Source of the DNA: a virus
IMG/VR virus record: IMGVR_UViG_3300045988_001753
Coordinates: 32,001 to 96,000 of that record
DNA length: 64,000 nucleotides
Reading direction: 5' to 3' (one strand)
In this document: one piece after another, positions 1 through 64,000 of the stretch
How positions within the stretch are numbered: the stretch's first letter is position 1
Layout of the letters: the number at the start of each line of letters is the position of its first letter
Position numbers and translations under genes: made by a program
Notes under the pieces: model-generated
The model's input: the letters and a program-made list of their open reading frames with translations, nothing else
Databases searched by the model: none
Told to the model about the DNA's origin: nothing

Positions 1-2
1 CT

Positions 3-98
3 TATGTGGACAATATGCCTACTGTTCCTTCAGAGCCTGTATCTATCACTGGTACAGTAAGTGTGGATAACTTTCCCTCAAGTGGGACAGAATCATAA
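3..98 (+). CDS. 3' end of an upstream + strand gene (partial, start outside window)
   Basis: Open frame from the window edge (...YVDNMPTVPSEPVSITGTVSVDNFPSSGTES) ending at TAA 96-98, 3 nt before the next ATG. Same strand and tight spacing as the following genes. Confidence 0.35.
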   Translation, partial: YVDNMPTVPSEPVSITGTVSVDNFPSSGTES

Positions 99-101
99 GA
101 T

Positions 102-902
102 ATGATAGACAACTTTGAATTAATCAAGAGTCTTTTCTACTTCAATGAAGCAAATGATATGTTCTTTCATTTACAGATTGTTCAGAGAGCCAAAGACCAT
201 AAGGGTGAGAACAAGAAAGTAAAGGAAAGTGCAATCAAAACTTACTTTATTAGAAGTAGAGAGCATCTTGATAGAGTGAAAGAAGAAGTGATATTTCTCT
301 GTGAACATTATGGTGCAAGAGCCTATATCAATGTAGCTGGAAAGGATTTCAAGAATCTGCAAGACTTATTACTTGCTAAGTTAGCAGAGTATAATCTGAA
401 TGGTACTGTAAGAGACCCAAGGAGAATACTCAATAGTGCAGCAGGGGAATTGAAGTCAAGAAATCCTAAATGGGTAGTTGATATAGATGATATATCTATG
501 ATGAATGCTATTGCAGATAAACTCTTTGAGTTATATGCAGAGGCTTGGAAAAAGAAAGGTTCTGATATTTCAGTAGAGGCACTTAAAGAAGTAGGATATG
601 ACTACATTTATGCCCAAATACCTACTAAACAAGGTATTCATCTCATTGTGAGACCTTTTAATCTACAAGCCTTTCATAAGGCATTTCCTGATGTAGATAT
701 ACACAAAAACTCAATGGGAACTGTTTTATACATTCCTAATAGTCTCAACCATAGATATGTTTGCAGTGAATGTGGTAGCCCCAATATTCAAGTACAGGCA
801 TGGGTAAATGCTAATACCAATGAGTATGTAGATGACATAACTGATAATGCTGAATGTTGGTGTGAGGATTGTGGTAAACATACTAAACTTAAAGAAGTAT
901 AA
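102..902 (+). CDS. AEP/PrimPol-like protein with C-terminal zinc ribbon (putative)
   Basis: 266 aa. Ordered motifs resemble archaeo-eukaryotic primase motifs: KWVVDIDD (DxD), TKQGIHLIVRP (sGxH-like) and DVDIHKNSMGTVLYIPNS (hD...G..hhhP.S). C-terminal CSECG...CEDCG forms a 4-Cys ribbon. Confidence 0.45.
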   Translation: MIDNFELIKSLFYFNEANDMFFHLQIVQRAKDHKGENKKVKESAIKTYFIRSREHLDRVKEEVIFLCEHYGARAYINVAGKDFKNLQDLLLAKLAEYNLNGTVRDPRRILNSAAGELKSRNPKWVVDIDDISMMNAIADKLFELYAEAWKKKGSDISVEALKEVGYDYIYAQIPTKQGIHLIVRPFNLQAFHKAFPDVDIHKNSMGTVLYIPNSLNHRYVCSECGSPNIQVQAWVNANTNEYVDDITDNAECWCEDCGKHTKLKEV

Positions 903-1153
903 TGAAAGTATTAAAGATTTATTCAAAGACTTGTGGACCTTGTAAGACACTGGAGAGCAATCTCCAGCTTGCAGGTATTCCACATGAAAGTATAGATGTT
1001 CAATCTGTAGAGGGCTATGATGTTGTAGCCAAGTATGAGATAAGGACAGTACCTACTCTCATCTTAGTAGATGATGAGGGAAATGTTGTAAAAAGGCATA
1101 GTGGTCTGTTAGGTGTTCAAGAATTAAAAGAGTTCTGCAATGAAGCTAATTAA
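902..1153 (+). CDS. thioredoxin-fold redox protein (thioredoxin-like)
   Basis: 83 aa with a CGPC active-site motif (SKTCGPCK) and a downstream cis-Pro loop (RTVPTL). Start overlaps the stop of the preceding gene (TAATG). Confidence 0.85.
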   Translation: MKVLKIYSKTCGPCKTLESNLQLAGIPHESIDVQSVEGYDVVAKYEIRTVPTLILVDDEGNVVKRHSGLLGVQELKEFCNEAN

Positions 1154-2138
1154 GCCAAGTTTTGAAATATGGAATCAGCCTGCTGGTCTTGAAGGAGTTT
1201 ATAAACAGATTGAGAGAGTAGGTAGAGTATGTTATAAGTCTGAGGATAAGATAACAGAAGATTCTGCCAAGCCTTTTGTGGATAGGATGATTAAGTCTGG
1301 TCATGGTGCTATGTTGGAACATGGTACAGTGTATTTGGATGTGCCTAATTCAGCAGAAGACTATAATTTAGTTCCTTTCTTTGCCTCAAATCCTTACTCC
1401 AAGGTAGTTATAAAACCTTTGGATGATAGAGTGCATAACTATGTTACTACTAATTTCAGAGTAATAGTAGAGAACTTTGCTGAGGAGTATATACCAGATA
1501 TACTTCAATACTTGTGTGAGCCTACAGAGTGCCATGAGAAGAGAATTACTGTTCACTTTGTATGTGACAGGGGTGTATCACATGAATTTGTAAGGCATAG
1601 AGTTATGTCTTTTGCTCAGGAAAGTACAAGGTATTGTAACTATTCTAAGGATAAGTTTGGAAATGAACTCACCTTCATTATTCCTTGTTGGTTAGATATA
1701 CCAGAGGGAAAGGCATATTGGCATGATGGAATAAACTATAGAGTTGGAGCTACAGAGGAAAATATATTTGGAGAATCTGTAAACCCTAAAGCTTGGTTTA
1801 ATAAAGAAAGCAATTGTGTAGAAGTGCATGATTATATTCAAGCTTTAGATAATGCCGAAAAGGCATATCTCAGGTTAATGAGTGCTTGGGAAAACAGAGT
1901 TACTGATAGGAGATATGTTACAGGATTCAAAGGAAATCCTTGGACTCCACAGCAAGCAAGAGCAGTATTACCTAATGCCTTAAAGACAGAATTGGTTATG
2001 ACTGGATTTGTATCTGATTGGAATCACTTCTTTGACCTAAGAGCAAGAGGTACTACAGGTGCTCCACATCCTCAGGCTAAGGAATTAGCAGAACCTCTAA
2101 TGAAAAAGTTTATTGCAAGAAAGTATATTAATAACTAA
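1140..2138 (+). CDS. thyX: flavin-dependent thymidylate synthase ThyX
   Basis: 332 aa containing the ThyX signature RHRxxSxxxxSxR (VRHRVMSFAQESTRY). Overlaps the thioredoxin gene by 14 nt. Confidence 0.9.
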   Translation: MKLIKPSFEIWNQPAGLEGVYKQIERVGRVCYKSEDKITEDSAKPFVDRMIKSGHGAMLEHGTVYLDVPNSAEDYNLVPFFASNPYSKVVIKPLDDRVHNYVTTNFRVIVENFAEEYIPDILQYLCEPTECHEKRITVHFVCDRGVSHEFVRHRVMSFAQESTRYCNYSKDKFGNELTFIIPCWLDIPEGKAYWHDGINYRVGATEENIFGESVNPKAWFNKESNCVEVHDYIQALDNAEKAYLRLMSAWENRVTDRRYVTGFKGNPWTPQQARAVLPNALKTELVMTGFVSDWNHFFDLRARGTTGAPHPQAKELAEPLMKKFIARKYINN

Positions 2139-2149
2139 AAAAAAAAAGT

Positions 2150-2389
2150 ATGGCTTTTGGTACGAAGAAATCAGTTGTAGCTGCACTTTCTTTCAGTGAA
2201 AGAATGGCAAGCATTAAGTCTATGTTTAAGACTGCACATGAGAATGCAAGTAATCTCCATGCAGAAATGGAGTCAGAGATTGCAAAGAAGGAATCTCAAA
2301 TTGCTGCATTGCAGGAAGACATCAAAACTATTGGTGTTACTAAGCAAGAGGCTGAAACATTTATGTCTAATATAGAAAAGCTTATTTGA
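2150..2389 (+). CDS. hypothetical small coiled-coil protein
   Basis: 79-aa ORF preceded by an A11 tract. Heptad-like charged sequence. Tightly packed with neighbours. Confidence 0.5.
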   Translation: MAFGTKKSVVAALSFSERMASIKSMFKTAHENASNLHAEMESEIAKKESQIAALQEDIKTIGVTKQEAETFMSNIEKLI

Positions 2390-2390
2390 T

Positions 2391-3017
2391 ATGATTGAGC
2401 AAATAAATCAGTTAAAGCAAGGTTCCATTATTAGTGAGAGTTCTCACTATATTGTGAACAGAGTATCAGGCCCTAATGCTTGGCTTACTCATTTTGAGAG
2501 TGGTGAAGAGGTTCAGATTGGTATGAGCTATTTGAAGAACTATACTAATTCTGCTGACCTGTTTGAGACTACAGTAAAAGTAACTAAGGAAGATAAGAAG
2601 GATGGTACTCTTGGTATTAGAAGTATTTGGGAGAACATTCACTCTGGTCAAGTATTTACTGTATGCTTCAAGAAGCAGGATAAGCCTAAGAGTAAGAGGA
2701 AGTTACAGGAAGAGATTGATGCTATTGTAGAGCAGTTCTCAAATAGTATTGACACAGTTAAGAACAATAAGAAAGGTGTTGCAAATGCAGCAAAGAATCT
2801 TATTACTGAGCTGGTTAATAACCCTGTACTTCCTTATGAAGAAGGTGAAGATAGAGTTCTTAGAGGCTATAAGATTCAATTTGAATCAAGAGATGGCAGA
2901 TATGATTGTGTAGATATGGATATTACTAAGACTGATAAAGAGTCAGGTATTAGACCAGTCAATATCAACACTATCAAGTGGCTTATATTCAATGGTGTCA
3001 AGTACATTGTTGAGTAA
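2391..3017 (+). CDS. hypothetical protein
   Basis: 208-aa ORF that starts 1 nt after the previous stop and is followed by a hairpin terminator at 3024-3065. Confidence 0.6.
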   Translation: MIEQINQLKQGSIISESSHYIVNRVSGPNAWLTHFESGEEVQIGMSYLKNYTNSADLFETTVKVTKEDKKDGTLGIRSIWENIHSGQVFTVCFKKQDKPKSKRKLQEEIDAIVEQFSNSIDTVKNNKKGVANAAKNLITELVNNPVLPYEEGEDRVLRGYKIQFESRDGRYDCVDMDITKTDKESGIRPVNINTIKWLIFNGVKYIVE

Positions 3018-3023
3018 TCTTAT

Positions 3024-3065
3024 AAGGAGGAGTAAGTTAATCACTTATTCCTCCTTAACTTTTTC
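3024..3065 (+). terminator. rho-independent terminator
   Basis: Stem AAGGAGGAGTAAGT / ACTTATTCCTCCTT with a 5-nt loop, followed by AACTTTTT. Confidence 0.7.
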
Positions 3066-3075
3066 CCATAATACC

Positions 3076-3106
3076 TTGTGTATTACAATTAAATTCCTTA
3101 CCTTTG
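3076..3106 (+). promoter_or_regulatory. Bacteroidota-type promoter (TTG-N20-TAnnTTTG)
   Basis: + strand reads TTG-tgtattacaattaaattcct-TAccTTTG, ending 22 nt before ATG 3129. Confidence 0.7.
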
Positions 3107-3128
3107 CACAAATAATACTTTTAATTAT

Positions 3129-6100
3129 ATGAGTTGTTTAATTATAACACCAGAAATTAGAGAATTAGCTAAGAAGTTTCCTAATGAAACAGAGCAATCA
3201 ATACTTAACTTGGTTGGACTGTGGCAGGAAAAGAATAATAAGTCTGTTGAGGATATTCCATTAGGTAGTGAACTCAATGATTTTATTAAGGAGCTGAGAA
3301 GTAGTGAGGCTACTGAACAGCTTGATGAGGCACTTAGCAGTTCTTTTAATACTCCAAGGATTACTTCTGTTGAGGAACAGCAAAAGGTGGACTTACTCTT
3401 TGACCCAAGAACAAGAAGAGATAGAGTGACACTTATTGCAAGATTCTTCAGTAATGAAGTTGATAATGCCTTGCAGGAAATGACTGATTCTTTGAAGAGA
3501 AGAATTGATGATGCCAGTGGTGTAGAGAAGGAAGAATTACAGGCTGAGCTTAATAGCTTGGATAGATTCTCTGCTATAAAGAAGTACACTCCTGCTGGTA
3601 TATTCAAGAGAGTAGCTAACATCTTCAATTCTTATATACAAGATACAGAAGAGGGCAGAATACAGCAAGAACTTAATGCAATCAATTCTATGAGAGGTGC
3701 AGATAAGTTCTCTGATGAGCAGAAATTAGAAGCTGCCAAGAAGAAAGCTGCTTATAAGAATCAGGAGTATAAGAAGATAGTTGATGACCCTTATGTCTAT
3801 AAGGCTCTTGCTGAGGAAGCAAGTACTTTACTTGTAATGACTGAGGGTATTAGGATAGACCCTAACTACATTGCACCTGCTGATGCAAACCTCAATGATG
3901 ATGACCCTGATGGTAACAGTGAGGTAGATAATGAAGCAGAGGATTGGAGACAAGAAGAGGCTTATAAGGATGGATGGATGACTAATTTCAGACAGGTAAG
4001 TTCACATGAGTCTCTGTCACAAGCTGTAAGAAAAGTAATCAGACAAGTACCTAAACTTGACTATAGAGGCAAGTATGAAAAGGATGATTTAGGTTTCACA
4101 AGATACCTTGATGCTGACTATGTTCATGCTACTTTCATTGACAAGTTAAGGAACATGATTAACTCTGATGATATGCTTCCTTTGATGCAGGATTTGCAAA
4201 GAATCAAGCCTTGGGTTAAGCAAGTAACCAAGTTACTTCAAGGTGATGAGACTTTGTTCTCTCAATTCTACCAAGACTTCAGGAAGGACTTTATGCCTTA
4301 CTGGATTCAAAAGAAGAAGATGATGCCTGATGGTACTTTCAAGATGGAAACTATTGCCATCAATAAGCCTGAAGGTGTGTATTACCTCCTTGATGCTTGG
4401 AGAGATAACTATGAGAATGGAGTACAGCTTGATGATGATAGTGTATATGAGAAGAATGGGGAAATAAACAAGGATAATGCAGCTAAAGGTTTACAATGGA
4501 CTGAGACATTGAACAATATGTTCCAGAACCTTGATACAGAATCCAGACTTCAACTCTTAGAGAGAGAAGATGTATGGAATACCATAATGAAGTTACTTCA
4601 TATGTTAGGTATTGATGCCAATCCTTCTGTATTGAAGACTGCATTAACTGATATAAAGACAGCTCCAGGTATCACATTTACTGACCCAATTATGCTTCTT
4701 TTACCACAATTGAATGTTATATTCAGTGGTATTAAGAAAGGTGAAGTCAAGTCTGAGACAAGGGAGGATGGTACTGAGAAGAGAGGAGACCTTATCAATA
4801 CTTTTGGCTCTGCTTACAATATGATTGCAAGCATGATGGCAGAAGTTACTGAGGATGCTATTGAAAGTAGTGTCAGAGAGAATGATAAGTCTTACTATTC
4901 TCATGTTACTCCTAACTACTTAGGTAAACTTATTAAAAATCTCAAGAATGTTATGAATGACAAGGAGAGATTTGAACAGTTTATGCAGACTGAGTTCAAG
5001 GATTATGAGTGGTTCTTTAAGGATGGTCATTGGAGAAATGACTGGCTAAGACAGCTTGCAGAGTCTGATGAATTGAGAAGAGGTCTTAACCATAAAGTAG
5101 TATTGAACTCTGATAAGGTAGATTATACTAATTGGGATGATTTGGATTATACTTTGGCTCTTCTTACAGAATATTGGGGAGACCCTGATTCTGCAAAGTC
5201 AAGTATAAAGTATGCTTGGTATCATGTTCCTATTCTCTCAGATAGCCCTTCTGCTGAGTTTATCAGATTCAGAAAGTACACAACAGGTGATGTACTTGAT
5301 GAAAATGGTAAGAAGAGAACCTATGATGATGTTATTCTTGATAAGTTGGTAGACTTGGTTAATCAAGAGTATGACAGAATTATGCTGGTTAGGGAAAGAG
5401 ATGAGGCTTATCAGAGTGGAGATAAGAGTGTAGAACCTATTGCCAACTATGATATTGTCAGAAAGAAAGATGGGAGTATAAAGAGTATGGGAGGTGCAGA
5501 ATTTAAGTTCCTTCCTGCACTTAACAACCTCAGATATGACAATGGAGAGGCATTCATTGATAGGCTAAGCAGACTTAAATCCAAGGGTACTGGTGCTGAA
5601 CTTAGGAACTTTCTAAGAACTACTCTTAATGACATGATGGAAGATGGTTTTGAACAGACCTATAGAGATTGGATGAGGGTAGGACTTTTGGATGAGCTTC
5701 CTAATGGCAAGTACAAGTATCTTCCTTTTGAGGGTCAGTCCAAGCAGAATGCAATAACTGCAAAGGCACTTATCAAGGCTAAAGATGCCTTAGGTTCATT
5801 GTGGAATACCAATATGGAACTGATGCTTAGAGCCTATAACAATAATAGTGCTTTTGATAGTAGGGAAGCCAATAACCTGATGGAGCAGATTAAGAATTTG
5901 CTGACAGATAAGGCAACAAGAGGTGAGATGGAATTGAAAGATGCTCAGTCAATCTCAAGAAGTCTGTTTGTTAAGAACAATGCTAAGGATGCACTTAGGG
6001 AATACTATTGGAACAGTAAGTTAGCTACTTCACAGATTATCCAGCTTACTACTACTGACCTTGCCTTCTATAAGAACCTTGAGGACTTTCAGAAGAGATA

Positions 6101-9100
6101 TAAGGAGGTTCATGCTCCTGCCCTTAGACTGAATACTAAGGCTACTTATAAAGGTGAGAGAATTGGTAGGGACTGGGAAAGAACCATCTACTTGAAGGAT
6201 GATGAGATAGTATCTTCTGTACTTGAAGACATCAAGACTGTACTTGATGAAAGGGTTAGAAGAAATGAAATGACCAAGATAGACAGAGATAATATCATCA
6301 GCAAGTTTAGAAATGTGAATGTAGCAGATGCTCAGGCATATAGAAGTTTGAGTTCCTATAGGGCAATACTTGGCATGTCAGGTCAGTGGACAGATGATAT
6401 GGAGCAGGCATATAACAACTTCAAGAATGGAGATTGGAATATTAAAGACTTCAATATCATTTGGCAGACTAAGAAGCCTTATGTTTATACACAAGTCAAT
6501 AATAACAGTGGCATTGAAGGTCATACTGGAATTAAGACTCCTGTACAGCATAAGAACTCAGAGTTCCTATTACTTGCTATGCACGAACTAATTGCTGGTC
6601 CTTTAGGAAGGTCAGGTAAGCTGAAAGCCATAAATAAGTTTATGGAGGATAATCAGATTGATGTAGTTCAGTTTGAATCTACTACTAAGGTTGGAAAACA
6701 AGGTGTAATAGATTTGAATGATGTTAATACAGAGGCTGATGTAATCCAAAGACTTAAAGATACCACAGGTATTGGATTTGGTAATGAGAATCCTAATGTA
6801 GTACATAAGGTATCTTATGAAGATTATGGTATTCAGACTGCAACTCCTGAACATGCTATTGATGCAGTTCAGTTAGTAGGTACTCAGATTAGAAAGTTAA
6901 TTACTGCTGACATCTCTGATGACACAATCATTGAGGTTAATGGTAAGAAGATGACTAAGAAAGAGTGGCTTGACCTGTATAATGCTATCAATACAGAGAA
7001 TATTCTTCAAGCATTTGCTGATGTAGATAAGATATTCAAAGACCCAAAGAAGGTAGAGGAAATCTTACTTGAAGAGATAAGAGGTAATCAAAGATATGGT
7101 ATGGATATGATGAGGGCTTGTACTCTTGATGAGAACAATAACTTCAATATACCTCTCTTTGACCCTGTGCAATCTCAAAGAGTACAGACACTTCTTAATA
7201 GTGTAATCAAGAGTAGAATCACTAAACAGAAGATTAGAGGAGGAGCTTTAATTCAGGTGTCTGATTATGGCTTAACTGACCAACTGAGTATTGTATTCAA
7301 AGATAAGAATGGCAATCCTTTGAATTACGAACTTTACAAAAAGAAGTATCCTAATGCTACAAGAGAAAGCTATGAAGAATTTGTCAAGAATGCCCAAAAG
7401 GAAGGTAAGTTGTCTATCATGTATCTTGAGTGCTATATGCCTGCATATAGTAGAGAGTTTTATGAGCCTCTCATGGACCCAAATACTCACCAGCTTGATG
7501 TAACTAAACTTCCTGAGGATTTGAGAAAGTTGATTGGATATAGAGTTCCAACAGAGGATAAGTACTCAATGGCTCCTCTGTATATTAAGGGATTCCTTCC
7601 TCAACAGAATGGTTCTGCAATCATGCTTCCTGCTGAGATTACTACTCTATCAGGTTCTGACTTTGATGTGGATAAGATGTATATCATGTTGCCAGAGTTT
7701 AGAATACTGGATAGGTATAGAATCAAGGATGCTTGGGATGACTTCTATACTGACCCAGCTAATGCTGACATTGTAGAAGAAATTGATAGGAACATAGGAA
7801 TTGCTTTTGAAGACTATCAAAGAAAACACCCTGAGGATGAGCTTGATATAGATGATTATATTGAGTTTGTTCAAGACCAAGGTGTCAGAAAGTACCAGTT
7901 CTCTGAAACTGCAAGGGACAGATTCAAGGAGTGGTTCAAGTCAAGAAAAAAGCAATACTCTCTGGGTAAGGGTAAGATTGTAAAGGTAAAGTATGACTTC
8001 AACAAGTCTCCACAGGAGAATAGTCTTGAGGCAAGAAATAACTTGCTGATAGATATGATGTATGGAGTCCTGACTAATGCAGATACAGCTTCAAAGATTC
8101 TTAACCCAGGTGGTTTTGACTATCAGAAGAAGTCTGCAAGAATAATGACTATTCTCAATGATTCTTATGAGAGTGATTTGGTTAAGGCTCTAAATGAAGG
8201 TGGTGTTAAGTTTAATAAGACTATTAAAAGGGCAGGAAAGGAAATAAAAGCCCCAATATCTTCCTACCTTTTTGACTTGCCATTAGAGTTATCTAATGAG
8301 GAGAGAGAGGAAAGGAAGAAGAAAGGGGAGCCTTTCATAAGTCTTACTGAATTAGCAGAGAAAACAAAGGTCAAAATGGACCCATTATCACCAAGAACTC
8401 AAGTAATGTTACATCAACAGAACATGACTGGTGCTAAGTTGATTGGTATTTATGCCAACCATAATGCAAACCATGCTTTGATGCAACATACTCAGTTGGC
8501 TTTGGATGAAGAAAATGGCTCATTTGTATTGAATGGAAAGAGACTTACATCTCTACATGATATTATGAATGGTGACAAGGAATTTATCTCAAAGAATAAT
8601 GCTGGATTCTTGGCTGCTTCTGTGGACAATGTTAAAGACCCTGTGCTTGCAGCACTTAATCAGAATACTTTCACTGCTGATGCTTCTATGCTTCTTTCAA
8701 GATTAGGTTATAATCCTATTGAGATAGGTCTGCTAATGATGCAGCCTATAGTTCAAGAGATTACTCAGACCTATTTTAGAGAGAGTAGAGAAGGTAAAGG
8801 TAAAGATACCATCATTGATGAAGTATTGGATAAGTATAAGGAGAAGGCTGCTCTTAATAATGACTTGACTTATGATAACTACAAGAATAATAGCTTCTAC
8901 ATTGAAGAGCTTGCAGATAACATAATGCTTGCTAAGGAAGCTGTTACTGACAGGTCTCAGACTTCTGATTTCAGAAAGATTGAGTTCTATCAGAAACAAG
9001 TTGCAGTTGGATATTTGTTCAAGAGAATTATGAACTCTGCTGATGCTTTGGGACAGTTAGTACAGGCTACAAGGTCTGATACCCAAGGAGGTGCTGCTGG

Positions 9101-10601
9101 TCCTACTATTGCAGATACAGAGTTAAAGATGCAGAAAGTGAAAGACCTGTTAGACCAAATAGAGAATAATGACAAGTTCCCATTGAAGAATGCCAATGTA
9201 ATACTTGATGGTCTGTTATCAGACAATCCTGACACTGACACTCTAAGAGAAAGACTATTGTCAGCTCCTCTCCCTTTCTTACAGGCTTTCTATACTCTTG
9301 GCTTGCAGAAGACAGAAGAAATGTTAGGGTCTTATTTCCCTCAATATACTGAATCATTCAGGACTGTAATTGATGACCTTAGAGACATGACTAAGACTGG
9401 TAAGTTGAATGTAAAGACTATGAATAGTATTTATAATGACTTGCTTGCCTATATCATGTCAAAGAATGGATTCTTTGGTTCTGAATTGATTGTAAACCCT
9501 GACTCAGAAGTAGGTGATATTATTGTAACTTCCTCTGATAAGAGAAAGGATTTCATCAATAACTTCCCTGAATACTTCAAGAGAGTGGTTACAGATAATG
9601 AGGATATAGCTGACCTTGAATTTATTAAGAGGCTCAAGGTAATTAGGGCAAATGACAGTAATCCTGTAGACACAGTAGTGTTTAAGAATGTGGGTCAGTT
9701 AAGTCCTACTTTGAGAGAAAGATATATGAGGGATTGGGCATCTCTATTATATATGAGTAACCCAGAAGCTCAGAAACTTGCTCTTAATCTATTCAGATAT
9801 AGCTATTATAGAAATGGCTTTGCATTTGGACCTTCAACCTTCATCCATTTGGCACCTGTGGCAGTGAGAAATGCTATCCCAGAGTACATAAGTACATTGA
9901 GAACTCTCTTGTCATCAAGTGATGATTATAGTCAATTTGTAGACCAATATGTCTATAACCACTTGGATAACAGAAAGTTGGTTCCTGAAATCCCTGATAC
10001 AGCCTCTGTCCAATTCATAGGAGAGGATAATGAAGTTAAGGATGAAGTTACATTTGTAATTGATGATAATGCTACCTTTGGAGATAAGAAAGTTATCAAG
10101 AAAAGGATAGATACTCCTGATGGTCCTGCTTATGACTTCTTTAGGTATATAGGTAAGAGAATTAGAGGAAACTATGTCTATTACAAACTGACTTCATTAG
10201 GTACTGAACAAACTAATGTTGCAACCTATGAAAGGATTGAACCATTAGGCTTCAGAAACAGCTTTATTGAATATGAATATGGTAAGGATGTGGAAGAGAT
10301 GGAAACTGTAATTGATAAGAACAGGAAAGATTATGACCCTTATGCAGATACATTGTCAAGATTTGACCTTGGAGATGCTGAGGTTGATTATGATTCTATG
10401 CCTGACTATCAAGATATGCCTCAAGAGTATTGGGATTCTATTCCACAAGTAGATACTGATGCTTTCCAACAGGTATATGGTACTCCTCTTGATACTTCTG
10501 CTCCAAAGGCTGATGATGTAACAGCTATTCAACCTAATACAGAGTATAAGGATGAGAATGGTGATAGTATTTGTGGTGCTCCAACATTATATAGTTTATA
10601 A
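3129..10601 (+). CDS. giant virion-type RNA polymerase (crAss-like vRNAP) polyprotein
   Basis: 2490-aa uninterrupted ORF. Residues 1511-1515 (nt 7659-7673) read DFDVD in the context LSGSDFDVDKMY, the DxDxD metal-binding signature of two-barrel RNAPs. Size and neighbourhood match the vRNAP block of crAss-like phages. Confidence 0.8.
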   Translation: MSCLIITPEIRELAKKFPNETEQSILNLVGLWQEKNNKSVEDIPLGSELNDFIKELRSSEATEQLDEALSSSFNTPRITSVEEQQKVDLLFDPRTRRDRVTLIARFFSNEVDNALQEMTDSLKRRIDDASGVEKEELQAELNSLDRFSAIKKYTPAGIFKRVANIFNSYIQDTEEGRIQQELNAINSMRGADKFSDEQKLEAAKKKAAYKNQEYKKIVDDPYVYKALAEEASTLLVMTEGIRIDPNYIAPADANLNDDDPDGNSEVDNEAEDWRQEEAYKDGWMTNFRQVSSHESLSQAVRKVIRQVPKLDYRGKYEKDDLGFTRYLDADYVHATFIDKLRNMINSDDMLPLMQDLQRIKPWVKQVTKLLQGDETLFSQFYQDFRKDFMPYWIQKKKMMPDGTFKMETIAINKPEGVYYLLDAWRDNYENGVQLDDDSVYEKNGEINKDNAAKGLQWTETLNNMFQNLDTESRLQLLEREDVWNTIMKLLHMLGIDANPSVLKTALTDIKTAPGITFTDPIMLLLPQLNVIFSGIKKGEVKSETREDGTEKRGDLINTFGSAYNMIASMMAEVTEDAIESSVRENDKSYYSHVTPNYLGKLIKNLKNVMNDKERFEQFMQTEFKDYEWFFKDGHWRNDWLRQLAESDELRRGLNHKVVLNSDKVDYTNWDDLDYTLALLTEYWGDPDSAKSSIKYAWYHVPILSDSPSAEFIRFRKYTTGDVLDENGKKRTYDDVILDKLVDLVNQEYDRIMLVRERDEAYQSGDKSVEPIANYDIVRKKDGSIKSMGGAEFKFLPALNNLRYDNGEAFIDRLSRLKSKGTGAELRNFLRTTLNDMMEDGFEQTYRDWMRVGLLDELPNGKYKYLPFEGQSKQNAITAKALIKAKDALGSLWNTNMELMLRAYNNNSAFDSREANNLMEQIKNLLTDKATRGEMELKDAQSISRSLFVKNNAKDALREYYWNSKLATSQIIQLTTTDLAFYKNLEDFQKRYKEVHAPALRLNTKATYKGERIGRDWERTIYLKDDEIVSSVLEDIKTVLDERVRRNEMTKIDRDNIISKFRNVNVADAQAYRSLSSYRAILGMSGQWTDDMEQAYNNFKNGDWNIKDFNIIWQTKKPYVYTQVNNNSGIEGHTGIKTPVQHKNSEFLLLAMHELIAGPLGRSGKLKAINKFMEDNQIDVVQFESTTKVGKQGVIDLNDVNTEADVIQRLKDTTGIGFGNENPNVVHKVSYEDYGIQTATPEHAIDAVQLVGTQIRKLITADISDDTIIEVNGKKMTKKEWLDLYNAINTENILQAFADVDKIFKDPKKVEEILLEEIRGNQRYGMDMMRACTLDENNNFNIPLFDPVQSQRVQTLLNSVIKSRITKQKIRGGALIQVSDYGLTDQLSIVFKDKNGNPLNYELYKKKYPNATRESYEEFVKNAQKEGKLSIMYLECYMPAYSREFYEPLMDPNTHQLDVTKLPEDLRKLIGYRVPTEDKYSMAPLYIKGFLPQQNGSAIMLPAEITTLSGSDFDVDKMYIMLPEFRILDRYRIKDAWDDFYTDPANADIVEEIDRNIGIAFEDYQRKHPEDELDIDDYIEFVQDQGVRKYQFSETARDRFKEWFKSRKKQYSLGKGKIVKVKYDFNKSPQENSLEARNNLLIDMMYGVLTNADTASKILNPGGFDYQKKSARIMTILNDSYESDLVKALNEGGVKFNKTIKRAGKEIKAPISSYLFDLPLELSNEEREERKKKGEPFISLTELAEKTKVKMDPLSPRTQVMLHQQNMTGAKLIGIYANHNANHALMQHTQLALDEENGSFVLNGKRLTSLHDIMNGDKEFISKNNAGFLAASVDNVKDPVLAALNQNTFTADASMLLSRLGYNPIEIGLLMMQPIVQEITQTYFRESREGKGKDTIIDEVLDKYKEKAALNNDLTYDNYKNNSFYIEELADNIMLAKEAVTDRSQTSDFRKIEFYQKQVAVGYLFKRIMNSADALGQLVQATRSDTQGGAAGPTIADTELKMQKVKDLLDQIENNDKFPLKNANVILDGLLSDNPDTDTLRERLLSAPLPFLQAFYTLGLQKTEEMLGSYFPQYTESFRTVIDDLRDMTKTGKLNVKTMNSIYNDLLAYIMSKNGFFGSELIVNPDSEVGDIIVTSSDKRKDFINNFPEYFKRVVTDNEDIADLEFIKRLKVIRANDSNPVDTVVFKNVGQLSPTLRERYMRDWASLLYMSNPEAQKLALNLFRYSYYRNGFAFGPSTFIHLAPVAVRNAIPEYISTLRTLLSSSDDYSQFVDQYVYNHLDNRKLVPEIPDTASVQFIGEDNEVKDEVTFVIDDNATFGDKKVIKKRIDTPDGPAYDFFRYIGKRIRGNYVYYKLTSLGTEQTNVATYERIEPLGFRNSFIEYEYGKDVEEMETVIDKNRKDYDPYADTLSRFDLGDAEVDYDSMPDYQDMPQEYWDSIPQVDTDAFQQVYGTPLDTSAPKADDVTAIQPNTEYKDENGDSICGAPTLYSL

Positions 10602-10604
10602 GAT

Positions 10605-13600
10605 ATGGCAAGAAGTTGTGCAATTATTCCAAAGGTAAAGAATAGAAATGGTCAAGTAGTGGACAGCAAGTTATTTAAGGACTTGCTGTCCTTCACTTCA
10701 AACAATAGAAGTGAGGCTACAAGACTATATCTTATCACAAAAGCTGACTCTTTTATAAGAGATTGGAATCCAAGGCTAACATTAGATGAAAACAATGAAC
10801 CTACATTGAGAAGTTTGCTAAAGCAGACTAATCTCAGTAAAGTCATTCCAGAAACTAAAGTACTTGAGAGACTTAATAGGGAGATTGGGTACTATAAGAA
10901 AGGAATGGACAGACCAGCCCTATGGGTAAACAATGATGAGAATTATCAAAAGTTGAAACAAAGGGCTATAGCCTTTAATCAGAACTCAGAGTATAGGGAT
11001 GATTATGTGGCTAATATAGTTAAGATTCAAGACAGTGAATCTCCAAGAGTATTCATTGGAGTAAAGGTTGAGAAAAGAAACAGGTTTAACTCTATTAATG
11101 CAGATAAGATGGAATACAATGAAAACCTTAATAACAGGTTGAGGGGTATTCTTGAGTCTCATGGAATAGGGATAGGTGCTTTGACTGACCTTGAAAAGAG
11201 AATGGGTGTTCATGGTGTGACTGATTTTGATGTTGCAAGAAATGCAGCAAATGGTCTTGTTGAAATGATTAGGCTTGCTGATGGTATTCAAGGTGAAAGA
11301 GCACTTCCTGAGGAATTTGCACACTTTGCCATTGAAGCTATGGGAGATAATCCACTTATCACAAGACTTATCAATAATATATCTTCCAATGGACTGGCAA
11401 GAGAAATTATAGGTGAGGACTATGATACCTATGATACTCTATATCATAGTGATGAGATTAAGTTGGCAAAAGAAGCTGCGGGTAAATTACTTGCAAAGCA
11501 TCTTCTTCAAGGTGAGAATATCCCATCTGCTCCTTATAAGAATCTACTGCAAAGAGTAATCCAAGCAGTTAAGAATTTCTTTAAGAATATTAGTGCAAGT
11601 CCTATACAAAGAGCCATGAAGGAGGCTGACAAGAACTTTGGTTCTTTAGCGCAGCAAATACTTAATGGCAGCATGGATGAGGCTATTGATGTTAGCAATA
11701 TAGCTTCAAATGGGGTATTTTACAGTACCTCAGAGAGAGTGGCAAGAGATAAGAAGTTACTTCAAGGAATCATTGAGAATGAGTTGAAGAGATTGAAGAT
11801 TTATGAAAAGAGAAATCCTAATAGCCAGTTTAGTGCTAATCAAAGGTTACTAATTGATAGATTGGATATTGAATTAGCTGATAACAATGAGATTGAAGGT
11901 ATTTATACTTTTGTTGAGAATGCTCTTGAAGAATTAACCAAGGTAAGTGACAGGCTTACTATGCTACAAAATACTCCTGCTACTAATGTTAATGAGAGAG
12001 CCAGAGTACTAAGAGATGTCAGAAACTACTTGTATAGTTACAAGCATATTACTGATGATATTAGGAAGGCTCTTATTGATGAAGAGAAGTATGCAGACAA
12101 TAGATATGGTCAGAGAGTAAGGGTAGTATTGGACAATACAACTACATTACTTGGAGACTTGTTTGTTAGATACAACAATGTGGCAATGCCTCTCTTTGTT
12201 GATTTCATTAAACCTTTTGTAGGAGAGAGTATAACTGTTCCTTTTGGCAAGTTCAAAGGCAAGACTATGACTGCTGAAGACTTGGTTAAGATAGCTGACA
12301 AGGACATATCTTTCTTTGACAGATGGCTTGACTCTATGGCAGACTCTTCAGATTATATGCTGAAAGTTATGGACCAAGCTGTCAAGAAGAGTAAAGAAAA
12401 TGCAAGGTTGGAGACTATCAATGTTATGAAGGAGCTTCAAGCTGCTACCATTAAGTTAGAGCAAGCTGGAGTTAAGAGCACTGATTGGATGTTTGAAAGA
12501 GACAGTAAAGGCAATCTTACAGGTAATTATATCTCTGAGATTAATCAAGGTCTATTCAAAGAGAAAGTCAGGGAAATGTTCAAGTCTCTTAATGAGAAGT
12601 ATGGTAAGAATCCTGTAGGAGATAATGCAGAGAAGTACAGAAAGGAGAGACAAGCTTGGTTTGATGCTAATATGGAGGTAGTCAATGGAAAGAAGCAACC
12701 TAAAGTATCAATCTATGGCAATAAGGCTTATCAGAACTTGAATCCTGCCCAGAAAGAATACTACAACAAGATTATGGAGATAAAAGCCAAGCTGGATTCA
12801 TACCTTCCTGACAAGTACACTACCTTAACTAATGCAGTTAAAATCAGAAAGAACCTACTTGAAAGAGTAAAGGCATCTGATGGTGTAAAGTCAGGTAGTA
12901 CACAAGTATGGGAAGCTGTTAAAGACCAATTCATTAGAAGAACAGATGACACTGAGTTTGGAGATAGGGCTACAGTAAAGGACTTTGAAGGTAAAGAGGT
13001 GCAAGTACTTCCTATCTACTATACTAAGATGAAAGAGGGTGAAAGCCCTAATGACCTATCTACTGATATAGTATCTACTCTCACAGCTTATGCAGCTATG
13101 GCTAATGACTTCAATGAAATGAATAAAGTAATTGATGTTCTTGAGCTTGGTAGGGATATGCTAAAGGAGAGGGAGATTATACAGACAAGAGGTGGTAAAC
13201 CACTGGTTGAGAAGTTTAAGTCTGTAGGTAGGAGAGTAGAATCTACTCTCACTAAGTCTGGTGATGAAACAAGATTTATGCAGAGACTAAATGACTTCTT
13301 TGAGATGCAGGTCTATGGTAGATACATGGCTGATGAAGGCACATTTGGTAATACTAAAATTGATAAAGGAAAGGTGGCTAACTTTGTTAATAGGATGACT
13401 TCTCTTAATACATTAGCTGTCAATGTACTATCAGGTATTTCCAATGTGGCTACTGGTGGAGTTATGATGAGGATTGAATCTTTCTCTGGAGAGTTCTTTA
13501 ATGAATCTAATACTCTAAGAGCTGACAGGAACTATGGTCAAGCCCTACCTGAATTTCTTGCAGAGATTGGTAATAGAGTCAAGACAAGTAAACTTGCTTT

Positions 13601-14660
13601 GTGGGATGAATTATTCAATGTAATGCAGGAATATGAGACTGATGTTAAGGAAGTAAATTTTGACAGAAAGACTTGGTTCAGTAGAATGTTTGGTACCTCT
13701 GCTTTATTCCTTATGAATAATGCTGGTGAACATTGGATGCAGAATAGAACCTCATTAGCACTTGCAGATGCTTATAAAATGAAAGCTCCTGATGGTAAAA
13801 TAGTGTCTCTATGGGATGCTATGGAAGTGGTTCCTATTGATAAGAATAACAAGAAATTAGGTGCTAAGTTACAGTTAAAGCAAGGTTATACTAAGGAAGA
13901 TGGGTCTGCATTTACAAGAGATGATATTATAGCATTCAGTAGGAAATCTGCTGCTATAAATCAGAGAATGCACGGTATTTACAATAAGGCTGACAGAAGT
14001 GCAGTACAAAGGTTAGCTGTGGGTAGAATGGGTGTCATGTTTAGAAAGTGGATTAAGCCATCTTTGAACAGAAGATTCAAGTCTGCCACATATAACTATG
14101 ACTTGCAAGCATGGACAGAAGGTTACTATAATACCACAGGTAGGTTCTTGATGCAGCTTGCTAAGGAATTGAAAGAAGGTCAGTTTACATTAGCTGCAAA
14201 TTGGAACCAACTTTCCAAGACTGAGAAAGCAAATATCAAGAGAGCTGCAACTGAAGTAGGACACTTCTTAGCAGTAGCACTTGTACTTGGTCTTATGGAC
14301 TGGTCAGATGACAAGGATAGACCTTGGTTGGCTAAGATGGCAGAATATCAGGCAAGAAGATTATACACTGAATTAGGTTCATTGATTCCTGGACCTCAGA
14401 TGGTTGGAGAAGGATTGAAGATTATAAAGTCTCCTGCTGCTGGCATTAATACTCTTGAAAATACTCTTGATTTAATTGGACTTATGAATCCATTTAATTA
14501 TGAAGTATTTGCTGGAGAAGATGCTTTGATACAATCAGGCAGATATAAAGGAGAGTCTAAGGCAACAAGACTATTCTTTGAATCTCCACTTATTCCAATG
14601 AACAAAACTATTTATAGAGGTTTGCATCCTGAGGAAGGTATTCCATTCTTTAAGCAATAA
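10605..14660 (+). CDS. large vRNAP-block protein (likely virion/ejected protein), function unknown
   Basis: 1351-aa ORF starting 3 nt after the vRNAP stop. Has a hydrophobic segment near the C-terminus (HFLAVALVLGLMDW). No catalytic motif recognised. Confidence 0.5.
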   Translation: MARSCAIIPKVKNRNGQVVDSKLFKDLLSFTSNNRSEATRLYLITKADSFIRDWNPRLTLDENNEPTLRSLLKQTNLSKVIPETKVLERLNREIGYYKKGMDRPALWVNNDENYQKLKQRAIAFNQNSEYRDDYVANIVKIQDSESPRVFIGVKVEKRNRFNSINADKMEYNENLNNRLRGILESHGIGIGALTDLEKRMGVHGVTDFDVARNAANGLVEMIRLADGIQGERALPEEFAHFAIEAMGDNPLITRLINNISSNGLAREIIGEDYDTYDTLYHSDEIKLAKEAAGKLLAKHLLQGENIPSAPYKNLLQRVIQAVKNFFKNISASPIQRAMKEADKNFGSLAQQILNGSMDEAIDVSNIASNGVFYSTSERVARDKKLLQGIIENELKRLKIYEKRNPNSQFSANQRLLIDRLDIELADNNEIEGIYTFVENALEELTKVSDRLTMLQNTPATNVNERARVLRDVRNYLYSYKHITDDIRKALIDEEKYADNRYGQRVRVVLDNTTTLLGDLFVRYNNVAMPLFVDFIKPFVGESITVPFGKFKGKTMTAEDLVKIADKDISFFDRWLDSMADSSDYMLKVMDQAVKKSKENARLETINVMKELQAATIKLEQAGVKSTDWMFERDSKGNLTGNYISEINQGLFKEKVREMFKSLNEKYGKNPVGDNAEKYRKERQAWFDANMEVVNGKKQPKVSIYGNKAYQNLNPAQKEYYNKIMEIKAKLDSYLPDKYTTLTNAVKIRKNLLERVKASDGVKSGSTQVWEAVKDQFIRRTDDTEFGDRATVKDFEGKEVQVLPIYYTKMKEGESPNDLSTDIVSTLTAYAAMANDFNEMNKVIDVLELGRDMLKEREIIQTRGGKPLVEKFKSVGRRVESTLTKSGDETRFMQRLNDFFEMQVYGRYMADEGTFGNTKIDKGKVANFVNRMTSLNTLAVNVLSGISNVATGGVMMRIESFSGEFFNESNTLRADRNYGQALPEFLAEIGNRVKTSKLALWDELFNVMQEYETDVKEVNFDRKTWFSRMFGTSALFLMNNAGEHWMQNRTSLALADAYKMKAPDGKIVSLWDAMEVVPIDKNNKKLGAKLQLKQGYTKEDGSAFTRDDIIAFSRKSAAINQRMHGIYNKADRSAVQRLAVGRMGVMFRKWIKPSLNRRFKSATYNYDLQAWTEGYYNTTGRFLMQLAKELKEGQFTLAANWNQLSKTEKANIKRAATEVGHFLAVALVLGLMDWSDDKDRPWLAKMAEYQARRLYTELGSLIPGPQMVGEGLKIIKSPAAGINTLENTLDLIGLMNPFNYEVFAGEDALIQSGRYKGESKATRLFFESPLIPMNKTIYRGLHPEEGIPFFKQ

Positions 14661-14668
14661 TAGCAAAT

Positions 14669-14716
14669 AGGGAGAGTGAGTAAATTAAGTTTTACTCCTC
14701 TCCCTATTTTTTTTTT
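14669..14716 (+). terminator. rho-independent terminator of the + strand RNAP block
   Basis: Stem AGGGAGAGTGAGTAAA / TTTACTCCTCTCCCT followed by a T10 run (14707-14716). Confidence 0.8.
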
Positions 14717-14725
14717 ACATAAATG

Positions 14726-14782
14726 AAAGGGTCAAAAATACCCCTATACTAATTACAGCATAGGGTTATTCTTGACCCCTTT
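14726..14782 (-). terminator. nested hairpin downstream of the 2353-aa gene (candidate terminator)
   Basis: Outer stem AAAGGGTCAA / TTGACCCCTTT and inner stem CCCTAT / ATAGGG. On the minus strand it is followed only by a weak CATTTAT tract, so efficiency is uncertain. Confidence 0.45.
14729..14755 (+). repeat. 27-nt repeat copy 1 (GGGTCAAAAATACCCCTATACTAATTA)
   Basis: 25/27 identical to the reverse complement of 62713-62739. Confidence 0.85.
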
Positions 14783-14804
14783 ATAAAAAATTTCATCCTG
14801 CTGA

Positions 14805-17800
14805 TTAAAAGGCTATACACTTAACAGCTTGGTCTCTCTCCTTTTGAGAGATTGAATCAAACTTCTCTGCTGTCCAACCTTTCTTCAATAAATTCTCCTG
14901 CATAGAATCACTTAAAGTATTAAATGATGTAGTAGTTGAAGTAGTACCTCTCAATTCACTGATAGTAGGAACTTTGAATGTACTATCTGCATACTTACCC
15001 TCATTAATTCTTCTATAGTAATCTATTAGGGAAGGTCTAAAGTTATTCCAGTTAGTAACCTTAGCAAAGAGTTCCTTGAAGAAATCAAGTATTCTCTTAC
15101 CTAAGCCCCTATTCTGTCTTGTCATTACATACTCTCTGAAACCCTCTGCCATATCTTCCTCAAGAGAGAGATTATCTTTCTCACCATATAACTTTCTTGC
15201 TTCATCATATAATGCCTGTCTCTCATTATTGTCAAGAAGGAGATTAAATACAGCATGGAATGCTTCATGGTATGCAGTACCTTCAGCAGCTATGTCAGAC
15301 AATGTGATTACACCTTTATCAAATTGACCCCAAGCTAAGGCACCTTGTCTGCCTACTTTAATAAGACCTTTTACTACTTGTACTTTATCATTCTCACTTA
15401 ATTGAGGTAGCACTCTACTAATCCAATTAAGTTCCTTTTCCTGATTCCATACTGTAGCTTCTGTGTCATTTACTCTTCTTAGGGTAAATTCATCCTCAAA
15501 CTCTTCATCATGGTCATTTATTGCCTGTTCCTTTTGAGCAGTATAGGCAGCACCTGTCTGGGTATTACCTTGATTAATAGTTGCAGGAGTTTCCACAGTA
15601 GTGATAGGAGTAGCACTTACAGTAGGTACTGCATCAGGGTCAAACAATATAGTCTTTTCTGATGCTAAGTCTTTCATTCTTTGAGGATTACCTAATAAAG
15701 CCTTTCTCATGGAATCCTCAACTTGAGATTCACTCATACCTCCTTGTACAGGGTTATTCTTTATAAGTAAGAATGTTTTACCATTAGGGAATACTGCATA
15801 GTAATTATTTGAAGCTACATGAGATTCTTCTCCCTGTCTGCCAAATCCCTTGGTTATATTAGGAACCTTGGTTATATGGACATCTACTTCTGTAATACCT
15901 GCAATAGGAGTTAAATACCCTTTATGTAATTTACCATCCAACTCAAAGTAACCTACTCCCTCATCAGCATTATTCATACTGTGTTCAGGTGTCAAATCTT
16001 CAATAGGGTTCTGTGTCTCTAATGAAGTCTCAAAGATAGGTAATACTGTCTGAGCTTGTGCTGGAGTAGCAGGAGTTCCTGTAGATTTATCTACTTTAAC
16101 TGCACTTGCTAAAGGCACATTAACAGCAGGATTGTATGCAATAGGAATACCCTTTTCACTTTGTACTGCTGATACATTCTCCTTATCATAACTCAATACA
16201 AATGGCATTACAGCTAACTTAGTAACTGGTACACCATACTGAGATTCAAATAAGTTCTTGTAAGCAGAAAGTTGTAAAGTATAGTAATCCTTCGCACTCA
16301 TTCTCTGAGTAGCAGATGGAGTAGTAAAGTAATTAACCTTATGACCATATCTGTCTGTAAAGTCATAGAAGCTGTATCTACTTGTCTTTACATCATAGAT
16401 TCTAAAGTTACCATCCTTATCAACAGAGAGAATATCAACCTCACCTGCAACTCTTGTACCATCAGGATATTTCTGGAACAATACAATATTGTCAGCAAGG
16501 AATCTTTCTCCCATTTGTTCCATGTTTGACTTAACTCTATTAAGAGTGGTAATTAAATCTATGAAAGCACTCTCTGACATATTAGATGGTCTTGCTATCT
16601 TAGATACATCTCTTATAGTAAAGTACTGTCTAATAATACTATCTATTGCTGAGCCAGCATCAAGTGCTCTTTGTGAATTAGTACCAGACATCTTATCTCT
16701 TACTATATTCACAATAGTATCTCTACTCTTAGCATCAGTCTTTCCTTGATAACCATCAAGATTAATCTTATACTTGTTTTCAAGGAACTTCAAGTAATTG
16801 TCAAATTGAGTAGGAGTATCAACTAACTGTGATAGCTTGGTTCTTACTTGTGTTAGAGCCTCTGTTTGCTTAGGAGATTCTACCCAATTAGAACCTAATC
16901 TACTATGCACTCTACTATATTGGTGGTATTCACCATCATCTTCAAGTACATAGTAAAACTCACCATCAGTTCTTGTCTTGTCTATTCTCTTTTGGTTCTC
17001 ATATATTTCACTGATAACCTCCTTAGACTTGGCAACTCTATCTTCTCTTTCTTTCTTCCTACCTGCAATAGTATCCTTAACATCTTGTGCCTCTTGACCA
17101 CTGAGATATGTCTGCTTGCTTCTATCAAGTACTTTACCATCAGGAGTAAGAACCTTGTTATCTACCATCATTGAAGAGTTAGTAGAATCCCCGAAGTTAT
17201 CTTGTGCCCAAGCTAAATCAAACAATATTCTGTTACTGTCAGTAACTTCTACAGTCCTACCTTGGTCATCTCTGATAGTGTTTGTCTTTAAGTCTACATA
17301 GTATGGCTTATTTGAGAATATAGATACTATTCTTGTGCCTGCAATAGCACCCTCAGTACCACCTACAGGAGTTTCTACTTTCCTCTTAGGTTGAGGAGCT
17401 ACAGAAGCTGGACTTATAGCCTGATGTAAGTTACCTTCATTATCAAAGTAATCAGTTGTAAACCAATTACCTCTTACTGAAGCCTCAGTAATATTTGAAG
17501 TAAGGATATTAGAGTTTATCAACCTATTGTTGTATGCACCTTCATTTATTCTCCTTGTGCTGACCTGCAAAGGAAGATTAAACTTAATAAGGTGTCCAAG
17601 TATTTCATTGTATATATCCTCAGGATTCTTAGGAGTACCTAATGCACTTGTATCTCCTAAATCTTCAAGAGCAGTTACATCAAAGTTTATACCCCCAATC
17701 TCTGCACTCTTACTACTTGTAGAGAAATATACATCATACTTATCCTCCTTGATTTGCTCCTTTCCATTAATGATTACCTTCTCATAAGTACCATCTGGCT

Positions 17801-20800
17801 TTCTTACCTTCTTACTGATAACAATACCATCACCTGCCCTACTACTAAACCAAGTAACCATAATATCCTGCATATACAAGTCTTGTGCCAAGTCTTGCAT
17901 TGCAGCAGATACATCATCCTGTGATGTAGCAGTTGATAACTTAGTAATGGCATTCTTTATATCTTCTCCAACAGGAGTAGAACTTATGTTACTATCATTC
18001 AGATTAAACTCTTCATTGTTGAAGTGCTTAACCCTTACAGCAGCAGGAGAATACTTACCAGCTCCATTAGGTATAAGCAGATATAATCTACCTTCCTTTT
18101 GGCTCATATCCACTGGCTTGATAATAAGACTATCATCAATCTTACCATTAGTGGTAAGAACACCATTCTTTATAATACCAAAGACAGGCTTTCTATCAGT
18201 TGAAGATACATTAGGTATCTCAGATAGACTTCTCTCAGTATTACCATAGGGAATCCTACCTACCATTACCTTAGATACCTTTGTAACAGGTGTGGCAATG
18301 AACTTACCAGTCTTATTTTGCCTGTTAGCATATTCACCTCTTATCTTCTCTTCAAGACCCTTCAAACCCTCATACCTTGAAACACTATAATCAGACTCAT
18401 CCAAACTACCTACTACTTGGTTGTTTCTTTTGTCTACAATGAAGATTGTATTCTCATTATAGTCTGGGTCAATCATAAAGCCAAGTTCATCACCTGCCTT
18501 TAAGTTACCCTCATTTACATATCTGAATGCTCCTTGGTCTCTTAGATAACCATAAATGCCAGAGAAGTCTACATTCTTTTCTCTCTCACTTACTACAATA
18601 TCAAATGGTCTAAAGTCTCCTTCCTTACTTGCCTCTATATGCAGTTCAGGTATAGCAGGTCTATAGAATTGATTAGAAGTATCTCTACTTGGTCTCTGTG
18701 GAGTTTCTACCCTTTCATTGGCTTTCTTATTCTCCTCATTAACCATCTCAGCAGTTATATTACCTACAGGTAATTCTGTTGTAGGTAAGTCCTCACTACT
18801 TGTTACAGTAGGAGTAGTAGATGTACCACTATCCCCCGTAGTATCTCTTCTATCATCACCTCTTACAGTCCCCTCTCTTTTCTCTACAGGCTTCTTATAT
18901 TCAGGTGAGAATCTATCCTTGAATCTATTGTCATTATTTACCTGAGACATTGCATTCTGCAAAGCATATTGAGCCTCTTGGAATCTTGTTGCAGACAACT
19001 CAACATCACCCTCAGAATCTTCATCAAAGGCATTCTCATTATTGATATAAATTGAGTTGGGATTAGCCAACTGTTCAAGGTTTTCAGAGTTACTGAACTG
19101 GTCTTGAAGGAGCTTCATAGCATCTTGTTTAACCTGTGGTTCTGCATCTGACTCATTAAGAACTCTTCTCACCTCATTATTGTATTGTGAAGTTTCTCTG
19201 TAGTTCTTAGCCATCTCACTACCTTCATCCTCAAGTTCTTTTAGAACTCTATCCCTATTCTCTATATCATCTTGGGTATCTATGATACCCCTGAACTCCT
19301 GTAAATTCTGTGCAGCATTCAAAGATACTTTCAAGTCATCAGACTTCTTCTTAGCTTCTTGTTGCACAGCTTGTTCATCAGCTCTTGCATGGTCTTCTGC
19401 TTGCTTTTGAGGATTTTCAAGATACTCTTTCAGCTTTGCATTATATGTCTTTGAGGCATTACCTAACTTAACAATATCATTTAGCTTAGTTGTAATATCT
19501 TCTTTCTCATCTGCACTAAGTACAGTCTCATCTACCTCATTAATTTCCTTGATAAGACCATCTACAAACTTAGGATTAGTTGCCAATGTATGAGCCAATG
19601 TCTTATCATCCTGACTTCTTACAAGATTAAGAGTATTTATTGCACCTTGAATAGCTCTTACATTCTCATCTGCTTGTCTGTATCTGTCAGTTAAATCAGC
19701 ATGAGTTTGACCTTCAAAATCTCTTATCTGCTCATTGAACCTAAGGAATGAATCTAAGTTACCTAATACACTACCTATTGCAGATTTTACTTCTCCAGAC
19801 ATAGCTGTTGCCCTTTCAGCCCAGTTGCCTATCTGAGACTTCATCCATGTCAATTCTTCAAGCTGGTCATCTGATAATTGCTGACCTGTCTTAATATCAA
19901 GCTCATCTTTTATCTTCAGATAATTGTTGATAGTGTTGGTCATTTCATCATGGTTCTGCTGCAACTTCTCTATCATTTCCTGCTTGCCTTCTGGAGTAGC
20001 ATACATAGGATTACCATTCTTATCAACAAATGGACCTACCTTAGAGCCATCTTCAAGAGTAGTTGTAGTGTTTTCCACAATAGAGGCAAGATTTTCATCT
20101 GATGTATCAAATGCTGTGTTAATTAAGGTAGTGAGGTCTTCCATTCTACCTGCACTATCAAACATGGCAATATCAGATACTAATTGAGCATGTTCTGCAT
20201 TCTTGAAGCTGAACTCATCACCTTCCTCAGCAGCTCTATTCATATCATTCTGATACTTATTATGCCTGATAAGACCTTGATAGTAGTTCTTAAATTCAGG
20301 AGAGTTTATCCTGCTATTCATGTAGTTAGCAATCTCATTCTCTCTTGCTATCTTCTCATTATAGTCTCTCCATTCATTTATGGCACCACCCTCAATAGTG
20401 ATTGGAGACTGAATACCACCTTGTGCATTTCTTACACTTCTGAATCTTGGCATACCTAATGCACCTGTCAAAGAACCAATAAAGAACTCTTCCCATACAG
20501 AGCCATCATTTACTGTCTCATTGATTCCCTCAGCAAATGATTTAGTCCAACTTAGTGTTTCTTGAGAAGCTTCTGGGTCAGTCTTTGACTTATAGAAGTT
20601 GTTTACATCAGTAGAGTAATAATTACCTGCTATTCTACTTGCAGCACCCTGTGCCATTTCCTCAGTACCTTCAGATAATGCACCCTTTGTTATTGCAGTA
20701 GCAGCACCTAATCTTGTAGTACCAGCAGTATATTCTCCTGCCTTACCTACTATATTAGTAGCCTTTCTTGCAGTCTTGAATCCATTAGCATATAACTTGC

Positions 20801-21866
20801 CAAACTGGATTATATTAGATGCAGTAAGGATAGGTATATTCATAAGCAAGTCTGCATTACCCATCTTTAGTCTATCCTCATTCAGTTTACCAAGTGCTGC
20901 ATTGTAAGCTTCTCTTTCCCTTGCAATAGCATCCTGATATTTTACATAAGCTGGGTCTACAAACTGATTGCCTTCTACACCACTTCTTACAAGCTCCTTT
21001 CCTGCATTAGCTTCATATTCAGCCTGTATTGCATCTAACCTTTCCCTTAGACTGTCATCAAGCTGTGCTTTATGAAGCTCAAACCAATCCTTACTATTGT
21101 TGAGTGCTTCAATTCTGCCCTCATTTACTGCTGAGATAGTAGCACCTACAGCAGTATTAACTATTGCTGGAGCCTTTGAAGACTTAGCAATAGCACCAAT
21201 GAGTTGAGGTAGCTTAGTTACCTTCAATCCAGCAGCAGTAACACCACCACTATAGAAAGCACCTACTGTGAAACCTAAGTTCTTGATAAACTTATCACCT
21301 AAGAAGTTAGCAGTGAAGATATTTTCATACCAAGGCTGCTCTTGTTCTGCCCTTGTATAATAGTTAGGTAATGCCTGCTCAGACCATTCATTAACAGACT
21401 GCATAGCTTTAGAGAAGTCATTATCCCAAAGACCAGACCATCTGCCTTCACCTATTGCAGTACCAGCTCCAAATATCAAACCTACAGTACCATCAAGGAA
21501 AGTAGTACCTGCAAGTATAGCACCTTTAGCAAGACCTGCTCCTATTTGTGCATACCAAGGCTGATTCTCTGCTCTTATATCTCCCAGTTCTTGGAACTGA
21601 GCTTCTGTTGCAGTAGGTTCATCAAACATACTCTCACCCCAAGGTGTAGCAGTTCCCTCTAATGAAGTTGCAACCATTTGCTCACCATGTGCCCTTGCAT
21701 CATACAATGAAGTAGGAGCAGTATTTGCTCCTACATTCATGCTGAATGACTGAAACTCAGGACTAAGGTTAGTGTATGGCTCTTGATTTGCTTCCTGCAA
21801 ATCTCTGAAAGTCATTGGACCACTCTTAGTAATATCTATATCCTTTACTTTAGTTTCTTTTGCCAT
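14805..21866 (-). CDS. giant multidomain (polyvalent-type) virion protein with PD-(D/E)xK nuclease and C-terminal HExxH zincin domains
   Basis: 2353 aa. N-terminal Gly/Ala-rich hydrophobic segments and a long coiled-coil region. RecB/Cas4-like motif series: GEVDIL (nt 16428-16442), IYDVKTS (DVK at 16386-16394) and YTLQLSAY (16261-16292). HEAFH at nt 15255-15269, followed by ...MAEGFREY. Confidence 0.7.
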   Translation of the reverse strand: MAKETKVKDIDITKSGPMTFRDLQEANQEPYTNLSPEFQSFSMNVGANTAPTSLYDARAHGEQMVATSLEGTATPWGESMFDEPTATEAQFQELGDIRAENQPWYAQIGAGLAKGAILAGTTFLDGTVGLIFGAGTAIGEGRWSGLWDNDFSKAMQSVNEWSEQALPNYYTRAEQEQPWYENIFTANFLGDKFIKNLGFTVGAFYSGGVTAAGLKVTKLPQLIGAIAKSSKAPAIVNTAVGATISAVNEGRIEALNNSKDWFELHKAQLDDSLRERLDAIQAEYEANAGKELVRSGVEGNQFVDPAYVKYQDAIAREREAYNAALGKLNEDRLKMGNADLLMNIPILTASNIIQFGKLYANGFKTARKATNIVGKAGEYTAGTTRLGAATAITKGALSEGTEEMAQGAASRIAGNYYSTDVNNFYKSKTDPEASQETLSWTKSFAEGINETVNDGSVWEEFFIGSLTGALGMPRFRSVRNAQGGIQSPITIEGGAINEWRDYNEKIARENEIANYMNSRINSPEFKNYYQGLIRHNKYQNDMNRAAEEGDEFSFKNAEHAQLVSDIAMFDSAGRMEDLTTLINTAFDTSDENLASIVENTTTTLEDGSKVGPFVDKNGNPMYATPEGKQEMIEKLQQNHDEMTNTINNYLKIKDELDIKTGQQLSDDQLEELTWMKSQIGNWAERATAMSGEVKSAIGSVLGNLDSFLRFNEQIRDFEGQTHADLTDRYRQADENVRAIQGAINTLNLVRSQDDKTLAHTLATNPKFVDGLIKEINEVDETVLSADEKEDITTKLNDIVKLGNASKTYNAKLKEYLENPQKQAEDHARADEQAVQQEAKKKSDDLKVSLNAAQNLQEFRGIIDTQDDIENRDRVLKELEDEGSEMAKNYRETSQYNNEVRRVLNESDAEPQVKQDAMKLLQDQFSNSENLEQLANPNSIYINNENAFDEDSEGDVELSATRFQEAQYALQNAMSQVNNDNRFKDRFSPEYKKPVEKREGTVRGDDRRDTTGDSGTSTTPTVTSSEDLPTTELPVGNITAEMVNEENKKANERVETPQRPSRDTSNQFYRPAIPELHIEASKEGDFRPFDIVVSEREKNVDFSGIYGYLRDQGAFRYVNEGNLKAGDELGFMIDPDYNENTIFIVDKRNNQVVGSLDESDYSVSRYEGLKGLEEKIRGEYANRQNKTGKFIATPVTKVSKVMVGRIPYGNTERSLSEIPNVSSTDRKPVFGIIKNGVLTTNGKIDDSLIIKPVDMSQKEGRLYLLIPNGAGKYSPAAVRVKHFNNEEFNLNDSNISSTPVGEDIKNAITKLSTATSQDDVSAAMQDLAQDLYMQDIMVTWFSSRAGDGIVISKKVRKPDGTYEKVIINGKEQIKEDKYDVYFSTSSKSAEIGGINFDVTALEDLGDTSALGTPKNPEDIYNEILGHLIKFNLPLQVSTRRINEGAYNNRLINSNILTSNITEASVRGNWFTTDYFDNEGNLHQAISPASVAPQPKRKVETPVGGTEGAIAGTRIVSIFSNKPYYVDLKTNTIRDDQGRTVEVTDSNRILFDLAWAQDNFGDSTNSSMMVDNKVLTPDGKVLDRSKQTYLSGQEAQDVKDTIAGRKKEREDRVAKSKEVISEIYENQKRIDKTRTDGEFYYVLEDDGEYHQYSRVHSRLGSNWVESPKQTEALTQVRTKLSQLVDTPTQFDNYLKFLENKYKINLDGYQGKTDAKSRDTIVNIVRDKMSGTNSQRALDAGSAIDSIIRQYFTIRDVSKIARPSNMSESAFIDLITTLNRVKSNMEQMGERFLADNIVLFQKYPDGTRVAGEVDILSVDKDGNFRIYDVKTSRYSFYDFTDRYGHKVNYFTTPSATQRMSAKDYYTLQLSAYKNLFESQYGVPVTKLAVMPFVLSYDKENVSAVQSEKGIPIAYNPAVNVPLASAVKVDKSTGTPATPAQAQTVLPIFETSLETQNPIEDLTPEHSMNNADEGVGYFELDGKLHKGYLTPIAGITEVDVHITKVPNITKGFGRQGEESHVASNNYYAVFPNGKTFLLIKNNPVQGGMSESQVEDSMRKALLGNPQRMKDLASEKTILFDPDAVPTVSATPITTVETPATINQGNTQTGAAYTAQKEQAINDHDEEFEDEFTLRRVNDTEATVWNQEKELNWISRVLPQLSENDKVQVVKGLIKVGRQGALAWGQFDKGVITLSDIAAEGTAYHEAFHAVFNLLLDNNERQALYDEARKLYGEKDNLSLEEDMAEGFREYVMTRQNRGLGKRILDFFKELFAKVTNWNNFRPSLIDYYRRINEGKYADSTFKVPTISELRGTTSTTTSFNTLSDSMQENLLKKGWTAEKFDSISQKERDQAVKCIAF

Positions 21867-21869
21867 ATC

Positions 21870-23675
21870 TTAATATCCATAAGGATTAAACTCTTGTTCT
21901 TTTGTCTTATTCTGTACTCCTAATTGAGAATGGAATAAGTAGGCTTGCTGTATAGCCTGTGCATATTGTTGCTGTGCATAAGTAATTTCATCTGGAGTAG
22001 CCTGATGTACATTACCTCTTGCATCAGTATATTGCCCTGTATTGACTACTTGTTGCCATTGATTTGCAGCAGCCATTGCCCTATCTCTATTCTGCTCATT
22101 AGTTGTATTGATACCAGCAGGCATTCTGAATCTTCTCACATTGCCCTTGTCATCTTGTATCATTACAGTAGTACCATAAGGACTGAATCTTGTAGCAGTT
22201 ACTTTGTATTTATCACTCTTCAAGTCTTCCATAGTGATTTCCTCACCTGTATCCCTGAATTGCTTAGACTTGCTATCATAATCTACCTCTTTAAGACTTA
22301 ATCCTCTACCAGCAGTCATAATAGCATCCTTCATATCACCCTGTTGGGCACTTGCAATAGGGTAGTCATACTCAGTAACTCTTGTAGCATCATATCTTGC
22401 AGTTCTTGCTGCTGGAGAATTATTAGCATATCTATTCCATACATTACCAAGATTGCCAGGCTGCCACTTGCCCTTTGTCACACTATAAGCACCTATGCTG
22501 TCCATGAACTGCCTGAATGCAGTAGGAGTGAATTTCTTACTGCCATTCTGCATTTGTGTTTCTACATTCATAAGTCTTGCAGTACCACTACCAGAACCTG
22601 CTGATGTTACTCTTGGGGTAGCATTTCTGGTATATTCCTGCCAACCAGCCCAAGTCATTCTCATCTGACCATGATTATCTTTGTAGAAGTACTTAGAGTA
22701 TCTTTTCATATCCTCCTTATACTTCTTCTCATCCTTACTTAGTTCTCTACTACTGTAGATATTCAAAGGATTGATAGCTAAACTATTAAGCCTTGCTTGT
22801 CTCTGCTCTTCTGCCTTTCTTGCAGCAGCTCTTTTCTCTGCCCTAATCTGCATAGCTTCTTGTTCAGCCATCTTAGCTCTCCAATTATCAAGAGTCTGGT
22901 ATTGAGTCTCACCAACTGCACTCCATAGACCTTGCTTAGCATAGTCAATAGCCCTTGCAATAGTGGCTTGGTCTCCCCAGTTCCTAACTCCACTTGAATT
23001 AATGGCATCTTCAACAATTCTTGTAAGTTGAGGAGCAGCATTAGGATTATCCTGTATAGCCTGTAATACTGCTTGAGAACTGAAGCCTTTCTGCATCATA
23101 GTCTCATAGTATGAATTACCTAAGATGCTTCTCCACTTCCTTGGCTTCTCTTGCATTTCCTTAGCCAATGCAGATGCAGCACTTGCAGCCTGTGCAGTAA
23201 TTAACTTACCTGAATATGCTTCATAAGCTAATTGAGGATTCCTTATGTAATCATCAAGACTTGTAGTTGCAGCTCTTCTACTCAACATCAATGTTGGGTC
23301 TTGAAGGAGTGCTTTTTGTTGCTCTTCTGCTTGCTTCTGTCTTGCTGTATAGGCTTGTTCAATAGGAGTTATCTCCTTACTGTACCTTGCTCTCATATTG
23401 AGCATATCCCTTCTACTTGCAGCATTAAGTCCTTCTCTTGCTAACTGACCTGCTTGCTCTTCAAGGTCATTTGCATAGGTCTTGTACATCTTGTAAGCAT
23501 AAGGGTCAGTCTGTTCATTAGCCATTTCCTCCCATACACTTGCCTTAGTAGCAAGCTCTCCATACTGGTTCTCCAACTCTTGATGAGCCTGAGTAGCCAT
23601 CAAGGTTGGAGCCAGCATCTCTTGATAAGAGAATGGCTTGAATTGTGAATTTATTACTAAACTATAATTAGCCAT
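21870..23675 (-). CDS. hypothetical virion (cargo/ejection-type) protein
   Basis: 601-aa ORF packed between two other large late genes (1-3 nt spacers). Q/A-rich helical sequence. No motif recognised. Confidence 0.45.
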   Translation of the reverse strand: MANYSLVINSQFKPFSYQEMLAPTLMATQAHQELENQYGELATKASVWEEMANEQTDPYAYKMYKTYANDLEEQAGQLAREGLNAASRRDMLNMRARYSKEITPIEQAYTARQKQAEEQQKALLQDPTLMLSRRAATTSLDDYIRNPQLAYEAYSGKLITAQAASAASALAKEMQEKPRKWRSILGNSYYETMMQKGFSSQAVLQAIQDNPNAAPQLTRIVEDAINSSGVRNWGDQATIARAIDYAKQGLWSAVGETQYQTLDNWRAKMAEQEAMQIRAEKRAAARKAEEQRQARLNSLAINPLNIYSSRELSKDEKKYKEDMKRYSKYFYKDNHGQMRMTWAGWQEYTRNATPRVTSAGSGSGTARLMNVETQMQNGSKKFTPTAFRQFMDSIGAYSVTKGKWQPGNLGNVWNRYANNSPAARTARYDATRVTEYDYPIASAQQGDMKDAIMTAGRGLSLKEVDYDSKSKQFRDTGEEITMEDLKSDKYKVTATRFSPYGTTVMIQDDKGNVRRFRMPAGINTTNEQNRDRAMAAANQWQQVVNTGQYTDARGNVHQATPDEITYAQQQYAQAIQQAYLFHSQLGVQNKTKEQEFNPYGY

Positions 23676-23676
23676 A

Positions 23677-26028
23677 TTACTTCTTCTTAATAGTTAAATA
23701 ACCACCCTTAGCTTTCTTTTTCTTAGCTTTATTGGCAGCATCTCTTACTTCCTTCTTCTCTGCTTCACTAAGACTTTCATATCCATTCTTATATGTAACA
23801 TTACCCTTGCTATCAATAGAGTAGTATAGTGCAGGATTACTCATAATCATATTTCTACTATACTCTTCTCTACCAATATCTCCAAGAGAATTAAAGAAGT
23901 TAGTAAGGTTAGCACTCATACTTGCACCTCTTCTTGCATCAACAGCATCTCTTACTGCCATAGCCTGTGCAACACCACTTAGTCTTGAACTTCTTGCCTT
24001 TAATGCAGCTTCTTGATTTGCCATTGCAGCCTTGAGTCCCATCTCAGCATTAGCCATGTTAGTACCTCTATTAAAGGTCTCAACAGCTTGTCTTTGTGCC
24101 AAGTTATACTCTTCAGCCTGTCTTGCAAGGTCTCCTAATCTACCTTGAGCATTATAATCTGCTGCAAGCAAGGCTGCATTTCTTGAAGGACTTGTAGTAT
24201 TCATAATAGCCCTTCTTGTAGCACCTGCCTGTGCATTAAGTTTATTCAAATAGAAGTTTCTGTCAAAAGGTCTATATTGTAAATAGTTACCTATTGGAGT
24301 ATATCCTACTGGAGTATAATTACCTGCTTGATTAGCTGCTTCAAGTATTGTATCTGCACTTGTATAGTCTGGTCTACTAAATAAGTTCTGACCTAATCCT
24401 ATTGCAGCTCCTACTACAGGGGCATATCTTAGCCAAGTCAGCTTGCTATTATTATCCCCTTTATCACCCTCATCAGTACCTGACATGGCTTCATTCCATA
24501 CATCTTCTGCACTGATAGGTTCCAATAAAGTACCATAGTCTTGCCAATCTCCATAATCTACACCATCTAAGAAGTTAGGCATATCACCAAGACCATCAAA
24601 TAATGTACCCATTTTACCACCATGAGCATATTGTACTCCTTCTTGACCTACTTGATTCTGTTGTCTTACAGTCTCTTGGGCTTGTTGTAGTCTGGACATA
24701 GAGCTTAGAAGTCCTCTCTTGCTTATTGGGTCATTAGGTCTTTCCTTTGATTCATCACCTAACTTCTCTGCTATTGCAGCAAAGGAGTATCCATCATAAG
24801 ACTTAGGGAGATTAAAACTCTCCAATAGACCACCATCAGCAAATAATCTGTTACTGAATACATAGTCATTGAATATAACCTCACCTTGCTCTACAAGATT
24901 TGGGTTTCCCTCAGCATCCATTCCCATAGGTACACCCTCCATTGGATTCTCCTCATGGGTTCCACCATTACCAATTACTCTAAGACCATTATCCCACTCA
25001 GCACCATGAGTAAGTAAATCTCCTCCAAAAGCATGATGCCATTTCCTTGCATTAGCAGCAAAAGTAGCTCTCTTCCTTACAGCAGGGTCACTACTTCTTT
25101 TACCCCTTGCAATACACTCTGAAGTAACTTTACCCCCACAATACTTAGTGAATTTACCTCTATTCTCAGGCTTGATATGTATCTTACCTCCTTTAGCAAA
25201 AGTATTCAATTCTGATGATTCAAATGAGTTAGGTAATGAAGTCAGCTTACCTTTATTTGCAGCATTAAGAGCCTTAATGCCTAAGTTCTCCTTAGCTAAC
25301 TCATAACCTATTGCCCCACTTCCATATCCTCCCCATATACCAAGAGGACCACCAAAGGCAGCAAAGCTTGCCATAGCATTAAGGTCAGACTGAGTATCTG
25401 CTGCATCTGCTGCATTCTCATAAGAAGTCAATGCTCTATTTCTTGCAATATCCTGTTGCTTCTTTAGTTCCTTATATTTGTTTTTAGCCTTATTGCTAAA
25501 CCAACCATCTTTACCAATATCTGATTTAGTAAAGTCTTTGCCAAAGTCCTGATTAGCCCACTGGTCCATAACTGAATCAGCACTACTGCTATCTACCATA
25601 ACAGTATTTATAGCTTTGTTGCTTCCTTCAACTTCAGCAATCTTCTCCTTATTTAACTTGGAGCCAAACATCCTATTTGTAAGACCTCCAATAATACCAG
25701 TACCAGCAGATATGATGCCTCCAAGTACAGGATTAACTGCACTTACTGCACCACCTATAGTGCCACCAATATTACTGATTGCACTACCTGCACCTGATTC
25801 AAGTCCTCCACTAATAGCACCACCTGCAATATTACCCACTGCACTACCTATGCCACTTGCTAAGCCTCCTTTCAGCATACCAGCAACATTGCCTCCACTG
25901 AAAGTGCCTTTCAAGTCAAAAGGCTTAGTTCCACCTAAAGCATTCTTGAAATCACCACCCCAACTATAGTAATGAGGGTTGTATGTAAATGGTCTGTTAG
26001 ACTTTCTTATAACTTTTCTTTTAGCCAT
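23677..26028 (-). CDS. glycine-zipper-rich virion (cargo/ejection-type) protein
   Basis: 783 aa. The N-terminal ~100 aa consists of GxxxG-type repeats (GGLASGIGSAVGNIAGGAISGGLESGAGSAISNIGGTIGGAVSAV...). Has its own consensus promoter. Confidence 0.5.
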   Translation of the reverse strand: MAKRKVIRKSNRPFTYNPHYYSWGGDFKNALGGTKPFDLKGTFSGGNVAGMLKGGLASGIGSAVGNIAGGAISGGLESGAGSAISNIGGTIGGAVSAVNPVLGGIISAGTGIIGGLTNRMFGSKLNKEKIAEVEGSNKAINTVMVDSSSADSVMDQWANQDFGKDFTKSDIGKDGWFSNKAKNKYKELKKQQDIARNRALTSYENAADAADTQSDLNAMASFAAFGGPLGIWGGYGSGAIGYELAKENLGIKALNAANKGKLTSLPNSFESSELNTFAKGGKIHIKPENRGKFTKYCGGKVTSECIARGKRSSDPAVRKRATFAANARKWHHAFGGDLLTHGAEWDNGLRVIGNGGTHEENPMEGVPMGMDAEGNPNLVEQGEVIFNDYVFSNRLFADGGLLESFNLPKSYDGYSFAAIAEKLGDESKERPNDPISKRGLLSSMSRLQQAQETVRQQNQVGQEGVQYAHGGKMGTLFDGLGDMPNFLDGVDYGDWQDYGTLLEPISAEDVWNEAMSGTDEGDKGDNNSKLTWLRYAPVVGAAIGLGQNLFSRPDYTSADTILEAANQAGNYTPVGYTPIGNYLQYRPFDRNFYLNKLNAQAGATRRAIMNTTSPSRNAALLAADYNAQGRLGDLARQAEEYNLAQRQAVETFNRGTNMANAEMGLKAAMANQEAALKARSSRLSGVAQAMAVRDAVDARRGASMSANLTNFFNSLGDIGREEYSRNMIMSNPALYYSIDSKGNVTYKNGYESLSEAEKKEVRDAANKAKKKKAKGGYLTIKKK

Positions 26029-26046
26029 ATCATACTAATTTGTTTG

Positions 26047-26077
26047 CAAAGATAAGCAAAGTATTTGAATTATACAA
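26047..26077 (-). promoter_or_regulatory. Bacteroidota-type promoter (TTG-N20-TAnnTTTG)
   Basis: Minus strand reads TTG-tataattcaaatactttgct-TAtcTTTG, ending 18 nt before ATG 26028. Confidence 0.7.
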
Positions 26078-26085
26078 GGATATTA

Positions 26086-26127
26086 TCCAAAAAGTAAAGG
26101 GAAGATAAGTAATAAACTTACCTTCCC
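26086..26127 (-). terminator. rho-independent terminator after the 1623-aa gene
   Basis: Minus strand stem GGGAAGGTAAGT / ACTTATCTTCCC followed by TTTACTTTTT. Confidence 0.7.
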
Positions 26128-26135
26128 CCCTATTA

Positions 26136-29100
26136 TTACTCAAAGTAATGCACAATCATATCATGCAATACAGTCTTATTTACATTCTCTTCTTCCATAG
26201 ATAGCTTGATATATAACCAAGGATTCCTCATTCTATCTCTACCTTTCTTAGTAGAACCAACAGCATTAGCTCTTGGTATGTTAGCCCTCCAAATTCTAAA
26301 CTTCTTCTTCAAGTCAGAAGGTCTTCCTAAGATATTATTTAGAGTAGAAGTACCTTGTTGATATTCATTCCATACAGTTAGAGTATCAAATGTTGTATTG
26401 AGCAGATTACCATTCTTGTCCCAGCTATCTGACCTGAACTCAAGGTTATTAAATATCTTGTCTACAGGCATATCTGGGTTAGCTATTATGGTAGTATAGA
26501 ATGGCTGATATACTCCAAAGAACATATTATAGTCTCCTTCATTATGCAACCAAGGTCTATACAATGTACCTGTACCTTCAACATTAAGAGCAATTCCTCT
26601 GTCTTCAAGGTTAGTGAAGTAAGGCATCTTCTCATAACTATAGAATGAGCTGAACTGACCTAATGGCTCAGAGAATGCTAAACACTCATCCTTGCTAATA
26701 AAGAATACATCACCATTAACCTTGTCATAGTAGGTAACAAATCCATCAAAGTCTACTGGGTTCCATATATCTATACTATCAGAGGCTCTGTTAATCCAAG
26801 AGTGGAAACCTAATCTATCTGATAGATTATCCAACTGACCATTGAATAAGAATATTCCTTTTGTGATGTCATCTATAAAGTAAATACCATTAGATGTTTC
26901 ACACATGGACCATTTATTAGTACATCCTATTCTATCAGAGATATATCTCTTACCATTAACCTTTCCACTGTTTGCAATCTCAATAGGGACTCCATCAGTA
27001 GAAGAAATCTGCATATTCTCATTATATAGGATTTGGCTGATACCTCTATCTTGGAAAGCAAGTATATTGTTATTAAACCTTCTCAGTGCCCTTACATTTC
27101 CCTTATCCCCATCAAGGTCAAGGGTAGATGCAAGAGTGATGTTAGTCCAAGTATCTATTAACTCTCCAGCAGTTTTAGTCTTAGTCCAAGTAATTGAATT
27201 ATGGAAGTTATCCAAGTTCAACTTGTTTGGATTAATTGTCCTATAGTTGAAGAAATTATTAGGTTGAGAATATACATCATTCATCAAGTTAAAGTTCTCA
27301 GGAGTAATTGAGAAATTACTTGTTTGTCCTCTGTTCCTATCATATCTACCATCAATATTTACCCTTGTTTCACACATGAATGATACAATATCAGTTACTG
27401 CATTCTGGTCTTCAAGAGTGAAAGGGTAAGTCTTGATATGGTCATATCTTTGGAAATAGGTATCACCTTCTTCCCACCTGATAGTAATACTGCTCTTGAC
27501 TCCATTGTTAGTATCTACAAGAGAAATTGGGTCTCCACAAGGTAGCCATACATTATTTTCAAATGCCTCTTCTGTCTGACCTCCAAACCTATTCTGTACA
27601 CTATCATTATACAATTCTCCTAACCATAGCCATCCATGTTGAATACTTGATACAGCAGATATAGGACCTCTTGGAGCACCAGTAATAATAGTATCTTGTG
27701 ATACACTCTTGGTACTTCCTGACTTATCCCAATACATGTGTTGCCCACTTGGAGCACCTGAGTTCTGTGCATTTACAAACCAAGTATCATCATAATCACC
27801 ATCCTTGATATTAGGTAATATCCTTTGAGCACCTGATGTAGTATAGTTTAGAGCTAATACAGCATGAGGAGTAGACTTATACTTGATTCTAACAGGGTCA
27901 GTACCTGTAATTTGGTCAGTAAATCTACTATCTACCTGCATATACCCACTACTAAACAAAGTATGTGCATTAGTCTCTGCACTTTGAACTCCAGTAGTCA
28001 TAATAGGATAACCATCCTTCTTATCACCAATTCTTGAGATAGTAAGAAGCTTATCTACATTACCATAGTAGTTAATATCTGTAAGACCTGAGTTCTCTTG
28101 TGCAGGTAATCTAACAAGTGATACTTCATTAGAATCAAATACTGCAACTCCTGATATACCAGTTCTTGTGCCATTACCACTCACATAAGCATTCCATATA
28201 TTACCTGAATCCAAGTAGACTGACTTATATGAATACCTCATATTAGACATCTTCTTCTTGTCAAGCATAGCTGACCTATACCCATCAGTAGCAAACTTAG
28301 TGTTATTAAGTGAGCCATTTCTGTGCCAAGGATATACAACAAATCCAGTAGTATAGTGATGAGTATTACCTGTATCTTTCTTGTATGCAGTTAATTCATC
28401 AAACCAGAATGCTCCAGAGATTAATCCTCTCCATCCAAAATGAGAATCACCAAGATGTGACCCAAGCCCTTCATAACTAAAATCATTCTCTACACCAACA
28501 GGTTCTTTATAGAATCCAGCAGGCAACTCTGAACTATCATAGAAGTTATTAACAGGAGTAGAAGTCTGAATATCAATATCTGAGGCAAATGCAGTTAGGG
28601 GAACCATACCTACTATCCTCAGTTTCAATCCTGATGTATCAATACTTCTTACTTCATTATCAAACTCAATGTCAGGTGAGTGGAAAGTTAATATTGATTG
28701 GTCAATGTAGTAATTCTCTGCATTGTTAGATACCCAACTTGCAACATCTGAGTCAGTTGCAGTATCATCAACATAAGGACCAGAAGGAGGATTCCAAATA
28801 CATTGGATTTCTGCATTTCTATTACTATTGCCTGGAATAGGTCTATTATGCCTAAACTCTGCCCAAGCTCCCTTATTGACTACATCAATATTGTATTGTG
28901 TCTCTCCTGAAGTAACTATAGTCCTATTATTAGACATGATACCTGCCCTTGAATATGCAGATGGGTCTCCTAAGAATCTTCCTAATCCTACCCAGTCTCC
29001 ACCCCAAGCACCTTCATCATTCTGAACATAGTGGAAAGCCTTGTATTCATCAAATGGTGCATTAGGTCTTGTAAACCAAGATGACTGTGCAAATGGAGAA

Positions 29101-31007
29101 TTACCAAATCTATCGGATATATTATACACAGTAGGGCAAAGAATGCCTTGACATACAGCTTCTCTATCATTAATGGTAGGATATACTACAACAGGTCTTA
29201 TTCTAACATATCCATTGCTAAGAAGCCTGTCAATAATAGTAGTATCATTTAATGTAAATTCAGCTACTGGTAATCCTATCTTATTATCACTATAAAAGGT
29301 AGTGTCTATATGAACAGTGTTTCTAACATCATTAATCCATATAGGTTCTGACCATTTACCTGTATAGTGCTGAGCCTGAATACCAAATCTGTAATACTCA
29401 AGATATTTGAATGTCTTAAACTGATAAGAGTTCATCTTGAGTTGGTTACTATAAGGATAGTAGCCCTTAGCTTCTGGAGAACTTATACTTTTATTATAGG
29501 TAGAGAAGGTAATACTCTTGCCTTTGAAGTAGCTTCTAATAGTAGAGTCAAGAGTTTTTCTCTTTGTCTCAATGTCTCCAAGGAACAGAGTATTATCCTT
29601 TTGAGCCATTGTACCAAACACTACTTCCTCTCCACCAATATATAACAATTCAGTAGGGTCTACAGAATCTCCTGATGAGCCATTGTCAGTGTAAGTAACT
29701 TTAGCTATACTAAGAGTACCAGTCATATTACCATTATTAGCCAATTGCATACTTGCCTTATTACCATTGGTAATAGTAATAATGAATGATGTGCCTGTAT
29801 CCCAAGTCAGGTAGTCACCTCCAAAGTTTATACCATAATATTCATTAGTATCAAATGTCCAAGACTTGTAGTTTGACCCTGAGTAAGAAGGTTCATATTG
29901 GTCAAGTGTTTTATCTGCCTTATAACCATCCCTTAAATACATAGTCATCTTATTAGCTGGGAGATTAATCTCATAACTACTAAGCTTATAATTTGACCTT
30001 CCTGTAGGAGGAGCTAAATCTACAACTCTCCTAACATCTGGAGTTGCATTTATGCTTGTTCTATGTATTGAATATATTCTGATGTAGTCAAATCTCTTAT
30101 CTACATTAGTCACCTCTATATTGAAACTGTTACTTACTCTATCCTCAGGACTTGCACCTCTGTTATTATATGAGATGTAGTAAAGTGGAGAAGTATAGAA
30201 GATGTTACTCTCCTGACCATACTTGTTAAAGTAGGTAAAGGCATACTGTATAACTCCAGGAGCAAAACTACCATTAGCTACAATATTCCTTTCAATAGTG
30301 ATTTCCTCATTCAGACTAAGTGTCCTCACAAAGTTGAATGAATCAGTATTCCATTTGCTTACTACATCAGATGCAGCAGCTATGTTAATTACTCTTGGCT
30401 GATTTAGACCATCAGTCCAGTACACCTTTCTAATATCAGTGTTCTCATAGAAAGAAATAGTCTCTATAGGATGCTTGTAATTAAATCCTAAGTCTCCTCT
30501 AAACAGTCTCTTTCCAGTTAATGCACCATTGTTGAACCATAGCTTATAGATTCTATCATCCAACATAGAATCTACATCTATATTCAACTTGTATGGACAA
30601 TCTACAAGGGTAATATCTCCAATAGAACTTAGGTCAGGAGTAATATCATTTGCAGTATCTTCCCCAGCAGTAAGGTCAGTAATGAGAACATCACAAGGGA
30701 ATATATCAGGTGCCTCGAATATATTAGGAGTTATATCTGCTAATCTATAATCATCATCTCCAGCAGCAAAGATAATAAGCTCATTATTAACCAATGCCTG
30801 TCCAATAGGAATACCTTTAATATGGTCCCCTACACCTGCTATACTTGATTTCTTATTACCTTTCTCATTTATCAAACTAAGCAGAGTACTCTCATCAGTT
30901 GGCATTACCCTAACATTCTTATTCTCATAAGAATATTCAGAGTTAAATGCAGAAGCTGATAAGTCCCTCTGCATTCCTTTTGTTTTGAATTGTACAACTT
31001 TCTGCAT
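26136..31007 (-). CDS. large tail structural protein (muzzle/hub-type by position)
   Basis: 1623-aa ORF with a beta-rich composition. It sits between small tail/ring-like genes and cargo-like genes, the position of the largest tail component in crAss-like phages (synteny recalled, not searched). Confidence 0.5.
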   Translation of the reverse strand: MQKVVQFKTKGMQRDLSASAFNSEYSYENKNVRVMPTDESTLLSLINEKGNKKSSIAGVGDHIKGIPIGQALVNNELIIFAAGDDDYRLADITPNIFEAPDIFPCDVLITDLTAGEDTANDITPDLSSIGDITLVDCPYKLNIDVDSMLDDRIYKLWFNNGALTGKRLFRGDLGFNYKHPIETISFYENTDIRKVYWTDGLNQPRVINIAAASDVVSKWNTDSFNFVRTLSLNEEITIERNIVANGSFAPGVIQYAFTYFNKYGQESNIFYTSPLYYISYNNRGASPEDRVSNSFNIEVTNVDKRFDYIRIYSIHRTSINATPDVRRVVDLAPPTGRSNYKLSSYEINLPANKMTMYLRDGYKADKTLDQYEPSYSGSNYKSWTFDTNEYYGINFGGDYLTWDTGTSFIITITNGNKASMQLANNGNMTGTLSIAKVTYTDNGSSGDSVDPTELLYIGGEEVVFGTMAQKDNTLFLGDIETKRKTLDSTIRSYFKGKSITFSTYNKSISSPEAKGYYPYSNQLKMNSYQFKTFKYLEYYRFGIQAQHYTGKWSEPIWINDVRNTVHIDTTFYSDNKIGLPVAEFTLNDTTIIDRLLSNGYVRIRPVVVYPTINDREAVCQGILCPTVYNISDRFGNSPFAQSSWFTRPNAPFDEYKAFHYVQNDEGAWGGDWVGLGRFLGDPSAYSRAGIMSNNRTIVTSGETQYNIDVVNKGAWAEFRHNRPIPGNSNRNAEIQCIWNPPSGPYVDDTATDSDVASWVSNNAENYYIDQSILTFHSPDIEFDNEVRSIDTSGLKLRIVGMVPLTAFASDIDIQTSTPVNNFYDSSELPAGFYKEPVGVENDFSYEGLGSHLGDSHFGWRGLISGAFWFDELTAYKKDTGNTHHYTTGFVVYPWHRNGSLNNTKFATDGYRSAMLDKKKMSNMRYSYKSVYLDSGNIWNAYVSGNGTRTGISGVAVFDSNEVSLVRLPAQENSGLTDINYYGNVDKLLTISRIGDKKDGYPIMTTGVQSAETNAHTLFSSGYMQVDSRFTDQITGTDPVRIKYKSTPHAVLALNYTTSGAQRILPNIKDGDYDDTWFVNAQNSGAPSGQHMYWDKSGSTKSVSQDTIITGAPRGPISAVSSIQHGWLWLGELYNDSVQNRFGGQTEEAFENNVWLPCGDPISLVDTNNGVKSSITIRWEEGDTYFQRYDHIKTYPFTLEDQNAVTDIVSFMCETRVNIDGRYDRNRGQTSNFSITPENFNLMNDVYSQPNNFFNYRTINPNKLNLDNFHNSITWTKTKTAGELIDTWTNITLASTLDLDGDKGNVRALRRFNNNILAFQDRGISQILYNENMQISSTDGVPIEIANSGKVNGKRYISDRIGCTNKWSMCETSNGIYFIDDITKGIFLFNGQLDNLSDRLGFHSWINRASDSIDIWNPVDFDGFVTYYDKVNGDVFFISKDECLAFSEPLGQFSSFYSYEKMPYFTNLEDRGIALNVEGTGTLYRPWLHNEGDYNMFFGVYQPFYTTIIANPDMPVDKIFNNLEFRSDSWDKNGNLLNTTFDTLTVWNEYQQGTSTLNNILGRPSDLKKKFRIWRANIPRANAVGSTKKGRDRMRNPWLYIKLSMEEENVNKTVLHDMIVHYFE

Positions 31008-31009
31008 AG

Positions 31010-31717
31010 TTATTGTAATTTAATGTATTCCTTATTACCAAGAGATGAGAATCCATTATTAAACTCACTTGTCCTTTGTATGAGTGTATTCCACATTCTT
31101 GATATACTCTCCATCTCAGACTGTGATGGAATAGTAAATTCACTCTGCAATTGACCAGCCAACCAAGCATATTGTTGCTGAGTATTCTGTAATACAGCAG
31201 GAGCAATCTTACCCATATCAAATAGAATAGTAAATGCCTCTCTCTTGATATATGCTTCAAGTGCCTTCAGGAATACAGGGTTATCAATAAGTAGTGGAAA
31301 TCCATCCTTATCTACTGGGATTGCCTTATAGGACACTGACACATCTCCTGTCTTGAAGGATACATATAATACTTGTCCTTGTGTTTTGAAGGACAACTCT
31401 TGTGGTATCTTGTAGCCAGCACTTCTGTCATAGTGTTCTCTTGGCATGAAATTATATGTCATGCTTCTAAGGCATACACCAGTTTTACACTCTTTAATCT
31501 GATTGATAGATATTAAATCACAAGGAAGCTTAGCTCTAAAATCCTCTATATGAAGAACCTCTTCCTTATCTTGATATAACTTTGGCATACCAAATATACC
31601 AATGAAGTCAATGGTATATTGTACAGCCTGCTCAAGAGTTACATCTTGAAGAAGAGGATGTCTCAGTACTCTACTTAGAGCTTCTCTTATATTTATGTAG
31701 TTATATTCTTTTACCAT
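31010..31717 (-). CDS. hypothetical structural (tail-proximal) protein
   Basis: 235-aa ORF, 2 nt from the neighbouring genes in the late operon. Confidence 0.5.
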   Translation of the reverse strand: MVKEYNYINIREALSRVLRHPLLQDVTLEQAVQYTIDFIGIFGMPKLYQDKEEVLHIEDFRAKLPCDLISINQIKECKTGVCLRSMTYNFMPREHYDRSAGYKIPQELSFKTQGQVLYVSFKTGDVSVSYKAIPVDKDGFPLLIDNPVFLKALEAYIKREAFTILFDMGKIAPAVLQNTQQQYAWLAGQLQSEFTIPSQSEMESISRMWNTLIQRTSEFNNGFSSLGNKEYIKLQ

Positions 31718-31719
31718 AA

Positions 31720-32250
31720 TTATATCTTGAAAGCATCTATCTTTCCTTCTTTTATTCTTTGTTTTAATCTCTTCTTCAGTTCTCTATTAACATTAAATTC
31801 ATAGAAGACCTGATTATTATAGTCTGCTAACTGCTTATTATAGTAGACCTTAAAGATTTCTTTTTCCTCCACTTTAACCAGTGTTTTTTCCTTATAGGCT
31901 TCCTCATCTTCATACCATAATTTAAGAGTTTTATCCCAGTCTATAGGTAGGTTAGTCTTAACCTTTTCACCATCAAAACTAACTCTCACATCATATTTCC
32001 TTAGCTCTATTCTACCCATTCTATGTGGTAACTTAATATCATTACCATGAAGGAAACTATCAGCTAAGTAGTCATTGACTTTCCTTACAATACTATAGAA
32101 CTCATGTTCTGTAAGACATCTTCCTATATTGAGCCAGCCATTCTTTCTTATCCACTTATAGGCTGAGTAAACCCCAATTGAGTTAGTAACTTTGTGTTTT
32201 CTTGGACTATTCAGATGCTGAACCTCGGACCTAAATTCTTCATAAGTCAT
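31720..32250 (-). CDS. hypothetical basic protein adjacent to the GIY-YIG endonuclease
   Basis: 176-aa Lys/Arg-rich ORF. Overlaps the GIY-YIG gene by 11 nt. Confidence 0.5.
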   Translation of the reverse strand: MTYEEFRSEVQHLNSPRKHKVTNSIGVYSAYKWIRKNGWLNIGRCLTEHEFYSIVRKVNDYLADSFLHGNDIKLPHRMGRIELRKYDVRVSFDGEKVKTNLPIDWDKTLKLWYEDEEAYKEKTLVKVEEKEIFKVYYNKQLADYNNQVFYEFNVNRELKKRLKQRIKEGKIDAFKI

Positions 32251-32971
32251 ACCTCACCTCCCAACCTTTAATGTTACTTCTCTTATTGTTAAGTACATCT
32301 AATATATGAACATTAGAAGATACACCAAGAAATTTAGCAAACTTGTAGGAGGAAGAAAACTTTAGCACTTGTCCAGTATTACTATTAGTGCAAATTATTG
32401 GTTTAGCCTTCTTCCTTAAAGAGCTGTTTAGATTTATCAAGTTCAAGTCTTTATTATATTCATACCTGAATTGATAATCACCACAAGTCTTCCTTTTCAT
32501 ATTAGCTGCCATTCCAATATTTCTCCTATCTAAACCATAATAATCAGCAGCTTCATTACAAGAACTAAAAGCATTAATCAATGTACCATGTAGATTATAT
32601 ACATAAATCTTCTTATTATTAGATTTATCTTTATACCTACCTTCTCCACCTCCAGATATATTACATAAGCATCCTGAATTGTTGATAATTCTGCCATAAG
32701 TAGATATAAGTTCTATTTCTTTACTCTTACATTCTTCTTCTGTTAAGTCATCATACAAAATTTTAACTATCCTACCATGCTTACTAAAACATCTTAGCCA
32801 TAAATAATTTCTTGACCATGATGAACATTGATATGCTCTTGCATAAATCTGACTATGGGAAGCTCCTTTTCTCTTCTTCCCAATACCTATGTAAAACAGC
32901 TCATTTGTATCAGACTTATAATGTCCATATACAAAATAACACCTATCTTTCTCTTCTTGACAAGACTCCAT
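32240..32971 (-). CDS. free-standing GIY-YIG homing endonuclease with NUMOD/IENR-like DNA-binding repeats
   Basis: 243 aa. YFVYGHY-(9 aa)-LFYIGIG matches the GIY-(10-11 aa)-YIG spacing. Downstream conserved R, E (KEIELISTYG) and N (LCNISGGGEG). Two C-terminal repeats of the type IYVYNLHGTLINAFSSCNEAADYYGL and VLKFSSSYKFAKFLGVS. Confidence 0.8.
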   Translation of the reverse strand: MESCQEEKDRCYFVYGHYKSDTNELFYIGIGKKRKGASHSQIYARAYQCSSWSRNYLWLRCFSKHGRIVKILYDDLTEEECKSKEIELISTYGRIINNSGCLCNISGGGEGRYKDKSNNKKIYVYNLHGTLINAFSSCNEAADYYGLDRRNIGMAANMKRKTCGDYQFRYEYNKDLNLINLNSSLRKKAKPIICTNSNTGQVLKFSSSYKFAKFLGVSSNVHILDVLNNKRSNIKGWEVRYDL

Positions 32972-32977
32972 AACTCA

Positions 32978-33667
32978 CTATTTGGTTGCTACTTCTGACA
33001 ACTCATCCTTTGCATCATTGGATTCATCCTTAGGTCTGTACTCAGCACCTAATAACTCCTTAACTACAAGTTCAATCATAGGAGGTATAAGAGCATCCTC
33101 AATAGGGAAAGTCTTATCTAATACATCACATACTGTATCACCATTCTCATCAGGGCACTGCAATTCTGATGCAGCCTGTGGGTCTTCAAATATACCTGTC
33201 ATTCTTGCCTTTTCAAGATACAAGTACTGTGGATTGAAAGACTTAAAGTATAGGTAATTATCTGGACCAATAGAAGCATAGATGATATTTTTCAGATACT
33301 TATTATACCCCACATATCTCATCCTTTCTCTACTTACATAAGTAATCTCCCCTTGATAATAATCAACTGGGTACACCATAGGATTACCTATCTTCATTAG
33401 GAAAGGTATCTTCTCCTTACTTCTTAGATAAGAACCACCTTCACAAGGCTCACCTGATATAGCAGGTACCTCAATTAAATCCAAGCATATAGTCTGATAA
33501 TTACTCTCAGGTATCTGCTTCTTTACATCTGAATATCTCTGTTTCAGTAAGAATGTCCTATACTTGCCAAGTAGAAACATAACATGTTCCTCTGTATATA
33601 GGGCATCATCTGAGTACAGTTTCAATTCATCAAGTACCATGTAGGTTAATTCTTTATATGTACTCAT
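32978..33667 (-). CDS. hypothetical structural protein
   Basis: 229-aa ORF with its own consensus promoter. Confidence 0.5.
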   Translation of the reverse strand: MSTYKELTYMVLDELKLYSDDALYTEEHVMFLLGKYRTFLLKQRYSDVKKQIPESNYQTICLDLIEVPAISGEPCEGGSYLRSKEKIPFLMKIGNPMVYPVDYYQGEITYVSRERMRYVGYNKYLKNIIYASIGPDNYLYFKSFNPQYLYLEKARMTGIFEDPQAASELQCPDENGDTVCDVLDKTFPIEDALIPPMIELVVKELLGAEYRPKDESNDAKDELSEVATK

Positions 33668-33702
33668 AACATCATTATTTACTATAACTAAAAATCCTTG
33701 TG

Positions 33703-33733
33703 CAAAGATAAGTAATTATTATCAGTTACACAA
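33703..33733 (-). promoter_or_regulatory. Bacteroidota-type promoter (TTG-N20-TAnnTTTG) bracketed by a 12-bp inverted repeat
   Basis: Minus strand reads TTG-tgtaactgataataattact-TAtcTTTG, ending 35 nt before ATG 33667. A perfect inverted repeat AAAATCCTTGTG (33691-33702) / CACAAGGATTTT (33729-33740) encloses it. Confidence 0.7.
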
Positions 33734-33773
33734 GGATTTTACTATTTTTATGTCAGAAGTATTAATGTAATAA

Positions 33774-34049
33774 TTATACTGACTTGCCTGTACAAGAGAT
33801 TGAAGTGTTTGCTATATACTCTGGATAAGGTATTAAGCAAGTAGAACCATATAGACAGTATAGGGCACTATCTAAAATTCTATACTCTTCTTCTGTTATA
33901 AAGGACTTACAATCACTCTCAAACAAATCATATATGAATATCAGCACCAATAGTTTATCTACCTCTGAATAACTCATATATCCTAACTTTGATAGGACAT
34001 TGAAATATCTTGTAAGTGATTCATTAAGTACCTTGTCCATAGCATCCAC
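33774..34049 (-). CDS. hypothetical protein
   Basis: 91-aa ORF in the late operon. Overlaps the upstream gene by 26 nt. Confidence 0.45.
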   Translation of the reverse strand: MDAMDKVLNESLTRYFNVLSKLGYMSYSEVDKLLVLIFIYDLFESDCKSFITEEEYRILDSALYCLYGSTCLIPYPEYIANTSISCTGKSV

Positions 34050-34587
34050 AATTAGGGGTTATCACTGAATCTTTAATTCCCATAAAGAATCTCTTCCAAT
34101 ACTTTATTGCCTCGGTATAATGACCTGTCTTTACAGCAAGTTCAAATGCCTTATATTGAAGTATGTAGTTGATGAAGTTCTTAGGAATAGAACAAGTATC
34201 ACTCAATTCTTTAATGTAACTAAAGGCATGTTGGTACAGAGGATAAAGGTTAGATACAACTCCTAATGTAGTAATATTATCCATCCCACAAGGAGTATTT
34301 GCAGCAGGTGTGCCCTTAGTCCTAATATACACAAAGAAAAGATTGTCATTAAGAGTTGGTAATAGGTCTCCTGTTCCCAGTTCTAATCTGACTGACTTGG
34401 TATTTCCTTCTATAACTTCTGTATATACAACTTCACTACTTGGACCAGACTCAACAAAGGTATCTTGAGTATCTATCTGTATAGTATCAAGATATACATT
34501 TGTGTAATACTCTAAGTCCTTGACAGATACATCTATAATCAGCTTTTGCCCATCAGGGGTTATTCTTAACTCATTAAATTGTACCAT
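34024..34587 (-). CDS. hypothetical structural protein
   Basis: 187-aa ORF immediately downstream of the terminator at 34603-34634. Confidence 0.5.
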   Translation of the reverse strand: MVQFNELRITPDGQKLIIDVSVKDLEYYTNVYLDTIQIDTQDTFVESGPSSEVVYTEVIEGNTKSVRLELGTGDLLPTLNDNLFFVYIRTKGTPAANTPCGMDNITTLGVVSNLYPLYQHAFSYIKELSDTCSIPKNFINYILQYKAFELAVKTGHYTEAIKYWKRFFMGIKDSVITPNCGCYGQGT

Positions 34588-34602
34588 AATTAAATGTTTA
34601 TA

Positions 34603-34634
34603 TAAAAAGAAAGGGAGACTTAATAGCCTCCCTT
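34603..34634 (-). terminator. rho-independent terminator after the 363-aa gene
   Basis: Minus strand stem AAGGGAGGCT / AGTCTCCCTT with a 4-nt loop, followed by TCTTTTTAT. Confidence 0.8.
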
Positions 34635-34644
34635 ATAAATTTGT

Positions 34645-35736
34645 TTAGCTTGCTGACACATCAAGAGTAGCTATAGTTAAACCTGTAGCAGTGTTAATTG
34701 CAGAAATAATGCTGTTAGCAAGAGCATTACTTGCTTGATTATTAGCTCCTACCTTTGGTACTACAAGAGTAATTGTCTTTTCAGACTTTTGTACACTCTC
34801 ATTGCTACCTACATAAGCATAGTGGATGTCAATCACATTATACTTAACAGTTGGGTCTACAAGATAAGTAGTAGGAATATTGTTAGGGAATCCAACTCCT
34901 CTATAAATATCACCTCTCTCACCCATGCAGAAGTACTCAAGGTCTGCAATCTTCTTACCATTGTCAATTGTACCAGCATCTTCATTATCTGTAACAGTAC
35001 CCCAGATTCTCTCATCACCACTTACAAGAACTGTTGTAGGCTGTACTGTAAAGTACACAGGAGTCTGTGCCATAACACCTAATCTCCAAGGCTGCTCTAC
35101 CTCAGTAATTCTGATACTATCAATATCAGTTACAAGGGTATCTGTTGCATAGTATGGGTTAGTAGTATCACTCTTACCATTATCCTTAGTAGTAGGAGTT
35201 ACAACCATGTAACCATTAGAGTCAAATCCTCCCTTGCTCTTAGTAGCCTTACTATGTACTTCAATCTTAATCAGAGGTACTACCTCTCTACTGAAGTTCT
35301 TAGCAATTGATAATGCAAGAACCTTATAGAACTCATCTGCATCCATACCAGCATAGGCATGAACCATACCATACTTGAAGTACTGGTCTTCATCTGACAT
35401 TCCTACATATTGTCTGAATGCAATTCTCAGGATATAATCCTGTCCAGCTACAGGAGCACCACCATTAACATTGGTGTCAAGAGTCACAGTAACTGACTTC
35501 AATTCATGTGCCATAGCATCAGCGTCAGTAGCCTTAGCATAAAGGATATTCTTGATGTCAATTAGGTCACTTCTCATCAAGTTGTCAGCACCCTTATATT
35601 CAAAGTACAGATGATTCTTTGCAGTATCATTCTTTACTGCAATAGAGCCAGCAGCATCTGATGCAAGTACATGAGGAGTCTTCAGTGCTTTTGCTACATA
35701 AAGCTGTCTTACTTGATTTGTACTAAATGTTGCCAT
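34645..35736 (-). CDS. abundant head-associated protein (auxiliary capsid protein by position)
   Basis: 363-aa ORF, fourth gene after the putative MCP, followed by a strong terminator. The assignment rests only on synteny with the crAss001-type head module (recalled). Confidence 0.35.
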   Translation of the reverse strand: MATFSTNQVRQLYVAKALKTPHVLASDAAGSIAVKNDTAKNHLYFEYKGADNLMRSDLIDIKNILYAKATDADAMAHELKSVTVTLDTNVNGGAPVAGQDYILRIAFRQYVGMSDEDQYFKYGMVHAYAGMDADEFYKVLALSIAKNFSREVVPLIKIEVHSKATKSKGGFDSNGYMVVTPTTKDNGKSDTTNPYYATDTLVTDIDSIRITEVEQPWRLGVMAQTPVYFTVQPTTVLVSGDERIWGTVTDNEDAGTIDNGKKIADLEYFCMGERGDIYRGVGFPNNIPTTYLVDPTVKYNVIDIHYAYVGSNESVQKSEKTITLVVPKVGANNQASNALANSIISAINTATGLTIATLDVSAS

Positions 35737-35766
35737 TTTAATTTAATATTAAATTATACAATAGTT

Positions 35767-36474
35767 TTATTCTTTTCCTGTATTTGGAACCCTACTTATG
35801 ATGGCAAGTTTTACTGCTCTCTCAAGTATAGCTCTATGTATTACAGGGTTCAATTCACATTCTGTTTTTACACTTATGCCATTGATTGACAGATTATCTG
35901 TCAAATCAGTTAATATAATGGGAGCAGGTCTTGAAAGGTATCTAACAAGATAACTCTCCACATTATATTTTGATACTATCTCTACTACCTTACCACTCAA
36001 ATCAAGCCTTAAAGCTCTTCTTTCATTAGTACCCCTGAAAGGATTCTTTCTTATTCTATGGTACTCATCCTGAGTAATTGGTATTACAGAGATGTCTTCA
36101 CCACTCATACATCCTAATCCATCATCCTTCAAATTAACTGCTTCATAGGTTATGAACCATAAGTCATCAGGTAATTCAAAGAATACTGAGGATTTGGACA
36201 GTCCTGTATATCCTACTTTCTTATCAGTAGTTGTGTAAGTCTTTATTAGGTCACTCAAGTATCTTCTGATTTCCTCAGTCCTCTCAAATGAGTCTCCAAA
36301 TGGATTCTTACCATTATACATACCTATCACTATCTCTTCTTGAGCATTAGTGAGAAATACAGATTTCTCATATTCATCAAGCTCAACAGTGCTGGGTGTC
36401 TTTCCAAATGCCTCTATGGTAGAATAGCTATTCAGTAAGGTGTCAAACTCATTAGAAAATTCTTCAGTTGTCAT
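35767..36474 (-). CDS. head/connector-module protein, paralog B of a tandem pair
   Basis: 235 aa. The N-terminus MTTEEFSNEFDTLLNS...LDEYEKSVFLTNAQEEI and C-terminus ECELNPVIHRAILERAVKLA parallel the adjacent 244-aa protein. Confidence 0.55.
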   Translation of the reverse strand: MTTEEFSNEFDTLLNSYSTIEAFGKTPSTVELDEYEKSVFLTNAQEEIVIGMYNGKNPFGDSFERTEEIRRYLSDLIKTYTTTDKKVGYTGLSKSSVFFELPDDLWFITYEAVNLKDDGLGCMSGEDISVIPITQDEYHRIRKNPFRGTNERRALRLDLSGKVVEIVSKYNVESYLVRYLSRPAPIILTDLTDNLSINGISVKTECELNPVIHRAILERAVKLAIISRVPNTGKE

Positions 36475-37208
36475 TATTCACTTCTTTGACCAAGTTCTAC
36501 ACTACTCTTCAAGTCTCCTGTATAAGCAGACTTTGCAAGTTCTACTGCTCTTTGAAGAATTTCTGGGTGAAGAATAGGGTCTAATTCACATTCTGTGATA
36601 GTATTTATTCCTTCAATAGATACATTAGAATATTCATCAGCCAGATTTGCAAGTATAATAGGCTTTGGTCTTTTTACATATCTAATCTTGTAATCAGCCA
36701 AAGAACTATTATATTTAATAACCACCTCAGAAATAAAATCAACTCCACCAGTAGATTGGAATAGTCTCCAACCTTGATTCTTTAGGGGCTGCTTCCAAGG
36801 CTTAGACATAAGTCTTGCATACTCTTCATAATTCATAGGAATTATACTAATCAATCTCTTAACTCCATCTACAGTGTTAATACCTGTCTCATTCAACATA
36901 AGTAGAATGTCCTGTGGCATCTTGTAGAGTTGGCTTCTGTCATCAAACTTAACATAGCCTCCTTCAGGAGTATATTGTGATGGCTTAGCAACAGTTATTA
37001 GAGTAGAGAAATCTATCTGTCTCTTAGCATTCTCATCAAATCCCTGTCCATACTTATTACCCTTAGGATTGAAGTAATTCTTCAATATCTCCAATTGAGC
37101 CTTAGTTAGGAAGACAGACTTCTCATACTCATCAAGACCTGGAGCCTGATTGCTCATTATATTGTTATACAGAACATCAAATTCATTAGAAAATTCCTGT
37201 GTTGTCAT
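36474..37208 (-). CDS. head/connector-module protein, paralog A of a tandem pair
   Basis: 244 aa. MTTQEFSNEFDVLYNN...LDEYEKSVFLTKAQLEI and ECELDPILHPEILQRAVELA. Overlaps paralog B by 1 nt. Preceded by an A10 tract. Confidence 0.55.
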   Translation of the reverse strand: MTTQEFSNEFDVLYNNIMSNQAPGLDEYEKSVFLTKAQLEILKNYFNPKGNKYGQGFDENAKRQIDFSTLITVAKPSQYTPEGGYVKFDDRSQLYKMPQDILLMLNETGINTVDGVKRLISIIPMNYEEYARLMSKPWKQPLKNQGWRLFQSTGGVDFISEVVIKYNSSLADYKIRYVKRPKPIILANLADEYSNVSIEGINTITECELDPILHPEILQRAVELAKSAYTGDLKSSVELGQRSE

Positions 37209-37223
37209 ACTCTTTTTTTTTTC

Positions 37224-38246
37224 CTACTTCAGCTTAGCTTCCAAAGCAAACTTAACTTCTTGATGCTTAGGAGAGTTTAAGTATTTAGCTGCTACATTCA
37301 ATGTAGGCTCTTCATTAGCCTCACAAAGTGGAGTATTATCCTTTCTCAAGTATAGGTAATTACCCCTATTAGAAATCAGACCTGCCTCTATAGCTCTCTT
37401 GATAAGAACCTTTGTAGAAAGCATTGGGTCAGTAATAACCTTCAAGAATATCTTGCTATCAGCCTGTATCAAGCTATTAACCTTAGTCTGTAAGAACTCA
37501 AGTTTAGCAGTCTGTGATGTAGGTCTACCATCAATGGTCTCAACAATAACTCTTAATGTATCAACATCATCCTCAATCTTACCAAACTCTTTATAGCACA
37601 TCATTGTAGTGCTCATATTATTCTTAGCAACCTTAGTCTCTTCACCCTCAGAAATGATAACAAACTGGTAAGTAGCCTTAGGAGTATCTTGCAATGCTTG
37701 CAATGAAGGAGCAATATAATCCTTGTTGGCTAATAGTATCTTATATCTGATATAATCCTCTGGGTCAGATAGATTGAAGTAGTTATCCTGCTTTGTCAAT
37801 CTTACCTTATTGATACCATTCTCATTGGAATCATCCCAAAAGTTATCTACCTTCTTATAGATACTTAGTGCATTATATTCAAGACCCATTATTTCCTCAA
37901 GAAATGCCTTTTCCTTGTCTGTAAGGACATTAACAAACATACCTGAAGATAATCTTGGTACTACAAATGTTCTAACTGCACCTTCTGCCATACCTCCTGA
38001 CAATACATGCTTAGGGTTATTACCCCACATACCTGTCAGCTTAGGCACATGTCTTACAATAATTCTCTCATTTCTCAGACAACTAACTAAGGCATCATCA
38101 GATACCTCTACTTTCTTTTGTGTCTTCTTAGGGCTTTTTACAGTAGCCTCTTCTTTTGGTACTTCCTGAAGTGGAGTCTCTGTATTGTCTATATCAAAGT
38201 CAGGTACAGTATAATCCACCTTCTCTTCCATTTTCTTTTCTGCCAT
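37224..38246 (-). CDS. hypothetical head-module protein
   Basis: 340-aa ORF directly downstream of the putative MCP and its terminator. Confidence 0.5.
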   Translation of the reverse strand: MAEKKMEEKVDYTVPDFDIDNTETPLQEVPKEEATVKSPKKTQKKVEVSDDALVSCLRNERIIVRHVPKLTGMWGNNPKHVLSGGMAEGAVRTFVVPRLSSGMFVNVLTDKEKAFLEEIMGLEYNALSIYKKVDNFWDDSNENGINKVRLTKQDNYFNLSDPEDYIRYKILLANKDYIAPSLQALQDTPKATYQFVIISEGEETKVAKNNMSTTMMCYKEFGKIEDDVDTLRVIVETIDGRPTSQTAKLEFLQTKVNSLIQADSKIFLKVITDPMLSTKVLIKRAIEAGLISNRGNYLYLRKDNTPLCEANEEPTLNVAAKYLNSPKHQEVKFALEAKLK

Positions 38247-38265
38247 ATCTTCTCCTTAACTTTTT

Positions 38266-38306
38266 GAAATAAAATAAGGGAAGTAGGAGCTTATCCTACT
38301 CCCCTT
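38266..38306 (-). terminator. rho-independent terminator after the putative MCP
   Basis: Minus strand stem AAGGGGAGTAGGA / TCCTACTTCCCTT with a 5-nt loop, followed by ATTTTATTT. Confidence 0.8.
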
Positions 38307-38312
38307 TTATCA

Positions 38313-39824
38313 TTAGCCCTGTAGAATTGCAGGGATTAGTGACATAGTTCTTGTTGGGTCAAGAACACAGATACCAAGAGTAGCCATTCTGTGAATTACA
38401 GCAGAATCCTCATCAAATGACATGTAAGGATTACCCTTTTGACCTGTGAATGGGTTTCTTAGACCCCATTGATAACCTCTGTACTCATTGTCACCCTTAA
38501 TCTTACACTTAAAGATATTAGGTTGGTCCATAGTACCAATGTACATAATATCATATCTGTAAGAGAATGCAACACCTCCATTTGGATGGAGTATCTTGTT
38601 TCTTACTGGGTCATCATAGAATGGGTCTACATCAATCTTAACTCTAACACCATTAGGAGCCTTATACTCAACAAATTGGAAACCAGCACTCAATGAGTTT
38701 TGGTGCAACTTAGATTGAGTCTTTTGAATAACACCAATAGAGCTGTTGTCAAGAACAAATTGTGTCCAACCTGATACTGTCTTTAGTACTTCCTTGTGGA
38801 ATTGGATAGCACCTCTTTCACCAGTCTTAATCAAGAAGTATCTGTCTCCAAAGTCTAACTTAGAAGCAGAAAGCTCATATAGAGCATCTTCAAGAAGCTT
38901 CAAGCTGAATGTGTTGTAATACATAGTATTAGCAACTTCCATCTGCTCAAACAGACCAGCACCTGTCTTAATAACATTACCAGACTTACCAAAGTTCATG
39001 TACTCACCATTGGCATTTCTGTTGCTTCTACCAAATGCAAGTGCATTGTTCTTGTACTCAGAGAATTGCTGTTCTACTTCCCAATCTACATTGTGCATCC
39101 ACATTGTAGCAACTGACTTAGTATATCTACCCTCAGTTTCCTTAACAATAGGAATACCTACAGCCAGCTTCTTGTTCAGCATAGAACCTGGAACCTTGTG
39201 CTGGATTCTTACTACAGACCACTCATTTCTCATAGAAACAGGGCTTGTAAATCTTACATCACCAACCTTTCTTGAAAGTTCCTTCTCAACAAATGCAGCT
39301 TCAACTGAGAATCTCTCACCTGCAAGCAATCTTTCAGCAGGAACACCTGCTGTGTTACCACCAGCAAGCTCTACCTTATACACTGCATTAGTACCCTCCA
39401 TTCTTGGGTCTCCAAGTATTCTGAACTGATAGATTTCATTCAGATTACCTACAATGTATTCACCATCAGCAAACCAATCCTCAGGGAATACCAAATAGAA
39501 GGGAGCAGTGCCTACTCCAATCATACCACTGGCATCTGTAACAACAGTACCATTTTCATCTCTTGCCTCTACAAGAGGAATGTTTCTCCTTGAAGAACCA
39601 ATAACATCCCAGTAGTATTCATTATCATCCTCAAACTCTCTTGTTGGGAATTGATTTAGGAATGTGTCAAGTGTCTTTCCTCTGTAATAAGCCAACAGTT
39701 GCACCATTAGGTTTGTAGCCTTCTGTGGAGCTAACTGAAAGATAGAACCAAGGTGGTTTTCCTTAGTAAGACCCTTCCAGTGTTGGAAGCCTACCATTTG
39801 AAACTTACCTAATTTTCCAGCCAT
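38313..39824 (-). CDS. major capsid protein (putative)
   Basis: 503-aa ORF directly after an acidic scaffold-like gene and followed by a strong terminator. Size and position fit crAss-like HK97-fold MCPs. No motif-level proof. Confidence 0.65.
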   Translation of the reverse strand: MAGKLGKFQMVGFQHWKGLTKENHLGSIFQLAPQKATNLMVQLLAYYRGKTLDTFLNQFPTREFEDDNEYYWDVIGSSRRNIPLVEARDENGTVVTDASGMIGVGTAPFYLVFPEDWFADGEYIVGNLNEIYQFRILGDPRMEGTNAVYKVELAGGNTAGVPAERLLAGERFSVEAAFVEKELSRKVGDVRFTSPVSMRNEWSVVRIQHKVPGSMLNKKLAVGIPIVKETEGRYTKSVATMWMHNVDWEVEQQFSEYKNNALAFGRSNRNANGEYMNFGKSGNVIKTGAGLFEQMEVANTMYYNTFSLKLLEDALYELSASKLDFGDRYFLIKTGERGAIQFHKEVLKTVSGWTQFVLDNSSIGVIQKTQSKLHQNSLSAGFQFVEYKAPNGVRVKIDVDPFYDDPVRNKILHPNGGVAFSYRYDIMYIGTMDQPNIFKCKIKGDNEYRGYQWGLRNPFTGQKGNPYMSFDEDSAVIHRMATLGICVLDPTRTMSLIPAILQG

Positions 39825-39866
39825 AAATAATTTAATTTATCAGTTATTTTACTCTATACTATAGGC

Positions 39867-41033
39867 TTAGACATCAAGATTCCACCCTTTTCCTATGAAA
39901 GATTCAGGGTCCTCATCAACTCCACTGACAAACTTTAGATTACCATCTGAGGTTCTTGCTGTGTTGTTGAGAGTATGTTCCAGCTCTCTAAGACCTTTCT
40001 TTACTTCTTTCTTTACTTTACCTTTCACCAAACCATCAAGGTTCTTAAAGCCATCAGTTAGTGTGAAAAGTAACCCAATGTTCTTTAGGAAGTCTGTTCT
40101 GTTCTCCATCTCATACTTTTGGATGGCAGTAAAGTACTCTCCTGTCTCTGGGTCTTTATACACAGGCTTAGCTATGTTATCATAAATCTTCTGTCTTGTT
40201 GATTTATCTATTGATAAATCCCCAAACACATCCTTGTCATTAAGGATTGATGATTTAAGCTTTTCAGCCTGTTCCTTTCTTTCTTTCTCTTCCTGTTCTA
40301 CTTCTGACTTAGCCTCATTGACAAGCTCATCATACTTATCTTTGAAGAAGTCAATATTACTTTTCAAAGCCTCTTTTGCATCATCAATATCAGTACCAGC
40401 ATTGAAAGACTTTTGCACTTCTCTTGCAGCTCTTTCCTTACTATAACCTCTATTGATAAAGTCTTGATAAATCAGGTCTTTTCTAAGTTTTTCTCCCTTA
40501 TCACCTTCATCAGAGATATTCTCTTCCTTAATAGAATCAAGGAAGTTTATAGTATTCTCATACTTTCTAATCTCTGTAGGTTCAACTCCAGCATTCAAGG
40601 CTTCATCAATTCTTTTCTGTCTTTCATCAAGACCTGCCTTTATCTGTTGGTCAATTAAATCTCTAAAGTCTTCAGGGTCTTTAACCTTAGATAAGCCCTC
40701 ATCATCAAGGTCTGGGAAGATACCTTCCTCTTTCAAGGCTTTGGCAATGGAAGAGTAGAAGTTTTTGGGAGAAGTGCCATCCCCTTTAGGAGTGGTATCT
40801 TCCTTTTCCTCTGTATTTTCTTTTCCACTACCTACGCTCTCTGGTGTATCAGTAAATAAGTTATCTACATCAACAACCTCAGTAGTTTCTTCTTTATCCT
40901 TATCTGGCTCCTCCTCTTTCTTAGGAGGCTCCCCATTTGCAGGTGGGGTATCCTGTGTATCCTCATCTTCTACAAACAGATTCTCAATTTCCTCTGCTCC
41001 TAAGATGTTATCTAAGCTAAGTTCTTCTTCCAT
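39867..41033 (-). CDS. scaffolding protein (putative)
   Basis: 388 aa, very acidic with an E/D/K-rich coiled-coil composition. Immediately upstream of the putative MCP, with its own promoter. Confidence 0.55.
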   Translation of the reverse strand: MEEELSLDNILGAEEIENLFVEDEDTQDTPPANGEPPKKEEEPDKDKEETTEVVDVDNLFTDTPESVGSGKENTEEKEDTTPKGDGTSPKNFYSSIAKALKEEGIFPDLDDEGLSKVKDPEDFRDLIDQQIKAGLDERQKRIDEALNAGVEPTEIRKYENTINFLDSIKEENISDEGDKGEKLRKDLIYQDFINRGYSKERAAREVQKSFNAGTDIDDAKEALKSNIDFFKDKYDELVNEAKSEVEQEEKERKEQAEKLKSSILNDKDVFGDLSIDKSTRQKIYDNIAKPVYKDPETGEYFTAIQKYEMENRTDFLKNIGLLFTLTDGFKNLDGLVKGKVKKEVKKGLRELEHTLNNTARTSDGNLKFVSGVDEDPESFIGKGWNLDV

Positions 41034-41064
41034 ACTCTTCTACCTTTTTGTTCTTAAAACAGTG

Positions 41065-41095
41065 CAAAGGTAAGTAAAGTTTTGCATATCTACAA
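41065..41095 (-). promoter_or_regulatory. Bacteroidota-type promoter (TTG-N20-TAnnTTTG)
   Basis: Minus strand reads TTG-tagatatgcaaaactttact-TAccTTTG, ending 31 nt before ATG 41033. Confidence 0.7.
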
Positions 41096-41148
41096 CATGG
41101 TAAATAAATTGCTTTTACTTGTATAAGTAAAATACTTGCAATATGGAC

Positions 41149-41181
41149 AAAAAAGAAAGGGTAAGATTACCTCTTACCCTT
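41149..41181 (-). terminator. rho-independent terminator
   Basis: Minus strand stem AAGGGTAAGA / TCTTACCCTT with a 5-nt loop, followed by TCTTTTTTG. Lies 7 nt after the stop of the 123-aa gene. Confidence 0.75.
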
Positions 41182-41187
41182 ATCTTA

Positions 41188-41559
41188 TTAGTATTCTCCA
41201 AGATATTCTACTACCTTGTTTTCAGCTTTGCAATCTGCATCCTTAAACCAGAATACAATAGCAGATTCAACTATCTTCTGTTCTATACCATCACCAAACC
41301 AGTTCTTAAACAGTTCTGCATAGTCATGGTACTGAGAGTTGATTGCAACATATACATCAGCAACTGTAGCAGATGTAGGGAGTATTCCCCTATATCTCTC
41401 ACAAATCTCTTTTGCCTTGTGCATATCAAACTTCTCACCACTGTACTTTCTGCCATTCTCAGTATGATACATATCAGCTACAAGATACTTAGCCTCAGAT
41501 TCAGTGAAGTGCTCTCCACTCATTGAATTTCTCATTGAGTTTCTCATGTATCTCATCAT
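41188..41559 (-). CDS. hypothetical protein
   Basis: 123-aa ORF. Chosen over the antisense ORF 41143-41526 because it fits operon polarity and the terminator at 41149-41181. Confidence 0.55.
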   Translation of the reverse strand: MMRYMRNSMRNSMSGEHFTESEAKYLVADMYHTENGRKYSGEKFDMHKAKEICERYRGILPTSATVADVYVAINSQYHDYAELFKNWFGDGIEQKIVESAIVFWFKDADCKAENKVVEYLGEY

Positions 41560-41563
41560 CCTA

Positions 41564-41815
41564 TCAACTTAATTCTTTGAAACCTATCTCATGCTTACCT
41601 CTTGGTAATTTTCCTTCTCTAACATAGTTATCAAAAGTTGCTCTACTGACATTCAAATATTCACAAGCTGCATACTTGCTTAATCTCTTCTCCTTATCAG
41701 TAAACCTCTTCAAACTATCTACTATTTCTATAGCTTCTCCCTCAGATATATTTGAATTGCCTGCATCAATATCATCTACTATCTTTAATAGTAGGCTTCT
41801 TATGACTCTTAACAT
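41564..41815 (-). CDS. small HTH DNA-binding protein (excisionase/MerR-like HTH)
   Basis: 83 aa. LSKYAACEYLNVSRATFDNYVREGKLPRGK matches the Xis/AlpA-type helix-turn-helix pattern (yLgvSr.T..rwv..G.lP). Confidence 0.55.
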   Translation of the reverse strand: MLRVIRSLLLKIVDDIDAGNSNISEGEAIEIVDSLKRFTDKEKRLSKYAACEYLNVSRATFDNYVREGKLPRGKHEIGFKELS

Positions 41816-42176
41816 ATAAATACAATATTACAAACAGGAATAATCCTGTTATAGTTCCATGAATCATCAACAGCTCTAAGTCCTCAATTGGAATACCTAC
41901 ATAGTAATCAATTATGTTTATTATATCAGTTACCAAGATATAATGTAAGAACATCTTGTGATATAAACAAAACCTAAATACTGTTGCAGATAAATACATA
42001 AATATCCAAGGCAATATAGACATTCCTGCCAGATTGCTCAATACAGGAATGTCTATATAAAAGTAGGATAAAGCTGTGTTTAGTACATATACTAATGATA
42101 TTAACATAGGTATGTATTTAAGCATTAGTATAAGTAACTTGTACATACTTTTATTTAAGTTTTCCTCCACAGCCAT
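41772..42176 (-). CDS. multi-pass membrane protein (holin candidate)
   Basis: 134 aa with about 4 hydrophobic helices and a basic C-terminus (KSHKKPTIKDSR). Located in the lysis cluster. Confidence 0.45.
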   Translation of the reverse strand: MAVEENLNKSMYKLLILMLKYIPMLISLVYVLNTALSYFYIDIPVLSNLAGMSILPWIFMYLSATVFRFCLYHKMFLHYILVTDIINIIDYYVGIPIEDLELLMIHGTITGLFLFVILYLYVKSHKKPTIKDSR

Positions 42177-42312
42177 ACCTTGTTCTCTTGATACCAGCCT
42201 TTGGTGACATTGGCTTTGGTCTTCTCTTTCCTCTTGCCATAATTTTACACTTTTAGTTATTTACCTTTCTTACCTTTACCTTTTCCTTTACAACCACATT
42301 TCTTTGCCATAA

Positions 42313-42783
42313 CTATAGAATTTTAATGGTTATTTTTTCACCTTTATCATGCTTGTCTTTAAGGAGCTTGTATAGCTCTTTGAAAGTTTCTCTACTGTTT
42401 ATTACTTGACCCTTAACTTTATTGACACCTACTAATAGGCATCCTGCTGAGTCTTTGTCAGTATTACCAGCGTGAATAAGTATGCCTTCAAATCCCTTTA
42501 CATTAAGTAGTCTTGGCACTTTACCATTACATACTTGCTTGTAAAAACTATTAGTACAGTACTTAGGAGAAATGACATCTAAGGTAATCTCGTAAGTACC
42601 CTTTGGAATAGCTGTAATTGAAGGTTTCTTCAATTCTCTAATCTTGGCTATGCTCATAGAGTCATCTAACCCTCTATCAGCATCTTCAAGTACATTGCAA
42701 AACCACTTCCCATCAATAGTAAGATTACTTATGGTGTAGCTCTGCTTCTTCCATTTTCTGTCTACTATTAACTCCATGCTCAT
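42313..42783 (-). CDS. YkuD-fold (DUF5675-like) putative peptidoglycan L,D-peptidase, endolysin candidate
   Basis: 156 aa. The motif GILIHAGNTDKDSAGCLLVG fits the His...Ser-x-Gly-Cys catalytic pattern of L,D-transpeptidase-fold enzymes. Flanked by membrane proteins. Confidence 0.5.
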   Translation of the reverse strand: MSMELIVDRKWKKQSYTISNLTIDGKWFCNVLEDADRGLDDSMSIAKIRELKKPSITAIPKGTYEITLDVISPKYCTNSFYKQVCNGKVPRLLNVKGFEGILIHAGNTDKDSAGCLLVGVNKVKGQVINSRETFKELYKLLKDKHDKGEKITIKIL

Positions 42784-43102
42784 TAAAAAGGTTTAAGTTT
42801 CTCTTTCTCAATTGGCAGGTAAGGTCAGTACATATGGAACTCATAAGGTTAAACATCTGTTTCCTAAGCTCCCCCACTTCCTGCTCTAACTCTGCATTTC
42901 TTTTTAGCACCTCTTCCAACCTCTCTCTATTATCAGTAGAGAGCTTCTCATAAAAGTCTAATGATTCTTTCATGTTATTTATGAGGTTACTATCAACTTC
43001 ACTATCATACTTCTTTCTTGCAAAGAACCATGATGTCCAGCCACTGACTATTGTGGTAATAAGCCCTATACCTCCAGTGATTAGTATTCCTAAGTCAATC
43101 AT
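42725..43102 (-). CDS. N-terminally anchored coiled-coil membrane protein (holin/spanin-like)
   Basis: 125 aa. Single N-terminal TM segment (LGILITGGIGLITTIVSGWTSWFF) followed by a charged coiled coil. Confidence 0.45.
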   Translation of the reverse strand: MIDLGILITGGIGLITTIVSGWTSWFFARKKYDSEVDSNLINNMKESLDFYEKLSTDNRERLEEVLKRNAELEQEVGELRKQMFNLMSSICTDLTCQLRKRNLNLFNEHGVNSRQKMEEAELHHK

Positions 43103-43104
43103 AA

Positions 43105-43728
43105 TTATTCTACAATTTCAATGAATCTTTGTTGTTTGTTCTCAATATAAGGGTTCTTCTCCACAACATTCACTTCTACTACTTTATGCTTCTTTTGAAA
43201 TAGCCTGAGTAACCAACATTTCTTTGGGGGATTTATAGTCTCTTTCTTATAATCCACCATTATGTACTTCTCACTGACAAACTTAGGGTCTGTAGTGATT
43301 GTACTTGGGTATTTAAGCCCAAGCTTCATTTGATACCACTTATCTCCTACAAGTGTATCTATGTCTAATGTAGGTTCTCTGAACAGAGTATCTCTAAATA
43401 CTATTGTATCTTTCTTTGTAGCCTCAGATAAAAGATATTGCATCTGCCTCAAATTATCATCCTTTATCTTTAACTCCTTCCTGACATCATTCATCTTTTG
43501 CAAGATAGAGTCATTGTAGTAGTTAAGTTGCTCTACAGTAAATTTGAATACTCTATTCTCTTCTTTTAGGGAGGAGTTCTCAGCTATGAATGCCTTTTGA
43601 TTGGATATTGATACTGATATTTCCTCTTTAAGGTCTTGGTTTCTGTTGTACAATGTATATGTACTTACAGCAAGCAAGCTTATTAAAATGACTATCCCAA
43701 TTCTTATATATTTCTTTACCATAAGCAC
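43105..43728 (-). CDS. N-terminally anchored coiled-coil membrane protein (spanin-like)
   Basis: 207 aa. N-terminal TM segment (IRIGIVILISLLAVSTYTLY) followed by a coiled coil. First gene after promoter 43746-43776. Confidence 0.45.
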   Translation of the reverse strand: MLMVKKYIRIGIVILISLLAVSTYTLYNRNQDLKEEISVSISNQKAFIAENSSLKEENRVFKFTVEQLNYYNDSILQKMNDVRKELKIKDDNLRQMQYLLSEATKKDTIVFRDTLFREPTLDIDTLVGDKWYQMKLGLKYPSTITTDPKFVSEKYIMVDYKKETINPPKKCWLLRLFQKKHKVVEVNVVEKNPYIENKQQRFIEIVE

Positions 43729-43745
43729 ATACTTTTATCAGGGTG

Positions 43746-43776
43746 CAAATATATAAAAAATAAATCACCTATGCAA
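43746..43776 (-). promoter_or_regulatory. Bacteroidota-type promoter (TTG-N20-TAnnTTTG)
   Basis: Minus strand reads TTG-cataggtgatttatttttta-TAtaTTTG, ending 17 nt before ATG 43728. Overlaps the preceding terminator. Confidence 0.65.
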
Positions 43777-43795
43777 TAGCATAAGTGATTTATTT
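43755..43795 (-). terminator. rho-independent terminator after the tail-fibre genes
   Basis: Minus strand stem AAATAAATCAC / GTGATTTATTT followed by TTTTT. Confidence 0.75.
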
Positions 43796-43816
43796 CTAAT
43801 AATCAGATATTTTAGT

Positions 43817-46800
43817 TTATTGTAGTACAGCCCAAATAGTAGCTGTCATAGCATCACCAATTTGCTGGTAGCCAGGGTCTGAAGGATGCACACCTTCAGT
43901 AGGTTTTGTTTCCTGGATAGAAATTCTTGATGCTACATTTGCAGCAGCTAATGGGTATCCATACCATCTATCAATCTGCATACCACTACCACAGATAAGA
44001 ACATTTTCATTGTAGGCACCATTATCAAATGTTTTAACAAGAGCTTCCCTAAGACTCTGCATATCTATTCTCATAGGATAATGTCTTCTATCAGAATCAG
44101 CTATTGCAGATGACCTACTCTTAGGATAGCAAATAGCAAATTTACCATTACCATCTGCTAAGTAAGCATCAATTAGCTTTTTAGCATTATTGACTATATT
44201 ATTAATATCTGTTTGGGTCTTGCTTCCTGTATATATATCATTAATGCCTAAATCACTCAACATTAAATCAATCTTCTCATCTTCTTCCAAACCTAATATA
44301 ACAGTTCTATAATACCCAAAGTCCAATGTGCCCACTCCTTCATTATTCTTAAATGGAGACCATCCACTTAGCCTCTGTACTCTTGTAACTTCTATACTGG
44401 ATGGCATAGAAGCAGCCCCACTTGTTTTAGTAGCAGTTCCAGTCCAAGAAGTATCTACACTACTATTGTTATATCCAATAGCATATCCTGTACCATCTCC
44501 ATTAAGGTGCCATAAATGCCTTAGATATACATTAGCTCCTCCTATGTTATAGTAAGGTGATGGATTAGCAGTTGCTATATCATCTTCTGTAAATCCTTCT
44601 GGCACATTAAAGTCTACTCTAATAACAGTCTCACCATTAGCAAACATACTATATGTTTTCTCAGTTCTGGCTTCATGTCTCCAAGTCTTAGTACTGTCGC
44701 TTCTTGTTCCAAGCATTATAGGAGCTATGCCTCCAGTAGCCTCTTCATGGAAATTCTTATATATCCTATTTGCTACATTACCATTTTCATTAGTACTATC
44801 ACCTATAATTAGGATTCTCTTTTGAGTGGATGGATTAACATTATCTACTACTTCAAGACCAACAGTAAATCTCTCATCGGGAGATTCTGTGGAGAACTTT
44901 TGATTCTTATTATTGTAGTAATCAATAGTTAATGTATGCTTCCCAATATCAGATGATTGCATAGTTCTTTGGTAACTTCTATAGTTCAAAGCTTTCCACT
45001 GACTTTCAATCTCAGATTGAATGTTGAACATCCAAGAAGGCTCACCCTTACCATAATCAGGTAAAAGATTAAATCCATCATAGTACAAATTAAACTCCAA
45101 TCCTACTGCTGCATGAAGTGTGGCAGGTAAAATGGACCTTGAAGTAAATTTGGAGGTATCACCACTCTCTTCCAATTCTGCTATCCTTTGGCTATTACTA
45201 TCTATATCTCTTCTCAAGGTATCACCACTCTCTCCTATGATAGCAAATATAGGCTCAATATTACCAATGTAATTATTATAAGTAACCATATTGGCATATG
45301 AAAAATATCCAAGACCAAAAACCTGAGTATCATAGTTGTAGCTTGAACACCTATATACTAACTGTAATGAATCATGGTACTCCTCATCTCCTTCATATAC
45401 CCATGAAGATATAGGAGCTATGCCTGATTCCAATGTATCATCTGGGTCAAATAATACCACACTAATAGTCTTATTAGCATCAACTGTTACCCTATCAGGT
45501 AGGTCTATGGCATAGAAGGTCTTATTAGACCTTGTAGGCAAATCTGTATAAGGATTAATACTTTTTTCAAGAATAAATCCTTCCTCACCTCTTAAATCAG
45601 AAGTAGTAACTTGCCTATCAAGTACATATACTCTAAGCTTACATTCCTTATTTGAAACTATTGATGAAGACTGACATAATGTAGTATAAATTCTATCAAA
45701 TGTTATCTGACTTCTTGTGACAGCATATAATACTCTACATCCATTATCTTGCAATATCTTCCAGTGAGAATTATCATAATAGCTCCCATAATTAGAGTTA
45801 TCTTCAGCCTCTTGAACAGTATTAGATTTAGGGAGATATGATTCCTCTAATGCACTTACTCTGTCCTTTAATCTTGTATAGGTAGAATTATCTTTCAATA
45901 TCAGAGGTATCTGATACTGGTAGGCATAGGCTCCTGTATTGTTAAAGAAACCCCAACCCCTTGGAATAGGAACTTCCTCAGTAGGACCATTACTTTGTCT
46001 GTACCAAGAGCTGAGTTCATCCTTAAACTCAGGCTCAGTTTTTCCAAAGTTAAGATACTTCATCCTAACCCCTGAACTTATTGTACTTAACTCACCAGTA
46101 AATATAACTACCTGTACTACACTGCCTACGGCAATATCAACATCATCTAATGATATTATAAGTTGATTATTAACAAAATCAGATAATTGCAAATCCCTGT
46201 TTACTACAGTAAACAAGTCTGGACTATCTGTAGGATTAACCAAACTTCCTAAATCAAATATACCTACCATTAGCTTAGTACCCTTCCTAAGCTCACTTAC
46301 TTTATAGAATTGTGTCTCAATGGTACTAACCTTAGTAGTAGTAGTAGTAAGCCTAACATATTGACACAATCCAGTATTATCACCAGTATATAAGATGGCT
46401 TGAGAAAGGTCAAGCAAATTACCATAATGCTCTGTATAAGCATAATCAACAGATTCCTTTACACTATTAGCATCTAAGATGCTAATATCCCTCTTATTTA
46501 TAGCTGACCATATTGTAGGATGAACAGGCTTACTAACCTTATCAAGTTTAACTTGAAATGAAGGATATGTACCTAATTCAGGAGTTACCCATTTGCTATC
46601 ATCTCCCAATAAAGCTACTTGGAAGTACTCATTTTCTCCATACCAAAGAGTAAGTCCCCCAATCTCAACATCAGTCTTGTTAATGCCGACTGTATGTACC
46701 CAATTACCATCCTTATAAATACCTCCAGAAATGTTATGTAGTGATGACCAACCATTAAATTTGAATAACCCATCTGTATCAGATGTATCAAATTTTGCCA

Positions 46801-48430
46801 AGACATATACTTCTATAATAGTATCAGCAAAGGGCTTTATAATACTACTGGTAGATGATACGAATTTTCTGCTAAGATATTCATTTAATTCTAATATATC
46901 ATTAGTATCTGTAGTGATACTCTTTAGATTTTCCAGTACCTGATACAGCAAATGGCTCTTCTTCTGCAATACCAAAGGAATTTGATACTGATAATTATAA
47001 TTACTACCTTCTGATACATTGAATAACTCCCAAGCTGGATAATTTGTTGCAGTAGGATATACACTTTGCCTATACCACCTTGATATATATTTATCAGTAG
47101 CATCACTTTTACCGAAGTTAAGGTATTTGAATGCTGCATTGCCTTCATTACAAGGTCTATCTCCTACTAATATGAAAGCCTGAACATATCCATCTTCCTC
47201 TACAACAAAATCATCATCAATAGATATTATTACCTGACCATATTTATAATCCTCAGATGTTATATGTCTTTTATTAACTATAGTAGTTATACCTTCTGCA
47301 TCAGGGGTTCCTATACTCTTGGAGAAATTTACTTGTATAAATGTAGTATCAGGAAATGCAATATTCTCATCATATTTGATGAATGGGGTTATAATTACAC
47401 TAAAGGTATCTCCCTTTTTAACAGGCACATAGGAACACAAGCCAGCATTGTCATTAGAGTATTTCTTTACATACTGTGAACCATAGAAGGAGATTCCATA
47501 CTGAGTATTTTTATTTATCTCAATAAGGTATGATACCTTATTTACTATATCCATTTGCTCTAAAAGAGAGTCTATATCTGGTCTATCAATCAAAGTTCTG
47601 ATTGCAAAATCAAGATATGGATGATATGGAGATACAACATCTTCAGTGTAGAAGGTTATAGTAGGATAAGTACCAGACTCTACAGTGGGGAAATTAGTTA
47701 CATCTGCGAGTATGTAACATTGCCCCCAATCATCATTGGGGTCATTTCTAAATAGAATATACTTGTTCTCTATTAGAGAAGAAATACTACCTATAAACTG
47801 AATAGTCTTATACCATCCCCCACTGTGATAGAATCCACCTGAAAGAAAATATGATGAAGAGCTTTTACTATAGCTGGAAAGTCTAAAATCTGATAATCCT
47901 TCTACATCCAAACTAAACTTTGGTACTATCTTACAGGATAACATTCCATTGGCAAACTCCTCAACTGTAGAAGCTGCTGATTTGACAGGAAATCCACCAC
48001 TATATCTTCTTATAGCATCAGTAGTAGCTTTTTGACTGATAGCTACATCCTCAGATGTACCTAACTCTTGAGCCATATTAGTAGAGTCAGATAATAGACT
48101 CCAGTATTCCTGATTACTCCAATCAGATACACTATTTCCATTAAACTGGTATGTTACCCATCCATTTTCTGTCAAGAATCTACCCTGAAATCCAAGTACT
48201 CTATCCTCTGAAGGCACTTTGGCAATAGCTTGAGCTAAAGTTAATACTTCTGCTGTATGGTCATCATTGTAGTTAGTAGATATATTTACCGTGCCTCTCC
48301 TATTAAGGATGTGGTCAAGCCTCTCATTATTCTCATCATAGACAGCCTTGACAGAAGTAACAGGATATACATCAGTAGTCTGTGTACCACCTACTAATTC
48401 ATTTTCTAAAATCTTCTTTATTTTTCCCAT
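43817..48430 (-). CDS. tail fibre/spike with internal tandem duplication and C-terminal SGNH (GDSL) esterase domain
   Basis: 1537 aa. SGNH blocks: RILIIGDSTNENG (GDS at nt 44795-44803), DLGINDIY, and TEGVHPSDPGY (His codon 43886-43888). Two ~360-aa repeats share the strings GTYP(T/S), KYLNFGK, WYRQS and YQYQIPL(V/I)L. Confidence 0.7.
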   Translation of the reverse strand: MGKIKKILENELVGGTQTTDVYPVTSVKAVYDENNERLDHILNRRGTVNISTNYNDDHTAEVLTLAQAIAKVPSEDRVLGFQGRFLTENGWVTYQFNGNSVSDWSNQEYWSLLSDSTNMAQELGTSEDVAISQKATTDAIRRYSGGFPVKSAASTVEEFANGMLSCKIVPKFSLDVEGLSDFRLSSYSKSSSSYFLSGGFYHSGGWYKTIQFIGSISSLIENKYILFRNDPNDDWGQCYILADVTNFPTVESGTYPTITFYTEDVVSPYHPYLDFAIRTLIDRPDIDSLLEQMDIVNKVSYLIEINKNTQYGISFYGSQYVKKYSNDNAGLCSYVPVKKGDTFSVIITPFIKYDENIAFPDTTFIQVNFSKSIGTPDAEGITTIVNKRHITSEDYKYGQVIISIDDDFVVEEDGYVQAFILVGDRPCNEGNAAFKYLNFGKSDATDKYISRWYRQSVYPTATNYPAWELFNVSEGSNYNYQYQIPLVLQKKSHLLYQVLENLKSITTDTNDILELNEYLSRKFVSSTSSIIKPFADTIIEVYVLAKFDTSDTDGLFKFNGWSSLHNISGGIYKDGNWVHTVGINKTDVEIGGLTLWYGENEYFQVALLGDDSKWVTPELGTYPSFQVKLDKVSKPVHPTIWSAINKRDISILDANSVKESVDYAYTEHYGNLLDLSQAILYTGDNTGLCQYVRLTTTTTKVSTIETQFYKVSELRKGTKLMVGIFDLGSLVNPTDSPDLFTVVNRDLQLSDFVNNQLIISLDDVDIAVGSVVQVVIFTGELSTISSGVRMKYLNFGKTEPEFKDELSSWYRQSNGPTEEVPIPRGWGFFNNTGAYAYQYQIPLILKDNSTYTRLKDRVSALEESYLPKSNTVQEAEDNSNYGSYYDNSHWKILQDNGCRVLYAVTRSQITFDRIYTTLCQSSSIVSNKECKLRVYVLDRQVTTSDLRGEEGFILEKSINPYTDLPTRSNKTFYAIDLPDRVTVDANKTISVVLFDPDDTLESGIAPISSWVYEGDEEYHDSLQLVYRCSSYNYDTQVFGLGYFSYANMVTYNNYIGNIEPIFAIIGESGDTLRRDIDSNSQRIAELEESGDTSKFTSRSILPATLHAAVGLEFNLYYDGFNLLPDYGKGEPSWMFNIQSEIESQWKALNYRSYQRTMQSSDIGKHTLTIDYYNNKNQKFSTESPDERFTVGLEVVDNVNPSTQKRILIIGDSTNENGNVANRIYKNFHEEATGGIAPIMLGTRSDSTKTWRHEARTEKTYSMFANGETVIRVDFNVPEGFTEDDIATANPSPYYNIGGANVYLRHLWHLNGDGTGYAIGYNNSSVDTSWTGTATKTSGAASMPSSIEVTRVQRLSGWSPFKNNEGVGTLDFGYYRTVILGLEEDEKIDLMLSDLGINDIYTGSKTQTDINNIVNNAKKLIDAYLADGNGKFAICYPKSRSSAIADSDRRHYPMRIDMQSLREALVKTFDNGAYNENVLICGSGMQIDRWYGYPLAAANVASRISIQETKPTEGVHPSDPGYQQIGDAMTATIWAVLQ

Positions 48431-48440
48431 TTCTTTTCTA

Positions 48441-48647
48441 TTATGATATTACTATATCTGGAACATCTCCTACATACTGAAATACTAACTGACCCACAGA
48501 TTCTATGGTAATATCTATCAAGATAGGAGTCCAGCCACCATTATAGAAAAATAGCTTGAAGTTCCCATCTGGTAATGGCTTTAGCCATCCTACATTTGTA
48601 TCTGTAGGCTCAGTACTACTAATCAATAAATTTCTTACTACTTTCAT
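48441..48647 (-). CDS. hypothetical small protein
   Basis: 68-aa ORF between the two fibre genes, preceded by an A9 tract. Confidence 0.45.
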   Translation of the reverse strand: MKVVRNLLISSTEPTDTNVGWLKPLPDGNFKLFFYNGGWTPILIDITIESVGQLVFQYVGDVPDIVIS

Positions 48648-48655
48648 CTTTTTTT

Positions 48656-49333
48656 TTATGATTGTAATGCTCCTGAAGCTCTAAGTGCTGACAACAAAGC
48701 ATTAACCTTAGCACATATTGCAGCAGCATCCTCAGTACCAGCCAAATCTGCAACTGCTGCTGCCATCAATACCCCACCTCTTACTGAGGTAGAAGCATTA
48801 GGTAATGTATAATTATTAGCATTAGAAGCTATATTATCTAACTTAGATTTATCAGCAGCACTCATAAGACCATTAGCTGATGGAGTTGCTGCATTATAGG
48901 TAGTATTAGTATCAGTCCAAGGCACATTAACCTTCATGGTACCATCAGAGTTAACCTGCACATTGTAATCTCTTTCTGATGTAGTGCCAGTAGTGGCAGA
49001 CTTAACTCCACCTAAAGCAGATGCCGAGGCTATAGGAAGGGTATAAGCAGAAGGAATAGTAGGCTTATTACTTAAATCATTATATGAGCCACTCGTAGCT
49101 ACAGCAGCTAAGGTAGGAAAGTCAGTTATATCTGACTTTGTATGGGTATGTGATGATGGAGCAAAAGTTTTAGGCTTGTCTTCAATATCATCCCACTTTA
49201 TAGTAGGAGCATCCTGACCCTTAATATCTTGCCATCCATTCTCTCCATAGTATTTAAGTTTTCCACCATTAAGCCATAAGTTCTGAATACTTGGAGCTTT
49301 TATATCTTCTATAATATCTCTAAATCTTCTCAT
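48656..49333 (-). CDS. tail fibre protein
   Basis: 225 aa with sequence strings common in phage fibre proteins: SSHTHTKSDITDF, ATSGSYNDLSNKP, NGLMSAADKSKLDNI. Directly downstream of portal. Confidence 0.65.
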   Translation of the reverse strand: MRRFRDIIEDIKAPSIQNLWLNGGKLKYYGENGWQDIKGQDAPTIKWDDIEDKPKTFAPSSHTHTKSDITDFPTLAAVATSGSYNDLSNKPTIPSAYTLPIASASALGGVKSATTGTTSERDYNVQVNSDGTMKVNVPWTDTNTTYNAATPSANGLMSAADKSKLDNIASNANNYTLPNASTSVRGGVLMAAAVADLAGTEDAAAICAKVNALLSALRASGALQS

Positions 49334-51747
49334 TTTTGAGTTGTTTTATTTGAAGTTTTATTTATTTGCTTTTCCTTCAATCTTGCATCAGTACTTGCCT
49401 TAGTCTTATCAAGCTCAAGCCTTTCCCTGTCAAGTTTTATTCTTTCATCAAATTCTCTTATTTGCTCCATTAGCTTATCCTTAGCCTCTTGTGAATATTC
49501 AGGTTCTATTATACCATCATCTTCACTATTCTTGCTATAAGCCTGCATCTGTGCAATAAGAATCTTTGTCTCATTATCTCTTTGGTTAAGAGCATCTTCC
49601 TGTTGCATCTTAGCCTGTTCCATCTGAGCCTTCTGTTCTATCTCCTGTTGCTGTACTTGCAACTGCTGTTGCTGAGCTTGAGCTTGTCTTTCTTGAATAC
49701 TTCTTTCATCCTTTTCAACAAGTCTCTGCTTCTCAGCAAGTGAAGATGAACTGAATAACTTCATAATAGTTGAGAATGATAGAGTCTGGTTCTGCAATGC
49801 TGCCTGAGCTAAAGTATCAAGTTTTGAGTTTAATTCTTGAATGCCATTACTATTGTCTACTACAAGACCATAATCAGCTTCTGCAAATTCATCACCATCT
49901 ATCTCCATAACTCTCATTGAATTATCTGATAAGATGTATTGGAATTTCTTGCTTCTGCCTCTCAATGCTATCTTAGCTGTTTCAAGCAAGCACTCTAATG
50001 CTCTCTTCTTGACATCCTCATGTACTACAAATAGCCACTCTGTAATGTGAGAAGACTGCATCATACTTCTCTCTACTCCACCTACTGTTTCTCTATTACT
50101 TACCTGACCTTCTCTTTGCTTAGTAATACCAGCAACTTCTGCCATTTCCATCTTGATAAATTCAAGAAGATTAATGTATTGCTGTATCTGATTGCCATCA
50201 GAAGCTGTAATTACACCAGTAGAAGCATTGTTTAATGCACCTGCAAGTTTACCTGTAGCTGCACCTACATTACCTTCATTGAAGCTATCTTCTACTGCAA
50301 GACCCATAGTCTTTGCATAGTATAACCATTTCTCTACATCCCATCCCTTAGGTTTCTTGGCAAAATCTAATCTCACCAATGAACCCCAGTTTCTTGCTAT
50401 CAGCTTATTTAATCTATCATGTATTGCATCATACAAATAGTTATATGGCTTCATCATATCCACCAAGCTGAATGGTCTGTTGTCATTAAGGTTATAAATA
50501 GAGCCTACAATTCCAAAGTGACATCTTGAAGGGTTACTTAGTCTGTTATATTGAACTACTCTTGGTCTCATATTGACATAAATGTCTGTACCAATCTTAG
50601 TTCCTTCCCATGCTTCATTGATGTAGAATATCTGCTCTTCTTCTCCAGCATCCTTATCTATTACATAAGTCTCTGGGTAGAAGTTAAATACTTCTTCACC
50701 TGTTTGAGGGTCATAACTCCTTACCTTCTTAATCTTTCTTCTTGACTTCCAATATACTCTAAGTACTCTCAGGTTTCCTGCAACATCATAAGGAAGAAGT
50801 GAGTTATTAACTCCATCATATCCTCCTAATGGGTCCCAAAAGAATCCCTCTGTACTTATTTCATCCCCTATCATATGATTATTGACAAAGCCATATCTCT
50901 CATCAATATTATCCATAGAGTCTGTAGCAGCTTGACCTACATGGTCAGGCATTTTCTCTATATACTCCATGTCTTTCTTTGTCAATACATCATAGTAAGT
51001 ATCAATAACCTTGCCTGGACTCCAATAATCTTCGAGGATTATCATATCTGCATCCTCAATCTTATTGCTATATCCTGACTTAAAGATTCTCACTTTGAGT
51101 GGATTCAATCTTTCAATAGTAGGCTCACCTCCTACAATATCACATTGGTAAATCTCTTCACCAACTGCCATTGCATCCATGAATCCCTGATTGAACATTA
51201 AAGGAATATTCAACTCCTTTACATAATGGTTAAGAAGGGCATTAGCCCTAATTTCCCTCATGTCCTGCCACTCATAGGTGTAGTAATCATTTATCTTTTC
51301 AAGCTCTTGGTTAGCCTCCTCTTCTGATTGAGAAGTATTAGATACCCATTCCTGTAGCTTCTGTAGTAATTCTTGCTTCTTGTTATTCTCTATCTCTGTA
51401 ATAGCATTAGGATTAGTAACTACTACTTTGAAGTCAAAGACTCTCTTACTTTCCTCACCTCTAAGCACATTCAACTTACTATTCATAATAGGATAGTGTT
51501 GAATCCTATCAGGTATGAAACCTGCCTGTAGCTTTTCAGGATTCAGTATCATCTCAAGGTCACTCATGTGTAGTTTACCATTGAGCAAGTCATAGTTAAT
51601 TTTCTTATGTATTACAGATTTTCTAACTAAGCTATAATTGAAGAAGGTCTTACTGTCTGCCCAATCCAAGTGCTTCTTCCTCCAAGCTTTATTTTTCTTA
51701 CTGAAGGGAAGTTGCTGTGGAGGCAAATTTATCATTTCATATCCCAT
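49330..51747 (-). CDS. portal protein (putative)
   Basis: 805-aa ORF next to TerL, with its own promoter and a Q-rich coiled-coil C-terminus. Size and position fit crAss-like portals. Confidence 0.65.
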   Translation of the reverse strand: MGYEMINLPPQQLPFSKKNKAWRKKHLDWADSKTFFNYSLVRKSVIHKKINYDLLNGKLHMSDLEMILNPEKLQAGFIPDRIQHYPIMNSKLNVLRGEESKRVFDFKVVVTNPNAITEIENNKKQELLQKLQEWVSNTSQSEEEANQELEKINDYYTYEWQDMREIRANALLNHYVKELNIPLMFNQGFMDAMAVGEEIYQCDIVGGEPTIERLNPLKVRIFKSGYSNKIEDADMIILEDYWSPGKVIDTYYDVLTKKDMEYIEKMPDHVGQAATDSMDNIDERYGFVNNHMIGDEISTEGFFWDPLGGYDGVNNSLLPYDVAGNLRVLRVYWKSRRKIKKVRSYDPQTGEEVFNFYPETYVIDKDAGEEEQIFYINEAWEGTKIGTDIYVNMRPRVVQYNRLSNPSRCHFGIVGSIYNLNDNRPFSLVDMMKPYNYLYDAIHDRLNKLIARNWGSLVRLDFAKKPKGWDVEKWLYYAKTMGLAVEDSFNEGNVGAATGKLAGALNNASTGVITASDGNQIQQYINLLEFIKMEMAEVAGITKQREGQVSNRETVGGVERSMMQSSHITEWLFVVHEDVKKRALECLLETAKIALRGRSKKFQYILSDNSMRVMEIDGDEFAEADYGLVVDNSNGIQELNSKLDTLAQAALQNQTLSFSTIMKLFSSSSLAEKQRLVEKDERSIQERQAQAQQQQLQVQQQEIEQKAQMEQAKMQQEDALNQRDNETKILIAQMQAYSKNSEDDGIIEPEYSQEAKDKLMEQIREFDERIKLDRERLELDKTKASTDARLKEKQINKTSNKTTQK

Positions 51748-51770
51748 TATACTTCAATTTAATTACTGTG

Positions 51771-51801
51771 CAAAGGTAAGTAAAATCCTTGACCTATGCA
51801 A
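51771..51801 (-). promoter_or_regulatory. Bacteroidota-type promoter (TTG-N20-TAnnTTTG)
   Basis: Minus strand reads TTG-cataggtcaaggattttact-TAccTTTG, ending 23 nt before ATG 51747. Confidence 0.7.
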
Positions 51802-51846
51802 GTATATAAGTAATTTATTAACCATCAGTCTCCATTTTTACTAAAT

Positions 51847-54147
51847 TTACTGCCTAAACCTAAAGTCATAGTTCCTCTTGAAGAATGGGTCATTACCATC
51901 ATAGCTATTATTAGCCCTCTCCTGCTTTTCCTTACTAACATCTCCTTGGTATCTTATCATTCTATCTTCCCTTAGAAGCATCAGCATACCCATAGCAGAT
52001 ATTCTATCGAAGTTACCCTCAGAGTTGTAATTAATAAGCTCTTTCAGCAGTGCTCTGTTCCTTACAGTAAATAGTCTTGGAACCATTACCTCTTTCTCTT
52101 CTCCATCAATAGTTTGCATAATAGGAACTGGAGCTAATAGCCAGCTTCTCAATCTACTTCTTGCATAAGCATTAATGGCAGGAGAGGCATTAGTACCTTT
52201 TGACTTGTTACCATAGCCATCTTTCATCATCTGCTTTTCCTTTAAGAAATCAAGGACATCTGTAAGAAGATAGAGACTATTTCTTGTCGAGAAGTGAGAG
52301 AATAGACCTTTTTTATTGTACTCATAGTTCAGCCTGCCATTGTAGAATAGACAAAGCTTTCTACAAATCTCATAGTAATCATCAGCAAAAGGAGGTCTTC
52401 CAGTGTATTCAGCTACTATCCTATCTGTCCATAAATCCAGTACAAATATAGAACCTAAAGACATAGTATTTGATTCATCATCATCATAAGGGTCAGCACC
52501 TAATATATACCTATCATTGTATGGCTTGCCTGTATTCCTATCAATCTCAGGTAACTGATATATTTCAATAGCACCCTCTATCTTATTATCCTTATGTGGG
52601 AAATCCCTAATAGGTGTAGCAGAGGTAGGTTTATACTCCACCTGACCATCTTTATTGAATACCAAATCACCTACATACACATCATCATACTCTGTAGGAT
52701 TAGCATCCAATTGTCCTATTCTTTCAGTCAAGTCAGCTACAGGGAACATATTTACACCTGTCTTAACAATAGCTTCAGCAGGAGTAATAGGAACCTCAGC
52801 AATAGTCTTAATAATAGTGTTAGGGTCAGTAGAATTGTACTTTACCCTATACCTATTCATAAGAATTTCAATCAGAGCCTTAATTACATCAGATACACCA
52901 TTCTCATTATAACATCCCTTTCTATTCACATAGCCAGGAAAGAAGAATACAAAGTAAGGTTTACCTTGGTTGTACTTATCAAATACATTAGGTAAAGCAT
53001 ACATATTATAACCTTTAGGGTTATACATGATTTCCTGAGCACCAGCAAAGTCTGACTCATTATCACCAGCAGTACCTAACATATAGATTTGTCCAAAGAC
53101 AATATCACCTTCCTGTACTGAAGGTAAAAGCACATTATACAAATCAACTAATCTTGGGAATGTACCAAACTCTTCAATTAAAATCTTAGCAGCTCTCTTA
53201 CCTCTCAACTTGGACTCATCATCCTTAGATGATACTCCAAGTACTGTATTCTGAGTACCTCTTTCAATATCCAACTCTACATCCTTATACCCCATTATCC
53301 ATGTCATTTCCTGTAAAGAGTTCTTTAATCTCTTTCTTGGAAACTGGGTATTGGTTGCACAGAAGTTAGCCATATCTACAAACTTGTTAAGGACACCATC
53401 CTTAGTAAGATACTCCTTCTGATAGGCAGTCACTATACCCTTTACCTTTTCATGTGCTTCCTCATTCTCACCTACCACAAAGATATGGTTAAGTATAGAT
53501 GCAAGACTATATGACTTACCTTTACCTCTGGAAGCAAGTTCAGCCATGTGCTGACCTCCCTCAAAGTTATTATACAAGCCACCATTTGATGCTTGGTCTA
53601 AGCAATGGAATCTCCAATAGATACCTTCCCAACATTCAGGTAGTGCCTCTACTCTATCAGCTCTTTTGGACTTTCTCTTCTTACCATTCTTATCCTTATA
53701 CTCTCTAATCTTAGAGAGCATCATAGGAGAATAGTTAAGGAACCAATACATATATCCTGTAACCCATTCTCCATCACTTTCCCTTACATAACCATCCCAG
53801 ATTCTTCTTCTTTCCTCTCTTACCCACTTACCATATTCACTATTAGGATTGGCATTAGGTCTAAGGTTAGTAAATGTACCATACTTCTCATAATGTATAG
53901 CAGATGGTCTGAAGTAATCCATATCCTCTAATATATGAGGATTAGCCAAGTCTACAATGATTCTACCCCTATCATCCCTTGGTCTATCCTTAGCATATTC
54001 TCTTGTAGGGCTTATCAATCTCTTGACAAACTCTACATTATTTATAATATCAAATAATTGGTCCTGAACTTCTTGAGGAAGGCTATTAACCAATTCCTCA
54101 GTTAGCTCAGTTTGATATTTATTCATTGGTATTTTCTGAAACTCCAT
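51847..54147 (-). CDS. terL: terminase large subunit
   Basis: 766 aa. Walker A-like LASRGKGKSYS, Walker B-like AAKILIEEFG, and a C-terminal acidic nuclease-type motif ILGADPYDDD. Confidence 0.85.
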   Translation of the reverse strand: MEFQKIPMNKYQTELTEELVNSLPQEVQDQLFDIINNVEFVKRLISPTREYAKDRPRDDRGRIIVDLANPHILEDMDYFRPSAIHYEKYGTFTNLRPNANPNSEYGKWVREERRRIWDGYVRESDGEWVTGYMYWFLNYSPMMLSKIREYKDKNGKKRKSKRADRVEALPECWEGIYWRFHCLDQASNGGLYNNFEGGQHMAELASRGKGKSYSLASILNHIFVVGENEEAHEKVKGIVTAYQKEYLTKDGVLNKFVDMANFCATNTQFPRKRLKNSLQEMTWIMGYKDVELDIERGTQNTVLGVSSKDDESKLRGKRAAKILIEEFGTFPRLVDLYNVLLPSVQEGDIVFGQIYMLGTAGDNESDFAGAQEIMYNPKGYNMYALPNVFDKYNQGKPYFVFFFPGYVNRKGCYNENGVSDVIKALIEILMNRYRVKYNSTDPNTIIKTIAEVPITPAEAIVKTGVNMFPVADLTERIGQLDANPTEYDDVYVGDLVFNKDGQVEYKPTSATPIRDFPHKDNKIEGAIEIYQLPEIDRNTGKPYNDRYILGADPYDDDESNTMSLGSIFVLDLWTDRIVAEYTGRPPFADDYYEICRKLCLFYNGRLNYEYNKKGLFSHFSTRNSLYLLTDVLDFLKEKQMMKDGYGNKSKGTNASPAINAYARSRLRSWLLAPVPIMQTIDGEEKEVMVPRLFTVRNRALLKELINYNSEGNFDRISAMGMLMLLREDRMIRYQGDVSKEKQERANNSYDGNDPFFKRNYDFRFRQ

Positions 54148-54472
54148 TATATTCTCCCTTTATAACTGCTTCATAAAAATCAGAGCCTATCCAATTGAAT
54201 ATTAGTGTACTCAACATGATATTCATCTCTCTTAACATATTCTCTTCCTGACCATCAGGAACCTTAGCAGTATGCTGTACTGTTATTACTCTATAAGATT
54301 TACCTCTCTTAGTGAACCAAAGAGTGTACTTGTAAATCTTATAAACCTTGAATGAGGAATGAGGCATGATTTCTTTCTGTAATACCATGTGCCCCACATT
54401 CTCAATTCCCTTCTCACTTCTCCTTGTCTCAATATGTTTATTAAGACCTTCTATAATATCTTCTGCTTTCAT
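54119..54472 (-). CDS. hypothetical protein
   Basis: 117-aa ORF. Overlaps the TerL start by 29 nt. Confidence 0.5.
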   Translation of the reverse strand: MKAEDIIEGLNKHIETRRSEKGIENVGHMVLQKEIMPHSSFKVYKIYKYTLWFTKRGKSYRVITVQHTAKVPDGQEENMLREMNIMLSTLIFNWIGSDFYEAVIKGEYNGVSENTNE

Positions 54473-54474
54473 AG

Positions 54475-55014
54475 TTATAGTGCCAAGTCATCTTCAAATA
54501 TAGTCTTTTCTCCCTGTCCCCTCATCTTACCTGAACTCCTCATTTCAGAGTTAAGTGCTTTCTCAGCCTCATCCAAATCCCTAATGAGAGGTGTAATCTG
54601 TTTCACAATGGCTGTAATCTCCTTAAACTCCTTAACCTCAAGACTATCAAAGTCCAGCTCTCTTAGTTTTGCTCTGAACTTATTAACCATAAACCTCGTG
54701 TCTTCAAGGAGTAATGCAGAGATTGGCTTGAATGATTTATAAAATTCCATTGCTTCTGTTACTATCCTGTCTGGTTCCCATTTAGGAGGTAATCCTTCTC
54801 CCTCTTTAATGGCTTCCATTCTCTCCTTGTCATCTACAAGGTATTGATAGTCACTTCTTGGGTCACAAAAGAAGTATATGAAGCCAAGTTCCATAATAGC
54901 CTTATCCTTATTAACAGTCTTGTCTCTTTGCCATATCTGCCTAAATGGTTTAAGAGCAAAGGCTTCCTCAGATATTACTATCTTGTAACCCTCATATTTG
55001 AATAATTTCAACAT
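54475..55014 (-). CDS. hypothetical protein (start revised; possible small terminase by position only)
   Basis: The track ORF 54475-55083 runs through a hairpin plus T11 terminator (55025-55072). The internal ATG at 55014 (MLKLFKYEGYKIV...) gives 179 aa downstream of that structure. Confidence 0.5.
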   Translation of the reverse strand: MLKLFKYEGYKIVISEEAFALKPFRQIWQRDKTVNKDKAIMELGFIYFFCDPRSDYQYLVDDKERMEAIKEGEGLPPKWEPDRIVTEAMEFYKSFKPISALLLEDTRFMVNKFRAKLRELDFDSLEVKEFKEITAIVKQITPLIRDLDEAEKALNSEMRSSGKMRGQGEKTIFEDDLAL

Positions 55015-55024
55015 AAAGTCTGGT

Positions 55025-55072
55025 AAAAAAAAAAAGAGTGTATTAGGATTGGTTTTCCTGATACACTCTTTT
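55025..55072 (-). terminator. rho-independent terminator after the GroES-like gene
   Basis: Minus strand stem AAAAGAGTGTAT / ATACACTCTTTT with a 17-nt loop, running into a T11 tract. Begins 4 nt after stop 55076-55078. Confidence 0.7.
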
Positions 55073-55075
55073 GAG

Positions 55076-55507
55076 TTATACAATTAATTTCTTCTTCTCT
55101 GGTTGAATAATAGGTGAAGGAGTTGGGTCAGGAACTTCCTCATACTCTTCGATAATGAAGTCAATATCCCTATCCTGTAGCAATAGACACTGCTTTCCAT
55201 CCATCTCAACAACATCAAAATTGTAAGTAGTAACAGGATTGTCAGTTACAATTCCATCTTTAAGAGTGCCTACTTGATGTTTTCTTACTGCAAACCTTGT
55301 AGGGTTTACACACACTATATCACCTACCTTTATATCTCTTACTGAACTACCTACTGCAAGTACAGTTTGATATTCTTTTAATCCACCCTGCTGCTTAGTA
55401 GTATCAATTAGACCACCTCTTGTAGTTACATCATGTTCATACTTATCCATTGTAGTGATAAGTGCAGTGAACATTGGCTTTATTTTCTTAACCTTCAACA
55501 TACTCAA
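55076..55507 (-). CDS. GroES/Cpn10-like co-chaperonin (putative)
   Basis: 143 aa. Collinear with the GroES pattern: KIKPM (I.P), mobile-loop-like TTRGGLIDTTKQQGG, TVLAVGSS (VlAVG), IKVGDIVCVN (vKvGD.V), LLLQDRDIDFIIEE. Confidence 0.55.
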   Translation of the reverse strand: MSMLKVKKIKPMFTALITTMDKYEHDVTTRGGLIDTTKQQGGLKEYQTVLAVGSSVRDIKVGDIVCVNPTRFAVRKHQVGTLKDGIVTDNPVTTYNFDVVEMDGKQCLLLQDRDIDFIIEEYEEVPDPTPSPIIQPEKKKLIV

Positions 55508-55796
55508 TAACTTTTATACCATATTCTACAGCACAAGAGTGCTCAATCTTACAACCTCTATATTTGTCCCAGTCTTTAGCAAAATATGCAGCATCTGCTA
55601 CAGATAATAGCTCAATTGATTTACCCAAGAACCATAGAGGTCTTGCATCTACTGGTGCATCTTTGAAGAAGCTATCAATCACTTCTACATCATCATTGAG
55701 TACTGCCTTAGCCTCTTCCACAGCTTTGGCTCTTTCAGCTTCTATTTCTTCATTTGTCTTACCCTTCATGGGCTGACTAATAAACAATTTCTTCAT
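55488..55796 (-). CDS. DUF4406 / nucleoside 2-deoxyribosyltransferase-like protein (putative)
   Basis: 102 aa. MKKLFISQPMKGKT at the N-terminus and LLSVADAAYFAKDWDKYRGCKIEHSCAVEYGIKV match the remembered family pattern (MKIYIsGPMtG ... cD.vy.l.gWe.S.Ga..E...A...G). Confidence 0.45.
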   Translation of the reverse strand: MKKLFISQPMKGKTNEEIEAERAKAVEEAKAVLNDDVEVIDSFFKDAPVDARPLWFLGKSIELLSVADAAYFAKDWDKYRGCKIEHSCAVEYGIKVIEYVEG

Positions 55797-56062
55797 TTCT
55801 TCTCCCTTATCTGTTTAATAAACTTGAGTCTCTTTTTCATACCTAACATCCTATCATAAGTGCAAGTCAGTTTACCCAGTGATGGAATGTTGAAATTTGT
55901 TCTTAACTTAGCAAAATCCTCTTCATTAAGATTCTCCTTTAATGGCAAGGACTGTATTGATTGGTTAATAAATAACCAAAATGCCTTATATGTTTTATCT
56001 ACCACTTCTTTAGGTAAATTCAACTCTTCAGAAACCTTACCAATTATATCAGGATAATTCAT
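55793..56062 (-). CDS. small HU/IHF-like DNA-binding protein (tentative)
   Basis: 89 aa. The N-terminal helix pattern IIGKVSEELNLPKEVVDKTYKAF and NIPSLGKL resemble the HU/IHF N-terminal half. The beta-arm region is not evident. Confidence 0.3.
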   Translation of the reverse strand: MNYPDIIGKVSEELNLPKEVVDKTYKAFWLFINQSIQSLPLKENLNEEDFAKLRTNFNIPSLGKLTCTYDRMLGMKKRLKFIKQIREKK

Positions 56063-56442
56063 TTCAATTCAAAAAGTAACAATAGTTGGAAAGTGCCAGT
56101 CTCTTCATCAATGTTGGGAATAAACCTTGGATTAATCTTACCATCAATGATAACTTTATTCTTCCTTAGCTTGCCCATAATTACCTGAAAGTGTGGGAGA
56201 GTGATATTACACTCTTCCCTTACTTTCTTCTTTGTATCTTCACTCATTGTAACCTTATCAAGTATCTCATTGTCCTTGATAACTTTACTGAGTTCATATC
56301 TTTGCTTGACAAAGGATGTAATTACATCAATCTCTCTATCAGTTAGCTTATGAAAAGGCTCTAAAAATTCAAACCAATATCTAAAGAATTTACCATTTAA
56401 TGAAGTGGGGATTCTAACTATATTGTTAGCCTTCTTCATCAT
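56059..56442 (-). CDS. hypothetical protein (possible winged-helix/HTH regulator)
   Basis: 127-aa ORF. The LTDREIDVITSFV segment resembles LuxR/sigma region-4 HTH starts. Weak evidence. Confidence 0.3.
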   Translation of the reverse strand: MMKKANNIVRIPTSLNGKFFRYWFEFLEPFHKLTDREIDVITSFVKQRYELSKVIKDNEILDKVTMSEDTKKKVREECNITLPHFQVIMGKLRKNKVIIDGKINPRFIPNIDEETGTFQLLLLFELK

Positions 56443-56447
56443 GTATC

Positions 56448-56780
56448 TTACTCTTCAGTTTTAATATCTGGTGTTTCCTCTTCCTTATTATCTTCCTCAA
56501 CCTCTTCAGGAACTGTCATAAGCTCCTCAATCTCAGCAATACACTTCTCAAGGAAGTCTTGCTTAAACATATGTCCATTCTCTACTACCTTAAACAAGTA
56601 GTCAAGTCTCTTGAACATGTTACCCATATTAGCAGCTTGCAGCTTCATATATAACTGCTTAGCCTGCTCACTAAGCTGATGAGCTATGTTCTCTAACTGC
56701 TCATAAGACATCTTTTCAGGTCTCTCTGTTTCCTTTGTTGTTGGTTGCATCTCTACAACCTTTCCCTTCTGCTCTTCCAT
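56448..56780 (-). CDS. hypothetical acidic protein
   Basis: 110-aa ORF with acidic termini, in the operon. Confidence 0.45.
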   Translation of the reverse strand: MEEQKGKVVEMQPTTKETERPEKMSYEQLENIAHQLSEQAKQLYMKLQAANMGNMFKRLDYLFKVVENGHMFKQDFLEKCIAEIEELMTVPEEVEEDNKEEETPDIKTEE

Positions 56781-56799
56781 TTTAATTTATATTAAGTTG

Positions 56800-57021
56800 T
56801 TAATATTCTTCAAGGAATTTATGTCCATATCTATTCTTGTATAGAGTCTCCCACTCTTCTATTGAACATTCTCCTATATCAGTGGAGCCACACTCATCAC
56901 AGTAATCTGAATCCTCCATTCTCGGAATGTTCCTAATATTCAATGATAGACAATGCTTGCAGTATAATACTGGCACTTCATTGTAATCATTAGGCTGATT
57001 TTCTGTGTTTAAGTTGCTCAT
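56800..57021 (-). CDS. small zinc-ribbon protein
   Basis: 73 aa with CKHC...CDEC (4-Cys ribbon). Confidence 0.5.
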   Translation of the reverse strand: MSNLNTENQPNDYNEVPVLYCKHCLSLNIRNIPRMEDSDYCDECGSTDIGECSIEEWETLYKNRYGHKFLEEY

Positions 57022-57319
57022 AAATCATCTTCTTTCTTTCATTAATAGTCCTACTGTGATGTCCCTTTCTCTTACAAGTATTAGCCTTGTTATTGAAGGG
57101 TCTCTTAGGGAAGATAATACCATCAAGAGATACATGACCTCTTCTGATTGCTCTCCTTACAGACTTGAACTTGCTTACTGCTTCATAAGTTCTTAGGTGA
57201 AGAATACCTTTTCCATAGAAATCTCCCACAATATCTACTCTATTCTTCTCCATATAATCCTTGAACTCCTCTTCACTCATCAAGGGTCTTTCTATTGTCT
57301 TCTGCTCTTCCATTTCCAT
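56990..57319 (-). CDS. hypothetical basic protein
   Basis: 109-aa ORF with a very basic C-terminal half. Confidence 0.45.
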   Translation of the reverse strand: MEMEEQKTIERPLMSEEEFKDYMEKNRVDIVGDFYGKGILHLRTYEAVSKFKSVRRAIRRGHVSLDGIIFPKRPFNNKANTCKRKGHHSRTINERKKMIYEQLKHRKSA

Positions 57320-57326
57320 AATGTTT

Positions 57327-57524
57327 TTATCTAAAGTAGATTAATACAAACTGACCATTTTCTTTAAGTAGAGAAACTATATCCTCTCTCTTAATTCCTT
57401 CCTCATTGGCTAACCTTACAATACCTCTGATTGTAGTATCAGTTAATGCAGTCATAACTTGATGAACCTCTGAACCATTGGTCTTTTTGGTCCTTGTCAT
57501 CTTTGCCTTTTCTATCTCTTCCAT
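57327..57524 (-). CDS. hypothetical small protein
   Basis: 65-aa ORF starting 14 nt downstream of the last tRNA of the array. Confidence 0.45.
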   Translation of the reverse strand: MEEIEKAKMTRTKKTNGSEVHQVMTALTDTTIRGIVRLANEEGIKREDIVSLLKENGQFVLIYFR

Positions 57525-57538
57525 ATTATCTAAATTAG

Positions 57539-57625
57539 TTGCGGAGGGTGGACTCGAACCACCAACACAGTATTACTGCTTCTCAAGGTTATGAGCCTTG
57601 CATGTTTCCATTACACTACCCCACG
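57539..57625 (-). tRNA. tRNA-Met(CAT), initiator-like acceptor end, atypical 20-nt variable arm
   Basis: Acceptor CGTGGGG/CTCCGCA (C1-A72 mismatch) with discriminator A, as in bacterial tRNA-fMet. Anticodon arm CAAGG-CTCATAA-CCTTG. Variable region AGAAGCAGTAATACTGTGTT. T arm GGTGG-TTCGAGT-CCACC. Confidence 0.7.
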
Positions 57626-57636
57626 ATGTATATTTG

Positions 57637-57708
57637 AGCAGATAGTGGGAATCGAACCCACACATTAACATTGGAAGTGTTACATACTAACCTTTATACT
57701 ATACCTGC
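57637..57708 (-). tRNA. tRNA-Gly(TCC)
   Basis: Acceptor GCAGGTA/TATCTGC. Anticodon arm TAACA-CTTCCAA-TGTTA. T arm GTGGG-TTCGATT-CCCAC. Confidence 0.85.
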
Positions 57709-57713
57709 ATTTG

Positions 57714-57786
57714 AGTAGATAATCAGATTTGAACTGACCCCTTGACATTGGCAATGTCATATGCTAACCACTAACACCATACCTAC
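57714..57786 (-). tRNA. tRNA-Gly(GCC)
   Basis: Acceptor GTAGGTA/TATCTAC. Anticodon arm TGACA-TTGCCAA-TGTCA. T arm GTCAG-TTCAAAT-CTGAT. Confidence 0.85.
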
Positions 57787-57793
57787 ATTATAG

Positions 57794-57867
57794 AGCCTCC
57801 TGAAGGATTTGAACCCTCTCTTCCTGTTTACAAGACAGGCTTGCTAAACCATTAACACTAAGGAGGC
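57794..57867 (-). tRNA. tRNA-Thr(TGT)
   Basis: Acceptor GCCTCCT/AGGAGGC. Anticodon arm CCTGT-CTTGTAA-ACAGG. T arm GAGGG-TTCAAAT-CCTTC. Confidence 0.85.
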
Positions 57868-57871
57868 ATTG

Positions 57872-57955
57872 TAGTCTAAGAGGGATTTGAACCCTCAATC
57901 CCTAAAGGGCGAGGGATTTTAAGTCCCTTGTGTATTCCAGTTCCACCATTAGACC
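57872..57955 (-). tRNA. tRNA-Leu(TAA)
   Basis: Acceptor GGTCTAA/TTAGACT. Anticodon arm AGGGA-CTTAAAA-TCCCT. Long variable arm CGCCCTTTAGGGATT. T arm GAGGG-TTCAAAT-CCCTC. The 5' end overlaps the HNH gene stop codon. Confidence 0.85.
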
Positions 57956-58416
57956 ATTTTATTTTTCCCTCTGTAATTGTCTGTCAGAGCATGACAATTA
58001 GGACATAAGAGCTGTAAATTACCTATTTCATTATTACTATTATTACCATCTTTGTGATGCAGCTCTAAAGGTATCTTTTGTCCTTGCCATTCGGACAATC
58101 CACATCTCTCACATCTATGTTCTTTTATATTTTCTGAAAGCAATCTTCTCTTTAGATTGTTTGAGTTATATCTTGAAGGATTTACAAGAATCCTACTAAG
58201 AGGGAATTTCTTAACTACTGGAGAATATCTTTCACCAGAGTTCCATCCCTGACCTGTAAAGTGGGAAGTATCTATATTGTATAAATCAATTGCTTGATGT
58301 ATAGTTCTGTAATTCCCTCCTACAGGCTTTATATGCAGGTATCTACATACCTGTGCTATACTAAGACTGTTTCTTATAGCCTCTTCATATACTTCTCTAC
58401 TTCTCAGTTTTGTCAT
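57949..58416 (-). CDS. HNH homing endonuclease
   Basis: 155 aa. C-terminal CERCG...LELHHKDGNNSNNEIGNLQLLCPNCH is the HNH/His-Me finger with flanking Cys pairs. Embedded in the tRNA array. Confidence 0.85.
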   Translation of the reverse strand: MTKLRSREVYEEAIRNSLSIAQVCRYLHIKPVGGNYRTIHQAIDLYNIDTSHFTGQGWNSGERYSPVVKKFPLSRILVNPSRYNSNNLKRRLLSENIKEHRCERCGLSEWQGQKIPLELHHKDGNNSNNEIGNLQLLCPNCHALTDNYRGKNKMV

Positions 58417-58862
58417 TAGTAAGGTCTTATATCACATAAGTGGAATAAGTAGTCATACTTATTGATATTCTGAATAAAGGTCTCACACTCAGATGCTATA
58501 CCTTTATAAATAGTCTCTTGAGGAATCTTATCATAAAATGCAATAGTAGCAGACTTAACTTCACTTATAAAGTCAAAAGCATTCAGTGCATCACTTGGAG
58601 TTCCCTTGATAGCATTAGGTTGCATTTTACCAAGTATTCCCATATATCCTTCTGCAAGACCATCCTGATAATCTGACAATATATCAAGAAACTCATCAAG
58701 ATATACATGGATATTCTTCTTAGGTGCTGCCCAATGCAAGTTCTTACACTTGGTCTTCCAACCTTCAAGTTGATTTAAGAAGTTAATAAAGAACTGAGAA
58801 CCAGATACTTCTGTACTTCTGCTTGATTCCATTGGAGTAAATAGGCTATCTTCTTCAAACAT
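58416..58862 (-). CDS. Dps/ferritin-like four-helix-bundle protein (putative)
   Basis: 148 aa. KNLHWAAPKKNIHVYLDEFLDILSDYQDGLAEGYMGILG parallels the Dps pattern HW..+G..F..lHe.ld....d.iAER...LG. The stop overlaps the HNH start (TAATG). Confidence 0.45.
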   Translation of the reverse strand: MFEEDSLFTPMESSRSTEVSGSQFFINFLNQLEGWKTKCKNLHWAAPKKNIHVYLDEFLDILSDYQDGLAEGYMGILGKMQPNAIKGTPSDALNAFDFISEVKSATIAFYDKIPQETIYKGIASECETFIQNINKYDYLFHLCDIRPY

Positions 58863-58882
58863 ATTCTCTTATTTTGATAGTG

Positions 58883-58913
58883 CAAAGTTAAGCAAAATAA
58901 TTGGAACTACCAA
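58883..58913 (-). promoter_or_regulatory. Bacteroidota-type promoter (TTG-N20-TAnnTTTG) inside the tRNA array
   Basis: Minus strand reads TTG-gtagttccaattattttgct-TAacTTTG, ending 20 nt before ATG 58862. Confidence 0.65.
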
Positions 58914-58946
58914 ATATTTTCCTAACTATTTTCAAATTATTTTTAG

Positions 58947-59035
58947 TACCCTCTAAGAGACTCGAACTCTTACACTACTATTACTTCATACTGGAGCCTA
59001 AATCCAGCGTGTCTACCAAATTCCACCAAGAGGGC
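58947..59035 (-). tRNA. tRNA-Leu(TAG)
   Basis: Acceptor GCCCTCT/AGAGGGT. Anticodon arm CTGGA-TTTAGGC-TCCAG. Long variable arm. T arm AAGAG-TTCGAGT-CTCTT. Confidence 0.85.
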
Positions 59036-59043
59036 ATTATAAG

Positions 59044-59127
59044 TACTCCTGAAGAGATTTGAACTCTTACTCTTTTTCAAGCTCTTGCTTTTGAGGCAAG
59101 TGTGTCTACCAATTCCACCACAGGAGT
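59044..59127 (-). tRNA. tRNA-Leu(CAA)
   Basis: Acceptor ACTCCTG/CAGGAGT. Anticodon arm CTTGC-CTCAAAA-GCAAG. Long variable arm. T arm AAGAG-TTCAAAT-CTCTT. Confidence 0.85.
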
Positions 59128-59132
59128 ATAAG

Positions 59133-59207
59133 TGGGTACTCAAAGAATCGAACTTTGTTCTAAGGATTTTCAGTCCTCCGCAATGTAACCATACCTGCCC
59201 AGCACCC
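59133..59207 (-). tRNA. tRNA-Phe(GAA)
   Basis: Acceptor GGGTGCT/AGTACCC. Anticodon arm GAGGA-CTGAAAA-TCCTT. T arm CAAAG-TTCGATT-CTTTG. Position 8 is G rather than T. Confidence 0.75.
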
Positions 59208-59274
59208 ATAAGACTTATTTGTGTCTCTACCCACATCACCTTCCATAAGTCAAGGACAAAGATTTCTATTGAAG

Positions 59275-59360
59275 TGGGAGTAAAAGGACTCGAACCTATT
59301 GTGTTTCTAATGTGCCAGATTTACAGTCTGGTGCCCATCCACCATCTGAGCAGTACTCCC
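59275..59360 (-). tRNA. tRNA-Tyr(GTA)
   Basis: Acceptor GGGAGTA/TACTCCC. Anticodon arm CCAGA-CTGTAAA-TCTGG. Long variable arm (bacterial type II). T loop TTCGAGT. Confidence 0.85.
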
Positions 59361-59537
59361 ATATATATTTATTACTCACTCCAACATCAAAGGAACTATA
59401 TTCCAACTGGAATAGTTCCTGTAGGTGTCCAAGCATAAGTCTTAGCAGCTTGTCTAAAGTATGCTTTAGCACCTCTCTTAATTAATGAAATAACCTTTTT
59501 CATAACAATTAAAATTTGGAGTTAATAATATGTTATG

Positions 59538-59610
59538 TTCCCCCATAAGGAGTCGAACCTTACTCTCAGGATTAAAAGTCCAGAGCATCCACCATCAATG
59601 CTTTGGGGGA
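59538..59610 (-). tRNA. tRNA-Lys(TTT)
   Basis: Acceptor TCCCCCA/TGGGGGA. Anticodon arm CTGGA-CTTTTAA-TCCTG (one T-T mismatch). T arm TAAGG-TTCGACT-CCTTA. Confidence 0.8.
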
Positions 59611-59632
59611 ATATTTGCCAAGGTTGAGGTTG

Positions 59633-59706
59633 TGCTCCCACAAGGACTTGAACCTTGAGTCCCCTGTTTAAGAGACAGGTGCTTTAACCAATTCAGCTAT
59701 AGGAGC
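59633..59706 (-). tRNA. tRNA-Lys(CTT)
   Basis: Acceptor GCTCCTA/TGGGAGC. Anticodon arm CCTGT-CTCTTAA-ACAGG. T arm CAAGG-TTCAAGT-CCTTG. Confidence 0.85.
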
Positions 59707-59707
59707 A

Positions 59708-59959
59708 TTATTTCTTTTCATACTTTTCAGACCATGCTTTAGTAATACCTGCTGATGCAAATACTCCAGCAACAGCACCTATATAAGCAGCAAGACCATT
59801 AAGGTCTGTCTGTATAGTATGATTATAACATACTTCTATTATAAGAAGTACAGCAGGAACTAATAGCAAAATTAAGCCTATTAAAGTAACTGCTACTAAG
59901 AAGAAGTTCTTTGAAGAAACTCCTGTATTATTACTTATTAATTTACCTAAATAACTCAT
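59708..59959 (-). CDS. small two-TM membrane protein (holin-like), start revised
   Basis: The track ORF 59708-59986 runs into tRNA-Cys. The internal ATG at 59959 gives 83 aa (MSYLGKLISNN...) with two hydrophobic helices (FFLVAVTLIGLILLLVPAVLLII; LAAYIGAVAGVFASAGI) and a charged tail KAWSEKYEKK. Confidence 0.5.
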   Translation of the reverse strand: MSYLGKLISNNTGVSSKNFFLVAVTLIGLILLLVPAVLLIIEVCYNHTIQTDLNGLAAYIGAVAGVFASAGITKAWSEKYEKK

Positions 59960-59961
59960 AG

Positions 59962-60035
59962 ACTTGGAGGTGGGATTTGAACCCACGAATCATCAGATTT
60001 GCAGTCTGTGCCATTAGCCACTCTGGTACTCCAAG
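59962..60035 (-). tRNA. tRNA-Cys(GCA)
   Basis: Acceptor CTTGGAG/CTCCAAG with discriminator T. Anticodon arm ACAGA-CTGCAAA-TCTGA. T arm GTGGG-TTCAAAT-CCCAC. Confidence 0.8.
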
Positions 60036-60039
60036 ATAG

Positions 60040-60113
60040 TACTCACAAAGGGACTTGAACCCCTGACCTTGAATGTATAAGATTCCTGCTCTGACCAACT
60101 GAGCTATGTGAGT
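60040..60113 (-). tRNA. tRNA-Ile(TAT)
   Basis: Acceptor ACTCACA/TGTGAGT. Anticodon arm GGAAT-CTTATAC-ATTCA. T arm AGGGG-TTCAAGT-CCCTT. Confidence 0.8.
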
Positions 60114-60117
60114 ATAT

Positions 60118-60194
60118 TGGGGTGTTAGATGGGATTTGAACCCATACCCTCCTGATTCACAGTCAGGACTTCTAACCAATTAAAATACTAACAC
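60118..60194 (-). tRNA. tRNA-His(GTG), the only tRNA with an encoded 3' CCA
   Basis: Acceptor GTGTTAG/CTAACAC, discriminator C then CCA. Anticodon arm CCTGA-CTGTGAA-TCAGG. T arm ATGGG-TTCAAAT-CCCAT. The base at -1 is T, so there is no encoded G-1. Confidence 0.85.
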
Positions 60195-60196
60195 AG

Positions 60197-60268
60197 TGCT
60201 GATGGAAAGACTCGAACTTTCAACTACTGCCTTATGAGAGCAGCCTTCTACCATTGAAGTACATCAAC
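60197..60268 (-). tRNA. tRNA-Met(CAT), elongator type (Ile2/lysidine alternative not excluded)
   Basis: Acceptor GTTGATG/CATCAGC. Anticodon arm CTGCT-CTCATAA-GGCAG. T arm GAAAG-TTCGAGT-CTTTC. Confidence 0.8.
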
Positions 60269-60297
60269 ATATATTCCTTAGAGACAAGGAATTAGAG

Positions 60298-60370
60298 TGG
60301 GCAAGTAAGGACTTGAACCTTCATTACTACCTTATCAGAGTAGCTTCCTGACCAATTAGAAGACATGCCC
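60298..60370 (-). tRNA. tRNA-Ile(GAT)
   Basis: Acceptor GGGCATG/CTTGCCC (T6-T67 mismatch). Anticodon arm CTACT-CTGATAA-GGTAG. T loop TTCAAGT. Confidence 0.8.
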
Positions 60371-60377
60371 ATTATAG

Positions 60378-60450
60378 CTGAGAAGGCAGGAGTTGAACCC
60401 ACAACTGCTGGTTTTGGAGACCAGTGTTCTACCAATTGAACTACTTCCCA
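60378..60450 (-). tRNA. tRNA-Trp(CCA)
   Basis: Acceptor TGGGAAG/CTTCTCA with discriminator G. Anticodon arm CTGGT-CTCCAAA-ACCAG. T arm GTGGG-TTCAACT-CCTGC. Confidence 0.85.
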
Positions 60451-60459
60451 ATTAATTAG

Positions 60460-60532
60460 CTGTAGGTAGTGGATTTGCACCACTGGTCTCCCCATTAGCA
60501 GTGGGGTGAGATTACTACTTCTCTAACCTACA
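60460..60532 (-). tRNA. atypical type-I tRNA with GCT (Ser AGY) anticodon, identity undetermined
   Basis: 73-nt cloverleaf with all stems perfectly paired: TGTAGGT-TA-GAGA-AGTAGTAA-TCTC-A-CCCCA-CTGCTAA-TGGGG-AGACC-AGTGG-TGCAAAT-CCACT-ACCTACA-G. The variable loop is short (5 nt), the D loop lacks GG, and the T loop is TGC instead of TTC. Confidence 0.6.
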
Positions 60533-60640
60533 AAACACCAAATCATTGATTACTTCTCCTTATTGCACTCAGAGAACTTTCAGAAATGATGGCATCAAGT
60601 ATTGCAAGCTACTTGACTGAACTTCTTGCAAAAGTTCTTG

Positions 60641-60714
60641 CGGGGAAGGTAGGACTCGAACCTACTCTCTTCTGATTAACAGTCAGTAGCTTGTACCATA
60701 TAAGCTCCATCCCC
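60641..60714 (-). tRNA. tRNA-Asn(GTT)
   Basis: Acceptor GGGGATG/CTTCCCC (T6-T67 mismatch) with discriminator G. Anticodon arm ACTGA-CTGTTAA-TCAGA. T arm GTAGG-TTCGAGT-CCTAC. Confidence 0.8.
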
Positions 60715-60720
60715 ATTATG

Positions 60721-60793
60721 TTGCTCCTATTGGATTTGAACCAATGACCTCTTGGATGTAAGCCAAGCATTCTTACCACTGAACTAAGGAGCA
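60721..60793 (-). tRNA. tRNA-Val(TAC)
   Basis: Acceptor TGCTCCT/AGGAGCA. Anticodon arm CTTGG-CTTACAT-CCAAG. T arm ATTGG-TTCAAAT-CCAAT. Confidence 0.85.
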
Positions 60794-60879
60794 TTGATAG
60801 GGCAGTTTCTTTAACCTCTAACTGCCCAAAAGAGGGTTCAAGCAAAAGCTCAACATTATGAAAACATGAAAACATAGTG

Positions 60880-60953
60880 TGGAGAATGAGGGACTTGAAC
60901 CCTGAACTCCTCCTTGCAAGGGAGGTGTGTTAGCCAATTACACCACAAACCCC
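60880..60953 (-). tRNA. tRNA-Ala(TGC), imperfect acceptor stem
   Basis: Anticodon arm CCTCC-CTTGCAA-GGAGG. T loop TTCAAGT. Acceptor GGGGTTT/ATTCTCC gives G3-T70 and A73 (Ala identity) but has two T-T mismatches and an extra nucleotide before the D stem. Confidence 0.65.
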
Positions 60954-60958
60954 ATTAG

Positions 60959-61031
60959 TATAGTAGACAGGACTCGAACCTGCATCCTCTGCATCCCAAA
61001 TGCAGTGCCCCACCAATTAGGCTACTACTAT
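60959..61031 (-). tRNA. tRNA-Pro(TGG)
   Basis: Acceptor ATAGTAG/CTACTAT. Anticodon arm CTGCA-TTTGGGA-TGCAG. T arm GCAGG-TTCGAGT-CCTGT. Confidence 0.85.
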
Positions 61032-61037
61032 ATATTG

Positions 61038-61123
61038 CGGAGAGCAGTGTACTTGAAACACATACCATTACTGGTACAATCTGTTTAGCAGACAGTCCCT
61101 AAGACCTCTTAGGTTTACTCTCC
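61038..61123 (-). tRNA. tRNA-Ser(GCT), canonical type II
   Basis: Acceptor GGAGAGT/GCTCTCC with discriminator G. Anticodon arm ACTGT-CTGCTAA-ACAGA. Long variable arm with stem TACCA/TGGTA. T loop TTCAAGT. Confidence 0.85.
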
Positions 61124-61162
61124 ATTTTCCTTCACCAATATGTCAAAGAACACCTATTATTG

Positions 61163-61247
61163 CGGAGAGATGAGGTCCCGACCCCCAAGCATTTTACTGC
61201 TCAATCTGTTTTCAAGACAGTTCCCAGTCCCACTGAGTTACCTCTCC
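61163..61247 (-). tRNA. tRNA-Ser(TGA), type II
   Basis: Acceptor GGAGAGG/TCTCTCC with discriminator G. Anticodon arm ACTGT-CTTGAAA-ACAGA. Long variable arm with stem GAGCA/TGCTT. Unusual T loop GTCGGGA. Confidence 0.8.
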
Positions 61248-61301
61248 ATTTGCCTACCTACCTCTGTAGGATAGGACTTCAGTAGATTAAAAGTGGATTA
61301 G

Positions 61302-61374
61302 CAGGATGTGGGGGAATTGAACCCCAATCTCCTGATTGACAGTCAGGCACATTAACCACTATGCTACACACCCT
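61302..61374 (-). tRNA. tRNA-Asp(GTC)
   Basis: Anticodon arm CCTGA-CTGTCAA-TCAGG. D stem GCAT/ATGT. T loop TTCAATT. The acceptor register is ambiguous by 1 nt (AGGGTGT/ACATCCT or GGGTGTG/CACATCC). Confidence 0.75.
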
Positions 61375-61380
61375 AAGTTG

Positions 61381-61452
61381 TAGAGCTATTGGGAATTGAA
61401 CCCAAATTTCTGCCTTGAGAGGGCAGTTACCTAACCATTAGTAGATAGCTCC
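61381..61452 (-). tRNA. tRNA-Glu(CTC)
   Basis: Acceptor GGAGCTA/TAGCTCT. Anticodon arm CTGCC-CTCTCAA-GGCAG. T arm TTGGG-TTCAATT-CCCAA. Confidence 0.85.
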
Positions 61453-61458
61453 ATATTG

Positions 61459-61532
61459 TATTGGGTATGGGACTCGAACCCATAATCTCCACATTGAAAG
61501 TGTGGTGACTTAACCACTTCGTCTAACCCAAC
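61459..61532 (-). tRNA. tRNA-Glu(TTC)
   Basis: Acceptor GTTGGGT/ACCCAAT. Anticodon arm CCACA-CTTTCAA-TGTGG. T arm ATGGG-TTCGAGT-CCCAT. Confidence 0.85.
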
Positions 61533-61538
61533 ATTTAG

Positions 61539-61610
61539 TACCCCCTATAGGAATCGAACCTATATTCTAAGTTTAGAAGACTCATGTACTATCCATTGTA
61601 CTAAGAGGGC
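61539..61610 (-). tRNA. tRNA-Arg(TCT)
   Basis: Acceptor GCCCTCT/AGGGGGT. Anticodon arm TGAGT-CTTCTAA-ACTTA. T arm ATAGG-TTCGATT-CCTAT. Confidence 0.85.
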
Positions 61611-61627
61611 ATCTTCTCTATTACTTG

Positions 61628-61700
61628 TTACCCCAATAGGACTTGAACCTATATTATGAGAGCCAAAATCTCATGTGATGACCAGTTACACTATGGGGCA
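61628..61700 (-). tRNA. tRNA-Gln(TTG), first tRNA of the array
   Basis: Acceptor TGCCCCA/TGGGGTA. Anticodon arm TGAGA-TTTTGGC-TCTCA. T arm ATAGG-TTCAAGT-CCTAT. Confidence 0.85.
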
Positions 61701-61747
61701 ATAAAAAAGGAATGTTACCTTAAACAACTGGTTAAAGTAACATTCCT
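61701..61747 (-). terminator. terminator-like hairpin plus T6 in the leader of the tRNA array
   Basis: Minus strand stem AGGAATGTTAC / GTAACATTCCT (11 bp) followed by TTTTTTAT. The T tract ends 1 nt before the 5' end of tRNA-Gln. Confidence 0.65.
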
Positions 61748-61791
61748 AATAAATGGAAATTTCCTAAAACCAATTTTCCTTAATTGCACTG

Positions 61792-61822
61792 CAAAGGTAA
61801 GCAAAATATTTGAATTGTGCAA
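61792..61822 (-). promoter_or_regulatory. Bacteroidota-type promoter (TTG-N20-TAnnTTTG) upstream of the tRNA array
   Basis: Minus strand reads TTG-cacaattcaaatattttgct-TAccTTTG, ending 91 nt before tRNA-Gln. The spacer is nearly identical to that of promoter 26047-26077. Confidence 0.7.
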
Positions 61823-61912
61823 GCTTTTCTCCAATTATTTTCAATTCAAGTATCATTTTCTTGTCTTGAAGGAGTAAAGTTAGGCTTGATTTTAGGTCTT
61901 ATCTATATTCTT

Positions 61913-62314
61913 TCAAGTAATTCCTACTAACTTGTTAGCCCAAGATTCAGTATAAAAACTGTAATAGTTCCATTTAATTCCTATCTTACTACACAGATAA
62001 TGTACTATGTTATGTAGTAGTGATGGGATTCCTATTACTATCAAATATAGTGGACCTAATATATCAGATTGCTTACTATGACCACATTCATGTTGAATGG
62101 ATTTTTGTGATGACATAGGATTCACAAAGAGATAATCTCCTAAAGACATAGCTGAAGGTAGAGTACTATTCACTATAATAGTATTACCATCTGCCTTACC
62201 TTCTCTATATGCAGCTTGGCACAATACACCCTCTATACATAGAGCAAGCATATTCTGTGGAAACTGCCATAACCATTTAATAGAATCCTTAATGTAATTA
62301 CCTATCTTCTTCAT
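61913..62314 (-). CDS. small HExxH zinc-metallopeptidase-like protein
   Basis: 133 aa. SIQHECGHSKQSDILGPLYLIVIGIPSL contains an HExxH motif followed by a hydrophobic segment. Confidence 0.5.
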   Translation of the reverse strand: MKKIGNYIKDSIKWLWQFPQNMLALCIEGVLCQAAYREGKADGNTIIVNSTLPSAMSLGDYLFVNPMSSQKSIQHECGHSKQSDILGPLYLIVIGIPSLLHNIVHYLCSKIGIKWNYYSFYTESWANKLVGIT

Positions 62315-62612
62315 TCTTGTATATAGTAATATCCCTGAAGCTTTGTTATGGCTTCATAAGAGTTATTTCTAATCTCCTTTTAACTACTAACTTCATTAGA
62401 CCAGTTCTTGATTATACCCCTATAGCATGATTCCCTGTGCCTTTTCTCAGGTGGATGTGCCCATGCAATCTAATTTATATAGTAGCAATTTTAGTAGTAT
62501 TGGGGACAACCTCCTCTCTATGTAAGTGTGAGAGTACTAACCCAACTTCTAACCCATTACTTTTTAACCTCATGGGTGAAAGGTTAATCCACCATTAACC
62601 TCTACTGGGATG

Positions 62613-62643
62613 CAAAGGTAGATAAAAGTTTTGATATATGCAA
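62613..62643 (-). promoter_or_regulatory. Bacteroidota-type promoter (TTG-N20-TAnnTTTG) with ~300-nt leader
   Basis: Minus strand reads TTG-catatatcaaaacttttatc-TAccTTTG. The next long-ORF start (62314) is 298 nt downstream. Confidence 0.65.
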
Positions 62644-62712
62644 ATATATAAATGAAAAATTTATAGGAAAAATAATTTTCTCTTTTTTTTTTACTGCTTT
62701 TCTCCACCTTTC

Positions 62713-62739
62713 TAATTAGTATAGGGGTGATTTTGACCC
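62713..62739 (-). repeat. 27-nt repeat copy 2 (GGGTCAAAATCACCCCTATACTAATTA on minus strand)
   Basis: 25/27 identical to 14729-14755, in inverted orientation. Confidence 0.85.
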
Positions 62740-62755
62740 CCCCCTTATCCACTTT

Positions 62756-62783
62756 CTAATTTTTTTTTTCTAATTTTTTTTTT
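62756..62783 (+). repeat. tandem CTAA-T10 repeat (2 copies)
   Basis: CTAATTTTTTTTTT occurs twice in direct tandem. A third T10 tract lies at 62683-62692. Confidence 0.9.
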
Positions 62784-62834
62784 CTGTGATATTTTTATGA
62801 GTGGTAGTTACACCAACCACACCCTCCCCATCAC

Positions 62835-62866
62835 TTAGCCCAAGGGGGTCCTACCCCCGTAGCTAA
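62835..62866 (+). promoter_or_regulatory. GC-rich extended hairpin upstream of gene 62904
   Basis: TTAGC-ccaa-GGGGGT-cct-ACCCCC-gta-GCTAA, 38 nt before ATG 62904. Stands out in an AT-rich intergenic region. Function unknown. Confidence 0.4.
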
Positions 62867-62903
62867 AACAATTTTATTATTAACAATTTAACATTTTACC
62901 ATT

Positions 62904-63164
62904 ATGGAAAAGAATCTTATTTTCAATGACACTCTGACAGTAGAGCAGTTCAAGGCACAAATGAATGTATCACGCATTGATGTGAAGAAGAATCCTAAGA
63001 CAGGCAAGCTCTTCTTCACCTATGGTGCAAAGACAGGTGCAGTTGCAGTCAAAGGCATTCCAGCTCATCCTATGCTCAGCAATGTCACAGGCTCTGATGG
63101 TTCAAGCTTCTGGCTTCTGCATGAGGAAGGTCAGGGAGGTGCACCTGTATTGGCAAGCTTCTAA
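62904..63164 (+). CDS. hypothetical small protein (possible early gene)
   Basis: 86-aa ORF, divergent from the late/tRNA strand and followed by a hairpin terminator. No consensus TTG-N20-TAnnTTTG promoter lies upstream. Confidence 0.55.
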   Translation: MEKNLIFNDTLTVEQFKAQMNVSRIDVKKNPKTGKLFFTYGAKTGAVAVKGIPAHPMLSNVTGSDGSSFWLLHEEGQGGAPVLASF

Positions 63165-63170
63165 GGGATT

Positions 63171-63200
63171 GCAGGCTTTATGCCTGCTTTCCTTTTTATT
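63171..63200 (+). terminator. rho-independent terminator
   Basis: Stem GCAGGC / GCCTGC with loop TTTAT, followed by TTTCCTTTTTATTT. Confidence 0.7.
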
Positions 63201-64000
63201 TCCTCTAAGCATTAATAGTGTTTAATCCTTTGAACATTAATAGTTTTTATGTGTAAAGGTTATATGAGTAAGCATTAATATGCTCTTAGTATAACTCTAA
63301 GATATGTTACACATTATATTATATGTAATAGGATTTAACTTTGTCAATGTATAGAGTGAGATGAAATATGCTCTACTTACATCTCTTCCTGACAAGAGGA
63401 TTAGAAAGGTAAGTAGAGTATTTAGAAGTTTAGTGCATTGAGTAAGTAGGATAGGATAATAGAGTGTGGAATACACTTTATGTCCTATCTTCCTTGTTTT
63501 GTGTTGAAATGTAACTTGTTGATTTATTGAGAGTTAATAGTATGGACTGACATATTGTCAGATGTGTGACATTATGACACACCCCCACAAATACCTCTCA
63601 TCATAATCAACAATTAGTAGAACAATCATCCAATAATGTATGACTGTTTTTACTGTTACAGTTTATATGCAAAACTACACTCTAACAAGCAAACAATCAA
63701 ACAAACACATATTAATTGTTGTTAAATGTCTTCAATTGAGTACCAATAATATTGGGAGTGCTACTGAAATTGCATCATAGAAGTAAAGATACATACACCC
63801 ATAAGGACTGTGTGAGGTTGAAAAGAGTGATTTCATCACCCAGAATATACACCAATAGCTTAGTGAGTATGAAGGAATAGGCTCAACTTAGAACTATGAT
63901 AAGAGTAAGAAGGTTATAAGAAACTAAATATATTTAGGTCAGAATTAAGGCATATCAAAGACAGCAACTAATATTTTAGATGATTTAGGAATTAGAGAGT

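Follow-up and report, generated by a model that had tools for sequence, protein, structure and literature searches.

A giant crAss-like phage protein orthologous to ΦcrAss001 Gp47 joins a RecB-family nuclease and a probable zincin-type metallopeptidase

Does a giant protein encoded at the end of a phage cargo-gene run really carry both a nuclease and a metallopeptidase, and what could such enzymes do at the start of infection? The question is raised by a stretch of viral DNA of 64,000 nucleotides (hereafter the window, in which all nucleotide positions are counted), for which a preliminary description had proposed one uninterrupted ORF combining a RecB/Cas4-type nuclease, a C-terminal zincin and a membrane-active N terminus. 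Our analyses bear out that reading in part. The ORF is indeed complete and uninterrupted, and it lies in the following setting:

14805..21866, minus strand: complete ORF of 2353 aa, ortholog of ΦcrAss001 Gp47
21870..26028, minus strand: two cargo proteins immediately upstream, gp46-like (601 aa) and gp45-like (783 aa), in synteny with ΦcrAss001 Gp45 and Gp46
14661..14804, no strand assigned: intergenic spacer on which the gp49-like and gp47-like genes converge, containing GC hairpins with T runs behind them
10605..14660, plus strand: gp49-like giant virion protein, 1351 aa, with neither DxDxD nor HExxH
3129..10601, plus strand: gp50-like catalytic virion RNA polymerase, 2490 aa, with SDFDVDKM at aa 1511

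The protein is 47% identical to ΦcrAss001 Gp47 over its full length (BLASTP, 2373 columns), and according to annotation tables the gene order around the ORF matches that of ΦcrAss001, cr85_1 and PhiCrAssBcn20. This full-length similarity and the gp44-45-46-47 order, convergent with gp49-50, place it in the gp47 orthologous group. ΦcrAss001 gp47 belongs to another genus, but the two proteins have the N-terminal block, nuclease, zincin and C-terminal tail in common, as well as the place after gp44-46 and opposite gp49/gp50; the nearest relative of the gene is that of Kahnovirus cr85_1, with 76% of the gene aligning at ~83% nucleotide identity. The context was thus described correctly, the ORF closing a run of gp44/45/46-like cargo genes and facing the virion RNA polymerase block. 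Between the convergent genes we found two terminator-like sites against 0.2 expected, and the gp50-like ORF both holds the DFDVD catalytic motif and matches gp66 of Cellulophaga phage phi14:2 (BLASTP E 5e-40). In ΦcrAss001, gp47 is an 'RNA polymerase-associated protein' of 262.5 kDa that belongs to the virion cargo and was detected in virions by mass spectrometry (Bayfield 2023); presence in virions has been shown for this protein and phi14:2 gp65-67 only. Orthology to gp47 suggests that the 2353-aa protein would be packaged likewise, which lends support to the cargo membership originally claimed for it.

Along the protein, we distinguish the following parts, from the N to the C terminus:

21087..21584, minus strand: conserved N-terminal block, aa 95-260, of no known family
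21450..21551, minus strand: Gly/Ala-rich hydrophobic segment, aa 106-139, AQIGAG...TAIG
aa 198-214, minus strand: GFTVGAFYSGGVTAAGL
18867..21029, minus strand: helix-rich region, about aa 280-1000, with few Pro and Gly residues, from composition and a heptad scan
16950..18614, minus strand: middle region, aa 1085-1639, conserved but without an assigned family
16137..16949, minus strand: RecB-family PD-(D/E)xK nuclease domain, aa 1640-1910, from profile, model, fold match and conservation
16641..16655, minus strand: nuclease motif I, G1738-D1742
16428..16445, minus strand: nuclease motif II, GEVD with D1811, in GEVDIL (aa 1808-1813)
16386..16394, minus strand: nuclease motif III, D1825-V-K1827, the DVK of IYDVKTS (aa 1823-1829)
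16260..16274, minus strand: nuclease motif IV, Q1865-Y1869, in YTLQLSAY (aa 1862-1869, 16260..16283)
15510..16136, minus strand: variable linker, aa 1911-2119, with a composition biased to S, T, P and Q
14937..15509, minus strand: zincin-like metallopeptidase module, aa 2120-2310, from conservation and AF2 topology
15255..15269, minus strand: HEAFH, aa 2200-2204
15144..15161, minus strand: Glu helix, E2236-E2237-D-M-A-E2241
aa 2239-2246, minus strand: MAEGFREY
14931..14951, minus strand: position of a variable payload slot, aa ~2306-2312, essentially empty here
14808..14930, minus strand: conserved C-terminal tail, aa 2313-2353, ...KGWTAEKFDSISQKERDQAVKCIAF

All sequence strings quoted in the preliminary description are present in the protein. 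HEAFH and DVK lie exactly where they had been placed, while GEVDIL ends at 16445 rather than 16442 and YTLQLSAY spans 16260-16283 rather than 16261-16292. The mere presence of such strings is of very unequal weight: shuffling the protein at constant composition produced HExxH in only 1.6% of cases, but a loose D..(D/E)xK..QxxxY pattern in 47%, and the nuclease motif string alone is therefore no evidence. Both sets of motifs gain their credibility from being conserved among representatives that share no more than 50% identity, and from the profile and structure evidence. The necessary diversity came from a distant-homolog set collected by a 50%-representative search; a full-length search of a 5.8-billion-protein set returned only relatives of 96-100% identity.

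For the nuclease, the case is well supported. The domain matches the PHROG 298 exonuclease (E 1.3e-9), and although the Pfam profile PDDEXK_1 scores just under its cut-off on the protein itself (18.5-21.8 bits against 22), it is matched at E<=0.01 by 26 of 34 diverse homologs. The AF2 model is confident (pLDDT 92, pTM 0.81) and has the restriction-endonuclease-like fold: Foldseek matched it with probability 1.0 to AdnA, EXO5, RecE, ACE1, the Cas4 protein SSO0001 and AddA (E 7e-5 to 1e-3), with TM-scores of only 0.22-0.40, and a profile search against PDB sequences gave nothing relevant, so that the match to solved structures came by fold comparison only. The four motifs stand in the order typical of the RecB family, G[ST]xxD, hhD, DxK and QxxxY, and resist divergence well, D1811 being kept in 88 of 89 homologs, Q1865 in 86, and D1742, D1825, K1827 and Y1869 in 83 each; loss of these residues would have spoken against the original reading. 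The likeness to AdnA, AddA, RecE, human EXO5, SSO0001 and ACE1 is nevertheless one of fold and motifs, with 11-16% identity among the best 20 matches, and the domain differs from them in an extra helical N-terminal subdomain and in being embedded in a virion protein. The Cas4 half of the earlier assignment has to be given up. Cas4, AddB and EXO5 have an Fe-S cluster, which in Cas4 calls for four cysteines, and the only cysteine of the 2353-aa protein is at aa 2350, outside the domain; a cluster is thus impossible, and the domain is RecB/RecE-like and not Cas4. Judged from its residues and the model, the catalytic site is predicted to be intact, RecB/RecE-like and Mg-dependent, with no Fe-S cluster.

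In the metallopeptidase module, the H, E and H of HExxH are each retained by 118-120 of the 120 homologs compared, and the downstream ExxAE helix is at least 90% conserved (E2237 in 117 and E2241 in 111 of the 120). In the AF2 model (pLDDT 88), an N-terminal helix and a sheet are followed by the HExxH helix and then the Glu helix, which is the topology of the MPTase core as defined in Iyer 2017; HEAFH is located in the helix predicted at 78-90 in module numbering, C-terminal to strands 43-71, as in zincins, and E2237 and E2241, the candidate third zinc ligands, are predicted to lie on helix 113-133. Against BFVD, the model matched giant proteins of crAss phages (E 1e-22 to 1e-5) and, more weakly, polyvalent, IrrE-like and M48 proteins, among them proteins with a 'large polyvalent protein associated domain' at E 0.02-0.2. 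No search tied the module significantly to a solved or curated zincin. The Foldseek search of PDB that we ran with the model gave a best E of 0.48, for SPRTN, and the top matches, though nonsignificant, are zincins (SPRTN, MATCAP and Certhrax); the profile search of PDB reached E ~0.3-0.55 for PPEP-1/Zmp1, in an equally nonsignificant alignment that pairs HExxH...EExFAExF with these proteins (EEFFAESF of PPEP-1). Pfam assigned no peptidase family, the anticipated MPTase-PolyVal included, and NCBIfam nothing. An hhalign comparison with 11 N4-like sequences (probability 32%, E 4.8e-4) covered just 34 columns of the strand and HExxH, and with a probability of 10% against N4 alone, it is suggestive at best. 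The module thus shares with the minimal or M34-type zincins (PPEP-1/Zmp1, anthrax lethal factor, SPRTN/SprT and IrrE/ImmA-like proteins) the HExxH helix after a small sheet and the downstream ExxAE helix, but at E 0.3-1 has no significant sequence or structure match among them. Its resemblance to anthrax lethal factor is one that we presume. A link between the N4 MPTase and lethal factor was obtained with HHpred in Iyer 2017. Given the invariance of HExxH, the conserved ExxAE helix and a confident model with zincin topology, we regard the module as a probable zincin-type metallopeptidase of the polyvalent-protein (MPTase) kind, predicted to be catalytically intact. The zincin of the preliminary description thus stands on conservation and topology, and falls short on kinship to known peptidases.

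Two further features read from the N-terminal half fared less well. No part of the protein is better conserved than the N-terminal block (73-81% column identity among four orthologs), which occurs in 113 of 117 long homologs and extends to phi14:2 gp67 (profile E 1.7e-17), and whose profile found nothing in PDB or Pfam. A membrane-active role was not demonstrated for it: the hydrophobicity of its segment is moderate, with a Kyte-Doolittle value of 1.3-1.5 (KD(19) 1.49; family mean maximum 1.33 at aa 116-134), and at least 70% of homologs retain Asp125 in mid-segment. A PfkB/6-phosphofructokinase-II hit on the Gly/Ala-rich N terminus (E ~0.002, 18 bits against a cut-off of 353), the only match, and a weak one, of whole-protein phmmer searches against PDB and NCBIfam, was treated as compositional. 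The coiled coil of about 500 aa is likewise not demonstrated, since a crude heptad scan gives scattered windows of 29-53 aa between aa 494 and 992 and no continuous stretch; the AF2 model of gp47 has been described as alpha-helical (Bayfield 2023). The middle region is conserved in 102 of the 117 long homologs and has no match in Pfam, PHROG or PDB, and conservation in the linker, at 0.35-0.49, is the lowest in the C-terminal half.

The C-terminal tail was found in 91 of 150 homologs and in 90 of these ends within 5 aa of the C terminus, whatever the length of insert before it, and the gap between zincin and tail ranges from 6 to 1088 aa across 77 homologs. Among the various modules inserted at this slot in orthologs is ART-PolyVal, recognised there by Pfam at E 1e-16 to 1e-26; it comes right after the zincin in five of seven tested inserts and in cr85_1 (E 7e-22), unlike in the 2353-aa protein, which has no such insert. 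Modules come and go combinatorially among the 117 long homologs, 37 having an ART-like segment and 34 no nuclease, and in IAS virus the nuclease resides in the gp49 ortholog. In phi14:2, gp67 shares the N-terminal block and the polymerase-adjacent position with our protein but has neither nuclease nor zincin; a zincin-type motif, HExxH...HEFISE, is instead found in the gp49 ortholog gp65, called a zincin-like protease in the literature, and is not detectably similar to the module here (hhalign probability 1%).

These patterns support the idea, already put forward for this gene, of a polyvalent protein in the sense of Iyer 2017, where crAss-like phages go unmentioned. Like the N4 virion RNA polymerase gp50 and P1 DdrB, the 2353-aa protein is a giant polypeptide joining unrelated enzymes, at least two of them, its delivery with the virion being deduced from the gp47 data; the HExxH and Glu-helix module has the core topology described for MPTases; and the hallmark combination with ART-PolyVal and extra MPTases, though missing from the protein itself, is found in its orthologs, where ART-PolyVal is inserted between zincin and tail. 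N4 gp50 has its zincin MPTase at the C terminus, and the 2353-aa protein shares with it an association with a virion polymerase. The differences are that the DNase is of the PD-(D/E)xK type and that the polymerase, of the two-barrel type, is a separate polypeptide.

With a nuclease and a probable zinc protease present, the find is real, yet the protein is a further member of an already described family, and the suggestion that the domain pairing was uncharacterised overstated its novelty. A PDDEXK domain in a large transcription-block protein (Yutin 2021), zincins and virion packaging have all been published; Drobysheva 2020, with reference to Yutin 2018, reports that the virion proteins associated with the polymerase include a zincin-like protease.

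What, then, may the protein do? The explanation that we favour, and hold to be rather probable, is that gp47 and its orthologs are giant, capsid-packed polyvalent proteins which the phage ejects along with its DNA into the Bacteroides cell. With similar assurance, we would divide the protein into an N-terminal scaffold, made of the Gly/Ala-rich block and ~900 helical residues, followed by the middle region, nuclease, linker, zincin and C-terminal tail. It would be synthesised late and packed into the cargo zone of the capsid, as shown for the ortholog, and pass through the tail partly unfolded, as Bayfield et al. inferred for ejection. In the cell, the zincin might cleave the giant cargo proteins in cis or trans, releasing or activating their modules, and its targets could include an auto-inhibited virion RNA polymerase; the nuclease would act on DNA during the first minutes of infection, most likely that of the host or a competitor and less likely the phage's own ends. 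The protein may thereby serve in anti-defence or host takeover. A processing role for MPTases was proposed in Iyer 2017, and Drobysheva 2020 suggests possible activation of the polymerase by a zincin in the polymerase-associated proteins, as well as cleavage of fused polyproteins. On the other side, Bayfield 2023, where we found no mention of gp47 cleavage, lists the protein at its full 262.5 kDa, the N4 virion polymerase, also with an MPTase, is packaged unprocessed (Iyer 2017), and with its payload slot empty, the 2353-aa protein has less to release by cleavage than its relatives.

An unlikely competitor is that the protein belongs to the virion RNA polymerase holoenzyme as a structural subunit, its nuclease and zincin serving transcription through template processing or polymerase maturation. 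Its gene always adjoins those of gp49 and gp50, GenBank annotates Gp47 as "putative RNA-polymerase subunit", the three proteins are packaged together and in some phages fused (Drobysheva 2020), and the nuclease can, as noted, reside within a gp49 ortholog. In the catalytic sense, the 2353-aa protein is not itself a polymerase subunit, DxDxD being absent from its ORF; moreover, ΦcrAss001 gp47 is transcribed late, unlike gp49 and gp50, phi14:2 gp66 is published to be active alone, and free gain and loss of ART, nuclease and zincin in orthologs is a pattern typical of conflict effectors and not of a conserved subunit. Comparably improbable is that the nuclease spares host DNA and, like RecE or lambda Exo, resects the phage's own terminal repeats or ends after entry for circularisation or recombination-primed replication. 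RecE and the end-resection nucleases AdnA and AddA are among the close fold matches, genomes of the ΦcrAss001 type have direct terminal repeats, and virion DNases are considered possible helpers of early replication in Iyer 2017; however, essential genome processing is not expected to be dispensable in the 34 long homologs that lack the module, crAss-like phages have other PDDEXK nucleases in their replication block, and no annealase partner was identified here.

More doubtful again is an outward role, in which the zincin cuts components of the host envelope or peptidoglycan, or host defence proteins, at entry while the N-terminal block inserts in the membrane as part of the ejection conduit. 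Drobysheva 2020 raises possible peptidoglycan digestion and Iyer 2017 allows for MPTases as effectors against host proteins, the Gly-rich hydrophobic segment is widely conserved, and the gp45 ortholog nearby carries a transmembrane-protein annotation, but the segment is only moderately hydrophobic around its conserved Asp125, Pfam gave no signal of a peptidoglycan-peptidase family, and the zincin is C-terminal, distant from the N-terminal block. That one or both modules are inactive relics, filling the cargo protein structurally, is very improbable: one homolog (P0196) has a degenerate nuclease motif and the gp49-like protein here appears to have lost the HExxH of phi14:2 gp65, but catalytic residues near-invariant among such distant representatives are not expected without selection on catalysis.

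The polyvalent reading can be taken one step further, though only tentatively: the gp47 family is possibly a modular effector-delivery chassis of Crassvirales, in which the N-terminal ejection module and the C-terminal tail bracket the payload slot, the resident zincin frees the payloads and the nuclease is mobile. The tail of 40 residues could then be a packaging or portal-docking signal, the hypervariable slot of 6-1088 aa may hold ART-PolyVal, extra zincins, P-loop and HD-like modules, and the RecB-like nuclease may be a mobile cassette hopping between gp47 and gp49. If this were true, the PD-(D/E)xK enzymes would be a DNase class not in the 2017 catalogue of polyvalent proteins. The matter is of wider relevance, crAss-like phages being the most abundant viruses of the human gut, with giant virion cargo proteins that take up about a tenth of the genome and of which only the polymerase core has a known function. 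The predicted intact nuclease and protease sites and a defined module-swapping slot give concrete point mutants and assays, and such tests could reveal which cargo other than DNA crAss-like phages bring into the cell, what activates the auto-inhibited virion polymerase and how the defences of Bacteroides are handled.

The gp47-like protein is encoded by a single unbroken ORF of 2353 codons (window 14805-21866, minus strand), and this ORF and all the peptide strings quoted in the preliminary description were found where it placed them or a few bases off. The window DNA comes from a crAss-like phage of the Steigviridae/Asinivirinae. For the gene, bajarodcaudo virus 1 is the nearest record (nucleotide identity about 85% across 79% of the gene), followed by cr85_1 (Kahnovirus; about 83% across 76%). 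Full-length identity of the protein to Gp47 of ΦcrAss001, a Bacteroides phage, is 47%. The gene is a new member of an already known family. The gene order is identical in the window and ΦcrAss001:

Upstream, same strand as the gp47-like ORF: genes for the gp44-like muzzle/stabilisation protein, gp45-like and gp46-like
10605-14660, plus strand, convergent with the gp47-like ORF: gp49-like gene (1351 aa)
3129-10601, plus strand, convergent with the gp47-like ORF: gp50-like gene (2490 aa), virion RNA polymerase

The polymerase catalytic motif DFDVD sits in the 2490-aa ORF and is absent from the whole of the 2353-aa ORF. Where the gp49-like and gp47-like genes converge, the 144 bp separating them (14661-14804) contain GC-rich hairpins followed by T runs, with two terminator-like sites against 0.2 expected; these probably terminate the converging transcripts. 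Purified ΦcrAss001 virions contain gp47 (PMC6235969; PMC10172136), which has been placed in the capsid cargo zone, with ejection in a partly unfolded state thought likely (PMC10172136), and its transcription is late, gp49 and gp50 being middle genes (PMC8375218). Given the same gene order and these published results, the gene was rightly put at the end of the cargo run and convergent with the virion polymerase block, and a virion location of the window protein is supported through orthology.

The motif string that had suggested a RecB/Cas4-type nuclease is by itself no evidence, because a loose D..(D/E)xK..QxxxY pattern arises in 47% of composition shuffles of the protein. Our case was built on profiles, predicted structure and conservation. 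The protein matches PHROG 298 "exonuclease" at aa 1674-1887 (E 1.3e-9) and scores 18.5-21.8 bits with Pfam PDDEXK_1, just below the cut-off of 22; the same Pfam model matches 26 of 34 diverse homologs. Searching the C-terminal 1200 residues against 1.84 billion 50%-identity representatives gave 980 homologs, from which a 34-sequence alignment of aa 1640-1910 was drawn, and the AlphaFold2 model made from it (pLDDT 92, pTM 0.81) retrieved from the PDB, using Foldseek, the RecB-family nuclease domains of AdnA, human EXO5, RecE, ACE1 (Cas4-family), Cas4 SSO0001 and AddA (E 7e-5 to 1e-3, probability 1.0); an extra helical subdomain in the query keeps the TM-scores modest (0.22-0.40). Among 89 homologous segments, the catalytic columns are nearly invariant (D1811 in 88; Q1865 in 86; D1825, K1827 and Y1869 in 83 each), and 83 also retain a motif-I-like G[ST]xxD (D1742). 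No cysteine occurs within the nuclease domain, the only one in the protein being at aa 2350, so that an Fe-S cluster is ruled out; in Cas4, AddB and EXO5, by contrast, the cluster is defining. The Cas4 half of the earlier assignment is therefore rejected and the RecB half retained: sequence and model together predict a domain working like a RecB/RecE-type nuclease.

An HExxH motif is rarer by chance, with 0.016 expected in this protein from its composition and occurrence in 1.6% of shuffles. The proposed C-terminal zincin (aa 2120-2310) is covered by no model in Pfam, PHROG or NCBIfam. In a 41-sequence alignment, H2200, E2201, F2203 and H2204 are invariant, and E2236, E2237, A2240, E2241, F2243 and R2244 are conserved at 90% or above; across 120 homologous segments, the three HExxH residues are kept in 119, 118 and 120 and E2237 in 117. 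In the AlphaFold2 model (pLDDT 88, pTM 0.80), an N-terminal helix is followed by a small sheet, the HExxH helix, an inserted helix and the ExxAE helix, in the order given for the MPTase core by Iyer et al. 2017. Comparisons with characterised zincins are no more than suggestive: in the profile alignment, HExxH...EExFAExF lines up with PPEP-1/Zmp1, an M34 peptidase (E 0.39-0.55); Foldseek against the PDB gave nothing under E 0.48, the top matches being the zincins SPRTN, MATCAP and Certhrax; and hhalign against the MPTase region of N4-like virion polymerases (probability 32%, E 4.8e-4) covers the strand and HExxH only. A comparison with predicted viral structures paired the module with giant proteins from many crAss-like phages (E 1e-22 to 1e-5) and, more weakly (E 0.003-0.2), with proteins named for polyvalent-protein domains, IrrE-like peptidases and an M48 peptidase. 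The zincin call thus holds on the conserved HExxH and Glu helix and the predicted topology, but not as a significant match to a named peptidase family; the region is very probably an active zincin-type metallopeptidase.

Nowhere is the protein better conserved than in its N-terminal block (aa 95-260): four orthologs show 73-81% column identity there, and 113 of 117 long homologs have the block. It also occurs in phi14:2 gp67 (profile E 1.7e-17), which lacks nuclease and zincin; this gene (g067, 21807-27200) shares the block alone with the window protein. The block has no match in Pfam or the PDB, its peak 19-residue hydrophobicity is 1.49 (family mean 1.33), and Asp125, in the middle of the peak, is kept in at least 70% of homologs; the suggested membrane activity is therefore possible. 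The block is Gly/Ala-rich, and taken with its flanks (aa 85-279, window about 21030-21612) it resembles PfkB-type 6-phosphofructokinase II weakly and below threshold (PDB sequences, E 0.002; NCBIfam, 17.8 bits where the cut-off is 353); the likeness is probably compositional, though it recurs in two libraries. The "about 500 aa of coiled coil" is not borne out as one continuous run by a crude heptad scan, which shows only scattered stretches of 29-53 residues across the helix-rich aa 494-992; Bayfield et al. call the gp47 model helical (PMC10172136).

We mapped the protein onto 150 representatives (P0121-P0270). Among the 117 homologs of at least 1800 aa, the nuclease is found in 83, the zincin in 95, an ART-PolyVal-like segment in 37 and a conserved tail of about 40 residues in 72. 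Of the 91 tails in the full set of representatives, 90 sit no more than 5 residues from the C-terminus; the tail may be a packaging or docking signal. Between zincin and tail is a hypervariable slot of 6-1088 residues across homologs, about 10 in the window protein.

Window 14808-14951 (aa 2306-2353), minus strand: conserved C-tail and preceding slot, from the mapping of P0121-P0270
cr85_1, about 18142-18534, within CDS 11158-18714: ART-PolyVal ADP-ribosyltransferase, between zincin module and C-tail
IAS virus, 9001-9483, inside gp057 (7288-12216): RecB-like nuclease module

The closest annotated ortholog, in cr85_1, carries an ART-PolyVal insert (Pfam, E 7e-22), whereas the window protein does not. 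ART-PolyVal is present in five of seven long inserts (Pfam, E 1e-16 to 1e-26), which also hold extra HExxH modules and a P-loop-like motif. The slot inserts of four homologs (P0151, P0148, P0172, P0122) contain further HExxH...ExxAE modules, e.g. LLHELIHGV...EMIAEMANP, a GHPALGKTT P-loop-like motif and an HD-like stretch, none of which Pfam assigns. In IAS virus, a homologous nuclease module lies within the gp49 ortholog (BLASTP E 6e-12), and the cassette therefore moves among different giant cargo proteins. Suoliviridae carry the zincin module within proteins of 4300-4900 aa. Read with table 11, the genes for these giant proteins in cr4_1 and cr113_1 (around 5401-7000) are interrupted by several in-frame stops, which agrees with the reassignment of stop codons that has been reported for such phages. 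Such combinatorial gain and loss of modules is polyvalent behaviour, so the "polyvalent protein" framing is correct, and the window protein is a minimal version.

Drobysheva 2020, citing Yutin 2018, places a zincin-like protease in polymerase-associated virion proteins, on phi14:2 gp65, a gp49 ortholog; in the window, by contrast, the carrier is the gp47-like protein, and no similarity between the two zincins is detectable. The gp65 gene (g065, 10997-15262) encodes HEIMH at aa 245, then HEFISE; phi14:2 gp70 (g070, 30360-32141) has two HExxH motifs. The window's gp49-like protein (10605-14660, plus strand) lacks HExxH and reads PEEFAHFAIEAMG at about aa 230-250, roughly the gp65 motif position by N-terminal location, not alignment; this may be a degenerate zincin remnant.

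The preliminary description knew of no characterisation of this domain pairing in a crAss-like virion protein. The zincin and RecB-like nuclease pairing on gp47, the payload slot with conserved C-terminal tail, and a nuclease cassette that moves between gp47 and gp49 were not found in the literature searched, and figures in Yutin 2018 may show some of them; the family itself is known, and gp47 virion packaging is already published (PMC6235969; PMC10172136). Iyer et al. 2017 make no mention of crAss-like phages, and the DNases they report for polyvalent proteins are ParB-like, without other kinds alongside. The initial observation is confirmed and its interpretation partly supported.

The protein would be expressed late and packaged into the virion, as shown for the ΦcrAss001 ortholog, and, following published models, ejected through the tail partly unfolded. 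After delivery, the zincin may cut giant cargo proteins, in cis or trans, and the nuclease may act on DNA early in infection. MPTases have been proposed to process polyvalent proteins (Iyer et al. 2017), and the zincin in polymerase-associated proteins has been suggested to activate the polymerase and cleave fused polyproteins (Drobysheva 2020); against processing, we found no mention of gp47 cleavage in Bayfield 2023, and the N4 virion polymerase is packaged uncleaved (Iyer et al. 2017). We regard processing as about an even call for the zincin. For the nuclease, attack on host or competitor DNA could equally be right or wrong, and processing of the phage's own ends is a doubtful alternative; host-directed proteolysis by the zincin is unlikely. 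These results would not greatly surprise a specialist, yet they supply exact residues and constructs with which to probe what is injected by crAss-like phages.

What the first reader, a model, noticed from the sequence alone, without database searches (positions are those of the whole stretch)
60460..60532. Perfect cloverleaf tRNA with Ser anticodon GCU but type-I architecture and altered D/T loops
**What is seen**
- The array already has a canonical type-II tRNA-Ser(GCU) with a long variable arm at 61038-61123.
- This second GCU tRNA has all four stems perfectly paired but only a 5-nt variable loop (AGACC).
- Its D loop (AGTAGTAA) lacks the G18-G19 pair.
- Its T loop reads TGCAAAT instead of TTCRANT. 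Both partners of the usual D-loop/T-loop tertiary contacts are therefore changed together.

**Why it matters**
Bacterial SerRS depends on the long variable arm, so this RNA is unlikely to be serylated. Possible roles:
- mischarging or recoding of AGY codons;
- a decoy for host anticodon nucleases or tRNA-targeting defences;
- some other non-translational tRNA-like function.

The perfect stems argue against a decaying pseudogene.
Basis: partly seen in the sequence, partly recalled or inferred. Interest (0 to 1): 0.65.

Follow-up and report, generated by a model that had tools for sequence, protein, structure and literature searches.

The report
tRNA-shaped RNA, not a serine tRNA
The odd "serine tRNA" in this gut crAss-like phage is one variant of a conserved tRNA-shaped RNA whose anticodon loop changes freely between related phages, and which is always joined to a previously uncatalogued 108-base structured RNA, so it is probably a non-decoding RNA module rather than a translator of serine codons.

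Summary
**Observation: confirmed.** A perfect 73-nt cloverleaf lies on the minus strand at 60460-60532. It has anticodon GCU, a 5-nt variable loop, D loop AGUAGUAA and T loop UGCAAAU. It is the only such outlier among about 29 tRNAs in a crAss-like (Steigviridae/Asinivirinae) tRNA array.

**It is very unlikely to be a serine tRNA.**
- About 90 related loci carry the homologue, with 46 distinct unit sequences.
- The stems are kept by compensatory changes and the T arm is invariant.
- The anticodon arm has 21 variants. CAU is commonest; GCU occurs only in the window and one relative; many loops lack U33 or are 6 or 8 nt long.
- Ordinary tRNAs in the same loci show the opposite pattern: variable bodies and fixed anticodon loops.
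- AGY codons align with Ser exactly as TCN codons do, so there is no recoding.

**The D/T-loop change is a natural variant.** G18-U19 paired with G55-C56 also occurs in tRNA-Cys, tRNA-His and initiator tRNA-Met of Patescibacteria and DPANN archaea, and in other phage tRNAs.

**It belongs to a larger unit.**
- The tRNA-like never occurs without a 108-nt upstream leader of four covarying helices.
- UGCAA sits in every hairpin loop, including the T loop.
- Rfam has no match for the leader.

**Best reading:** a non-decoding tRNA-shaped module of a composite phage RNA. Its function is unproven.

The parts
60460..60532 (-). 73-nt tRNA-shaped RNA, the GCU-loop allele. Anticodon loop 60495-60501 (anticodon 60497-60499); D loop 60512-60519; T loop 60473-60479; discriminator G at 60460.
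   Evidence: ARAGORN. Rfam tRNA 59.3 bits. Minimum-free-energy fold is the cloverleaf. Covariation over 23 distinct homologues: 95% of cells paired, 6 pairs with double changes, 0 of 500 shuffles as good.
60533..60640 (-). About 108-nt conserved structured leader that always accompanies the tRNA-like. It lies between the 3' end of tRNA-Asn and position +1 of the tRNA-like.
   Evidence: Present in all 36 tRNA-like loci found through the T arm alone. Four helices, 15 of 26 pairs with double changes, 96.7% of cells paired, 0 of 500 shuffles as good. The covariance model scores 136 bits here. No Rfam match.
60619..60637 (-). Leader hairpin H1: GAACUUU[UGCAA]GAAGUUC.
   Evidence: Compensatory variants AAACUUU/GAAGUUU and GAAUCUU/GAGAUUC, and GGUAACU/AGUUACU in cr126_1.
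60594..60617 (-). Leader hairpin H2: GUCAAGUA[GCUUGCAA]UACUUGAU.
   Evidence: Compensatory variants CAAGCA/UGCUUG and CAAGUG/CACUUG, and UUAAGUA/UGCUUAA in cr126_1.
60536..60591 (-). Leader domain 3. Outer helix CAUCA (60587-60591) with UGGUG (60536-60540). It encloses invariant internal loops (UUUCUGAAAG and GUAAUCAAUGAUU) and the inner hairpin UUCUCU[GAGUGCAAUAA]GGAGAA (60554-60576).
   Evidence: The outer helix covaries: CAUCA/UGAUG, CCUUGG/UCAAGG, CCUCU/AG(A)AGG. The inner helix covaries: UUCUC/GAGAA, AUUCU/AGAAU, ACUCC/GGAGU.
60640..60714 (-). tRNA-Asn(GUU), the upstream neighbour. Its 3' end bounds the leader.
   Evidence: In crAss001 the same Asn-Trp slot holds a CDS (Gp6); in cr85_1 it is empty.
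60377..60450 (-). tRNA-Trp(CCA), the downstream neighbour, about 9 nt after the discriminator of the tRNA-like.
61038..61123 (-). Type II tRNA-Ser(GCU). This is the likely real phage-encoded reader of AGY codons.
   Evidence: Folds with a long extra arm. Aligns with the annotated tRNA-Ser of crAss001 and tikkala. Not called by ARAGORN or Rfam.

Best explanation
**What it is**
The RNA at 60460-60532 is not a serine tRNA. It is the GCU-loop allele of a conserved tRNA-shaped module found in a subset of human-gut crAss-like phages (Asinivirinae).

**Origin (inferred from resemblance)**
- The module looks derived from an initiator-like tRNA-Met(CAU).
- That ancestor carried the natural elbow variant G18-U19 with G55-C56.

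**Organisation**
- The module forms the 3' half of a unit of about 181 nt.
- The 5' half is a 108-nt leader with four covarying helices and UGCAA in every hairpin loop.

**Proposed mechanism (inferred, not shown)**
1. The tRNA array is transcribed as a precursor.
2. 3' processing of tRNA-Asn and RNase P cleavage at position +1 of the tRNA-like release the leader RNA and the 73-nt tRNA-shaped RNA.
3. Selection acts on the tRNA shape (acceptor stem, D arm, and above all the T-arm sequence).
4. That shape serves as a processing or stability handle, and/or as a binding partner of the leader or of a tRNA-binding factor.
5. Selection does not act on what the anticodon reads. GCU is therefore an incidental loop variant, and AGY codons are read as Ser by host tRNA-Ser and by the phage's type II tRNA-Ser(GCU).

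**Shown**
- Family membership.
- Covariation in the stems.
- Variability of the anticodon loop.
- Strict linkage of the tRNA-like to the leader.
- No AGY recoding.

**Inferred**
- Transcription, the cleavage sites and the molecular role.
For: **Family**
- About 90 loci from IMG/VR, public metagenomes and GenBank phage cr126_1 carry the unit, with 46 distinct unit sequences.

**Anticodon loop is not conserved**
- There are 21 distinct anticodon arms.
- Counts per loop: CUCAUAA 36, AGUAUAG 21, CGCAUGA 5, CCCAUAA 3, UUGAGAU 3. CUGCUAA occurs only in the window and L004.
- U33 has been replaced by G, C or A in several lineages, and some loops are 6 or 8 nt long.

**Mean pairwise difference by region**
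- Anticodon loop: 0.29-0.32.
- Leader: 0.04-0.06.
- T arm: 0-0.01.

**The cloverleaf is under selection**
- 95% of cells paired.
- 6 pairs with double changes.
- 0 of 500 shuffles as good.

**Internal control**
- 1,685 tRNA calls from the same 94 loci were clustered by body sequence.
- Most ordinary tRNA clusters hold 1-2 anticodon loops across as many as 21 bodies. The largest tRNA-Met cluster has 21 bodies and 1 loop.
- The tRNA-like cluster has 20 bodies and at least 10 loops.

**Conservation relative to neighbours**
- Unit: mean pairwise difference 0.062.
- tRNA-Asn slot: 0.312.
- tRNA-Trp slot: 0.270.

**Linkage to the leader**
- The leader is present in 36 of 36 tRNA-like loci found through the T arm alone.
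- It has four helices with 15 of 26 covarying pairs.
- UGCAA is in all four hairpin loops in all clades.
- The leader can occur without the tRNA-like (L057/L078, L060). The reverse was never seen.

**No recoding**
- AGY behaves as Ser.

**The elbow variant occurs in real tRNAs**
-.

**Whole-unit fold**
- The minimum-free-energy fold of the unit reproduces every helix.
Against: - There are no expression, processing or charging data for any member.
- The window allele itself has a textbook anticodon loop (U33, A37) and perfect stems, so it could in principle still decode.
- About half of all loci keep the canonical CUCAUAA loop. The family may therefore include working tRNA-Met genes, and the other loops could be recent losses.
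- The strong sequence conservation of the D loop, and the maintained anticodon stem, go beyond what RNase P or 3' processing is known to need. This points to a role not yet identified.
- The contigs come largely from one large gut dataset, and some loci are the same assembly held in two collections. The number of independent events is therefore smaller than the number of loci.
Confidence: 0.55

Rival explanations
1. It is a working decoding tRNA that reads AGY. It would be charged either with Ser despite lacking the long arm, or more plausibly by ArgRS, because it carries the bacterial arginine identity set (A20, C35, U36, G73). That would give low-level AGY-to-Arg mistranslation or recoding.
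For: - Canonical 7-nt loop with U33 and A37, and 21 perfect stem pairs.
- An identical copy sits in a second genome whose flanks are only 84-98% identical, 93% across the segment holding the unit.
- The G18-U19 / G55-C56 elbow occurs in real tRNAs.
- The bacterial Arg determinants are A/G73, A20, C35 and U/G36 (PMC9976931). All four are present in the window allele.
Against: - 204 AGY codons align with Ser at the same rate as TCN codons, and Arg is not among the six commonest aligned residues.
- The allele occurs in 2, perhaps 3, of about 90 loci, while close relatives carry CAU, GAG or non-tRNA loops in the same body.
- Ordinary tRNAs of these phages never vary their anticodon loops in this way.
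- A type II tRNA-Ser(GCU) is present.
- Serine identity needs the long arm.
Confidence: 0.1
2. It is a decoy or sponge for a host tRNA-targeting defence, such as an anticodon nuclease or an acceptor-end-modifying toxin. The conserved tRNA shape would attract the enzyme, and the fast-changing loop would track the specificities of different hosts.
For: - The shape is conserved while the loop is highly variable.
- Phage tRNAs are thought to evade or neutralise anticodon nucleases through anticodon-loop changes (PMC10264068; related titles PMC11464382 and PMC11555353).
- This phage group carries large tRNA arrays, and crAss001 is annotated with polynucleotide kinase/phosphatase genes. In T4 such genes belong to tRNA repair (my own knowledge).
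Against: - No nuclease or host is known for these phages.
- Several loops (AGUAUAG, CGCAUGA, and the 6-nt loops) resemble no tRNA anticodon loop, so they would be poor mimics.
- The most conserved parts are the T arm and the leader, which a loop-directed arms race does not explain.
- Loop diversity (0.29) is about the same as that of the flanks (0.27-0.31), so relaxed constraint is enough to explain it.
Confidence: 0.15
3. It is a dying tRNA gene, a relic of a third tRNA(CAU). It would be kept only because it lies inside a polycistronic array, and it would have no function of its own.
For: - GCU is a rare allele.
- One relative has indels in the D arm, the loop and the T stem (L108).
- One contig has deleted the tRNA-like (L060).
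- One lineage has replaced it with a short hairpin (L057/L078).
- It is absent from crAss001, tikkala, cr85_1 and bajarodcaudo virus 1.
Against: - The stems are kept by compensatory double changes.
- The T arm is invariant apart from one substitution each in the loop and the stem, seen in rare variants.
- The unit is 4-5 times more conserved than the neighbouring bona fide tRNA genes.
- A neutral relic would decay evenly, not only in the loop.
Confidence: 0.07

Closest known systems
Bacterial type II tRNA-Ser(GCU)
   Same: GCU anticodon, discriminator G73, and a location in a phage tRNA array.
   Different: - No long variable arm (5 nt). The long arm is the main serine determinant (PMC9976931, PMC7609411).
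- The anticodon is not conserved among homologues.
- A separate type II tRNA-Ser(GCU) exists at 61038-61123.
Natural tRNAs with the elbow variant G18-U19 / G55-C56, found here: tRNA-Cys(GCA), tRNA-His and initiator-type tRNA-Met of Patescibacteria (CPR) and DPANN archaea, and scattered phage tRNAs
   Same: - Identical D loop AGUAGUAA and T loop UGCAAAU.
- Among 649 distinct tRNAs in the fetched loci, all 36 with a UGC T loop lack GG in the D loop.
   Different: - Those RNAs keep isotype-specific anticodons and identity elements.
- They are not joined to the leader.
- I found no paper describing this variant, so calling it a 'class' rests on my own scans.
Bacterial initiator tRNA-fMet
   Same: The majority allele has:
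- a 1x72 mismatch (A1xA72, or C1xA72 in L036);
- G2-C71, C3-G70 and A73;
- A11-U24;
- loop CUCAUAA;
- variable loop AGACC;
- a T loop that differs from UUCAAAU only at position 55.

It matches elbow-variant initiators such as L155 and L160 at nearly all unpaired positions.
   Different: - The anticodon stem is CCCCA/UGGGG, not the three G29-31:C39-41 pairs.
- The window allele has U1-A72, U3-A70, G73 and GCU.
- The array has its own C1xA72 tRNA-Met at 57538-57625.
- The list of initiator hallmarks is from my own knowledge.
Phage tRNAs with anticodon-loop changes that evade host anticodon nucleases (van den Berg et al. 2023, PMC10264068; T5 tRNA-Lys against PARIS; T5 tRNA-Tyr against retron effectors)
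   Same: A phage-encoded tRNA-shaped RNA whose anticodon loop differs from the norm while the body is kept.
   Different: - Those tRNAs keep their anticodon and still decode.
- Here the anticodon itself changes, and U33 is often lost.
tRNA-like 3' modules that direct RNase P processing of an upstream non-coding RNA (MALAT1-mascRNA), and the small stable RNAs of the T4 tRNA cluster (both from my own knowledge)
   Same: A structured non-coding RNA immediately followed by a tRNA-shaped element that does not need to decode, inside or next to tRNA genes.
   Different: - No processing data exist here.
- The D arm and anticodon stem are conserved beyond what RNase P needs.
- There is no sequence relationship.
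Bacterial Y RNAs (YrlA) with a tRNA-like domain, bound by Ro60/TROVE proteins
   Same: - A structured RNA with a tRNA mimic.
- crAss001 (Gp96) and one unit-bearing contig (L036) encode a TROVE protein.
   Different: - In YrlA the tRNA-like domain is internal and the RNA ends form the Ro-binding stem (my own knowledge). Here a complete cloverleaf sits at the 3' end.
- TROVE and the unit do not co-occur: crAss001 has TROVE but no unit, and cr126_1 has the unit but no TROVE match.
- There is no Rfam Y RNA match.
Large phage-associated structured RNAs found next to tRNA genes (GOLLD, ROOL; my own knowledge)
   Same: Phage-encoded RNAs with strong covariation, located next to tRNAs, of unknown function.
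   Different: - Those RNAs are 400-800 nt and are in Rfam.
- This leader is 108 nt and has no Rfam match.

Membership tests
Bacterial tRNA-Ser (type II) | Long variable arm (more than 10 nt, forming a stem-loop) | tested here: not met
   The variable loop is AGACC, 5 nt.
Bacterial tRNA-Ser (type II) | Serine anticodon (GCU or NGA) kept among orthologues | tested here: not met
   GCU occurs in the window and L004 only. There are 21 anticodon-arm variants, mostly CAU.
Bacterial tRNA-Ser (type II) | Discriminator G73 | tested here: met
   G at 60460. Most homologues have A73.
Bacterial tRNA-Ser (type II) | Serylation by SerRS | not testable with these tools
   Needs an aminoacylation assay.
Decoding (elongator) tRNA | Cloverleaf supported by covariation | tested here: met
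   95% of cells paired, 6 pairs with double changes, 0 of 500 shuffles as good. Rfam 59.3 bits.
Decoding (elongator) tRNA | Anticodon loop (7 nt, U33, purine 37) and anticodon conserved among orthologues | tested here: not met
   Loop diversity is 0.29-0.32. U33 is replaced by G, C or A in several lineages, and there are 6-nt and 8-nt loops. Most ordinary tRNA clusters in the same loci have 1-2 loops. The window allele itself does have U33 and A37.
Decoding (elongator) tRNA | Canonical elbow: G18-G19 with U54-U55-C56 | tested here: not met
   It has G18-U19 with U54-G55-C56. The same paired variant occurs in real tRNAs, so this failure is not disqualifying.
Decoding (elongator) tRNA | The codon it reads is decoded accordingly in the phage proteome | tested here: inconclusive
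   AGY behaves as Ser. This is what host tRNA-Ser and the type II phage tRNA-Ser would give anyway. It excludes reassignment but not disuse.
Bacterial initiator tRNA-fMet | CAU anticodon | tested here: not met
   The window has GCU. The majority of homologues have CAU.
Bacterial initiator tRNA-fMet | Mismatch at positions 1:72 | tested here: not met
   The window has U1-A72. 20 of 23 distinct homologues have A1xA72 or C1xA72.
Bacterial initiator tRNA-fMet | Three consecutive G:C pairs, 29-31 with 39-41 | tested here: not met
   The stem is CCCCA/UGGGG, or CUCCA/UGGAG in variants.
Bacterial initiator tRNA-fMet | Purine 11 paired with pyrimidine 24 | tested here: met
   A11-U24 is invariant in 23 of 23 sequences.
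tRNAs with the G18-U19 / G55-C56 elbow variant (defined by my scans) | D loop ending in GUAA together with a UGCAAAU-type T loop | tested here: met
   Identical loops occur in 69 tRNAs of GTDB genomes: Cys 53, His 10, Met 4, Ile 1, Glu 1. None of the 36 tRNAs with a UGC T loop has GG in the D loop.
tRNA-like processing module of an upstream non-coding RNA (mascRNA type) | Obligate linkage to an upstream structured RNA | tested here: met
   The leader is present in 36 of 36 loci found through the T arm.
tRNA-like processing module of an upstream non-coding RNA (mascRNA type) | RNase P cleavage at the junction releases both RNAs | not testable with these tools
   Needs end-mapping or an in vitro RNase P assay.
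Any Rfam 15 family (tested for the leader) | Match to a curated covariance model | tested here: not met
   No match at E up to 10 in a 221-nt search or E up to 1 in an 8-kb search, other than tRNA itself.
Y RNA / YrlA | Co-occurrence with a Ro60/TROVE gene and a terminal Ro-binding stem | tested here: not met
   TROVE is present in crAss001 (no unit) and L036 (unit). It is not detected in cr126_1 (unit) or bajarodcaudo virus 1. The architecture differs.

The most novel reading that the evidence does not exclude
The 181-nt unit (three UGCAA-loop hairpins plus a tRNA-shaped domain whose T loop carries the same UGCAA) would be a new class of phage non-coding RNA.

**Sequence basis**
- The loops contain the palindrome UGCA. 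In H1 and H2 the palindrome is the longer UUGCAA.
- These loops could dock on one another, within one molecule or between molecules. That would build a compact or multimeric particle.
- In that particle the tRNA-shaped domain would present an acceptor end and a free, rapidly evolving anticodon-like loop.

**Possible use**
- To capture or divert a host tRNA-binding enzyme or a tRNA-targeting immune nuclease.
Probability: 0.2. Interest if true: 0.75.

Novelty: new variant of a known kind. Interest (0 to 1): 0.55.

Why it matters
- **Annotation.** Annotating phage tRNA arrays by anticodon alone would record this RNA as a second tRNA-Ser, and in relatives as tRNA-Met, Leu, Lys, Ile or His. That would feed false entries into codon-usage and recoding analyses of some of the most abundant viruses of the human gut.
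- **A candidate new RNA.** The evidence points to a conserved, strongly covarying, uncatalogued RNA of about 181 nt: a structured leader plus a tRNA mimic with a free anticodon loop. It is a tractable candidate for a non-translational use of the tRNA shape by phages.
- **A point about tRNA structure.** The paired change G19-to-U and U55-to-G recurs in genuine tRNAs of Patescibacteria, DPANN archaea and phages. This matters for tRNA structure and for tRNA gene finders.

Tried and rejected
- **Rfam on the leader.** Nothing matched.
- **One wasted scan.** A viral-contig scan used a wrong spacer length and found nothing. It was repeated correctly.
- **AGY recoding.** Rejected.
- **Leader copies elsewhere.** The covariance model found none in crAss001 (first 50 kb), in the tikkala and cr85_1 arrays, in bajarodcaudo virus 1, or elsewhere in the window.
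- **UGCAA hairpins elsewhere in the window.** No enrichment beyond the unit.
- **A specifier-like pairing between the leader and the anticodon loop.** Rejected by reading the alignments. The leader stays the same while the loop changes.
- **Adenine-specific mutagenesis of the diversity-generating-retroelement type.** Rejected. Changes hit C32, U33 and C34 as often as the A positions.
- **Promoter or terminator inside the unit.** No sigma-70-type site. No Bacteroides TAnnTTTG motif by eye.
- **A partner protein by presence/absence.** I compared the window and cr126_1 against crAss001 and bajarodcaudo virus 1. The only real gene with the right pattern is an HNH homing endonuclease at 57949-58416; the other hit, 60292-60495, is a spurious frame across tRNA genes.
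- **Ro60/TROVE link.** No co-occurrence.
- **crAss001 Gp6, the occupant of the same slot.** No PHROG match.
- **Catalogue of 10,006 viral candidate structured RNAs (PMC10690425).** No supplement is held, so I could not check whether the motif is already listed anonymously.
- **Literature search for the U19/G55 elbow variant.** Nothing specific.
- **Phage attachment-site mimic.** Considered and rejected. The element is a complete cloverleaf plus leader, in phages of a group not known to integrate (my own knowledge).
Full report
**1. The observation**

The window is part of a crAss-like phage genome (Steigviridae, Asinivirinae).
- Its tRNA array is syntenic with those of Bacteroides phage crAss001, Kehishuvirus 'tikkala' and uncultured phage cr85_1. 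Uncultured phage cr126_1 carries a rearranged version of the array.
- Its closest GenBank relative in the structural genes is bajarodcaudo virus 1, at 83.5% identity.

On the minus strand at 60460-60532:
- ARAGORN calls tRNA-Ser(gct).
- Rfam tRNA scores 59.3 bits against a gathering score of 29.
- The minimum-free-energy fold is a cloverleaf.

- four perfectly paired stems;
- loop CUGCUAA;
- variable loop AGACC;
- D loop AGUAGUAA;
- T loop UGCAAAU;
- discriminator G73.

Every other tRNA called in the array has GG in the D loop and a UUC T loop. Two details need correcting.
- G18 is present. Only G19 (to U) and U55 (to G) depart from the norm.
- The type II tRNA with a GCU anticodon at 61038-61123 is real. 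It has a long extra arm and aligns with the annotated tRNA-Ser of crAss001 and tikkala. Neither ARAGORN nor Rfam calls it.

**2. It belongs to a family, and the family does not keep its anticodon**

The slot between tRNA-Trp and tRNA-Asn holds a CDS in crAss001 and tikkala, and nothing in cr85_1. The element is therefore not part of the conserved core of the array.

Three searches gave about 90 loci with 46 distinct sequences:
- BLAST found one unannotated GenBank homologue, in cr126_1.
- The T arm was used to scan IMG/VR.
- A leader motif was used to scan IMG/VR and public metagenomes.

Some loci are the same assembly held in two collections.

Across 23 distinct, ungapped 73-nt sequences:
- 95% of cells in the cloverleaf are paired;
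- six pairs show compensatory double changes, three in the acceptor stem, one in the D stem and two in the anticodon stem;
- 0 of 500 shuffles did as well.

The anticodon arm nevertheless has 21 variants:

| Loop | Loci |
|---|---|
| CUCAUAA (CAU) | 36 |
| AGUAUAG | 21 |
| CGCAUGA | 5 |
| CCCAUAA | 3 |
| UUGAGAU (GAG) | 3 |
| CUGCUAA (GCU) | 2 (window and L004) |

- There is also one degraded GCU relative, L108.
- Other variants have G, C or A at position 33, or loops of 6 or 8 nt.

Mean pairwise difference by region:

| Region | Difference |
|---|---|
| Anticodon loop | 0.29-0.32 |
| Leader | 0.04-0.06 |
| T arm | 0-0.01 |

*A control from the same data.* I clustered 1,685 tRNA calls from the 94 family loci by body sequence, with the loop masked.
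- Most ordinary tRNA clusters hold one or two loops across as many as 21 bodies. The largest tRNA-Met cluster has 21 bodies and one loop.
- The tRNA-like cluster has 20 bodies and at least 10 loops.

*Conservation relative to neighbours.*
- The unit as a whole is 4-5 times more conserved than the tRNA-Asn and tRNA-Trp slots on either side: 0.062 against 0.312 and 0.270.
- Loop diversity is about the same as flank diversity. Relaxed constraint on the loop, with purifying selection on everything else, is enough to explain the pattern.
- The number of independent loop changes is too small to claim more, for example selective retention of A35-U36.

**3. No recoding**

I aligned 8,227 codons of the window's ORFs to crAss001, which lacks the element.
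- The 204 AGY codons pair with Ser at 44%. TCN codons pair with Ser at 49%.
- The substitution spectrum of AGY is the serine one (N, A, T, G, D). Arg is not among the six commonest partners.

The window allele does carry the bacterial arginine identity set: A20, C35, U36 and G73 (PMC9976931).
- Low-level arginylation therefore cannot be excluded.
- Nothing in the proteome suggests it.

**4. The D/T-loop change is a natural, compensated variant**

Among 649 distinct tRNAs in all fetched loci, 36 have a UGC T loop, and none of these has GG in the D loop.

I scanned 185,579 GTDB species genomes for AGTAGTAA, then 28-34 nt, then GGTGCAAATCC. This gave 94 hits.
- 69 are tRNAs: Cys(GCA) 53, His 10, Met(CAU) 4, Ile 1, Glu 1.
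- Most come from Patescibacteria and DPANN archaea.

Two of the Met tRNAs have the acceptor end and the G:C-rich anticodon stem of initiators:
- L155, with A1xA72;
- L160, with C1xA72.

The majority allele of the crAss family matches these initiators at almost all unpaired positions and at the acceptor end:
- a 1x72 mismatch;
- G2-C71, C3-G70 and A73.

It lacks the three G:C pairs of the anticodon stem.

The altered elbow therefore argues neither for nor against tRNA function. It suggests descent from an initiator-like tRNA-Met that already had this variant.

**5. The leader**

In all 36 loci found through the T arm alone, the tRNA-like is preceded by the same stretch of about 108 nt. The reverse does not hold:
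- in L057/L078 the leader is followed by a 44-nt hairpin that keeps only the acceptor-stem sequence;
- in L060 a deletion removes the tRNA-like.

The leader folds into four helices:

| Helix | Sequence | Coordinates |
|---|---|---|
| H1 | GAACUUU[UGCAA]GAAGUUC | 60619-60637 |
| H2 | GUCAAGUA[GCUUGCAA]UACUUGAU | 60594-60617 |
| Outer helix | CAUCA / UGGUG | 60587-60591 with 60536-60540 |
| Inner hairpin | UUCUCU[GAGUGCAAUAA]GGAGAA | 60554-60576 |

- The inner hairpin is flanked by invariant internal loops.
- Across 29 distinct leaders from three clades, 15 of 26 pairs show double changes, 96.7% of cells are paired, and 0 of 500 shuffles did as well. Sliding the partners drops pairing to 42-52%.
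- The minimum-free-energy fold of the whole unit reproduces all helices and the cloverleaf.
- UGCAA is present in all three leader hairpin loops in every clade, and in the T loop wherever the tRNA-like is present. Such hairpins are not enriched elsewhere in the window.
- Rfam 15 has no match.
- A covariance model of the leader finds it only in the window, cr126_1 and L057. It is absent from crAss001 (first 50 kb), from the tikkala and cr85_1 arrays, and from bajarodcaudo virus 1.

**6. Mechanism**

*Shown:*
- a composite, strongly constrained RNA-level structure;
- a tRNA-shaped 3' domain whose shape and T-arm sequence are under selection, while its anticodon loop is not;
- no change in how AGY is read.

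*Inferred:*
- the unit is transcribed with the array;
- tRNA 3' processing at tRNA-Asn and RNase P cleavage at position +1 of the tRNA-like release a leader RNA and a 73-nt tRNA-shaped RNA;
- the tRNA shape serves as a processing or stability handle, and/or as a partner of the leader or of a tRNA-binding factor.

*Speculation.* The shared UGCAA loops contain the palindrome UGCA (UUGCAA in H1 and H2). Loop-loop docking is therefore possible. There is no covariation to test it, because the loops never vary.

*Rivals.*
- A working AGY-reading tRNA, about 0.1.
- A decoy for tRNA-targeting defence, about 0.15. Phage tRNAs are proposed to counter anticodon nucleases (PMC10264068), and crAss001 is annotated with polynucleotide kinase/phosphatase genes.
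- A neutral relic, about 0.07.

**7. Searches for a partner led nowhere**

- A presence/absence comparison gave only an HNH homing endonuclease and one spurious frame across tRNA genes.
- The TROVE/Ro60 protein of crAss001 recurs in one unit-bearing contig but does not co-vary with the unit.
- crAss001 Gp6, which occupies the same slot, has no PHROG match.

**8. Novelty**

- I found no description of this unit, nor of the U19/G55 elbow variant.
- Large anonymous catalogues of candidate structured RNAs from IMG/VR exist (PMC10690425) and may contain it. I could not check.
- I class it as a new variant of a known kind: a tRNA mimic joined to a structured phage RNA.
Its headline reading as a type I serine tRNA is not supported. 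Its fallback reading, a non-translational tRNA-like RNA, is the one the evidence supports.

Noticed in passing
window 1-64000; also crAss001 (L117) and bajarodcaudo virus 1 (L212): Extreme CpG depletion. The window has 59 CG dinucleotides in 64 kb, observed/expected 0.03, while GC is at 0.99. crAss001 is at 0.03 and bajarodcaudo virus 1 at 0.08. No CGN arginine codon occurs among 8,227 aligned codons, and the array carries only tRNA-Arg(UCU).
   Followed up: partly
window 57538-57625 (-): The initiator-type tRNA-Met (C1xA72) is 88 nt long and has an extra arm, which is unusual for an initiator. The same long form is annotated in crAss001 (t23) and in tikkala as 'tRNA-fMet'.
   Followed up: no
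window 57793-57868, 61038-61123 and 61162-61247 (-): Three array tRNAs are missed by default ARAGORN. Thr(UGU) is found by Rfam and by a lowered ARAGORN threshold. Ser(UGA) is found only at the lowered threshold. Type II Ser(GCU) is found by neither tool.
   Followed up: partly
GTDB genome loci L119-L211: tRNA-Cys(GCA), tRNA-His and some initiator-type tRNA-Met of Patescibacteria (CPR) and DPANN archaea carry D loop AGUAGUAA and T loop UGCAAAU, that is G18-U19 with G55-C56. This is a recurrent paired elbow variant for which I found no description.
   Followed up: partly
L043 (IMGVR_UViG_3300014204_000170), 3800-7700: An unrelated phage array has several tRNAs with the same elbow variant (Arg, Asp, Cys, and a related His). 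It also has 75-76-nt tRNAs with leucine anticodons, that is type I bodies carrying anticodons of a type II isotype.
   Followed up: no
L004 4369-4755 (-): ARAGORN calls a tmRNA (tag AKSYRMTPALMAA) about 4 kb upstream of the array in the one relative that shares the GCU allele. It lies next to additional Trp and Arg tRNAs.
   Followed up: no
L214 46870-48288 (crAss001 Gp96); L036 37-1443: crAss001 and one unit-bearing contig encode a TROVE (Ro60-like) protein. crAss001 also has polynucleotide kinase/phosphatase genes (Gp60, Gp61) and a HicA mRNase (Gp55). This hints at RNA-repair or Y-RNA-type biology in this phage group. A gap of about 900 nt with no annotated gene lies beside Gp96.
   Followed up: partly
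window 57949-58416 (-); L053, L063 and L115 upstream of the leader: HNH homing endonuclease genes sit inside the tRNA array. In three relatives one lies directly upstream of the leader in place of tRNA-Asn. Flanking tRNA genes exist as very different alleles (about 30% difference) around a nearly constant unit, so the array is a recombination mosaic.
   Followed up: partly
L212 20068-24155 (bajarodcaudo virus 1): The major capsid protein gene of the closest GenBank relative is annotated in four pieces, interrupted by intron-associated endonuclease genes.
   Followed up: no
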